A stretch of 55,680 nt of DNA, taken from contig NW_027592387.1 of assembly GCF_964213995.1 (NCBI RefSeq), positions 1 through 55,680 of the forward strand. Reading direction: 5' to 3'. Positions 1 through 55,680 of the stretch are shown here, piece after piece. The DNA comes from Mustelus asterias (taxonomy: Eukaryota). Made by a program: the position numbers and the translations under genes. Positions within the stretch are counted from its first letter, which is position 1; every line of letters begins with the position of its first letter. The notes under the pieces are model-generated. The model was given only the letters and a program-made list of their open reading frames with translations. It had not been told where the DNA came from and did no database searches.

Positions 1-560
1 ATCCTTCTATTCCTCTCTCCCTCATGTATGTATCTAGCTTCCCCTTCAATGTATTCATGCTGTTCACCTCAACCACTCGCTGTGGTAGTGAGTTCCACAT
101 TCTCACCACTCGCTGGTAAAGAGGTTTCTCCTGAAATCCCTATTGAATTATTGAACCCCTTCATAATCTTAAAGACTTCCATCAGGTCACCCTTCAGTCT
201 TCTCTTTTCTAGAGAAAAGCCGCCCCAGTCTTTCCTGAGGGTTAAATGCTCTCAGTTCTGGGATTATTCTTGTGAATCTTTGTTGCCGCTTCTCCAGTGC
301 CTCTATTTCCTTTTTCTAAATGGAGAGCACAAATGTTGGCAGTGCTCCCAGTGTAGCCGAACCCTGGTTCTAAACAAGTTGAACAGAACCTGTTCAATTC
401 TATTCCTCGAGAATGGAACCCTGTATATGGGCCCTACACTTTAGGAAAGATGTGAAGTCCTTAGAGAGGGTGCAGAGGAGATTTACGAGAATGACTCCAG
501 GGATGAGGGACTTCAGTGAGTTCGAGAGACTGGAACAGCTGAAATTTCTCTCTTTAGATC
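1..560. mobile_element. Degraded CR1 LINE 3' fragments (minus ~1-385, plus ~395-560)
   Basis: Plus ORF 413-883 contains WALHFRKDVKSLERVQRRFTRM, the CR1 ORF2 C-terminal motif; 1-385 is the reverse complement of CR1 3' sequence. Confidence 0.7.
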
Positions 561-1252
561 AGACAGGCATTAGGATTGGGAATGGGGCCAATCAGCCCAT
601 TGAGTCCATGCTGGCTCTCTTTAGATCAAACTGTTGCCCTGTTCTCTCTCCGTGTCCCTGCGGATTTATTTCCCTGAAGTTCCCATCCAATTTCCTTTTG
701 GAAACATTCCATTATCTCTGCTTCAGCCGCTCGTGGGAAGTAGTCCCAGATATTTACCACTTCAAATGCAAACGAGGAGCAGAGAGCACAAAAGGAGGCC
801 GTGTGACCCATTGTGCCCCTGCTGCCTCTTCAAACATTCTCAGCAACAAGGTCAAGGAAGACATGTTAAATTCGAACATGTGACTGGAGCTTTATTTTAA
901 AAATTAATGTTGGATTCACCTACATGCTTGTGGAAGCTGCATAGCCAGCAGGAATTGTCTGAACTAAGAATTTCTTCTATGAATTTGATCAGTTGGAGGG
1001 CATTATATTCTGTCACATCTGGCTCAAGAATAAGGTTGATTGCTCAGTTCGTGTAAGAAGGAAAGTTATTGGCTTGCAGCAAGTGTCTTTTCGAACCAGT
1101 ATATCTTGTATTAACCTTATTCAGTTGTGGGACATGGGCGTCGCTGGCTGGCCAACATTTATTGCCCATCCCTAGATGCCCTTGTTCAGAGGGCAGTTGA
1201 GAGTCAACCACATTGTACGAACCAAATGTGTTCATTAATTATTACTTTATTT

Positions 1253-3370
1253 AGAACAAAGAAAGTTACAGCACAGGGACAGTCCCTTTGGCCCTCCAAG
1301 CCTGCACCGACCGCACTGCCGGATGAAATTAAAACCCCCTACCCTTCCAGGGACCATATGCCTCTATTCCCATCCTCTTCATGTATTTGTCAAGACGCCC
1401 CTTAAAAGTCACTACTGTATCCGCTTCCACTACCTCTCCCGGCAACGAGTCCCAGGCACCCACTACTCTCTGTAAAAAATCTGCCTCATACATCTCCTTT
1501 AAACGTTGCCCTTCGCACCTTAAACCTGTTCCCCCAAGTAATTGACTCTTCCACCCTGGGAAAAGGCTTCTGACTATCCACTCTGTCCATGTCCCTCATA
1601 ACCTTGTAGACTTCTATCAGGTCGCCGCTCAACCTCCGTTGTTCCAGTGAGAACAAACAAAGTTTCTCCAACCTCTCCTCATAGCTAATGCCCTCCATAC
1701 CAGGCAACATCCTGGTAAATCTTTTCTGTACCCTCTCCAAAGCCTCCACATCCTTCTGATAGTGTGGCGACCAGAATTGAACACTCGATTCCAAGTGTGG
1801 CCTAACTAAGCTTCTATAACGCTGCAACATGACTTGCCAATTATTAAACTCAATGCCCCGGCCGATGAAGGCAAGCATGCCGTATGCCTTCTTGACTCCT
1901 TCTCCACCTGCATTGCAACTTTCAGTGACCTGTGTACTTGTACACCCAGATCCCTTTGTCTATCAATACTCTTAAGCATTCTGCCATTTACTGTATATTT
2001 CCTATCTGTATTAGACCTTCCAAAATGCATTACCTCACATTTGTCCGGATTAAACTCCATCTGCCATTTCTCCACCCAAGTCTCCAACTGATCTATATCC
2101 TGCTGTATCCTCTGATGGTCCTCATCGCTATCCGCAAATCCACCAACCTTTGTGTCGTCTGCAAACTTACTAATCAAACCAGTTACATTTTACTCCAAAT
2201 CATTTATATGTATTACAAACAGCAAAGGTCCCAGCACTGATCCCTGAGGAATGCCACTTGTCACAGCCCTCCATTCAGAAACGCACCACCCTCTGTCTTC
2301 TTTGACCGAGTCAGTTTTGTATCCACCTTGCCAGCTCAACTCTGATCCCATGCGACTTCTTCTGCACCAGTCTACCATGAGGGACCTTGTCAAAGGCCTG
2401 ACTGAAGTCCATGTAGACAACATCCACTGCCCTACCCTCATCAATCATCTTCGTCACTTCCCCAAAAACTCGACCAAGTTCGTGAGACACGACCTCCCCT
2501 TCACAAAACCATGTTGCCTTTCACGAATACATCCACTTATTTCCAAGTGGGAATAAATCCTGTCTCGAAGAATCCTCTCCAATAATTTCCCTATCACTGA
2601 TGTAAGGCTCACCGGCCTGTAATTACCTGGATTATTCTTGCTACCCTTCTTAAACAAAGAAACAACATTGGCTATTCTCCACTCCTCTGGGACCTCCCCT
2701 GTCGCCAGTAAGGATAGAAAGATTTCTCTCAAGACCCCAGCAATTTCTTCACTTGCCTCCCTCAGTATTCTGGGGTATATCCCATCAGGCCCTGGGGACT
2801 TGTCTACCTTAATGTTTCTCAAGAACCCCAATACCTCCTCCTTTTTGATCTCAACATGACTCAAACTATCTACACATCCTTTCCCAGACTCATCATCCAC
2901 CAAGTCCTTCTCTTTGGTGAATACTGACGCAAAGTACTCATTTATTACCTCACTCATTTCCTCTGGCTCCGCGCATAGATTCCCTCCCTTGTCCTTGAGT
3001 GGGCCAACCCTCACCCTGGCTACCCTCTTGCTCTTTATATATGTATAAAAAGCCTTGGGATTTTCCTTAATCCTGCTGGCCAATGCTTTTTCGTGACCCC
3101 TTTTAGCCCTCCTTACTCCTTGCTGAAGTTTCTTTCTACTTTCCTTGTATTCCACACTTGCTTTGTGTGTTCCCAGCCTCCTAGCTTTGACAAATGTTTC
3201 ATTTTTCTCTTTGACGAGGCTCACAATATCTCTCGTTATCCAAGGTTCCCAAAACTTGCCATACTTATCCTTCATCCTTACAGGAATGTGCCGGTCCTGA
3301 ATCCCTATCAGCTTACACTTGAAAGCCTCCCACATGCCAGATGTTGATTTGCCCTCAAACATCTGCCCCA
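1253..3370 (-). mobile_element. 5'-truncated CR1 LINE, reverse transcriptase ORF2 broken by frameshifts
   Basis: Consecutive minus ORFs give [65 protein letters not shown]; short TTCTTTGTTCT tail at ~1253-1265. Confidence 0.95.
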
Positions 3371-5496
3371 TCTGGTAGCTATTTATTAGCTACCAGTCAT
3401 TAACAGATGAGAAAGTCATGAGCCTTAATTGAGTTATAGTTAATCAATGAATAATGAATCAGTAGTTCTAATAAAAGATTGAGTTTTATTTGCTGTAAAA
3501 GCTGAATTGCTGTGTATGTAAAGAATGTGCAATGAGGATAAATGTACTGGCGAGAGAGACCTTCAAGCTCTGATTAGCCTCAACATTTGAAACTGTGAGA
3601 ATAAGGGATTGTACAGAATCAGATAAAGGGACAGCATGAAACAGTTCTATTGTTTTCCTGTCTAAGATAATGAGAGAAGGTGGTGTCAGTAATTGAGGAT
3701 CCAGTTAAATTAATCTAGTGATCAAATTGACCAATTGTCATGATTCAACAGGCCCAACTCTGACGTGAGGCCATCGTCACTTTGTGGATAAAAGTAGAGG
3801 TTCTGAAGGTCTTCCTTGCGAGCCAAATACTGAAAACTCCCGAGGCTGAGTTCTAAGGAAATTACTGTCAGAGAAGGAGCCAGACTCCCGAGTTCCACAA
3901 TAATTCCTGTGAAAGGAGCCAGAGAGGGTTACGCTTCTATGGACCAATCACCCACACAAAGTTGTAAAAGTCAATATCTTAAAGTTGTTCAGTAAAACTT
4001 TTTCATTCAATAAACTTCTTTTAAAATTTACTATCCAGAGAATTTTGCCTTTACCACAAAGAGGGCAGGGAACAGGCTACAGATGAATTAAAGAGAAACC
4101 ATTTGGGTCTAGAACATTGTGAACATCCTTTTACTCTGGTTGTCTTTGATCCTCAAGTCATTTTCTGTTTGTTTTTAACCAAGTTCTGTTTCATTAATAA
4201 ACTTTCATCAGTAAAGGTGTTTGATTGTTCTGGACTTTTCCTGCTGAGATTGATGCACTTTCGGGAAAGTGGGTGAGAGGGGTTGGCAGGCTCTTTAACA
4301 GAAAGTGAGTCCCTCTAAGGTAATTGGCAAAGGGGCCAGAGGGGGAGATGAGATTTTATTTTATTTTTTGACACAGTGAGTTGTTCTGATCTGCCTGAAA
4401 GCAGATTCAATAGAATCTTTCCAAAGGGTAAAGACTTGAAAGGGAAGAATTTGCAGGGCTGTGGGGACAGATCAGAGTGGTAGGATGAATCAGACAGTCC
4501 TTTCAAAGAGATAGCAGGGGCACGATGGGCTGAATGGACTCCTCCTGCAGCCTGTCAATCTCAGCCTCCTGCTTTTGTGCAGGTTAGAAGGGACAGATTT
4601 CAGTGCAGCCTCTTCCCTGTATGTGTATTTAAAGAGACAGGTTTCTCTTTAGTTCTGAGTGACTGATATAACAATTGGTTGGAGGCCCATTTCCCAGTCA
4701 GTCCTCCAGCACCTTCCTGTCTCTCTATTAGTGCGGCGCCCAGGGCAGTTTCCCAACTGGGGCGCAGGCCCCATTATTCTCAGCTAAATTCAGCCCTCAG
4801 CTCCGTCACCTGGCTGTCATTGACACTAGCAACAGAGAGACAGAAAGGTGTCCCAGGCTCAAATGGGAAATCAAAACTCGGGGCTTTAAATGAACTGTTA
4901 GGATCTCTGTAACGATCAACAATTTAAAAAAAAGAATTCTAAGCCCAGTGAGTAAATTAAAGAATCACACGACAAAACTTCAAGTTTCTGGCGTTTATTC
5001 CAACAAACTGGAAGCAACAATGACTAAACACTTTTTTGAAGGGAACATTGCTCTTAAACTTAAAATTAAACTTTGCCCTTTTACTCTTAACACCATTAAA
5101 TATCCCACTCAACCGTTATATTTTATTCTGCCTTGGAATGTTGACACTCTTTCTCCAAAAACCAGTCCAAAGTGATTCTTTACTCCTCAAGGGTTTATTT
5201 CCATTGTTTTCCTTTTCCAGTCGGGCAACCTTTAATCCCAGAACTGTCCTTCACAGTAATGGTTCTCCTGGACATTTTCCCACTAACACAAGCAAGGCGA
5301 ATCTTCCAGCCTTGTTTCACAATCCTCAGGAATCTGTGACCAACATTCGACATCGGAGCAGATGTAGGTCATTTGGCCCTTTGAGTCTGCTCCACCGTTT
5401 ATTTAGGTCATGGCTGATCTGTTTGTGTGGAGTTCCACATTCTCGTTCTAGACCCGATACTTTTGATTCTCTTACCCAACAAGAATTGGGATAAAG

Positions 5497-5635
5497 GCAA
5501 AATTCTGCTGTTGCTGGAATCTGAAACAAAAACAGAAAATGCTGGACAATCTCAGCAAGTCTGACAGCATCTGCAGAGAGAGAATAGAGACAACATTTTG
5601 AGTCAGGATGACCCTTTGTCAGAGCTGAAGACAAG
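5497..5635 (-). mobile_element. Penelope-like element terminal fragment (family 2); related copy at 6690-6855
   Basis: Shared GCTGGAATCTGAAACAA.AACAGAAAATGCTGGA.AA.CTCAGCA.GTCTG.CAGCATCTG block in both copies; degenerate hammerhead-like CTGAC.AAGGGTCATCC.GACTC.AAA on minus. Confidence 0.5.
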
Positions 5636-5800
5636 GAAAATCGGACATAATTTATACTGTGAGGGTCAAGAATTGGGAAGCAATCTATTAAACCTGCTCT
5701 GAACCACTTTCAATGCATTTGTATCATTTCTTAAATAGGAGACAAAGCTGCACCCAGTATTCAAGATGCAGTCTCCGTAATGCCCTGTATAACTGAAGCA

Positions 5801-5935
5801 TAGTAAGAAGTTAAACAACACCAGGTTAAAGTCCAACAGGTTTATCTGGTAGCAAATAAACCTGTTGGACTTTAACCTGGTGTTGTTAAACTTCTTACTG
5901 TGTTCACCCCAGTCCAACGCAGGCATCTCCACATC
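5801..5935. mobile_element. Penelope-like terminal (pLTR) fragment with fold-back inversion, inserted in an old CR1 fragment
   Basis: 44-bp inverted arms 5802-5845/5856-5899 (1 mismatch); 12-bp direct repeat ATAACTGAAGCA at 5789-5800 and 5936-5947; same terminal motif as the GIY-YIG-bearing copy at 24247. Confidence 0.8.
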
Positions 5936-8369
5936 ATAACTGAAGCAGAACATCTTTACTCCTGTGTTCAATTTCTCTCATAATAAAGAATAGCATTCCA
6001 TTTGTAAGAACTTTGATTTATTTGAACTAAGATTTATGGGGGTTCTCTTGTTTACAATAACCTCCCCAATCGTAAATCACACCAGGTTCCAGTGTCTTAA
6101 CCATGTGGCAAGAAAGAACACTTTAAATCGTGAATTCAGAAAGTTTATTAATCATTAAAAATGTAACAAGTCAGAAAGATAAAACAGAGTGTTGATTAAC
6201 AGTGAATAGAGAAAGAATAGAAAAATGTTGAAAGCCCATCTTAGCCAATTCCCATAAATCTTCAATTATAAACTAAAATAGACATGAGTTTTCAGATGAT
6301 TTGAAAAGAAATGAATTGTCTGCTGAAAGGGTTAACTTTTCTACAGAACCTAAAGGGATGGGGAGTGAGCAGAAAAAAATTGGCACACAATAATACCACT
6401 TTACACAAGTAAAAAAATCATAACAAACTAGATTGTAAACTTCAGCTCTTCATTTTTTTGTTATATTCCATAACCTAATTATTTTAATTAGATCAGTTTT
6501 TTTAGGGATGGATAACTTCTGTTCTTTATAAACTGCTTCACTCATTTTGTTGATTCTACATGGGCTCAGAGAATCAGAACCCAGACTTTATCATCCTTAT
6601 CCTTTTTCCCCTTTTGCCACCACTCCCTCTGTTTTGCAGGAAGGTCGTAGGGATTCCAATCAGAACTAATCATTTTATCATAAAAGTTAAACACTGCGGA
6701 TGCTGGAATCTGAAACAACAACAGAAAATGCTGGAAAAGCTCAGCAGGTCTGGCAGCATCTGTGGAGACAGAATAGAGTCAATGTTTCAAGTATGGATGA
6801 CCCTTTATAAGAGCGGTTATGAAGTGTCTCCCAGACTTGAAACGTTGGCTGTATTCTCTAATAATTTTATCGATAAGTTTCTTGTTCTTAGTTTCCAAAC
6901 AGCAGGTAAGAGACCTGTCCAGTCCTCACTCGAGCTCTGATTTTTTCACTGGCCAAGCTTGAGTCAGTTTATAACCATTAGAATCTACTCTCAGAGGTCT
7001 GCTTTTCAGTCCAGTGCTATTTGGAGTATACCGTCACTTCACCGACTAACGGGTCACAAACCCCTCAAAGTTCTTATCACAAATTTATGATAAAATAATT
7101 TAAACAATGCCTGATATCGCTTTTTAACTTCTTAACCAACTATCTCCCACTGTTTGTTGATTGGTCAGACCTTCTCTTCACAGATTCGGGTATCTCAGCC
7201 ACTGAACACCAGCCGGTCCTGGAATAAGTTTAATTCTAACTCATTCTGAGTAAATATTCTCACCAGGTCCTCTGTCAGGGCCCTGCTAAGCAGCTTTAAT
7301 GGTCCGTGATTGCAGAAACTGAGCAGTCACAGGAATGTGGTCAAGATAGTCCAGTCCCATAATGCCTCACATTCAATCAGCAGTCCTTCAATTATAACAG
7401 AATATGTGGCTGTATGTAGCTGCCTCGACCGTGGTCAACCCCAACACTGCCTTCCTGAACTGTTACAATGCCTGAGGTGTAAGTAAGCCCACAGTGCTGT
7501 TAGGGAGGGATTTCCAGCTACATATTCCAGACTTTCACTGGACTGTAGATGGATAGCAGATTGACATATTCCATTCAACCACTCCCAAGGTGAGTTATTC
7601 CAATTCCTTTATTGTCCAGGACAATATATTCACAATATCATTAAAACAGGAATTAAACATTCCCATTTGGTTTCAGGTTCTAACATATTCTGTTAGTTTG
7701 TTCTTTATTGTCAATGTCAGGCTGGGGTTGTTTCCCTTGGAGCAAAGGAGGTTGAGGGGAGATTTGATAGAGGTGGACAAGATTCTGACAGGTTTAGATA
7801 AGGTGGACAAAGAAAAGCTCTTCCCATTAGCTGAAGGGACAAGGACAAGGGGGACACAGATTTAAAGTTTCAGGTGAGAGATGTAGGGAGGGATGTGAGG
7901 AAGAAAATGTTGATGCAGCGAATGGTAATGACCTGGAACTCGCTGCCTATGAGGGTGGAGGAAGTGGAGACAATAAACAATTACAAAGGAAATTGGATGG
8001 GCTTCTGGGGGAGTTTCAAACAGAAATGCTGACTAAATATCTCTGAACTTCCTCACATCCTGTCACTCTGTGATCCTTGTGAAATTTGAAACCAGGTATT
8101 CACAACAAGACTCAAAGAGCATCAGCCCACTGGAGGGAAAGTTGTGAGACCGGCCAGTCCAGCAGAAAGAAACCCTCCGACCCTCCCCATTGACCAACTG
8201 TGAGAATGAACAAAATGCAGTCCTGGATGTAATTGAGAGCAGAAACAATAACAGCAGAATCCAACCCCTGTGAACTTGTTGGTGCCTCAGCCGCCGTGAT
8301 GAAATTCTGAACACTTTTTATACACTGAGCAGGTGGACAGTTTCTCCCCAGTGTAACTTCACTGATGTC

Positions 8370-9272
8370 TCAACAGGTGGGATAACTGAGTGAATTCCGT
8401 CCCACACTCAGAGCAGGTGAATGGTCTCTCCCCATGTGAACTCGCTGGTGTCTCTGCAGGTTGGACAACTGACTGAAACCCTTCCCACACTGAGAGCAGG
8501 TGAATGGCCTCTCCTCAGTGTGAACTCGCTGGTGTCTCCGCAGGTGGGATGACTGAGTGAATCTCTTCCCACACTGAGAGCAGGTGAACGGCCTCTCTCC
8601 AGTGTGAATTTGCTGGTGTTTCTGCTGGGTGGATAACTGACTGAAACCCTTCCCACACTGAGAGCAGGTAAATGGTCTCTCCCCAGTGTGAACTCGCTGG
8701 TGTCTCCGCAGGACGGATGACCGAGTGAATCCCTTCCCACACTGAGAGCAGGTGAATGGCCTCTCCCCGGTGTGAACGTGTTGGTGTGTCCGCAGGTCGG
8801 ATGACCGAGTGAATCCCTTCCCACACTGAGAGCAGGTGAATGGCCTCTCCCCGGTGTGAATGTGCTGATGTGTCCACTGGTCGGATGACCGAGTGAATCT
8901 CTTCCCACAACGAGAGCAGATGAATGGCCTCTCCCCGGTGTGAACTCGCTGGTGTGTCTGCAGGTTGGAAAACTGACTGAACCCCTTCCCACACCGAGAG
9001 CAGATAAACAGCCTCTCCCCAGTGTGAATTCGCTGGTGTCTCTGCAAAGTGGATAACACAGTGAATCCCTTTCCACACTGAGAGCAGGTGAACGGTCTCT
9101 CTCCGGTGTGAACTCGCTTGTGTGACTGCAGGCTGGGCAACAGAGCGAATCCCTCCCCACACTGAGAGCAGATGAATGGCCTCTCCCCAGTGTGGCTGCG
9201 CCGATGAGCATCCAGCAGAGAGGGGGCTCTGTATCTCTTTCCACAGTCTGCACATTTCCATGGTTTCTCCAT
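8370..9272 (-). CDS. Tandem C2H2 zinc-finger gene A: 10 intact fingers, then a 1-bp deletion at ~8434 and two decayed fingers to ~8270 (possibly pseudogene)
   Basis: [10 protein letters not shown]... with HTGERPF linkers; ATG at 9272; linker reads CAC ATG GGG instead of CAC ACT GGG. Confidence 0.85.
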
Positions 9273-9499
9273 GGTGCAGGTGTCCTTGCCTCTCCCTTGG
9301 GTGGCCAATCAGTTGACGCCTTGTCCACACACAGAACACGGGTACAGTCTCTCCCTGCTGTGAATGGTGTGATATTTATTCAGGCTGTGTAACTGGTTAA
9401 AGCTCTTTAGTCAGGGCACTGGAACACTCTCACTCGGGTGTGGCAGTGTGTTGCTGCTTTTCCACTCACTGATGGCCGAAGTCTTTTCAAATCGAAGTG

Positions 9500-9960
9500 G
9501 AAGCTTTAATCTGAAGCTCAGTGACCAACTTCCGCATTGAGACGTCACAATCGAGCGCTGCCTGAATCAGCCAATAGGAATTACTGGGCTCCGCAGTGCC
9601 GCGTCGGGATTCCAGTGCGCAGGCCCGGGCGCGCGGACCCGGGAGCCCCGCCCCCACCCATTGTTCTCCCTCCCCCTGCACCTCCTCCAGCCACGGTTTC
9701 CAGGCAACCGGCTAACGACTCCGGGCCAGAGCGAGTAGCCGCTCGGTGATCTCCCCCTCCCCCCTCTCTCTGCTGCTCCAAAAACAGATCGAGCGAGACC
9801 GCTGGCGGCAGCCGCACTGCGCCTGCTCCGGACAGCTCGGCTCAGCAGCGCTCTCTGCGCCTGCTCCGGACAGCTCGGCTCAGCAGCGCTCTCTGCGCCT
9901 GCTCCGGACAGCTCGGCTCAGCAGAGCTCTCTGCGCCTGCGTGCTGGGCTGCCAGCTGAG
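9500..9960. promoter_or_regulatory. CpG-island promoter block (CCAAT, GC box, CRE-like GACGTCA, NRF1-like TGCGCCTGC)
   Basis: CpG-dense; AGCCAATAGG ~9569, CCCCGCCCCC ~9646, GACGTCAC 9541; 9500-9760 is homologous to 18300-18560. Confidence 0.7.
9817..9940. repeat. 38-bp tandem repeat x3.3
   Basis: CTGCGCCTGCTCCGGACAGCTCGGCTCAGCAGCGCTCT starting at 9817, 9855, 9893, partial at 9931. Confidence 0.95.
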
Positions 9961-10052
9961 GGAGTGGGGGAGGGGACTTTGCAAAATCTCTTCCCATCAT
10001 TTTCTTCCCAGTCCCGCAGTTTGATTTGAAACAGAACAGCTTCTGTTTGTAG

Positions 10053-12692
10053 CTTCACCACAGACTCAAACTTCACACACAGACTCAAACTTCACACACA
10101 GACTCAAACTTCACCACAGACTCAAACTTCACCACAGACTCAAACTTCACCACAGACTCAAACTTCACACACAGATTCAAACTTCACACACAGACTCAAA
10201 CTTCACCACAGACTCAAACTTCACACACAGACTCAAACTTCACACACAGACTCAAACTTCACACACAGACTCAAACTTCACACACAGACTCAAACTTCAC
10301 ACACAGACTCAAACTTCACACACAGACTCAAACTTCACACACAGACTCAAACTTCACACACAGACTCAAACTTCACCACAGACTCAAACTTCACCACAGA
10401 CTCAAACTTCACCAGACTCAAACTTCACACACAGACTCAAACTTCACCACAGACTCAAACTTCACACACAGACTCAAACTTCACCACAGACTCAAACTTC
10501 ACACACAGACTCAAACTTCACACACAGACTCAAACTTCACCACAGACTCAAACTTCACCACAGACTCAAACTTCACCACAGACTCAAACTTCACACACAG
10601 ACTCAAACTTCACCACAGACTCAAACTTCACACACAGACTCAAACTTCACCACAGACTCAAACTTCACACACAGACTCCAACTTCACACACAGACTCCAA
10701 CTTCACACACAGACTCCAACTTCACACACAGACTCCAACTTCACACACAGACTCCAACTTCACACACAGACTCCAACTTCACACACAGACTCCAACTTCA
10801 CACACAGACTCCAACTTCACACACAGACTCAAACTTCACCACAGACTCAAACTTCACACACAGACTCAAACTTCACACACAGACTCAAACTTCACCACAG
10901 ACTCAAACTTCACACACAGACTCAAACTTCACACACAGACTCAAACTTCACACACAGACTCAAACTTCACCACAGACTCAAACTTCACCACAGACTCAAA
11001 CTTCACCACAGACTCAAACTTCACACACAGACTCCAACTTCACACACAGACTCCAACTTCACACACAGACTCAAACTTCACCACAGACTCAAACTGCACA
11101 CACAGACTCAAACTTCACACACAGACTCAAACTTCACACACAGACTCAAACTTCACCACAGACTCAAACTTCACCACAGACTCAAACTTCACACACAGAC
11201 TCAAACTTCACACACAGACTCAAACTTCACACACAGACTCAAACTTCACACACAGACTCAAACTTCACACACAGACTCAAACTTCACACACAGACTCAAA
11301 CTTCACACACAGACTCAAACTTCACACACAGACTCAAACTTCACCACAGACTCAAACTTCACCACAGACTCAAACTTCACCACAGACTCAAACTTCACCA
11401 CAGACTCAAACTTCACCACAGACTCAAACTTCACCACAGACTCAAACTTCACCACAGACTCAAACTTCACCACAGACTCAAACTTCACCACAGACTCAAA
11501 CTTCACCACAGACTCAAACTTCACCACAGACTCAAACTTCACCACAGACTCAAACTTCACCACAGACTCAAACTTCACCACAGACTCAAACTTCACCACA
11601 GACTCAAACTTCACCACAGACTCAAACTTCACCACAGACTCAAACTTCACCACAGACTCAAACTTCACCACAGACTCAAACTTCACACACAGACTCAAAC
11701 TTCACACACAGACTCAAACTTCACACACAGACTCAAACTTCACACACAGACTCAAACTTCACACACAGACTCAAACTTCACACACAGACTCAAACTTCAC
11801 ACACAGACTCAAACTTCACACACAGACTCAAACTTCACCACAGACTCAAACTTCACCACAGACTCAAACTTCACCACAGACTCAAACTTCACCACAGACT
11901 CAAACTTCACCACAGACTCAAACTTCACCACAGACTCAAACTTCACCACAGACTCAAACTTCACCACAGACTCAAACTTCACCACAGACTCAAACTTCAC
12001 CACAGACTCAAACTTCACACACAGACTCAAACGTCATCTCAGACTCAAACTTCACCACAGACTCAAACTTCACACACAGACTCAAACTTCACCACAGACT
12101 CAAACTTCACCACAGACTCAAACTTCACCACAGACTCAAACTTCACCACAGACTCAAACTTCACCACAGACTCAAACTTCACCACAGACTCAAACTTCAC
12201 CACAGACTCAAACTTCACCACAGACTCAAACTTCACACACAGACTCAAACTTCACACACAGACTCAAACTTCACACACAGACTCAAACTTCACACACAGA
12301 CTCAAACTTCACACACAGACTCAAACTTCACACACAGACTCAAACTTCACACACAGACTCAAACTTCACACACAGACTCAAACTTCACCACAGACTCAAA
12401 CTTCACCACAGACTCAAACTTCACCACAGACTCAAACTTCACCACAGACTCAAACTTCACCACAGACTCAAACTTCACCACAGACTCAAACTTCACCACA
12501 GACTCAAACTTCACCACAGACTCAAACTTCACCACAGACTCAAACTTCACCACAGACTCAAACTTCACACACAGACTCAAACGTCATCTCAGACTCAAAC
12601 TTCACCACAGACTCAAACTTCACACACAGACTCAAACTTCACCACAGCCTCAAACTTCACACACAGACTCAAACTTCACACACAGACTCAAA
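10053..12692. repeat. 2.6-kb minisatellite of interspersed 18-bp and 19-bp units
   Basis: CACAGACTCAAACTTCAC and CACAGACTCAAACTTCACA units; a CTCCAAC variant block ~10675-10815; identical ACGTCATCTC interruptions at 12031 and 12581. Confidence 0.99.
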
Positions 12693-13284
12693 CCTCCTCC
12701 TCTGGACAACATCTGTGAGGAAACCACTTTCTTTCCCCCCCTGGGAAATACAGAGACAGAGAAATTCTCTGGAACTGGAATTAGAGCCAAATATACTGAG
12801 GGGGAAAATGTTTGTGATTTTGTGGAACCTGTTTTTATTGTCTGAGCTTTTTAAAGTGTAATTTATCTTGTCTATTCAAATACCGTTTCTCTCTTTGCAT
12901 GATTTAGTGATGCTGATTTAAGATAAATTTCTGAAGTAAAAGTTTTTAAAATGTGAAACGGTGTCCTTCAATATTCCATTGGACTTTTCTGGAAATATGT
13001 TTACTTTTTAGGTTAATAACGACAGACATATGTCTTGTGTTGATAGAAGGTACATCTTGGTATATTTTTGTTTCAGTCATAAGATTCATGTATTGTTAGT
13101 TTTATTCTTGTTATATAATATAAAATCACAGAATCCCGACAGTACAGAAGGATGCCATTCAGTTAGACTCTGGCTGATCAGATTAGCAAGATTTATTTGA
13201 TTCTATTCTGTAGATTAAGCTGCAGCTCAGTTTTATGGGAAATTAACATCAGCAGAAACAAACTCCAACTCTCACAATGTGAAC

Positions 13285-14600
13285 ATGTGAATTAGGAGCA
13301 GGAGAAGGCCACTCGGCCCCTCGAGCCTGCTCCACCATTCAATAGGATCCTGGCTGATGTGATTGTAGCTTCAACTCCACTTTCCTTCTTACCCCTCACA
13401 CCCTTTGACTCTCTTGTCAATCAAGAATCTATTAAATTCAGACTTCAGAATATTCAGTGAGCCAGCCTCCACCACTCTCTGTGGAAGAGAATTCCACACT
13501 GTAACAACCCTCTGAGAGAAAAGGTTTCTCCTCATCCCAGTCTTAAATGGGAGACCCCTTATTTTTAAACTGTGCCTCTAGTTCTCCTCTCTCTACAATC
13601 AACATCCACTCTGTCAAGTCCCCTCTGAATTTTATATGTTTCAATCAGATCCTCTCTCATTCTTCTAAACACCAATAGATACAGGCCGAACATGTCCAAC
13701 TTTTCATCATATGACAACCCCCTCATCCCAGGAATCAGTCAAGTAAACCTTCTCCGAGCTACTTCTCACACAAGTCCTCTCTTAAGTAAGGAGATCGAAA
13801 CTCCTAGAGTACACAGTACTCTAGATGTAGTCTCACCAATACCCTGAACAAATGTAGCAAAACATCCCCGCAATAAACAACAATTCATTTACCTTTCTAA
13901 TCATTTGCTGTATCCGCACATTAACGTTTCCTGATTACAGTACCAGGACACCCAGATCCCTCTGTACCTCAAAGTTCTGCAATCTCTCTGTTTAAATAAT
14001 CAGCTGCTTTCCCATCCTTCCTGTCCAAATGGACAAGTTCACATTATCCAAAAATCTTGTTCCAGCTGCCAACTTTTTACCCACTGACTGACCCTATCCA
14101 TATCGCTTTACAGGCTTGTTATGGTCATTCACATCTCACTTTCCCACCTAACTTTGTGTCATCAACAAATTTTGACCCTGTCAGTCATCCACATCATGAA
14201 AATAGTTTGTCAATAGTTGAGGGCCCAGCACTGATCCCTGTGGCACTCCACAGGCTACACTTTGCTGTCCCAAAAATGACTCCTTTCTCCCTCCTCTCTG
14301 TTTCCTATTAGCTCATCAATCCTCTATCCATGCTAATATAAAGAATCGACGTGGATGGGACGCTAATATGCCTTATGCTACGAATTCCTATTTAGTGTGG
14401 TAAACTTTGATGTGGCACCTTGTCAAATGCCTTCTGGAAATCTAAATACACCACATCCACAGGTTCCACTTTATCCACATTGCTTGTTACTTCGTCAAAG
14501 AAATCCAATAAATCAATTAACATGATTTCCCTTGCACAAAACCATGTTCACTCTGCCTGATTGCACGGAGATTATCTGTGTCCCACCCCAGCTCCTTAAT
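13285..14600 (-). mobile_element. Degraded CR1 LINE fragment
   Basis: Reverse complement resembles CR1 RT and 3' UTR (TTTGACAAGGTGCCACAT, GTGCCACAGGGATCAGTGCTGGGCCCTC, GAGGGGCCGAGTGGCCTTCTCCTGCTCCTAATTC); no long ORF. Confidence 0.8.
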
Positions 14601-14679
14601 AACAGAATGAACATGATTCAATCCTGCATGGGATTATTTATTACTTAAATAATAGATAGATAAATAAATAAATGAACAC

Positions 14680-15022
14680 GGGCGGCACGGTAGCACAGTG
14701 GTTAGCACTGCTGCTTCACAGCTCCAGGGTCCCAGGTTCGATTCCCGGCTCGGGTCACTGTCTGTGTGGAGTTTGCACATTCTCCTCGTGTCTGCGTGGG
14801 TTTCCTGTGGGTGCTCCGGTTTCCTCCCACAGTCCAAAGATGTGCGGGTTAGGTTGATTGGCCAGGTTAAAAATTGCCCCTTAGAGTCCAGAGATGCGTA
14901 GGTTAGAGGGATTAGCAAGTAAAATATGTGGGGGTAGGGCCTGGATGGGATTGTGGTCGGTGCAGACTCGATGGGCCGAATGGCCTCCTTCTGCACTGTA
15001 GGGTTTCTATGATTCTATGATT
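14680..15022 (+). mobile_element. Full-length tRNA-derived SINE (HE1/V-SINE-like)
   Basis: A box TAGCACAGTGG, B box GGTTCGATTCC, central GTGTGGAGTTTGCACATTCTCC, CR1-like 3' end with (ATTCTATG)n tail; 24-bp flanking duplication 14613-14636/15017-15040. Confidence 0.9.
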
Positions 15023-16500
15023 CAGTCCTGCATGGGATTAGCAGCAACAGCAGAATCCAATCCCTGCAGTGACTTGTGAACTTGCTGGTGTCTCAGCAGA
15101 TTGGCTGACCGAGCAAATCTCTTCCCACATACGGAGCAGGTGAACGATCTCTCTCCCGTGTGAATCTGCTGGTGTCTCAGCAGGTGGGATGACTGAGTGA
15201 ACCTTTTCCCACACACGGAGCAGGTGAATGATCTCTCTCCAGTGTGAATTTGCTGGTGTCTCAGCAGGTCCTTAGTGCTTTTAAAACTCTTCTCACAGTC
15301 AGAACACTTAAACGGTCTCTGATCAGTGTGGACCAGTTGATGTGCAATGAGCTGGGGTGGCTGAGTGAATCGTTTCCCACATGTGGAGCAAGTGAAGGGT
15401 TTCTCCCCAGAGTGAATTCGCTCGTGTATCAGAAGCTGGGCTGAATCAGTGAATCCCTTCCCACACACACAGCAAATGAATGGTTTCTCCCCGGTGTGAA
15501 CTCGCTGGTGTCTCAGACAGTGGGATGAATGGGTGAATCCCATCCCACACACCGAGCAGGTGAACGGTTTCTCCCCAGTGTGAACTCGCTGGTGTCTCAG
15601 ACAGTGGGATGAATGGGTGAATCCCATCCCACACACCGAGCAGGTGAACGGTTTCTCCCCAGTGTGAACTCGCTGGTGTCTCAGACGGTGGGATGAATGG
15701 GTGAATCCCATCCCACACACCGAGCAGGTGAACGGTTTCTCCCCAGTGTGAACTCGCTGGTGTGTCACCAAATCCTGTTTCCTTTTAAAGCTCTTCTCTC
15801 AGTCAGAACACTGAAATGGCCTCTTATCAGAGTGAACTCGCTGGTGTGTTTGCAGCTGGGATAAACGTCCGAATCTCCTCTCACACACGGAGCAGGTGAA
15901 TGGCTTCTCCCCAGTGTGAGTGCGCTGATGGACTTGTAAATCATTTTTACTTTTAAATCTCTTCTCACAGTCAGAACATTGAAATGGTCTCTGATCAGTG
16001 TGAACAAGTTGGTGTGTCAGAAGGTGGGATGACTGAGTGAATCCCTTCCCACACACTGAGCAGGAGAACGGTCTCACCACCATGTGAGTGCGCTGGTGTC
16101 TCAGGAGGTCCTTTGTGCTTTTAAAGCTTTTCTCACAATCAGAACACTGAAACAGTCTCTGATCGGAGTGAACCTGCCGGTGAATCAGGAGGCTTGATAA
16201 AGCATGACATCCCCTCCCACATTCGAGGCAGGTGAATGGCCTCTCACCAGTGTGAACACGCCGGTGTGTATAGAGGCTGGATGAGTAAGCAAATCCTTTC
16301 CCACACTCAGAGCAGGTGAACGGCCTCTCTCCAGTGTGAACACGACGATGAATATCCAATTCGGACGGGTAATTGAATCCCCTCCCACAGTCCCCACATT
16401 TCAATGGTTTCTCTGTGGAGCCGGTGTCCTCGTGTGACTCCAGGTTGGATGATGAGTTGAAGCCTCGTTTACACAGAATATGTGTCGGGTCACTACTCAC
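15022..16500 (-). pseudogene. C2H2 zinc-finger gene B: 16 fingers, in-frame TGA (Cys codon) at 15799-15801 in finger 8, no clear ATG
   Basis: ORFs 15799-16500 and 15022-15771 are in the same frame; family start MEKP reads TEKP; family splice acceptor TTTTGCAG with exon starting at 16762. Confidence 0.8.
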
Positions 16501-16999
16501 TGAGAATGATGTGATTATTTTTCAGACTTGTTAAACCACTTTCCACATTCAGCACATTCGAAACTCACAGGTGTGTTTGTGTGTAGGTGCTTTTTCAGTC
16601 ACACTGATGTTTGAAATCTTTGCCCGCAGACAGAATGAACATTTCTCCTTCTGGAGACAAAGGCTGATGATATTCAGTTTCTGATTAATCAAATCACTGA
16701 AACAGACCTTGATGTGAAGTTTGGTTCGAGTTTCACATCTGTAAATTCTCCTTCATAATACCCTGCAAAAACAATTTACCAATACCATCACTGTCAGTGC
16801 AGGATAGAAATTCTGAACAGACAATTCATAGTTTCTCTGGAACATATTTTCCTCTCTTGTTCCCCCAAATCTATAAATCCCCGTCCCACACACTCTCCCT
16901 CCTCCCCTGGGCTGAAATCCAAACCCATCTCAACATCTCCACCATTTCTTCCCTCCACTCCCAGTTTCCTCCCTCCCTCTCCTGTCTGGGTTCAGTTCT

Positions 17000-17285
17000 T
17001 GATGTGGAAATCTCACTAACTGTCCTGGCTGGAGACAATACACATCTCTTTAACCTGTGCTTAACCCTCTCTCCACTCACATTGTCTGTACCTTTAAGAC
17101 TTGATTACCTGTAAAGACTCACATTCCAACCATTATCTTGTAAATTGAGTTTGTGTCAATATATATGCCCCGTTTATGAACACAAGTCCTACTCACCTGA
17201 TGAAGGAGCAGTGATCCGAAAGCAAGTGGCTTTTGCTACCAAATAAACCTGTTGGTCTTTAACCTGGTGTTGTGAGACTTCTTAT
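17000..17285 (+). mobile_element. Penelope-like element 3' fragment
   Basis: Terminal CCAAATAAACCTGTTGG.CTTTAACCTGGTGTTGTGAGACTTCTTA; 13-bp direct repeat TGGGTTCAGTTCT at 16987-16999/17286-17298; hammerhead-like core at 17194-17228. Confidence 0.8.
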
Positions 17286-17499
17286 TGGGTTCAGTTCTCC
17301 AGCTCCTGTCTGCAGACTGACAATAAAACCAATGGGTCTTATTGGGGGTGTTGGGGCCTCCAGCGGGTGTTTGTGAATCCTCCCCGCCCACCTCCCAGGG
17401 TTTCCTTCCTTCCCAGAGATCAGAGTCCTCATTGATTTGAGGCCAAAGTGTAACCTCTTATTTATTGTCCCCCTCCCCCATCCTCTGATGTGAACCATC

Positions 17500-18620
17500 C
17501 TCCAGTGGCTGAGCCAGGATGGGGCCGCTAACCTGGGCCTGTTCCCGGGAGGGAGGGAGGGAGGGAGAAGCCCCGCAGCTGCAAACCAGGGAGCTGACAA
17601 TGATTCTGAAGGGTTTGCGGATCCACAAAGTGTTTCCAAATCCTCCCAGCCACCGCCTAACGCTGACTCCGCTTCTCCGGGACAAACAAGCGCCAAGGAC
17701 AGCAATGACACTGCGCATGCTCCACATCACAATGCCCGGGGACTGATTGACGGCAGCTCCGGACCAATAGGAAGAGGGGGCGGGACTGGCCGACCGAGCG
17801 GGAGCGGCTGGTCCTCCAACCAATCAGAGTGAATGAAGGCGGGACCTGAAGCATGCGCAGTGCGGGTAATGGCGTCGGAAGGACGGTTTTGACTCGGAAG
17901 CGAGATCAATACCAGGTAGAGGGGGCGTGCGGGGAATGATAAATGTGGCGGGTGGGTGGAGAGGCTTTGTAAACATGTTGTTCAAACCCAGACCCCGGAA
18001 ATGAACTTCCCGGTTCCCCCCCTTTGTACCAAATGGAGCGGCAGCTTGTAGTGTTAGACCCGGGCTGACTGCCGCCATTGAGGCTGCATGTGGGAGGCCG
18101 GCAGGGATTGTGATCGGAGAGGGAAGCCCTGACGTCACAATGGAATGGGTGAGAGTGTGACATCACAATGGAATGGGTGAGGGTGTGACGTCACAATGGA
18201 ATGGGTGAGGGTGTGACGTCACAATGGAATGGGTGAGAGTGTGACGTCACAATGGAATGGGTGAGGGTGTGACGTCACAATGGAATGTGATCGGAGAGCG
18301 AAGTTTCACTCTGAAGCTCATTGGACAACTTCCGCATTGTGATGCCACGATAGAGCCCTGCCTGAATCAGCCAATAGGAATCACTCTGCTCCGCGGTGAT
18401 GTCTCCGGGTTCCAGTGCGCAGGCCCGGGCGCGCGGACCCGGGAGCCCCGCCCCCACCCATTGTTCCCCTCCCCCTACACCACATCGAGCCAAGGTTTCC
18501 AGGCAAGCGGCTGGCGGCTCCAGCCAGAGCGAGAAGCCGCTCGGTGATCTCCCCCTCCCCCCGGCCGGGGACTGCAAAATGTGCGAGGGAGAGGGGAAGC
18601 TGTGCATATGCGGGGGAGAA
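17500..18620. promoter_or_regulatory. CpG island, probable bidirectional promoter between head-to-head ZNF genes B and C
   Basis: CpG-dense; CCAAT boxes (~17764, ~17820, ~18371), GGGGGCGGG, NRF1-like TGCGCATGC/GCATGCGCA, YY1-like AATGGCG on both strands (~17868 plus, ~18080 minus). Confidence 0.75.
18130..18287. repeat. 28-bp tandem repeat x6, each unit carrying a CRE palindrome
   Basis: TGACGTCA at 18130, 18186, 18214, 18242, 18270 and TGACATCA at 18158. Confidence 0.95.
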
Positions 18621-19074
18621 CCCACCCTCTGAATGAGAGAGGAAAGAATGTTCCATAGAAATTGTCTGTTCTGAATTTCTATCCTGTACTGACACTGATG
18701 ACTTTTGGAAACTCATTTTACAGGATATTGAAAGAGGAATCACAGGCTGAAATCTCAAATGTCACGTCTCGATCTGACAGAGTCATATTCCTTGGGACCT
18801 CAATATCATCGGACTTTGAATCCAGAAGGAGAAATGATTGTCCAGTCTGTCGATTTGAAAAGATTTGAAATGTCAGTGTGAGTGAAAAAGCATCAACACA
18901 CTGCCACACTTGAGTGAGTGTGTTCCAATGCACTGACTAAAGAGCTTTAACCAGTTACACAGTCTGAATAAATATCACACCATTCACAGCGGGTGGAGAC
19001 TGTAATCTTGTTCTGTGTGTGGACGAAGTTTCAACTAATTGTCCACTCAAGAGTGAGGTAAGGACACCTCCACC

Positions 19075-21096
19075 ATGGCGAAACCATGGAAATGTGCGGA
19101 CTGTGGGAAGGGATACGGAACCCCATCAGAGCTGGAAGCTCATCGGCGCAGCCACACTGGGGAGAGGCCGTTCATCTGCTCTCAATGTGGGAAGGGATTC
19201 AGTCAGTTATCCAACCTGCAGAGACACCAGCGAGTTCACACTGGGGAGAGGCCGTTCACCTGCTCTCAGTGTGGGGAGGGATTCACTCAGTCATCCCACC
19301 TGCAGAGACACCAGCGAGTTCACACTGGGGAAAGGCCCTTCACCTGCTCTCAGTGTGGGAAGGGATTCACTCGGATATCCAGCCTGCAGAGACACCAGCG
19401 AGTTCACACTGGAGAGAGGCCGTTCACTTGCTCTCAGTGTGAGAAGGAATTCACTTATTTATCCACCCTGCAGTCACACCAGCGAGTTCACACTGGGGAG
19501 AGGCCGTTCACCTGCTCTCAGTGTGGGGAGGGATTCACTCGGTCATCCCACCTGCAGTCACACCAGCGAGTTCACACTGGAGAGAGGCCGTTCACCTGTT
19601 CTCAATGTGGGGAGGGATTCACTCAGTCATCCCACCTGCAGATACACCAGCGAGTTCACACTGGGGAGAGGCCGTTCACCTGCTCTCAGTGTGGGGATGG
19701 ATTCATTCAGTCATCCCACCTGCAGAGACACCAGCGAGTTCACACTGGAGAGAGGCCATTTACCTGCTCTCAGTGTGGTAAGAGGTTCACTCAGTTATCC
19801 AGCCTGCAGAGACACCAGCGAGCTCACACTGGGGAGAGGCCATTCACCTGCTCTCAGTGTGGGAAGGGATTCATTCAGTTATCCGAGCTGCGGACACACT
19901 AGCGAGTTCATACAGGGGAGAGGCCATTCACTTGCTCTCAGTGTGGGGAGGGATTCACTCGGTCATCCAGCCTGCTGACACACCAGCGAATTCACACTGG
20001 GGAGAGGCCGTTCACCTGCTCTCAGTGTGGGAAGGGATTCAATCAGTTATCCAACCTGCAGGCACACCAGCGAGTTCACACTGGGGAGAGGCCGTTCACC
20101 TGCTCTCAGTGTGGGAAGGGATTCACTCGGTCATCCGACCTGCGGGCACACCAGCGAGTTCACACTGGGGAGAAGCCCCCATTCACCTGCTCTCAGTGTG
20201 GGAAGGGATTCACTCGGTCATCCCACCTGCAGAGACATCAGCGAGTTCACACTGGGGAGAGACCGTTCACCTGCTCTCAATGTGAGAAGGGATTCACTCT
20301 GTCATCCCACTTGCAGACACATCAGCGAGTTCACACTGGAGAGAGACCATTCACCTGCTCTCAGTGTGCGAAGGGATTCATTCAGTTATCCAGCCTGCAG
20401 AGACACCAGCGAGTTCACACTGGAGAGAGGCCATTCACCTGCTCTCAGTGTGGGAAGGGATTCACTCAGTTATCCAGCCTGCAGACACACCAGCGAGTTC
20501 ACACTGGGGAAAGGCCGTTCACCTGCTCTCAGTGTGGGAAGGGATTCACTCGGTCAACCCATCTGCGGACACACCAGCGAGTTCACACTGGAGAGAGGCC
20601 GTTCACCTGCCCTCAGTGTGGGAAGGGATTCACTCGGTTATCCAGCCTGCAGACACACCAGCGAGTTCACACTGGGGAGAGACCATTCACCTGCTCTCAG
20701 TGTGGGAAGGGATTCACTCGGTCATCCGACCTGCGGACACACCAGCGAGTTCACACAGGGGAGAAACCATTCACCTGCTCTCAGTGTGGGCAGGGATTCA
20801 CTCAGTCATCCAGCCTGCGGGTGCACCAGCGAGTCCACACAGGGGAGAGGCCGTTCACCTGCTCTCAGTGTGGGAAGGGATTCACTCAGCTATCCAACCT
20901 GCAAACACACCAGCGAGTTCACACGGGGGAGAGGCCGTTCACCTGCTCTCAGTGCGGGCAAGAATTCACTCAGTTATCCAACCTGCAGACGCACGAGCGA
21001 GTTCACAATGGGGAGAGGCCGTTCACCTGCTCTGTGTGTGGGAAGGGTTTCAGCGTTTCATCCCGGCTGCTGAGGCACCAGCAAGTTCACAAGTGA
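19075..21096 (+). CDS. C2H2 zinc-finger gene C: 24 fingers in one frame with a single in-frame TAG (19900-19902) in finger 10; truncated gene or pseudogene
   Basis: ORFs 19075-19902 and 20311-21096 share a frame; CAG>TAG; extra Pro codon at ~20176; family acceptor TTTTACAG with exon starting at 18724. Confidence 0.85.
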
Positions 21097-21333
21097 TTCC
21101 AGAGGTTGGATTCTGCTGTTATTGTTCCTGCTCTCAATTACATCCAGGATTGCATTTTGTTCATTCTCACAGTTGGTCAATGGGAAGGGTCAGAGGGTTT
21201 CTTTGTGCTGGACTGGCTGGTCTCAGCCTCCAGTGGGCTGATGCTCTTTGAGTCTTTTTGCAAATACCTGGTTTCAAATGTCACAAGGATCACAGAGTGA
21301 CAGGGTGTTAGGAAGTTTAGAGATGTTTAGTCA

Positions 21334-22399
21334 AGAAAATAGAGGTTGGCAGTGCAAAGGTACATTTCTGAATGGAGGGCTGTGACAAGTGACATTCCTC
21401 AGGGTTCAGTGCTGGGACTTTTGCTGTTTGTAATATATCTATAAATGATTTGGAGGAAAATGTAACTGGTTTGATTGGTAAGTTTGTGGACAACACAAAG
21501 GTTGGTGGAATTGCGGATAGCGATGGGGAACGGCAGAGGATACAGCAGGATATAGATCAGTTGGAGACTTGGGCGAAGAGATGGCAGATGAAGTTTAATC
21601 CGGACAAATGTGAGGTAATGCATTTTGGAAGGTCTAATACAGATGGGAAATATACAGTAAATGGCAGAACCCTTAAGAGTATTCATAGGCAGAGGGATCT
21701 GGGTGTACAGGTACACAGGTCATTGAAAGTGGCAATGCAGGTGGAGAAGATAATCAAGAAGGCATACGGCATGCGGGCCTTCATTGGCTGGGGCATTGAG
21801 TTTAAAAATTGGCAAGTCATGTTGCAGCTTTATAGAACCTTAGTTTGACCGCACTTGGAATCTAGTGTTCAATTCTGGTCACCACACTACTAGAAGAATG
21901 TGGAGGCTTTGGAGAGGGTACGGAAAATATTTATCAGGATGTTGCCTGGTGTGGAGGGCATTAGCTATGAGGAGAGTTTGGAGAAACTTGGTCTGTTCTC
22001 ACTGGAACGACGGAGGTTGAGGGGAGACCTGATAGAAGTCTCCAAGATTATGAGGGGCATGGACAGAGTGGATAGTCAGAAGCTTTTTCCCAGGGTGGAA
22101 GAGTCAATTACGAGGGGCATAGGTTTAAGGTGCGAGGGGCAAGGTTTAAAGGAGATGTACAAGGCAGGTTTTTTACACAGAGGGTGGTGGGTGCCTGGAA
22201 CTTGTTGCCGGGGGAGGTAGTGGAAGCAGATACGATAGTGACTTTTAAGATGTGTCTTGACAAATATATGAATAGCATAGGAATAGAGGGATATGGTCCC
22301 TGGAAGGGTAGGGGTTTTAGTTCAGACGGGCAGCATGGTTGCTACAGGCTTGGAGGGCCGAAGGGCTTGTTTCTGTGCTGTAATTTTCTTTGTTCTTTG
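21334..22399 (+). mobile_element. 5'-truncated CR1 LINE inserted 3' of gene C
   Basis: KFVDNTK, FNPDKCEVMHFG, LERVRK motifs, TTCTTTG tail; absent from the paralogous flank of gene A (~8020-8035). Confidence 0.95.
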
Positions 22400-23191
22400 T
22401 TCTGTTTGGAACATCCCAAATGCCCATCCAATTTCCTTTTTAATTGTTTATTGTCTCCACTTCGTCCACCCTCATAGACAGCGAGTTTCAGGTCATTACC
22501 ATTCACTGCATCAGAATATTCTTCCTCACATCTCCCCCCTCAATTCCCCCCCCACCCCACTGCCCCCCCCCCCCAGCCCCCCACTCCCCCTCCCTTGCAT
22601 CTCTAACCCAAAACAAGAAATCTGTGTCCCCCCTCGTCCTAGTCCCATCAGCTAATGGGAACAGCTTTTCTTTGTCCACCTTATCTAAACCTGTCAGAAT
22701 CTTGTCCACCTCTATCAAATCTCCCCTCAACCTCCTTTGCTCCAAGGAAAACAACCCCAGCCTGACATTGACAATAAAGAACAAACTAACAGAATATGTT
22801 AATACCTGAAATCAAATGGGAATGTTTAATTTCTGTTTTAAAGATATTGTGAATGTATTGTCCTGGACAATAAAGGAATTGGAATAACACACCTTGGGTG
22901 TGGTTGAATGGAATATGTCAATCTGATATCCACCTACAGTCCAGTGAAAGTCTGGAATGTGTAGCTGGAAGTCCCTTCCTAACAGCACTGTGGATGTACG
23001 TGCACCTCAGGCATTGCAGCAGTTCATGAAGGCACCCTTGGGGTTGGGGTTGACCATGGCCAAGGCAGCTCCATACAGCCACATATTCTGTTATAATTGA
23101 AGGACTGCAGATTGAATGTGAGGCATTGGGGGACTGGACTATCTTGACCACATTCCTGTGACTGCCCGGAAAGTCTTGTGTCTATTTTAAA

Positions 23192-24246
23192 GCACAAAGA
23201 ACAGTACAGCACAGGAACAGGCCCTTCGGCCCTCCAAGCCTGCACCGATCATGTGTTCCTAACGAGACCATCCGTTTGTATCCCTCTATTCCCAGTCTGT
23301 TCATGTGGTTATCTAGATAAGTCTTAAATGATCCTAGCATGTCTGCCTCAACCACCTTGCTTGGTAGTGCATTCCAGGCCCCCACCACCCTCTGTGTAAA
23401 ATACGTCCCCCGCATATCTGTATTGAACCTTGCCCCCCTTATCTTGAACTTGTGACCCCTTGTGTTTGTTCTTTCTGACCTGGGAAAAAGCTTCCAACTG
23501 TTCACCCTATCTATGCCCTTCATAATTTTATAAACTTCTATTAGGTCGCCCTCAACCTCTGTTTTTCCAGGGAGAAAAACCCTAGTTTACTCAATCTCTC
23601 CTCATAGCTAATACCCTCCATACCAGGCAACATCCTGGTAAACCTTTTCTGCACTCTCTCCAAAGCCTCCACGTCCTTCTGGGAGTGTGGCGACCAGAAC
23701 TGGACGCAGTATTCCAAATGTGGCCGAACCAACGTTCTATATAACTGCAACATCATATGCCAACTTTTATACTCTATGCCCCTTCCAATAAAAGCAAGAA
23801 TGCCATATGCCTACTTCACCACCCTTTCCACCTGTGTTGCCACCTTTAAGGTTCTGTGGACTTGCACATCCAGATCCTTCTGCGTGTCTATACTCCTGAT
23901 GGTTCTGCCATTTATTGTATAGCTCCCCCCCCTGCATTAGATCTACCAAAATGCATCACTTCGCATTTATCTGGATTAAATTCCATCTGCCATTTCTCCG
24001 CCCAATTTTCCAGCCTATCTATATCCTGCTGTATTCTCTGACAATGTTCATCACTATCCGCAACTCCAGCAATCTTTGTGTCATCCGCAAACTTACTAGT
24101 CAGACCAGCTACATCTTCTTCCAAATCATTTATATATATCACAAACAGTAGAGGTCCCAGTGCAGAGCCCTGCGGAACACCACTCGTCACAGACCTCCAA
24201 TCAGAAAAAGACCCCTCCGCTGCTACCCTCTGTCTTCTATGGCCAA
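23192..24246 (-). mobile_element. 5'-truncated CR1 LINE
   Basis: GVPQGSALGPLLF, KFADDTK, LERVQKRFTRM in minus ORFs; 3' tail at ~23192. Confidence 0.95.
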
Positions 24247-24900
24247 GTAAGAAGTTTAACAACACCAGGTTAAAGTCCAACAGGTTTATTTGGGAGCAAA
24301 AGCCACACAAGCTTTCGGAGCTCTTAGCCCCTTCTTCAGGTGAGTGGGAATTCTGTTCACAAACAGAGCATATAAAGACACAGACTCAATTTACTTGAAT
24401 AATGGTTGGAATGCGAATACTTACAACTAATCAAGTCTTTAAGAAACGAAACAATGTGAGTGGAGAGAGCATCAAGACAGGCTAAAAAGATGTGTATTGT
24501 CTCCAGACAAGACAGCCAGTGAAACTCTGCAGGTCCACGCAACTGTGGGAGTTACAAATAGTGTGACATGAACCCAATATCCCGGTTGAGGCCGTCCTCG
24601 TGTGTGCGGAACTTGGCTATCAGCTTCTGCTCAGCGACTCTGCGCTGTTGTGTGTCGTGAAGGCCGCCTTGGAGAACGCTTACCCGAATATCAGAGGCCG
24701 AATGCCCGTGACCGCTGAAGTGCTCCCCAACAGGTAGAGAACAGTCTTGCCTGGTGATTGTCGAGCGGTGTTCATTCATCCGTTGTCGCAGCGTCTGCAT
24801 AGTTTCCCCAATGTACCATGTCTCGGGACATCCTTTCTTGCAGCGTATCAGGTAGACAACGTCTACAACCTGATGCAAGAAAGGATGTCCCGAGGCATGG
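24247..24900 (-). mobile_element. Penelope-like retroelement 3' part: GIY-YIG endonuclease C-terminus, 3' UTR/pLTR, fold-back 5' end
   Basis: VVYLIRCKKGCPETWYIGET..LRQRMNEH..VGEHF...EQKLI..FRT..DGLN (ORF 24552-24962); inverted repeat ~24816-24900. Confidence 0.92.
24306..24342 (-). ncRNA. Minimal hammerhead ribozyme motif in Penelope pLTR
   Basis: CAC-CTGAAGA-A-GGGGC-TAAGA-GCTCC-GAAA-GCTT-GTG. Confidence 0.7.
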
Positions 24901-25199
24901 ATCATCAGATCCCCAGAACGTTTGAAACTAGATCCATGCTCACTGCTTCCTGTCCTGGACACAGAGAGCTGGAAATCTCCATGCAGGCTGCGAGACAGAT
25001 ATATGTCTATCTGACTGGACTAACAATGTGTGGAACATACCAACTGGATTCACTTCCTTTCCCTTCAGTTGCTGCAAGTCCCCAATTTCCCCCAGAATGA
25101 GAAAAGAAATGGAATGGGGGAGAAAAGAAAAAGTGTTTTAATCACAGATGTTGGCCTTTTTTAAGGTCAAACCAAATAAACAAACTCAAGTTAAATCAG

Positions 25200-25535
25200 G
25201 ACAAAGTAAAAGGGGCAGCTCCCCAAAAGGAGGGGGAGCAGCCCAAACAAAAATCAAACTACAAAGGAAGCTTAAAAACATCAAATCATAATGTGACTAT
25301 TAGGGTCGATAACACACCCCAACCCCTGCAGTGCCCAACGGGGGCGGAAGGCGTCAACCGCACCCATGGACATCACATGTTCCCTCTCCAGGGACACCTG
25401 GCCGCGAACGTAGCCACGGTAGAGGGGCAGACAGTCAGGATGGATGGCCCCCTCGATCGCCTGCTGCCTGGACCTATAAATGGCGCGCTTTGCCAGGCCC
25501 AGGACCAGGTTCACGAGGAGGTCGCCATCCTGACC
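25200..25535 (-). mobile_element. Tx1/L1-clade LINE 3' end fragment
   Basis: DLLVNLVLGLAKRAIYRSRQ...CLPLYRGYVRGQVSLEREH resembles Tx1 ORF2 C-termini (from recall). Confidence 0.6.
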
Positions 25536-25544
25536 CGCCCCTCT

Positions 25545-25782
25545 CTGTGTGGGTTTCCTCCGGGTGCTCCAGTTTCCTCCCACAGTCCAATGATGTGCGG
25601 GTTAGGTCGATTGGCTATGCTAAAAAAATTGCCCCTTAGTGTCCTGGGATGCGTAGATTAGAGGGATTAGCGGGTAAAATATGTAGGGATATGGGGGTAG
25701 GGCCTGGGTGGGATTGTGGTCGGTGCAGACTCGATGGGCCGAATGGCCTCTTTCTGTGCTGTAGGGTTTCTATGATTCTATT
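25545..25782 (+). mobile_element. 5'-truncated HE1-like SINE
   Basis: Near identical to 14790-15020, same tail. Confidence 0.9.
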
Positions 25783-25819
25783 GTCCCTCTGAAGATAGAG
25801 GTTCTGAACCAACCCCTGA

Positions 25820-26610
25820 ATCATAACGGACATGCCAAATTTCCTTAGCTTCCTGAGAAAATAGAGGTGTTGGTGGGCTTTCTTAATTGTAGCATTGGCT
25901 GGAGGGACCAGGACAGGTTGTTGGTATCTGGTCACCTAGAAACTCAGCTCTCGACCATTTCCACTTCATCCCTGTTGATGTAGACAGGGACATGTCCCCC
26001 TCTACGCTTCCTGAAGTCGATGACAATCTCCTTCATTTTGTTGACATTGAGGGAGAGATTATTGTCACCGCACCAGTTCACCAGATTCTCTATCTCATTC
26101 CTGTTCTCTGTCTCGTCAGTGTTTGAGAAATGACCCACTGCGGTGGTGTCATCAGCAAACATGAAAATCAAGTTGGGGGGGAATTTGGCCACTCAGTCAT
26201 AGGTGTATAAGGAGTATAGTAGGGGGCTGAGGACACAGCCTTGTAGGGCACCGGTGTTGAGGATGATTGTGGAGGAGGTGTTGTTGCCTATTCTTACTGA
26301 TTGCAGTTTGTGTGTTAGGAAGTCTTGGATCCAGTCGTAGAGAGAGGAGCTAAACCCCAGGCCACGGAATTTGGAGATGTGTTTCATAGGAATAATGGTG
26401 TTGAAGGCTGAGCTGTAATCAATAAATAGGAGTCTGAAATAGGTGCTTTGTTATCCAGGTGGTTCCAGGGTTGAGTGCAGGGCCAGGGAGATGGTGCCTG
26501 CTGTGGACCTGTTGCGGCGGTTGTGAACTGTCGTGGATCCAGGCAGTCTGGGAGGCCGGACTGATTTGTGCCATGACTAACCTTTCAAAGCACTTCATAA
26601 TGATGGATGC
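25820..26610 (-). mobile_element. Rex1/Babar-like LINE RT fragment
   Basis: [74 protein letters not shown]. Confidence 0.8.
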
Positions 26611-26944
26611 ATTAATACATAGAAGATGGACAGAGAAAGGAAAGATTTACAGTGCAGAGATCACAGAGAACAATTGTGTTTCACATGATCCAGAATCAAA
26701 ATGTCGCTTCTGGGAGAATGAGGTGTGAGTTTCTTTGAGTCTCCCAGATTGCTCCATTTGTTCAGGGGTCAGAGACACACACAGATTCAGCTATTTCTCC
26801 CATTTTAATAATTTTAGAAATAGGTATGAGGATATCAATACATGTTTTCAAAGAAGTATGCAGTGTGAGGTCCCAGCCCCCTCACCGATGGAAACCCATT
26901 CTTGGAGATGGGACAGGTGTGTGGTTGGAAGGGCATCGAGGGGG

Positions 26945-27305
26945 TGAGACCCAGGGTAATGTTCTGGGAACCGAGGTTCAAATCCTGCCACGGCAGGTGG
27001 TGGAATTTACATTTCATAAAAGTTTAAATTTGAAAGGCTAATGATGAGCAAAAAATCATTATTGATTCTCATAAAAACCCATTGGGTTCATGAGTGCTGT
27101 TTAGGGAAAAACAAATCTGCCATCTTCACCTGGTCTGGCCCACATGTATCTCCAGATCTGCAACGTGGTTGAATCTTAAATTCCCTCTGATATGACACAG
27201 CAAACCTCTCAGTTATACCCAACTAGTATAAAGTTACTAAAAAGGTATGGAAATGGGCAGACCAGGCATGGGCCTTGACACGGGAAACAGCCTTGTCGAC
27301 CCTGC
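26945..27305 (+). mobile_element. Second SINE-like family (other copies 29412-29497 head only, and 40273-40565)
   Basis: Shared TAATGTTCTGGG...GTTC.AATCC...GGTGG.ATTT and AATCTGC..TCTT.ACCTGG.CTGGC...CATGT..CTCCAGA blocks among copies. Confidence 0.65.
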
Positions 27306-28003
27306 AAAGTCAGATTTAGAAAATAAATATTTGAACCTGGTTGTAAACAGCCTGCTTCAGCACCAGAGTGGGATGGTGTCAGTGTCCACGGGGTGGAGTT
27401 TGTAGCGTGGACTGAAGACAATCCTTTCATGTTTCTCACTCTTTAAATGGAGGAAACTTTTCCTCATCCAGGACAGGATCTCAGTCCAGTCGGGATGCTG
27501 TGTGACTTTGAGGTGATGATGTTCACATTCACCTGTGAACCTGGTCTTTCTAAATGGTGGAGGTTGAGGGTTTGGGAGTTTCTGTCTGGTTGTAGATGTA
27601 TCCACTCCTTCACCTCTTCTCCTCCCACATCTCTTAATCCCGCCCATCCGCTGCCTCTTCACATTGAAGCTCTGGTCTTGTATAGGTTCAGACTGGCTCA
27701 AAGGTTCCCTTCCCTGAAGGACATTAGTGAACCAGTTGGGTTTTTATGACAATCCATCAGTTTTCTTGGTCTCTTTTTCCCAGTGCTGGCCCCACAAATG
27801 ACCAGATTCATTCAGCTCCATTTCACAACCTGCCTTTGTGTTTTTGTGTGTTCTCTCTCACTCTCTTTTTTTCTTTTTTAAATCAATTTCACAGCATATT
27901 CAAAGGTGAGGATTTGCAGTCGGAAAACTGAAACCAAACATCACATCAGGATCAGACAGAGTCGCCCAATTTATCGTAATATGCGTATCATTGGATTTTG
28001 AAC

Positions 28004-28849
28004 ATGGAAGGAAAAAGCACCGCTCACAGTGGGGAGAAACTGTACACGTGTTCCGTGTGTGGACGGGGATTCAGCCGTTTATCTGGCCTGTCAAAACATA
28101 AATGCAGTCACAACGGGGAGAAATTGTGGAAATGTGAGTATTGTGGCAAGGGATTCAGTTCCCCATCAGAGCTGGAAATTCATCGACGGTGTCACACTGG
28201 GGAGAGACCGTTCACCTGCTCCGAGTGTGGGAAAGGATTCACTCAGTTGTCCCACCTAGTGAGACACCAGCGAGTTCACACTGGGGAGAGACCATTCACC
28301 TGCTCTGTGTGCAAGGTGGGATTCACTCAGTCAGCCCACCTGGTGTCACACCAGCGAGTTCACACTGGGGAGAGACCTTTCACCTGCTCCGAGTGCAAAA
28401 TGGGATTCACTCAGTCAGCCCACCTGGTGTCACACCAGCGAGTTCACACTGGGGAGAGACCATTCACCTGCTCCGAGTGTGGGAAGAAATTCAGCCGGTC
28501 GTTTCACCTTCTGATTCACCAGCGAATTCACTCTGGAGAGAGACCATTCACCTGCTCTGAGTGTGAGAAGGCATTCATTACATCAACCGAACTGTTGACA
28601 CACCAGCGGATTCACACTGAGGATAACCCGTTCACCTGCTCCAAATGTGGGAAGGAATTCGCTAACTCTTCTAACCTGATCTGCCATCAACGAATTCACA
28701 CTGACGAGAGACCTTTTAAATGCCCAGACTGTGGAAAGTGCTTTAAAAGTTTTGGGAACTTGATGACCCATCAACGGGTTCACACTCGAGTCCGTTCAGA
28801 TGCTTTCACTGTGGGACTGAGTTCAGACAATCATCTCCTCTCACTGTAA
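28004..28849 (+). CDS. C2H2 zinc-finger gene D: 9 fingers, then frameshift at ~28787-28791 and two decayed fingers to ~28940
   Basis: [19 protein letters not shown]... with HTGERPF linkers; acceptor TTTCACAG with exon starting at 27895. Confidence 0.85.
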
Positions 28850-30611
28850 ACCAGCGAGTTCACACTGGGGAGAAACCATTCATCTGCTTCAAGTGTGGGA
28901 AAGGATTCAATCAGTCATCCAACGTGCTGACACACCAGCCAGATTGGAGTTTGCTGTTAATCACATCCAGAACTGAACTATATTTATTGGGGTCTGATGT
29001 TAACAATATCCAGTGCAGATTTAGATATTAGTATTCTGGGTTAAAAATAAAATAAAAAATCAACTTTGTTTTAATTTTTGAATGACTGCATCTTCATTTG
29101 GGAGGCTGGGATTATCCCCGTTTCGAGGGAACTAAGGAATAGACCATAAGCCGTAGGAGCAGCATTCGGCCATTCAGCCTTCATTATAACAATGATCTCA
29201 TTGTGATTCCTGCTGGTTGGGAAATGTGCGATATTAATGCCAGTCTGTCTTTCTTTAATTATCTTCAATCCCAGTCCTCTGGTTACTGACCCGCATCAGT
29301 GGAACAGTTTCTCCCGATCTGCTCTATCAAACCACCCGTCCCCACCCCCATAATCTTGAACAGATCCATGAAATCTCCATTTTAGCTTCTTTGTTCTAAA
29401 GGGAACACATTTGGGGGAGGCGATGCCTAATGGTATTATCGATAGACTATTAATCCAGAAACCCAGCTAATGTTCTGGGGACCCGGATTCGAATCCACAT
29501 TTTGAAAAAGATGAACAGTGTCTGTGGTTTACAGTGAGAGGAGATGATTGTCTGAACTCAGTCCCACAGCGAAAGCATCTGAACAGGTGGTGCAGCACAT
29601 TTCCCAGGACATTGGAGCAGTAATGAATGAGGCCAGGATGACAGAGTCGAAACAACATTATATTCTTTATGCTTGAAACCTGTCTTAGAATTCTCTTCAT
29701 TAACTGGACCATCAATGTGAGGGGAATTAGCATCTTCTGTAATTCCAGAACCAAGAGACACTGATTCCCCAGGGATGTTGTTCTGTAATTTACACTATCC
29801 CCCAGCAGGGCTCTTCACCCAGGCTGACAACAGGCAGCTCAGTGTTCGTGATTTGTCATTGCTGCTGTTCCAGATGTTGTTCAATGTAGACTCAAGTTTA
29901 GAGAAAGGAGTGGAAATGGGTCATCAGAACTCTCACTGTCCCTGACGGGTAATGATTACTTGAATTTCTCAAACATTGTGGTTTGTAAAGACACTGTTAT
30001 TTCATCTCCAGTATTAGTCAGAATGGGCTGTATTCTCCACATGATAGGGCTGGAATTATCTGTGTGGGTGTGTGTCTATGAATGAAGATGTCTGTCTGGG
30101 TGTGGGTGTGTGTCTATGTTTGCCCATATCTGTGTAAGAGACAGGGAGAGAGAGTGTGTTTGGATCTCTGTGTTTGGATATCTTTATGTGCTGCTCCTTC
30201 TTAGGTGGTTTGTCTCAAAGGTTCCTCTCCGGGTGATTTGAGTAGAATCATTCAGAGATTCTTCATCCTGGGTGAATCCACAGGCTGACCATGTGCTGTG
30301 TAAAACCTGACATCCACACCACCAGACTCCACTTTTCCTGGAACAACATCAAATGTTTGCTGCTTTCCTGATCCTTCCTTTTCCCTCCCTTTTCAATTCT
30401 ATCACTTCTCATGATTCTGAATTTCAGAGAGGACAGACTCATCCCACTGAATGTCCTCCAAGGACAACCGCCTCATCTCAGGAATCAGTCCAGTGAAATT
30501 TAGTTGCACAAAGACAGTGAGCAAATAGAACAAAGACCAAAAGAGGGAAATAGATAGAGACACAGACAGAGGCTGTTCGAGTGAAAGAGACTGAGCAAGA
30601 GTTACAGTCAG

Positions 30612-32090
30612 AGTCATACAGTGCAGAAAACACCCTTCGACCCATCGAGTCTGCACCAACAATAGCTACCACTAAGCCCCATGCTAATCCCATTTTCCAG
30701 CACTTGTCCCATATCCTTATCTGAATGCTATAATATTTCAAGTGCTCATCCAAATACTTTTTAAAGGTTGTTAAGTTTCCAGCCTCCACTACCTTCCCAG
30801 GCAGTTTATTACAGATTCCCACCACCCTCTGATTTTTCTCAACTCTCCTCTGAATCTCTTGCCTGGCCCCCTAAAACTACATCCCCTCATGATTGACCTC
30901 TCAACCAAGGGTTCTACTCACCCGGTCCATATCCTTCATAATCTTATTCACCACAGTCATGTCCCCCTCAGCCTTCTCTGCTCTAAACACTCCAAACCAA
31001 TCCAGTCTCCTTATAGCTCAAATGTTCCATCCCAGGCAACATCCTGGTGAATCTCCTCTGTACCCCCTCCAGTGCAATCACATCCTGTGGGGGGGAGGTT
31101 TAACACAGATATCAGAAGGATATATTTCACACAGAGGATCGTGGGGGCCTGGAATGTGTTGCCGGGCAAGGTGGTGGAGGCGGACACACTGGGAACGTTT
31201 ACGACTTATCTAGGCAGCTATATGAACGGAGTGGGAATGGAGAGATACAAAAGAGTGGTCTAGTTTGGACCCGGGAGCGGCGCGGGCTAATTGTTCCTTG
31301 TTTCTCGTTTCAAGGCTTCATTCTATGATCATCTTGCTGGTGCCAGTACAGAGCGAGACTGCGGATAGTTGGGAACCTGTCTCGGGGGCAGGGAATTCAT
31401 ATGGTGTTCGTGGAAGTGGAAATGACTATGGTTGGGAAGCATTTTCCGATCGGGGCCATTGTGATCTCCTGGACTCGTTTCGATCGCCTCAGGGGGTCGG
31501 AGAGGAATTTCCCAGATTTTTTTTCCCCATATTGGCCCTGGGGTTTTTCACTCTGGGTTTTCGCCTCTCCCTGGAGATCACATGGTCTGGAATGGGGGGG
31601 TGGGGGTGAGTTAATAGGTTGTAATGAACAAAGCATCGTATCTGTGAGGGACAGCTCGGTGGATAGGATATTGGTATGTAGATAGGCTGGAAAATTGGGC
31701 GGGGATCCTGGATTCAGGATTCAATCCTGGACTGGGGAGCGGCGCGGGCTTGGAGGGCCAAAGGGCCTGTTCCTGTGCTGTATTGTTCTTTGTTCTTTGT
31801 TCCTATAGTGAGGTGACCAGAACTGCACACAGTACTCCAGCTGTGGCCTAACCAACATTCTGTACAGCTCCAACATTATCTCTTTGTTCTTATACTGTAT
31901 GCCACGACTGATAAAAGCAAGTGTCTCATATGCCTTCTTATTCTATTCATCTGCTCTGCTACCTTAAGTGAATAAATACCCCAAGATCCATCTGCTCCTC
32001 TGATTTTACCTCGTGTCCTTCCATTCATTAATTATTTCTTTGTCTTGTTACTTCTTCCAAAGTGCATCACTTCACACTTATCAAGGTTAA
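30612..32090. mobile_element. Old minus-strand CR1 fragment interrupted by a plus-strand CR1 3' end (~31087-31800)
   Basis: Minus CR1 sequence stops at CATCCT 31086 and resumes at TCCTATAGTG 31801; insert has FTQRIVGAWN.LP and TTCTTTG tail. Confidence 0.75.
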
Positions 32091-32519
32091 ATAGCATATT
32101 TTTTTATTAATTTGTGGGACATGGGTGTTGCTCGCTGGCCATCCCTCATTGCCCTTGAGAAGGTGGTGGTGAGCTACCTTCTTAAATTGCTGCAGTATAT
32201 GTGCTGTGGGTTTACCTACAATGCGGTTAGGGAGGGAATTCCAGGATTTTGACCCAGTGACTGTGAAGGAACGGTGAAATATTTCGAAATCTACCAGTGT
32301 TCTGCCCATGTGACCAACCCAACTATATCTTGTTGCAACCTACGACAGAGTGGGGTAGACTCTAAAAGGACCCTGGGTCTCTGGAATACTCGTCCAGTAA
32401 CAATCCCACCATGCACATTGGGAGATGTATCAATTGGTTTAATAATTTTATATATTAACCCTCTAGTTCTGACCGTAATTGGATGACAAAATACAATTTT
32501 GTGTTGAAATTATTTCCTT

Positions 32520-32822
32520 CCTATGGCGGTGCTCTTACCCAGCATTCGCAGCGAGAGAGAATGTGCCGCATTGTCACAACAGCAGCCGCTTGCGCAGGCG
32601 CAGTACCTGATTCCGAGTGGAGCATGCGCTCTGCGGATTTGGACTGGCCCATGCGCAATGTGGATGCTGGAGCTGCAGGGAGGCGGGGAAGTGGGTGCAG
32701 AGGCTTCAGAAACAGACCGGAAGGACACTTATACTCCAGCCAATCAGTGGGTGGGCTTTGTGACATTGGAGGTTGAGCTTCACACCGACTGAACCTTCTT
32801 CCTGTGTCCCACATCTGTGAGT
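32520..32822 (+). promoter_or_regulatory. Orphan ZNF-type CpG promoter with putative non-coding first exon ending at donor GTGAGT (32817)
   Basis: TGCGCAGGCGCA (NRF1), CCGGAAG (ETS), GCCAATCAG, ATGGCGG; exon-like sequence homologous to the flanks of the 10-12.7 kb minisatellite. Confidence 0.6.
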
Positions 32823-32852
32823 AAAACAGTTTGTTTGTGTTGCAGATAAAGT

Positions 32853-33175
32853 CATGATGTGGAGATGCCGGCGTTGGACTGGGGTGAACACAGTAAGAAG
32901 TCTCACAACACCAGGTTAAAGTCCAACAGGTTTGTTTGGTAGCAAATACCATAAGCTTTCGGAGCGCTGCTCCTTCGTCAGATGGAGTGGAAATGTGCTC
33001 TCAAACAGTGCAAAGAGACACAAAATCAAGTTGCAGAATACTGATTAGAATGCGAATCCCTACAGCCAGCCAGGTCTTAAAGGTACAGACAATGTGCATG
33101 GAGGGAGCATTAAACACAGGTTAAAGAGATGTGTATTGTCTCCAGACAGAGGTTGTTCTGTCTGGAGACAATACA
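32853..33175 (-). mobile_element. Penelope-like 3' fragment with fold-back hairpin at its truncation point
   Basis: Same terminal motif as 24247; 19-bp perfect inverted repeat 33132-33150/33157-33175. Confidence 0.8.
32949..32985 (-). ncRNA. Minimal hammerhead ribozyme motif (best-formed copy)
   Basis: CCAT-CTGACGA-A-GGAGC-AGC-GCTCC-GAAA-GCTT-ATGG: stem I CCAT/ATGG, stem II GGAGC/GCTCC, palindromic AGCT stem III. Confidence 0.75.
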
Positions 33176-33712
33176 AAATATTGGTAAGGCCACAGTTGGA
33201 ATACTTTGTGCAGTTCTGGTCTATTATAGGAAGGGTATTATTAATCTTGAAAGAGTGCAGAAAAGATTTACTCGGATGCTACCAGGACTTGATGGTTTAA
33301 ATTATAATGAGTGGTTGGATAGATTGGGGCTTTTTATTTCTGGAGCGTAGGAGGCTGAGTGGTGATCTTACAGAGGTCTATAAAATAATGAGGGGCACAG
33401 ATCAGCTAGATAGTAAATATATTTTCCCAAAGGTAGGGGAGTCTGAAACTAGAGGGCATAAGATTAAGGTGAGAGGGGAGAGATATAAAGGGGTCCAGAG
33501 GGGTAATTCTTTCACACAGAGGGTGGTGAGTGTCTGGAACAAGCTGCCAGACAGTCTTTTCAAAAGTGCATAGAGAGTTAAATGGCTATCGAGGGTAATG
33601 GGCCAAACACGGGCAATTAGGACGAGCTTTGTCGTTAAAAAGGGCGGCATTGACTTGTTGGGCCGAAGGGCCTGTTTGCATGCTTATACCTCTGTGACTC
33701 TATGACTCTATC
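33176..33712 (+). mobile_element. CR1 LINE 3' fragment
   Basis: LVRPQLEY, LERVQKRFTRM, TRGHKIK, FTQRVVSVWN; (TATGACTC)n tail. Confidence 0.9.
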
Positions 33713-34738
33713 TCACCTTCCTGATTCTCCCAGATACTGATTCCAGATGAGTCAGCCTCCGATTTAAATGGATGAAGGAGATATCATTATGCTATGTTGT
33801 CAAATGCGATTGGCTGAGCAACTTGTCAGGAATTATTATTGATGTATGTTGACTGAACGTAATTGATTCTGAAACTAATATGAGGTCGGAACGATCGGTA
33901 CGAAAATGTATAATTGATCTGTTATTGATGGTACACGTTAGATGCATCGGAAAGATCCTGCCGCTCGGTTCCAGAGCGACTTAACCCTTTTGGTCATCTC
34001 CAAGCAGCTGATAGTTCTGTTTTTGTTTTAAATAAATGTTCCGTCCTTACACAGAGATATCTGCCACGTGAGTTTTATATTGTCTGTAGTTAAATACAGT
34101 ATTGGTCATCTCAAATTATCCCATAGCACTCGCCTTAATTTGGAAATTTGTAATCTATTATGTGCTTATGTGAAATGCACCTCAGTCTCTTGGTTTCACC
34201 TCATGGTTTGCACCTCTGCTCTGTATGTGTTCTCTATCTAGCTTGTGGCATGTCTGCCTTGTAAGTATTCCATCGGACGAAATATAGAGAGATTCACACT
34301 GTTGACCCACGCTGCAGCGACACTGATAGTTTTTTTAAGGGGCAGTGTAAAGGAAACTATCTTCTGCCACACACTGTCCTGCATCGGCCTCTGATGAAAC
34401 AGAGCCTTTGCTTTTTAGAATTACCTGAAACTCGGTCAGTGGCAGACCAGTTTATGAGTGAAATCACCGAGGTTCTTCTCATTCTTCACTCGCTCTGTCT
34501 CTGGATTTTATCATAAAAAGGCAGAGATGAAGGTGTCTTTATACGGATTGGCCACTGGGTGGCGCAGTGACTCTTTCACTGAACGGCCTTGAGTTCAAAC
34601 ACATCCCGCACAGGACTGGGGGAACAGACATGTCTGGGAAAGAGGGGAAACCGTATAATATGGAATATGGGGCGGAGTTGATGGGCTTTGGAAAACGGAA
34701 TTAAGCCAAGCCAGAGATGGTTAAATTTTCATTCAATA

Positions 34739-34744
34739 TTTATT
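34739..34744 (-). terminator. Candidate polyA signal for membrane IgM mRNA
   Basis: AATAAA on minus ~450 bp downstream of the TM2 stop; positional inference. Confidence 0.45.
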
Positions 34745-35197
34745 TTAAAAATTCAGAGAATATTTTACAGCGACATTATTTTTTAAAGTTAGAAAAGTGA
34801 ATTTAACGATCGAGCTTCACATTGAGAACACAACACATGCACAGGGAATCCGTCAATATTTGTACATCTGTTACATACACCAGAAAGAGAAAACAGGACC
34901 TTAATAGAAAGAGGAATTAACAAATATGGATAAGGAATGAGAAAAGTTTCTTATTTATACATGATATTTAAACTATGGGGAAACTGTTAACCACAATTAC
35001 ATTATAACAAAAAATGCCTCGTGCTTTTCACTCTGAAAACTGAAATACCGTCTATGATTGTCTCAGTTACAGATTCAGAATGATAAACTGAGAGAATTTT
35101 ACTGATAGAGTCACCAAGAGCAGATATTGTATTTGTGTCATACGGAGATCATAATAATCAGCTGAGGGAAATCTGCAGCTTCCAAAATTCAACCCCA

Positions 35198-35206
35198 TCA
35201 CTTGAT
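35198..35206 (-). CDS. IGHM: IgM TM2 exon coding part (IK-stop)
   Basis: Acceptor TCTTTCTTTTACAG then ATC AAG TGA; cytoplasmic tail KIK. Confidence 0.85.
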   Translation of the reverse strand: MK

Positions 35207-35342
35207 CTGTAAAAGAAAGATACAATAATGAAGCAGTTGTTTATGATGCGGGATATTAAAGTTAGAGTTTTTAATGGAACATTGAGAGATTTTTCAAGTC
35301 CATTCTGTCAGTTTGATATGTGAGTGCATTCAATCATCTCAC

Positions 35343-35470
35343 CTTCACCAGAGTGACCGCAGTGCTGTAGAAAATGCTCAGGAAGAACAGGACAATGAAT
35401 GTGGAAGCCGTTGTCCAGATGTTACTGTTATCATCCTCATTGTCTTCAATCCAGATGCGGTCGGTGGAGT
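35343..35470 (-). CDS. IGHM: IgM TM1 exon
   Basis: AG/GT bounded; DSTDRIWIEDNEDDNSNIWTTASTFIVLFFLSIFYSTAVTLVK contains the conserved antigen-receptor TM motif. Confidence 0.95.
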
Positions 35471-36300
35471 CTAGGGGACGGAGACCAGGATATGAAATTA
35501 GATTACTTTGTTTATCCAGGTAATCTTATTGTTATTTTTCTTTTCCCCGTTCTCCTTTTTAAACTGTTCATTTATTCTTGAACTTAATTTTCAATGTATA
35601 CCTACTCTTAAGCTCAGGACACTCAGTAACCGATCTCCGTAACTATTTTCACACCTGATCTTTATTGACATTCCTTGGACAGTCCATGTCAGAAAGCACT
35701 GAAGATGTTTTCTTGAAAATCAGTTGATTTTTTGACAATTCGGAACTATCCCTTATTGAAGAATATTATCACTGATATCGAGGAACGTTCACTAATCAAT
35801 GATTATTTTCACAGATGGTTACTGATCTGTAAACTGTGAATGTTGTTGTTTAAGAGTTGGGATGTAATTTCCGATCTGTGCTTCTTTATGGTGGAAATGT
35901 TTAGTAGATCGTGAGCTTAATTCAGTTTCTCAACGTGTTTATCTGTTCATTGTACATTGGGATAATAAATCTGTGGATATCTCCATTAAAAAATCACGTT
36001 TAAATTTTACTTTCATCATTTGCCTACCGTTTGTATTGAAGATTTTGCATTTGTGTGCGTATGCATGAGCATCTCGTGCTCTGCATTAATCTTTGGCTCT
36101 GAGTTAATATGTGTTTATGAGTGTTAATGTACGCGTTCATTTGCCAGTGATTGTTGATTTGTGTAGTTGTGCGCATATTTAATTCTTTTGTCATTGTGTA
36201 TATATGACTCTATTATTGTGTGAAGTCTATGAATATATATTAATGCCACTCTTAATGCGTGCTATATGTCACTCTAATAATGTTTGTTTCCCTTTCTGTG

Positions 36301-36425
36301 GAGTTGCCGGCGTTGGACTGGGGTCGGCACAGTAAGTAGTCTCACAACACCCGGTTAAAGTCCAACAGGTTTATTTGGTTGCACGAGCTTTCGGAGCGTT
36401 GCCCCTTCATCAGGTAACTACTTAC
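36301..36425 (-). mobile_element. Penelope pLTR fragment with hammerhead motif (36382-36416) in the CH4-TM1 intron
   Basis: CTGATGA-A-GGGGC-AAC-GCTCC-GAAA-GCTC on minus; 16-bp direct repeat TGTTTCCCTTTCTGTG at 36285-36300/36426-36441. Confidence 0.8.
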
Positions 36426-36429
36426 TGTT

Positions 36430-37520
36430 TCCCTTTCTGTGTGCGTCTGTTTCTCTATGTGTCTGTGTGCACGCCTGTTAACATGTCAGTGTTTGTATAC
36501 ACGTGTTGCCATGCTTTATAACGGTGCGTTTATGTATATTTGTGTTTCGATGTGTGGTAATGTGTGCTATGATGTTCTGTTCTATGAGCATGTTGATGTT
36601 TGCGTCCACATGTTTGTGTGTAAATGTTTTGCTGTCTGTTCTTCTATATGCAGTCTGGTGATTTGTTTCTATGTATTTCCATATATGTTTGTGAATGTGT
36701 ATAACATTGTGTGTCTTTATATCTATATTCCTATCAGCGTGAACGTGTGCTAATATATATATGTATTTATTTGAGTCAAAGTATGTGCTTGTGTATTTAT
36801 GTGGGTCTGCATGCGTGTGTATCTGTCTGTATTGTGTCTATGCATATATGTGTTTGTGTTTGGGTCTGTACCTACTCACGTATGTGTATGTGTATGTACT
36901 TGTGTGTTTCATGTGTACATGTGTGGTTTGTACATATTTGATTATGTGTGTGTATGTTGTTGTTTTAGTGTCTGTTTGTACAAGAGCGCGTGTCTATGTG
37001 TTTGTATGTGTGTGTCTGTGTGTGTGCGAGTGAGAGAGAGAGAATGGGTGTGTCCCTATGTATATTTGTGTACGGATGTGTTTGTGTATGGGTGTATTTT
37101 TGTGTGGGTGTATTTGTGTAAGTGTGTATTTCTGTTTGTGCATGTTTTGCCCATGAGTGCATTTGTGTGTGCATTCTTGTTTCTCTGCATGTGTGTTCGT
37201 CTGTGCAAGTATTGAGTGTACCTATGGTGTGTGAAAGTGTATCTGTTGTGTATTTGTGTGTTTCTGTGTCTGTATTTGAATGTGCCTGTCCCTATTTCTG
37301 TATATGTATGTGTGTGGGGGTATGTGCTTGCGTTTGTGTGTGTATATTTACATGTGTCTTTCTGCATTTGTGTGCATATGTGTGAGTATGTGTATTTGTG
37401 TGTGTAGTTGTGCATTTGTGTCGATGTGTGTGTGTGTATGTGTGTGAGTGTGAGTGTGTGTGTGTGCGCTTATGTGTGTATTTATAATTGTGACAGTTTT
37501 GTGGAGTATTGTCAGTGTGT
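36430..37520. repeat. Degenerate (TG)n low-complexity tract
   Basis: TG/TA-rich; ORFs here are Cys/Val or His/Thr junk. Confidence 0.9.
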
Positions 37521-38584
37521 GTATTTTTTAGCTGTTGCTCCAAGTTTCACCGCAATCATTAACTGAAAATGATCCAAACAATACGAATAATGGAGCATAT
37601 TTTCAATGTTTTGCTGTATGAATGTAGTTTATGTGAGTGGCACGGTGATATCAGGAGAACGAATCAAATCATTCATTGATGCATCTCGGAAGCATCAGGG
37701 ACAGAACAGTGAAAACTGGGGAGGATTCAATCATTTGTTTCAATTTGCATTATGGGAAATCACTGCCAGGACATGATTAACAGGAACATGAGTGCAGAAA
37801 CATTTTTAAATTATGTTACATAAGTATATATGCATCACATTGATTAAGATAATGATACTTCAAACTCTGCAGCAAATAAACCGGAAGCTAATTTGTACTG
37901 TTGGCAACTGGGTTCTTCGAGTAGAGAGCTGGTCCCTTCCAAACACGTTACTTGCGAAGAGGGAGGGAGTGAGCTCATAATTTCCCTCTCTCTACCCGGT
38001 GAAGCAATGTGCCTGATGGTTCTAACCACTGACGAGGTGGAGGTGAGTGGATTAAATAATGCCATTCCTCCTCTTTTCATTGAGGAAGTGGTGGTACATG
38101 GGTTAGCTACTGCTTTCCCCTCTCTTTGTTGGGTGAGTAGGAATCTGGTATGTTAACAATTTCACTCTCCCTCTCTCTCTGATGGGGGATTGTTGCTCCA
38201 TATTTCTGTGTGACCCTCACTTCAGTTCCCAGTGGGTGTGGTGCAGCAGCTTAAATATGACATCAATGGTAAAGGCATGGACAACGAGAGAAGCAGGAAC
38301 ACCGAGATCTAAATGTTGTGTTTGTTTGTCAGAAATGTTGAATTTGTCAGATTTCTCCTCAGTGGGAGGAAAGTCGGTGAAGATATTTTGCAGAATACTG
38401 TAATGAATGTGCTCTACTCTGTCTCTAACCCAGGGTGTATCTGAGCTGGGTGCACTGGTTCAACAAGGCTTGGGCCCGAGACGTGAAAATACCTGACTCA
38501 AACCAAAGATACATAGTGGAAGTAAAATTGAAAACCAATCAATTAAGCAATTGGGTATTTCATTTATCGTTGGAGGAAAAAGAT

Positions 38585-38599
38585 TTTATTCTTTTTATT
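38585..38599 (-). terminator. Two AATAAA polyA signals for secreted IgM
   Basis: TTTATT on plus at 38585-38590 and 38594-38599, just after the secretory stop. Confidence 0.75.
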
Positions 38600-38626
38600 G
38601 AAGTTTTTAATGTAACCGAGTGATTC

Positions 38627-39018
38627 TCATTGACATGAATTAACGGTGTCCATCAGTGCAAGGGAAATGTTCACAAAACTGGGTTTACCGCTGGATTTGT
38701 CAACTGTTCTGTTGATGATCTTCAAGGGGATGGCTTCATGTCCCACCACACAGGAGTAAGAAGCGCCGCTGGACCACTCCTCTGCTGCAATGGATAACAG
38801 GCTGTACATGAAGAAGGAGCTATTCCCGCTCTCCGCGACCACCTCGGTGTTCTTATAGTTCCCAGGATTCACCGGCTTGTCGTTGACGGTCCACTTGACG
38901 AAGATCTCTCGAGGGGAGAAACGTCTCACTAAGCAGCTGAGGGAGACGAATCTCTGAGCGGAGACTTCTTCTGCCGAGGGCAGGAGGACAGAGACGAACG
39001 GTTCCCGCGGATTTGGAT
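38627..39018 (-). CDS. IGHM: IgM CH4 exon plus secretory tailpiece; internal donor after 38689 for TM splicing
   Basis: [43 protein letters not shown]...[24 protein letters not shown]|GTAAA; tail [19 protein letters not shown] with NIS glycosylation site and penultimate Cys. Confidence 0.97.
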
Positions 39019-39520
39019 CTGCAGAAAATGTACAATAAATGTCAATAAACTGGAGAATTCCGGAGAGAATGTAACCACTGGCGAGATATCAGAAAAATGT
39101 GCTTCGCTTTCGATTTTAAATGTTTCCATTTTTGACTTCCAGTTTGGAGCAGAGGTGAACACAATTATTTTCTCAAATAACTCAGGGGGCTGGACTGGGA
39201 AGTTTCAGAAATTTTACAGCACAGAATCAGGCTATTCGGCCCAACTGATCGGCTTTAATTTTGGTTTTCTGGTTTTTATGCTCCACATCAGGCTCCTCCC
39301 TCGTTATTCGATCTAAACCCAATAACATCGCCTTCAGTTCACTTTTCATTCATCAACACATCAAATTTCCCTGTTAAAATATCTACAACCCCCAGTTTTT
39401 AGTTAGTGGAGTTTGCACTCAGGGGAGACCATTAATGCACTGAATGCTGAATATTGACCAGTACACTGACACTGGAAATAGACACAGTGACGCATTTATT
39501 GCTTCAATCTCTCAGCTCAC

Positions 39521-39829
39521 CTGTTTCCTTGTGGATGGATTTTCTTAAAGGAGTCGGCAGATCCTGATGGCTCACCACGCAGTCAAACACAGCCGCACTC
39601 AGCCAGGCTTGTGTCGAGATGTTTAAGTTGCTGACCACGCTGTCAGGATCCGCTCCAGGCTTTTCGGCGATCTCTGATTTCAAATACTTCCTGTCTCGGA
39701 TCCAGGACACGTTGACTCCATAAGGAGCATTAGAAATGATGCAGGTTAAGGTCACGGTCGCCTCCAGTAAGACCTGTTCTCTTGGTGGTGGCTGTATCGT
39801 CACTGTGGTATCAGGGCACTGGGGAGGAT
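39521..39829 (-). CDS. IGHM: IgM CH3 exon
   Basis: AG/GT phase-1 bounded, 309 nt; LTCIIS..W...[14 protein letters not shown]1-set domain. Confidence 0.97.
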
Positions 39830-40749
39830 CTGTGAATGAAAAATGAAAATCAACCCTAGTTCCCTCTTCAGAAGCAGGACAGCAGTGTTCAGCCTGAAGG
39901 AGACGAAGTTGCCTTCGATATATCAACCTCTAACTATCACCTTTCAACCTCTATGGAGGATGGAAAACCAGCCTGCTCTGTGAAATTATTCTCTTTTTGT
40001 TCAAGTATTTTAGCAGCGGTATCATTCTCATGAATCAACATTGCAGTATTCCCCAACAAATATACCATTCCTGAACTCAGGAACCAAGTACTGGCAGTTA
40101 GTTTATAAGTAGGGTGGATGCACTTCCCAATATTTTACCCCTATGCTGTGACCTGTGAAACAGTCCGACACCGACTGTCTCTCCAAATCTTACCAGCTGT
40201 CTCAGGAAAAAGCTGACATCAAGACCAGCTCGCTCACTATGTTACTTTAAAATGGAAGGGAACACTATTTCAAGGGGAGGCAGTGGCATGGTGGTGTTGC
40301 CAATGGTCTTGTAACCCAGGGCACGACTCTGGGGACACAGATTCGAATCTCACCACTGCAGATGGTGAAATTTGAATTTAGTAAAAATCTATCATTAAAA
40401 GTCAAATGATCATCATGAAGCCATTGTTGTAAAAACCCACCTGGTTCACGAATGCCCTTTAGAAAAGTAAATCTGCTGTCTTTATCTGGCCTGGCATGCA
40501 TGTGACTCCAGATCCACAGCAATGTGGTTGACACTTAAGTGCCCTCAGGGATGGGAAATAAATGCACATCTCATGAAGGAATAACAAAAATTGCTGTTGT
40601 GATGAAATTCTGAATGGGGCACTGTCCCAATGCAGCAAACCATATGACAGCAAATTAGAAGTTGTTCTATCTTTGTACTAACTTTAATAGATCCCTAATT
40701 TCGATTAACATCGGAATGGTATATTTTATCCTCGGTTTGAGTCTCTTAC

Positions 40750-41061
40750 CCAGAGATCCGCTGATGTTCTGACTCTGGGTGAATCCTTGATGAGTGACCT
40801 GGCAGGTATAGACTACTTTGCTGAACCATTCCTGAGCGGAGACTGTCAGCCGACTGCTGGCCGAGAAGTTCCCGTTCACTTCACAGGCGGGAGAGGTGAT
40901 AATTCCTGAATCCATGGGTTGTCCATTCTTCAGCCACTTCACCGTCATTGACTTTGGCTGGAAATCCATGATTGAACAGACGATGGTTGCAAATTTTCTG
41001 CTGGTGATTTCTTCACTGGAACTCACGGTGAGGATAACGGTTGGGGGGAGAACGCGTGGGC
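40750..41061 (-). CDS. IGHM: IgM CH2 exon
   Basis: 312 nt, phase 1; [23 protein letters not shown]...YTCQVTH. Confidence 0.97.
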
Positions 41062-41129
41062 CTTCAACAAACAAATGTTCAGACGTTACTTGAAGATTCA
41101 ATTGACATCAATTAAAATTAGTTCTTTTA

Positions 41130-41900
41130 TTTGAGCACCACAGCTGCCGATTTGAGAATCATATCCATGGTTTGGTTGAATTGGCAGGGAAATGGCGAAT
41201 GGAATTCAACCGTCAAAAGCGCCACACAATGCATTTGGGGAGGGAAAACAAAGCAAGGCAATAAACTGGAATGTTAAGAGGGATTGAGGAAATGCAAGAC
41301 CTTAGAGTGCACGTCCACAGGTCCTTGTAGATGGTAGGGCAGCTGGAAAAGTTGATCAAGAAAGCATATCAGATTAGTTCCTCTATTATGTGAGATATTG
41401 AATGCAAAAACAGTGATACAATGATGGAGCTGTATAAAACGCTAGTTAGGCCACGTTTGGAGTTTGCTGTACAGTTCTGGTCACCACATTGCAGGAATAA
41501 CGTAATGACTCTGGAGAGAGATGAGGTTTACAAGAATGTTGCCAGGGACTGAAAATTCCCGCCATGAGGCGAGATTGGATAGGCAGGGTTTGTTCTCTTT
41601 AGGAAAAGAGGAGGCTGAGGCGTGACATAATTGTGGTTCACAACAAAAATAAGGGACGTAGGCAAAAATAATTCATTCCCCAAGTGGAGGGCTCAATTAC
41701 CAGGGAGCATGGTCATTTAAAAGGCATCTGGGTCTGCATCTCAAGTGCTTTAAGCTGCAATGCTACGGAGCAAGGGCTGGAAAATAGGCTTACTTTGTCA
41801 GGCTCGTTTATTTGTTCTCCCTTTTGGCCAGCACAGACATGATGGGCTAAATGGCCTCATTCTGCACAGTAACATTTCTGTTGTTCTTTGGTTCTGAGCA
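41130..41900 (+). mobile_element. Degraded CR1 fragment in the CH1-CH2 intron
   Basis: Similar to the other CR1 copies (AAATGGCGAATGGAATTCAA, CTAGTTAGGCCAC.TTGGAG, CAGTTCTGGTCACCACAT). Confidence 0.75.
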
Positions 41901-42034
41901 ACTTTTCAGTCAGGAGGCACTTACCTGGATTTTGCATAATTCAATTTTTCAGAGTGCTACATATCAGTTATAACTAAAGCCTTATACAGTTCAATCAGAG
42001 CGTTCCTGTCTTGCCCAAGTTCCACAACACTTAC

Positions 42035-42334
42035 ATTGCATTCCAATGCTCTTGACCGAGCTGCTGTGTCGAACCTCACACTTGATTTTGCTGCACTCTC
42101 CCTCTGACTGGGTGATGGTTAACTGGCTGCTCAAGGTGTAGGTTCCCTTCGCGTTTCTCACTGATGGATAAGTCTTAAATCCAGTGTCGATCAGCTGCCC
42201 ATTTTTCTTCCAGGTCAGTTTGGAGACATCTGGAGAGTAGTCCATCGCCAAACAGCCGTAGGTGATGGAGCCAGCGGAGTTGTGTTGCTGACAGGAAGAG
42301 ACGAGGCTGTAGAGAGTGGGCGGAGACGGTGTCG
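42035..42334 (-). CDS. IGHM: IgM CH1 exon
   Basis: 300 nt, phase 1; [17 protein letters not shown]...[21 protein letters not shown]...CEVRH, with the light-chain-bonding Cys near the N-terminus. Confidence 0.97.
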
Positions 42335-42869
42335 CTGGGAAAGAATAGTCGATTAAACAAGTTAGACTATTACCTGCGTTTATTAATTAATCAAACATAT
42401 TTATACAAGTATGTTTCTATATTAGGTATAACTCTTGGGGCTAAAGGGATCAGTGGATATGGGTAGTAGGCGGGCTCAGGATATTGATGAGCCGTAATCA
42501 AAGTGAATGGTAGAGCAGGGTCAAAGGGCCGAATGGCCTACTCCTGCTTCTATTTTCTATGTTTCTACATCACGATTTGTCTAGAATTATGAACTTAACT
42601 TAATATTTCCCGATTAAGACCTACATACACCTTTCAGCTTCTGTTACTCCTATCATTTGAGAATCGCCATCTTTGTAGAAACTCACATCAATGTCTCGAC
42701 CTCTATCAGATTGGAAAGACAAAAACATTTTGATGTCATTGTAATTTCATACCATTCATTAGATTAACAGAGAAGTGTAAAGAGTTTCTCCATTACTTCA
42801 GGCACGAGCTATTTCTCAAACAACAGCACTTTGTGATGAAGAAGTTGTCTCTTCATTCATATCAGCCAC

Positions 42870-42990
42870 TCGCCTGATGAAAGAGCTCCAAAAGCTCACG
42901 ATTCCAAATAAGCCTGTTGGAGTTCAACCTGGTGTTGTCAGACTCCTTACTGTGTCCACCCCAACCTAACGTCGGCATATCCACATTGTA
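42870..42990 (+). mobile_element. Degraded Penelope pLTR fragment
   Basis: CCTGATGA...CCAAATAAGCCTGTTGGAGTTCAACCTGGTGTTG...GGCATATCCACAT. Confidence 0.7.
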
Positions 42991-43314
42991 GTTTTGGATA
43001 TTGCCTGTGTACAAACTAGCTGATGCCCCTTCCTCTCTCCAACTCACTGCCTCTCACTCCACAAAACGAAGATTAGTGACTTTGCTTCAAAACTACCTTC
43101 GGAATGAATACTTACTGAATGACCAGGAAACTCTCAATGTGATTACAAATTCAAATAATTGCAACATTGACTAACTGAAGGGTCAGACATTAATAGCAAG
43201 AGTTGGCCATTCGGGCCCTGAAGTCTCCTCCATTATTCACTGAGATTACAGATGATCTGGTTGTGGTGCTCGCTCTATTTTGCACATCCTCACTCCGCCC
43301 GTCGATCACCCACT

Positions 43315-43990
43315 CTCTGCCCATTTTCCCCGACTCTGTGCCCTTTCCCCTGGCTCTCTGCTATTCCCTGTGGCTCTTTTCCCCTTTCACCCGGCTCTCC
43401 GCACTTCCACCTGGCTCTCTACACTTCCCTCCAGCTCTGTGCCCTCTCCCCCGGCTATCTGCCCTTTCCCTCAGCTCCCTACCCTTTCCCCCGGATCTCT
43501 GCCCTTTCCCCTGGCTCTCTGCCCTTTCCCCTGGCTCTCTGCCCTTTCCCCCTGACTCTCTGCCCTTTCCCCTGCGTTCTCTTGCCCTTTCCCCTGGCTC
43601 TCTGTCCTTTCCCCTGGCTCTCTGCCCTTTCCCCCTGACTCTCTGCCCTTTCCCCTGCGTTCTCTTGCCCTTTTCCTAGGCTCTCTGTCGTTTCGCCGGC
43701 GTCCCTGCCCTTATTCCTGGCTCTCTCCCCTTTCCCTGGTCTCTCTGCCCTTTCCTCCGTCTCTCTGCCCTTTTCCCTGGTTCTTTGCCTTTCACCTGGC
43801 TCCCTGCCCTTTCTCCTAGCTCTCTGCCCTTTCCCCCGGCTCTCTGCCCTGTTGCCCGGCTGTGTGCCCTTTCCCCAGGCTCTCTGCCCTCCCCCCCCCC
43901 CCCCCACCCCCTGCTCTCTGCCCTTTAGCACGCCTCCTGTTCTCCCCGGCTCTTTGCCATTGTCCCTGGCTCTGAGCCCCCAGGGATTCC
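43315..43990. repeat. ~20-bp pyrimidine/purine-skewed minisatellite in the J-C intron
   Basis: Unit CTCTCTGCCCTTTCCCCTGG; long C run ~43891-43905. Confidence 0.95.
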
Positions 43991-44089
43991 CTCCAGCTCT
44001 CTGCATTCCCAGGGCAGCTCCCACATTTGAACACCAAACTGCCGCTTGAGATCTTTCTTCTCTCTCTTTGCAGACCTCCTCACACAGAT

Positions 44090-45630
44090 TTAGTGAGGGT
44101 GAGTGAGAGAATGTGAGTGCGTGAGGGGGACTGATTGAAGGAGTGAGAGTGGATGAGTGATGGTGTGTGAGTGACAGAGAGTTCATAAGTGAGGGTGAGT
44201 GAATGAAGTTCTTTGAGTGAGGATGAGTGATTGAGGGTGAGTGAGTAAGTGTGGGTGAGGGTGAGAGGGCGTGAGTAAATGAGGGTGTGTGAGAGAGGGG
44301 GGATGTGAGTGAAGGTGGCTGAATGGGTGAGTGAAGGTGGGTGAGTGAATGTCAGTGAGCGAGAATGAATGAATGAGGGTGAGTGAGTGAGGATGCATGA
44401 AGGTTAGCGAAGGTGGGTGAGTGAGAGCGAGTGAATGAGGGTGAGGGAATGAATATGACTTAGTAAGTGAGGGTGAGAGAGTGAGTAAGTCAGGGTGTGT
44501 CATTGGGGGTGGTGTGAGAGAGTGTGTGAGGGAGAATGAATGCGGATGGGTGGGTGAGTGAGGATGAGTGAGTGAAGGTGTTTGAGTGAGGATGAGTGAT
44601 TGAGGATCTGTGAGTTAGGGTGGGTGAAGTTGAGTGATGGTGAGTACGTGAGGGTGTGTGAGTGAATGTCGGTGCGTGAGTCTGAGTGAGTTTGAATGGG
44701 TCAGGTGGCGTAAGTGAAAGAGAGAGGATGATTGAGCTTGAGTGTGTGGGGGTGAGTCTGGGTGAGTGAGGGTCGGTAAGTGGGGAGAGTGAGTGAGGGT
44801 GAGTGAGAGTGAGTGAGACTGGATGAGTGAGGGTGGGTAAGTGCGGTGAGTGAGTGAGAGTGAGTGAGACTGTGTGAGTGAGGATGGGTAAGTAGGGTGA
44901 GTGAATGAGGGTGAGTATGGGTGTTGGTGAGTGACTGAGGCTCTGAGTGAGTGACTGAGGGTCAGTGAGTGAGGTTGAGTGTGTGATGGTGTGAGTGTGG
45001 GTGGGTGGCTGACTGACAGTGCGTGAATGAGGGTGAGTAAATGAGGGTGTCTGAGGGTGAGTGAGTGCGAGTGAGTGAATGCGGGTGGGTGAGTGAGGGT
45101 GTGAGAGTGAGTGAATGAGGGTGAGTGAATGTGAGTGAGTAAGTGAGGGTGTGAGGATGAGTGATTCAGGATGTGTGATTGAGGTTGAATGAGTGAGGTT
45201 GAGTGAGGGTGTGTGAGTGAGTGTGGGTGAGTGAGTGAGGATGGGTGAGAGTGAGTGAGCGAATGTTTGTGAGTGATTGTGAGTGAGTGAGGGTGTGAGG
45301 GTGAGTGACTCAGGGTGAATGAGGATCAGTGAGTTTCTGAGGGTGAGTGTGTGAGGGTGAGTACGTGAGGTTGAGTGTGTGAGGTTGAGTGTGTGAGGCT
45401 CAGTGTGTGAGGTTGAGTGTGTGAAGGTGAGTGTGTGAGGGTGTGTGTGAGGGTGTTAGGTTGGATGAGTGAGCAAGGGAGAGTGAGTGGGGATGAGTGA
45501 GTGGGGATGAGTGAGTGAGAGTGTGTCAGCGAGGGAAGTTGGGTAAGTGAGGGTGAGTGAGTGAAGTTCTTTGAGTGAGGATGAGAGATTGAGGGTGAGT
45601 GAGGAAGTGTGGGCGGGGGTGAGAGAGTCA
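44090..45630. repeat. Degenerate (GTGA/GAGG)n tract in the J-C intron
   Basis: GTGAGTGAGGGTGAG repeats; ~55-bp block at ~44189 repeated at ~45547. Confidence 0.95.
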
Positions 45631-46225
45631 GTGGGCCACGTCCTCCTCTTCCTCTCCATCGATCTTTTCCCGATTGTCTACATTGATCAGCTTTCTGTAA
45701 CAGGGCTGTGTAAAGTCAGGCAGCAGTGTAGATCACCGGGCAGCTGCTTTAATGTCGGTGCCTTTCTTTAAGAAACACGTATCAGTTAACAAATAGACAG
45801 ACTGAGGGAGCTGGAAGGGAAGCTTACAGCGAAACCAGAATGGGTCGCACAGGAATCAAACAGCAAGTTTACACCAGTATTGGGGAGCCAGGCGGCCTTG
45901 GTCTCAGCCAAGTCCCTTCTTACTTATTGTGTCTTTCTGTCCGGTGTAACACATGGAAATCTCTACTTCTGACCTCATGTTGGATGGAATGTCTTTGATG
46001 AAGCAGTAGAAGATTGTTGGTCCCAGGACAATCCCCTGCCGAACTTTTGCAGTGAAATCTGAACTTAGATGTTTGACCTCCAACAACCAACACCATCTTG
46101 CTTTGTGCTAAGTATGACTCCGAACAGAGAAGAATTTCCCGCCGATTCTTACTGACTTGAGTTTTACTCGGGCTCCTCGATCCCATCCTCATTCAAATGC
46201 TACCGGGGGGTTGGGGGGCGGGGGG

Positions 46226-46525
46226 TGGCACGGTGATTAGCACTGCTGCCTCACAGTTCGATTCCCGACTTGGCTCATTGTCTGTGTGGAGTTTGCAAGT
46301 TCACCCCGTGTCTGTTTGGGTTTCCTTCGGGTGCTCCTGTTTCCTCCCACATTCCAAAGATGTGCGGGTTCGATGGATTGGCCGTGCTAAATTGCCCCTT
46401 AGTGTCAGAGGGACTAGTTAGGGTAAATACATGTGGTTATGTGGATAGGGCTTTGGTGGGATTGCTGTTGGTGCAGACTCGATGGGCTGAATGGCCCCCT
46501 TCTGCACTGTAGGATCCTATGCTTC
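46226..46525 (+). mobile_element. HE1-like SINE with internal deletions
   Basis: Aligns with 14680-15020. Confidence 0.85.
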
Positions 46526-46559
46526 TATTTATGATGTCAAGGACAATCACTCTGACTAT

Positions 46560-48455
46560 GTGAGATGGAAAGTGTGTGAGGGTGTTTGGATGTGTGAGAG
46601 AGAGAGAGAGGGTGGATGTATGTGTGAGGGTGCCTGTGTGTGATAGACTGTGTTTGCACGTGTGTGATACAGTGGGCTGTGTGTGCAAGAGGGGAGAGTG
46701 TGCGTGAGAGAAAGGGTGTGTGAGATAACGTGTGTGAGAGAGAGAATGTGTGATTGGAAAGTTATTCTTGGTGTGTGAGAGTGTGTCTCTTCTTGAAAGA
46801 GTGTGTGTGGGCAGTCTGTGTGAGAGAGTACTTCGGTGTGTGATTGAGTGTGTGTTTATGTGAAAAGGAGTGTGTCTATATGAGATACACGGTATCTATG
46901 AAAGATAGTGTGTGTGCTTGAGGGAGGGTGTGTGTGTGTGTGTGGGAGAGAGTGTTGTGTTCATGTGAAAGACAGTGTGTGTGAGAGGGAGTGCCTATTG
47001 GAAAGCAAATTAATATGTTCATGAGTGTGTGAAAGTGTGCATGGGATTGTGTGTGAGTGAGAAAGATATGCGCAATGTGTGTGGGTGATAGAAGCAATGT
47101 GTTTGAGTGTGTGTGTGTGTGTGCGTGTGTCTGTGTGTCTGTGTGTGTGTGTGTGTGTGTGCGTATGTGAGACAGAGAGAGAGAATTTTTGTGCGAGAGA
47201 GACGTTGTGTATGGTTTATGTGTGTTAGAGTGTCAGACACATGAGTGTTTTGCACGTGTTTGAGAAAGTGGTCTGTGTGTACAAGAGGAGAGAGTGCGCG
47301 TGAGAGAAAGGATATGTGAGATAGAGAATGCGTGTGTGCGAGAGACAGTGTGTGTTTCAAGAGTTATTTTTTATGTGTGTGAGAGTATTTTTCTGTTCTT
47401 CAAAGTATATGTGTGTGCGTGTGCGTGCGTGGAGGGGCGGGGAGAGTGTGTGTGAGTGAGAAAAACTGTGAACATTAGACAGAGTGGATGCGTGAGTGTG
47501 TGTGAGTGAAATAACGGTTGCGAGAACATGTGTCTGTGATAAGTGGCGTGTTTAAGAGAGATACATTGTGTATACATGTGTGTTCATGTGTGAGAGACGG
47601 AGAGACTGTGTGCGTGTGAGAGAGAGAGGGTGTTTGTGAGATACAGAGTTTGAGAGCGAGATTGTGCGTGTGTGAGACAATGTGTAAGGGAGTGAGCGTG
47701 TGAAAGAGAGAGAAAAATGTGCCTGTGTGAGAGAATGCGTGTGCAAGTGTCCGTATGAGAGAGAGAGCGAGCATGCAAATGAGTGTGAGATGGAGTGAGA
47801 GCACGGAAGAGGGAATGTGAGAGGGATAGTGCATGTGTGTGTGTGTGAGGGAAAATGTGTGCGCGAGACTGTGCTTATGTGAGAGACTGTGTCTGTGCGG
47901 AAGAGTGTGTGTTAGAGTGCGTGCGTGAGTCTTTGCTTGTGAGAGAGTGTTTGTGAGAGAGCCAGTGTGTGAGAGCAAGAATGTACAGGTGTGAGATAGT
48001 GTGTGCAAGAGATATAGAAATATATGCGTGTGCTTGAGAGAGAGAGAGAGATGCGTGTGTGCAAGAGGAATTGTGAGAGCGTGTGTGAATAAATGTGAGA
48101 CAGCTTGAGCGTGTGTGACAGAGTGTGGGAGAGAGAATGCATGTGAGAGTGCGTATGCGAGAGTGTGAGACTGTGCTTATGTGAGAGTGTGTGGCTGTGC
48201 GTAAGAGAGAATGTGTGTCGGGGGTGTGCGTGTGAGTGCTTTTGTGTATGGTGGTATGAGAGACTGATTGAGAGAGCGAGAGTATGTATGTATTTGTATT
48301 TGAGAGAGTTTATGTGAGAGAGAGAATGTGTATGGGCGTGTGAGAGAGATCGGATGAGAGAGAAAGTAAGTGTGAATATGTATGTGGGCATGTGTGAGAG
48401 ACTATGAGAATGTGTATGTGTGTATTTATGTGTGTGAGAGTGTGTGATGTGTGCA
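46560..48455. repeat. Degenerate (TG)n/(GA)n tract
   Basis: Low-complexity TG/AG sequence. Confidence 0.9.
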
Positions 48456-51400
48456 AGTCTCTATCTGGCTGATTCAGACTGGAAAAACACCCTCACTTCA
48501 CATACACACTCACCCACTCACACAGTAAATGGGAGTGACAAGTGAGCACAATACGGACCTCAGGCCAAGGGTTGGAAAAACATTTAAATCTTTCACAAGT
48601 CAGTCACAATTGAATAATTTCCTCTTTCCTCAATGAGCGAAACTTGTAAAAACTCAAGAAATTTGACACAATCCAGGACAAAGCCACCCACAAGATTACC
48701 CGCCCCCTCATTCACCCTATTCACTCTCTCTATCACTAACAAGCAGTGACAGCAGTGTGTATTTTATACAAGATGCACTGCAGCAACTCACCAAGACTCC
48801 AGAGAAAACACTGCCCAAACCCGCTGCCTTTACATCCTAACAGGACAAGGGCAGCAGCCACACATGAACACTACCACCTGCAAGCTCCCCTACAAGACAC
48901 ACACCATCTTGACTTGAAACAATATCTCAGTTCCTTCACAGTCGCTGGGTCAAAATCCTGGAACATCCTGCCTAACAGCACGGCGGATGCCTGCAGCATA
49001 TGCACTGCAGTTATTCAAGGATACTTAATATCAATTCTTTCCCAAGGAACAATTATGTAGGGACATATTTAAAATTCTTGCTTTGCAAGCGACTCTAAAT
49101 TGCCTTTAGAAATTAAGAATAAGATGCAAACGAATTTGACCCTGCAACTGTTCTACTAAACAGGTCAGGGACTGCTATAGTATAGAATACAATACAGTAA
49201 ACCTCCCTTTGCATTTGCTCATCCAAAGTTCCCAAAGCCGGTATATCACTGGTTAAAAATCAACCAAATCTCTTTCTACAGCCTGACGTTTCTGCTCTCT
49301 CTGACTGTCACAATGTGCTTCAGGGATCTCATTTCTGAGACGCCGAGTCAAACATCAAGTCAACCTGTCACGTTTCTCACAGGTACAAGTTTATTGAAGA
49401 AATAAATCAATTTTCACTCCCTGAAATACAGGGGAAGGAACCAAAAGGTTTATAACCAGTCAGGCAGATTCTTGGTGCCAACACAGTGACCACGCGCACA
49501 GAAACAGAACAGACATAAACGGTGCAACAATCGAGTGCCCAGCAGATAGATCTGTTCAATCTGTCAATTTCATTCAAATTGTTGGATTCTAATTGATCAA
49601 TGGTCAACTTACAACAACAGAAAATCAATAACCTATTTTAAATTAAACTGATATTCATTTCAGAACTCCTTTCGACTTTTAATTATTTCTCTGTCTCACT
49701 TCTCGAAAACTATGTAAAAATGTAATTTTGCTGAAAATGAGCCATCAAAAATAACAGGTTCAGGACAGTTCAATGTCCCTAACAGAGATGCAGTGACACA
49801 GTCAGAATTAAACAAATCGGGAAACATTTACATTGAAAATCATTATCTGATTCGAGTTAATTTCTTAATTAAATAGAGTGAACAAAATAAGCAAGGCAAA
49901 ACACTTTATCGAGCTGAGCATAGCTGAGTAAAGAAATGTTTTGTTTCTGAATTCATTTTCGATACAATTAAATATTCTCTAAAACTAATTGTATTTTGCA
50001 CGCCTGTACAGTATTCAGGTTCTTTTGTTTTAAATTAATCAGCATCAATATTATATTTTAAGTTATTGTTAATTGTCAGTTAATTCTCCTGTCAGCTGAT
50101 TTGCGCTCTAATAAAATGAGTTTTCAATCATTCAAAACGTGCTTCTGCCTTTAACATTGTTAAATAATTAGGTTACAATTAAGTCTTAGACAATGTTAAA
50201 CAATAATTTCAAATTACTGAATGAAAACATTCAGACATCTGTCATTCATTTACTTAAATCTAATCACATTGTAATATTTTACTTTTCACGTTTACTACCA
50301 ATGTCTTATTGTAACAGAGAAACGTGTTAAAAATGCGTACTTCTGAATTTGTATAGACTGTAACGGACTGGCAGTTTGAAATCAATAATACTGCTTCCTC
50401 GATTTAGTAATTTAGACCATCCATATAACTTAATTAGTGAACATATTGTTTAATTAAAGAAGATCTGAATTAAACAGTGCAAACACAAAGAGGACAATTG
50501 ATTCAAATCTCCTCTAACACTAAAACATGGTGCAGAATATAAGTCCAGACTTTTTCTTCATTATAATATTTAATAAGAATTAAACATCAGGTTCAGATAG
50601 AATCAATTCTTCTATTCTGTCATTTATTCGTCCCATAATTCTAGCCTGAGTTCAGCAGTAATGGGAGACATTATGCTATTATTAAGTGCAGAGCTAATAT
50701 TATCTTTATAATATTTATGATATTATAATATTTTTATATAAATTAATCTTTTTGAATTTCAAGTATTTACTTGTCAATTTCTAGCCAGTTTCTGTTGACA
50801 CTTTACTACAATTTAAACACAATTATGTGAACAATTGCTTGAGTGTCAGCGAATTCCACCTGTCAGAAAACTCTGTTCACGCTGTCAAATGTATTCAAAC
50901 TGTTTGAATCTAATTGATCAAAGGTAAAATTACAACAACAACAAAAATGAAAAATTTTAAATTAACCTGACGTTCCTTTCAAAACTCCCATCGTCTTTTA
51001 ACTATCTCTCCCTGTCTGTCTCAAATCCCGAAAACTGGGCAAAAATGTATTTTTTCCGAAAAAGAGCACCTCAAATATAACAGATTCAGGGTAGTGTAAT
51101 GTCCCTGAGAGAGATACAGTGACACAGTATGTAATTCATGATGTATATTAATATGTAAGCATCAGTTAACATGAATAAAATGCCCTAACATATATTTATT
51201 TTAATTTTCCGAAACCTGTTTGCTTTATCCCGACAAGAATTTTCATTTAGCCAGAAAACGTGTAACTGCTCAGTATTAATGAGTTGAAACAATACAAAAA
51301 CAATTGAGAAACACCAAACCATTTCACAATTTTTTAGATGAGATTAGTAATTAATTATCTCGGTATCCAATGACAAATTAGTTGGAAGAAATAATCTGGT

Positions 51401-53333
51401 TGCGACTTCACTGAAAAAAAATGTAAAAATCGGATACCAAAATTGCCAAAAAGAAACGTCTTATTGTGCAAAACACGTATTCCAGTGAATGCGAACTAAT
51501 CTGGGATATAACGATTAATGCAAAGTATCTTGTTGAATTGAGCGCTGCGGTGGAAACAGCATGTTATCATTGAAGTCATTTCTGGAATTATCAATAAATA
51601 TTTCCAGTCTGGAAAATTTTCTGGTCATGTTAGTGAAAAGCACAACAGAACTATTAAAGGGGATTAATGCTAAATTATATTAATATAAAATAATCTTAGG
51701 TGAATATGGAGTTATATTACCGATTAATAATTGTTTGGTTTATATTAACTTTGCAATTAAACTTGTTAATGAGAAGTTTGTGTTTGCAGCAACGACTTAG
51801 TTTCCGAATGAGCATTGTAAGTCATGATTTTTCGATAAAAGTCGAAAGGTTACTTTAATTTGTCAGCATTAGTTAACATTTATAAAAATGCTGTGATATC
51901 TTTATTTTAGTTTCTTTCCAAAACCTGCTCGTTTTCTCCCTCCAAGGATTTTCAAACTCAAAGATTGTTTGCATTCAACCAGAAAACGTCTAACCACTCA
52001 GTGCCACCGAGCTAAAACAATGCAGAAATAATGCCGAAACACCAAACCATTTCACAAATTTTAAACATTCATAGTGGCCGAACCAGAGTCTCCTCAACAG
52101 AAACACACGAAAACACATCCATGAGGGAATGAATCCATTTCACGGAGAAGCAGCTCAATTATCCATTCAACAGAACATTGCAAGAAAATCTCAATGTCGA
52201 ATCTAGCAAACGAGCTCTTAACCAACTATTAAACTGAACAGAAATCTAGTACAATAGCAATAGCATTGCGAGGTGGTGGAATGTGTCCAACAAATTAGTA
52301 TTGAAACTTTATCACATTTAATTCATATTGGGTCATGTATCAAACATATTTAAACATTTGGATGGTAAAAGCTCCAGCCATCAAACGTCTCCGAGATTTA
52401 GCATTGCAGGTACCCCAAATTGCGAATGCAGTGACAAACTATGTTCTGAACGAGTGGCATAAACCGTACTTTAGTTGAACCTGCAATTATCACTTAAGAT
52501 TTTAAAAATACAAACAGAATAAAGCCTGCCTGATTTCTGCCTGTAGTCATGCGTCAAGCAGTTGCAAACCCGCAGACTGTTCGTATTCAATCACAAAGCG
52601 TGTAACAGCTCAGTCTCACCGAGGGTTTAAGCAATGCAGAAACAATGCAGAAACACCCAACTATTTCACAAACTTTACTTATTTAAAGTCATCCAGATAC
52701 ATAATCTCCTCACCAGAAAAAACGCATCACTGAGAAGCTGAACCCCGCTTCCTGCAGAAGCAGCTCAATTCTACAAACACTTTCAACAGATTCAAATGTA
52801 ACATTGACAGAAATTTTTAATATAAATTCCAGCCAATCCGCCCATCACCAAAGTAATTAATGTTTAAAATAAGCAGAAATATTGCCTAGCATCACCAGCA
52901 CTGCTAGTGAGTGGAACATGTTCACTGGATTAATATAGACATTTTAGAACTTTTTAAAAATATAGGCTTAGATTTCAAACACTTGTGCAGTAGATGGTAC
53001 AACCCGCAGCCACTAGATGTCACCGAGATTAAACATGACCGAAACGCTGAATTGTTTAACAGACGTCAGGCTTTTAAAGTAACCCAGCCACACAGTAGCC
53101 TCAAAAGATAAACACAAAATCACAATAATTAGGGATTGAATCCCTCAGCAGCACCGATTGTCAAGAAACAGCAGAATTCTAGAACCCCTTTGCAGCAGAA
53201 TCACAGGAAACATTGTAAAAATTCTCAATCCACCAAACCCACATTTAAGTAAACAAATGGATGTTTAGTATAGACAAAAATATAAAACAAAGACACATGT
53301 AAACCAATTATTCAATAAGTGCATTGCTCTTAC

Positions 53334-53381
53334 CTGCAGTCACCGTCACCATGGTACCTTGTCCCCAGTAGTCGAAGTAGT
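53334..53381 (-). CDS. IGHJ: JH segment YFDYWGQGTMVTVTA
   Basis: WGxG motif and phase-1 donor G|GTAAG. Confidence 0.98.
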
Positions 53382-53420
53382 CACAGTGTCACATTCCCTG
53401 GGCTGTGTCGTACAATAACC
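53382..53420 (+). other. JH 23-RSS
   Basis: CACAGTG 53382-53388, 23-bp spacer, ACAATAACC 53412-53420. Confidence 0.97.
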
Positions 53421-53744
53421 GTCCCTGCACAAAATAGATACAAAATCACCATTATTTTAAATATTCACAAACCAGAGGAAAAGCAAAGTCAATTAATGTT
53501 CATTAAATTATAATTGTATTTCTGGATACTATTCTCCATTCATAACTGACCCTAATATTTTATACTTCACAGAGGAATACAGGAACATGTTATTGAAAAC
53601 ACCAACTGATAACTGAGTAATTATCAGATTTTCCATTTTCATTCTTATCATGTGGTCAGTGCTGGACATAAATAATACTGTATTGTGATTAAAGTTGGAA
53701 TTTAAAAGTGACACTGATCCAGCCTCAATCAATTAGTGCTGAGG

Positions 53745-53812
53745 GGTTTTTGCATTGACAGTAAATGTTGTGCCACCCAGTTATCACAGTGAGACACAGC
53801 ATGACAAATACT
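53745..53812 (-). other. IGHD: DH segment (D2) ATAACTGGGTGG at 53773-53784 with 12-RSS on both sides
   Basis: V-side RSS CACAGTG 53785-53791, 12 bp, ACAAATACT; J-side RSS CACAACA 53772-53766, 12 bp, GCAAAAACC. Confidence 0.93.
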
Positions 53813-54122
53813 GCGGCAGACTGTTAACTGTAAAATGCAGATAGGTCATTTCACTGCTATTTCAAAAGCCTGTTTCAATGTCGTTTAAGAGTGAGTCAGT
53901 GAGATATTTCAATTTTTACTGGTCATGAGATTGATAAAGGGGATTAGAAACTTTTACACTCTCCGTGCACATTCAGCATGTAAATCAATAACAATAAAGT
54001 TGAAGTATTTTATATCTTTTAAAAAACAATGCTGCTTCTACCTATTATTTTGTCTATTCCTCATTCTGTTTAGCATTCGGCAGTGGCACTGATCACATAT
54101 TTAAGCAAAGTCTTTCCTCTGA

Positions 54123-54160
54123 GGTTTTTGTATGAGGATGTCGCTATGCTCAGCACTGTG
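54123..54160 (-). other. RSS with 22-bp spacer following the VD join
   Basis: CACAGTG-CTGAGCATAGCGACATCCTCAT-ACAAAAACC. Confidence 0.97.
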
Positions 54161-54472
54161 ACCCACTGCTGTAGTATGCACAGTAATAGATGGCGGTGTC
54201 TTCAGTCTTCAGGCTCTTCATGTCCAAAACGAAGATGCTCTTTGAAATGTCTTTGGACGCAGTAAATCGATTCTTAATTGCTGGGGCGTAGTTGCCGGAT
54301 GAAGTATAGTAGCTGACCAGCCACTCCAGGCCCTGCCCGGGAACCTGCCGGATCCAACCCATGTAGTAGCTGCTGAGATCGAAGCCGCTGGTTTTACAGG
54401 TCAGTTTCAGGGAGCCTCCGGGACGCCCGGTCTCTGCCTCTGGCTGAGTCAACACAACCTGCGTCTGGACAC
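54161..54472 (-). CDS. IGHV: VH exon fused in frame to D1-like segment (54161-54176)
   Basis: [52 protein letters not shown]...EDTAIYYCA then YYSSG (TACTACAGCAGTGGGT); acceptor TTTTACAG. Confidence 0.96.
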
Positions 54473-54596
54473 CTGTAAAAGTAGATCAAAAAACCCGAGG
54501 ATTAATCCTGGTGTGATGATTTTTTACTCTGGAATATGGACTAACACTGAGACAGTAACAGTGAGAGAATTGGACAATGAAAAAAAAACTACTCAC

Positions 54597-54642
54597 CGGA
54601 TAAGAAAGTCAGCAACAAACTGAGAGAAATCGCCGACCTCAT
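54597..54642 (-). CDS. IGHV: VH leader exon MRSAISLSLLLTFLS
   Basis: ATG at 54642, 46 nt, donor GTGAGT, 124-bp intron. Confidence 0.95.
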
Positions 54643-54724
54643 CCTTCTGGTAAATTGGGGGAAATAGTTGTGTCAGGAACTCAGTGAACAAACCAGCTCC
54701 CGGACTGTAGGATTCCGGTCCCAG

Positions 54725-54820
54725 TGAGCGGTATTTAAATACCCGCCAGAAGGGGGCGGCTTTCCAGGCGCCGCCTGTTGATTCCCTGCTGGAGGCGGCG
54801 ACAGGATCCAGGTCCCACCT
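54725..54820 (-). promoter_or_regulatory. VH promoter: TATA-like TTTAAATA within palindrome GGTATTTAAATACC (54730-54743), GC-rich upstream, no octamer
   Basis: ~90 bp upstream of the ATG; no ATGCAAAT/ATTTGCAT seen between 54642 and the window end. Confidence 0.65.
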
Positions 54821-55680
54821 TCCACACCCGCAACAGAATGGAGTCCCAGATTTACAATAGGTTAATATTAAAATGGCCATTTTATCTGTATCGGGATATT
54901 TGTTTGGCTGATTATGTTCATTGTATTGTCTCCATTATTTCTGATGGTGATATTGCAGTTCATCATTTCTTTATTTAAAATAACTAATTCCATTGTAAAT
55001 ATGGTGATTTTATTACCACGCCCCCAAGAAGAACACAAATCTAAAAATGATGAAATAACATTTTTGGAAAATAAAGAGACCGTCAGTCTATTTTGCAACA
55101 ATTCCGGGTCTCTGTCACATCACAATAATAAAACATCATTTATCAGAATAATTTTTACCGATTCCTGTAACTAAATGAGGGGGTATGAACAAAGTGATTG
55201 CATTTACAGTGCGGATGGCTATCACTGTACAATTTGGGTTTGGAGATGAGAAGAAACTCTCACACAATACAATGTTTCTCCTTATATTTGTCAAACTGCC
55301 CCAATCTCGAAGACAGCCCTTTGAAAATGATAAGAATCCTGCCCTCCTGATAATTAAATAGTGAGTTGACAGAGAAACATAAAATTAACCTCGACTTTTG
55401 ACAGAGAAGTTAATGAATGGAACGGACACGGAGATCATTAAAGTTCTCCTTCAGCATCCAGATCATTGCAGGTCACTCTATCGGCCACCGGCTGTCTAAC
55501 ATTCGCTGGTATTGCGAACACAAGATATCAGGGCTTTGCGGCACATTGCACAATATCACAAGAATAAATGTTTTATCTTCCATTGAATCAGGTTATGAAC
55601 TGATCATTTCTCCACTTATTGGCAGCTATGATTGGAACTCTTCAATAACAGGAATCAGATTATACTGTACAATAGAATAG

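Follow-up and report, generated by a model that had tools for sequence, protein, structure and literature searches.

Partly joined heavy-chain clusters of sharks are textbook knowledge, and the locus described here raises the question of how a cluster with its V segment already fused to D1 came about: which letters were joined and by what agent, whether such a gene could still be completed and used, and whether the fusion belongs to the germline or to a lymphocyte. Shark and skate heavy-chain clusters have been described as unjoined, partly joined (VD-J, VD-DJ) or fully joined (VDJ), and joined shark Ig genes have been attributed to RAG acting in germ cells, both as stated in PMC5192425, PMC4279169 and PMC2193156.

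The window, i.e. the whole stretch of DNA that was analysed (55,680 nucleotides from Mustelus asterias, contig NW_027592387.1), holds a full IgM heavy-chain minilocus of the cluster type seen in sharks, in the configuration VD1 - D2 - J - Cmu1-4 - TM. Its parts all lie on the minus strand within about 20 kb, running from 54642 to approximately 35337, and comprise a leader and V-set exon, a J segment with a WGxG motif, four C1-set Cmu exons, a secretory tail and a membrane exon. A second Ig cluster was sought across the whole window and none was found. Protein searches, which were run exon by exon and not on a joined or spliced model, gave P0001 of Chiloscyllium punctatum as the closest relative of V (83% identical), and by these comparisons the nearest protein relatives of the cluster are orectolobiform. 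The two-D layout, with a 23-RSS at V, 12 and 22 at D1, 12 and 12 at D2 and 23 at J, is not what we found: there is a single free D, and D1 exists in this cluster solely as 13-16 fused nucleotides together with its 3' RSS. The 5' part of the cluster reads as follows.

54732..54741, minus strand: TATA-like element, read by eye, with the ATG of the leader following some 90 nt downstream.
54597..54642, minus strand: leader exon, MRSAISLSLLLTFLS plus 1 nt, resembling the leader of P0002 (Heterodontus HV01), with a GTGAGT donor next to it.
54473..54596, minus strand: leader intron, 124 nt, GT...AG, from sequence reading.
54177..54472, minus strand: V part of the V exon, to TGTGCA (Cys-Ala), from translation; Pfam V-set, E 5e-17.
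54174..54176, minus strand: junction letters TAC, three letters attributable to neither V nor D1, as set by the limits of the contig matches.
54161..54173, minus strand: D1-derived coding letters, 13 nt, with an untrimmed 3' end; the same 13 nt occur free in contigs of runs X1 and X2.
54123..54160, minus strand: D1 3' RSS, a perfect heptamer, 22-bp spacer and perfect nonamer, from the pattern search and a nurse-shark primer match.

The reading frame of the V exon stays open for 103 codons. V ends TAT TAC TGT GCA (54177) and is followed directly, and in frame, by 16 nt (54176-54161), after which come the heptamer CACAGTG (54160-54154), the 22-bp spacer and the nonamer ACAAAAACC, which ends at 54123. 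A search for the heptamer and nonamer separated by 11-24 letters gave this one match in the window, compared with 0.00 expected from 100 shuffles. The coding sequence of V is therefore continuous with that of a D segment, with both the V RSS and the D 5' RSS absent between them, as in a partly joined gene.

The identity of the fused letters was examined by comparison with relatives, for which four public runs (Logan contigs) were aligned to positions 52700-55680 at 88% likeness; the best run contains 0.38 of the sampled words, and 32 of 1154 pieces and 24 of 166 loose ends were listed. In two contigs of X1 and one of X2 (the latter having 255 loose letters), the match to the window comes from the side of the lower coordinates and stops at 54173; the contigs then go on, in plus-strand letters, as T, heptamer, 12 letters, nonamer. 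On the gene strand, this is a 12-RSS standing before one letter and the same 13 nt, indicating a free D1 in the relatives, and at the place of 54174 the letter of their free D1 differs. From the other side, three X2 contigs match V from 54177 up and carry before it 6 more coding letters, then a heptamer of the V type and a spacer; translated, the first part of this spacer resembles the tail that the bamboo-shark model P0001 shows by read-through (a comparison at the protein level only). Paralogous V segments ending in the same 16 nt were sought; the V contigs of X2 end instead with the V-type RSS. The strings of the relatives' V-RSS and D1 5' RSS were searched for in the window with as many as 3 mismatches allowed and gave 0 matches, which indicates that the two signals have been lost together with the interval that separated them. 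In addition, the nurse-shark primer 'RSS-D1', which targets 'sequence 3' of D1' according to PMC2435157, agrees with the spacer and nonamer in 16 of its 18 letters (54130-54147; 0.03 expected). A second match of this primer, at 30080-30097 with 3 mismatches, was taken as chance. The fused letters are homologous to free D1 segments, the paralogues coming from related runs and not from this genome, and on these comparisons the fused part is D1 and both RSSs have been lost. A sequence-only reading of this DNA had held that a VH ending TAT TAC TGT GCA, with a perfect heptamer, 22-bp spacer and nonamer after it, is fused in frame to D1, and had explained this as a V-to-D1 coding join; the former was confirmed on the minus strand by the V exon and the single RSS pattern match, and the latter is supported by the free D1 contigs, the V contigs ending at 54177 and the RSS-D1 primer.

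Compared with the relatives, V has lost approximately 6 nt and the 5' end of D1 0-1 nt, with the 3' end of D1 intact. For the junction letters TAC, three origins are conceivable: addition, slippage (the next three letters are the same) or a D1 variant that is longer. An origin as P nucleotides was rejected, as TAC is palindromic to neither coding end seen in the relatives' contigs. Of the 21 protein relatives 10 were compared, and eight of these reach the conserved Cys; in seven of the eight the second residue after it is Arg, and Ala-Tyr-Tyr occurs in none of them. After its Cys, P0003 reads Gly-Val-Tyr-Tyr-Ser, and this Tyr-Tyr-Ser, at the protein level only, hints at a longer D1 variant.

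Other joined forms were observed in passing. At the protein level, three gene models of other sharks look pre-joined: P0006 of the bamboo shark reads as V and D letters followed by read-through of a 12-RSS, P0008 of the whale shark runs from V through D to a J-like WGQ motif, and P0003 has the Tyr-Tyr-Ser given above. Two X1 contigs show a VDD-J form, in which a V like that of the window is joined to D1-/D2-like letters with the D2 3' RSS kept; their joints run from 53773 to 54176 (29 letters between) and from 53779 to 54177 (6 letters), and their V-D junctions differ from that of the window; they may be paralogues in the germline or else products of somatic joining or transcription. A metagenome scan with the 20-mer of D1 plus heptamer gave 0 stretches, and a scan of metagenome contigs with the V protein gave 193 pattern matches, none of which was confirmed.

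Could such a junction have arisen without RAG? Candidates are an ordinary deletion of approximately 400 bp or an unequal exchange, the wrong assembly of paralogous clusters into one, and a V whose long 3' end is ancestral. IgM clusters are many and alike, with 37 in a bamboo shark (PMC8692893), so that collapse or exchange between copies is conceivable, and the repeat formed by the three junction letters and the next three could be explained by slippage. Nevertheless, the breakpoints lie near coding/heptamer borders, the D1 3' end is untouched and the frame is kept, which together form the signature of a coding join, whereas a chimera would break within shared sequence and not at segment ends, and the relatives' free V segments are without these end letters; we regard a non-RAG origin as very improbable. 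As RAG is expected to cut at segment ends, the position of both breakpoints within a few nucleotides of coding/heptamer borders counts for a RAG join.

Our favoured explanation, which we hold to be probable, is that the VD1 - D2 - J - Cmu1-4 - TM minilocus arose by one germline RAG-type V-to-D1 coding join. Such a join would have removed the V 23-RSS, a V-D1 interval of approximately 400 bp and the D1 5' 12-RSS; it would have trimmed some 6 nt from the V end, added or kept 0-3 letters, and left D1 unchanged at its 3' end, the RSS with the 22-bp spacer included. The agent would be germ-line RAG activity, for which a case has been made in shark light-chain genes.

What would be left for recombination was then read from the segments between V and the constant exons.

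53785..53812, minus strand: D2 5' RSS, nonamer, 12-bp spacer and heptamer, from the RSS scan and reading.
53773..53784, minus strand: D2 coding segment, 12 nt, from sequence reading.
53745..53772, minus strand: D2 3' RSS, heptamer CACAACA (53766-53772), 12-bp spacer and nonamer GCAAAAACC, by eye.
53382..53420, minus strand: J RSS, nonamer, 23-bp spacer and heptamer, from the scan, with 0 mismatches in the heptamer and 1 in the nonamer.
53334..53381, minus strand: J segment YFDYWGQGTMVTVTA, then a GTAAGA donor, from sequence reading.

The nurse-shark JH2 primer matches J at 15 of 16 positions (53340-53355). The D2 3' heptamer CACAACA is 3/7 off consensus, with CAC retained, and fell under the threshold of the RSS scan; the remaining three RSSs of the cluster depart from consensus little or not at all. 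Over the whole window the scan returned 30 rows, four between V and J and 26 outside, and a weak match at 53568-53607 (1 mismatch in the heptamer, 3 in the nonamer) was set down to chance, being of the same quality as the 26 outside V-J. The remaining intervals, measured from nonamer to nonamer, are 310 and approximately 324 nt, which fits the nurse-shark segments, spaced 'about 400 bp apart' (PMC2435157); one such interval is missing, and this supports the V-D1 join.

The RSS of VD1, with its 22-bp spacer, would pair with the D2 5' RSS (12), and the D2 3' RSS (12) with the J RSS (23), so that under the 12/23 rule a direct join of VD1 to J is barred and D2 must be included. CDR3 would have its first half fixed as Cys-Ala-Tyr-Tyr-Ser, save for trimming at the D1 3' end, and diversity would arise only at the D1/D2 and D2/J joints. 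The untrimmed VD1 (from the Cys codon), D2 and J add up to 22+12+48 = 82 nt, i.e. 27 codons and the one J base passed on to Cmu1, indicating that the segments are mutually in frame; by our own reading, the untrimmed joined VD1-D2-J would be free of stops.

The constant exons lie approximately 11 kb beyond J.

42035..42334, minus strand: Cmu1, boundaries inferred from phase-1 AG/GT sites; C1-set, E 2.4e-14.
40750..41061, minus strand: Cmu2, inferred boundaries; C1-set, E 1.1e-19.
39521..39829, minus strand: Cmu3, inferred boundaries; C1-set, E 2.2e-9.
38627..39018, minus strand: Cmu4 with secretory tail and stop; C1-set, E 2.7e-21.
35337..35470, minus strand: membrane exon TM1, an open stretch with a hydrophobic segment and an AG acceptor at 35470; the 3' end is approximate.

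Each of the four Cmu exons has a phase-1 AG acceptor and each of Cmu1-3 a GT donor; Cmu4 has an internal GGTAAA donor at approximately 38689 for the membrane form, and its secretory tail ends Cys-Gln before the stop. A Pfam search of the TM1 exon gave no match. The sequence-only reading had also described one free 12/12 D and a 23-RSS J, and had called all C exons intact: the former layout holds, with the weak D2 3' heptamer as a caveat, and the latter stands at the level tested, that of four open C1-set stretches with splice sites, plus TM1.

Upstream of V, high-depth contigs from runs X2, X5 and X7 span positions 54602-54846 and differ from the window at 4-7 places, and the upstream 200 bp are approximately 96-97% like high-depth contigs of relatives, indicating that this is the usual upstream region of the gene family. 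No perfect octamer (the motif as commonly known) was found between 54650 and 55000. We also considered whether the gene belongs to the nurse-shark Group 2; the leader-intron primer 'Int' was without a match, so by that test the window is not Group 2.

These features bear on the possibility that the join is a germline one but the gene a silent relic, no longer rearranging or not expressed, in which case the 'semi-preset antibody' would be functionless. The weak D2 3' heptamer and the missing octamer point that way, none of the listed runs is recorded as RNA, and the joined heavy-chain genes of the horned shark were not found expressed, according to PMC2193156. On the other hand, all exons are open and have splice sites, the other three RSSs are well preserved and even the weak heptamer keeps its CAC, and the upstream region has the close likeness to high-depth relative contigs given above. 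We consider a silent relic possible, if rather doubtful, and infer a gene that would be competent for both rearrangement and expression.

Whether the join stands in the germline is a separate matter, as a one-step VD-D-J product of lymphocytes or thymocytes could have been captured by the assembler from an animal in which the germline cluster is an ordinary V-D1-D2-J. In the nurse shark, V-to-D1 is the favoured first somatic join and VD-D-J the commonest somatic one-step intermediate; 60% of Group 2 and 4 genes in thymus are rearranged, mostly to intermediates, and partial rearrangements, abundant in thymus, also occur in spleen and blood lymphocytes (PMC2435157). The Group 2 somatic VD-D-J intermediates described there share the configuration of our cluster, the V-to-D1-first order and a homologous D1 3' RSS flank; however, they are per-cell lymphoid products with unique junctions, whereas the present form comes from a genome assembly, and one clone would have to dominate the consensus. 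Among the 32 of 1154 pieces listed from the four runs, no contig bridges 54150-54200, and the most similar X2 cluster appears to have a free D1, both of which would suit somatic capture; contigs of this kind, however, can attest that a form exists but not that it is missing. Over the D1-D2 and D2-J flanks, the X2 contigs differ from the window at 3/258, 5/131, 13/505 and 12/208 positions (1-6%), which is too large for the same allele, and the free D1 there would be that of a paralogue or of another species. The window is, moreover, gap-free, without any N, and thymus is seldom the source tissue in genome projects. We therefore judge somatic capture to be unlikely and the V-D1 join to be likely a germline one, with RAG as the agent that we infer. 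As the closest X2 cluster is 1-6% different and has an apparent free D1, a germline join would be younger than that divergence.

A germline V-to-D1 join can be set beside several known systems. The joined IgM clusters of horned shark, skate and chimaera are likewise of the cluster type, with joins that lack intervening RSSs and other segments that keep theirs, but in the parts of the reviews available the forms named are VD-J, VD-DJ and VDJ, not VD-D-J, whereas here V-D1 only is closed and two steps are left. The nurse-shark IgM1gj and NS4 light-chain genes are germline-joined, with a pre-set CDR3 and mainly neonatal expression (PMC4279169 and PMC2193156); in these, however, every join is closed (VDJ or VJ) and RAG is not required, whereas the window cluster is only partly joined, and IgM1gj is described as being without Cmu2, whereas our cluster has all four Cmu exons. 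IgNAR2, 5 and 6 of the bamboo shark also show a partial germline join that leaves steps to be made, and have 22-bp-spacer RSSs (PMC8692893), but these are of another isotype with a D-to-D join, whereas here an IgM gene has a V-to-D join. A search for 'VD-D-J' with 'shark' in the open literature (subscription journals being outside its scope) yielded PMC2435157 only, where the term refers to somatic products.

The cluster adds a further example to the long-known pre-joined shark antibody genes, and the accepted picture is unchanged. If only V-D1 is closed, it would mark the first stage in the passage of shark antibody genes from split to fully joined. Very similar free V and D1 segments are at hand for comparison with its junction, whereas the heavy-chain joins of the horned shark were too divergent to dissect (PMC2193156), so this junction may show how germline joins are processed, i.e. 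with trimming, no P nucleotides and 0-3 added letters. The cluster also provides an easy way to learn whether the repertoire makes use of a half-preset CDR3, particularly in young animals. A bolder extension, which we put forward as speculative and rather unlikely, is that one-step VD1-D2-J germline joins have recurred independently here, V-to-D1 first as in somatic joining, so that pre-set genes with one to three joins would form a graded series, the one-step members of which would be expressed as a half-innate repertoire whose CDR3 has a fixed start.

Finally, the J-Cmu1 intron (11 kb) contains tandem arrays of period 20 at 43313-43890 and of period 14 at 44092-45603 (approximately 106 copies), which are strongly G-rich on the plus strand and hence C-rich on the coding strand of the gene, with GC skew at 44001-48000. 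The remainder of the window consists of zinc-finger genes and retroelement fragments: four C2H2 zinc-finger repeat arrays flank the Ig cluster, at 8370-9308 and 15022-16500 (both minus strand) and at 19075-21096 and 27998-28849 (both plus strand), and reverse-transcriptase/retroelement ORF fragments lie at 1486-3371, 21450-22220 and 23182-24310. At 11315-11698 there is a perfect tandem array, which in one ORF encodes over 20 repeats of a 5-residue unit, and it sits in a strongly strand-skewed stretch (GC skew -0.74 at 10001-12000).
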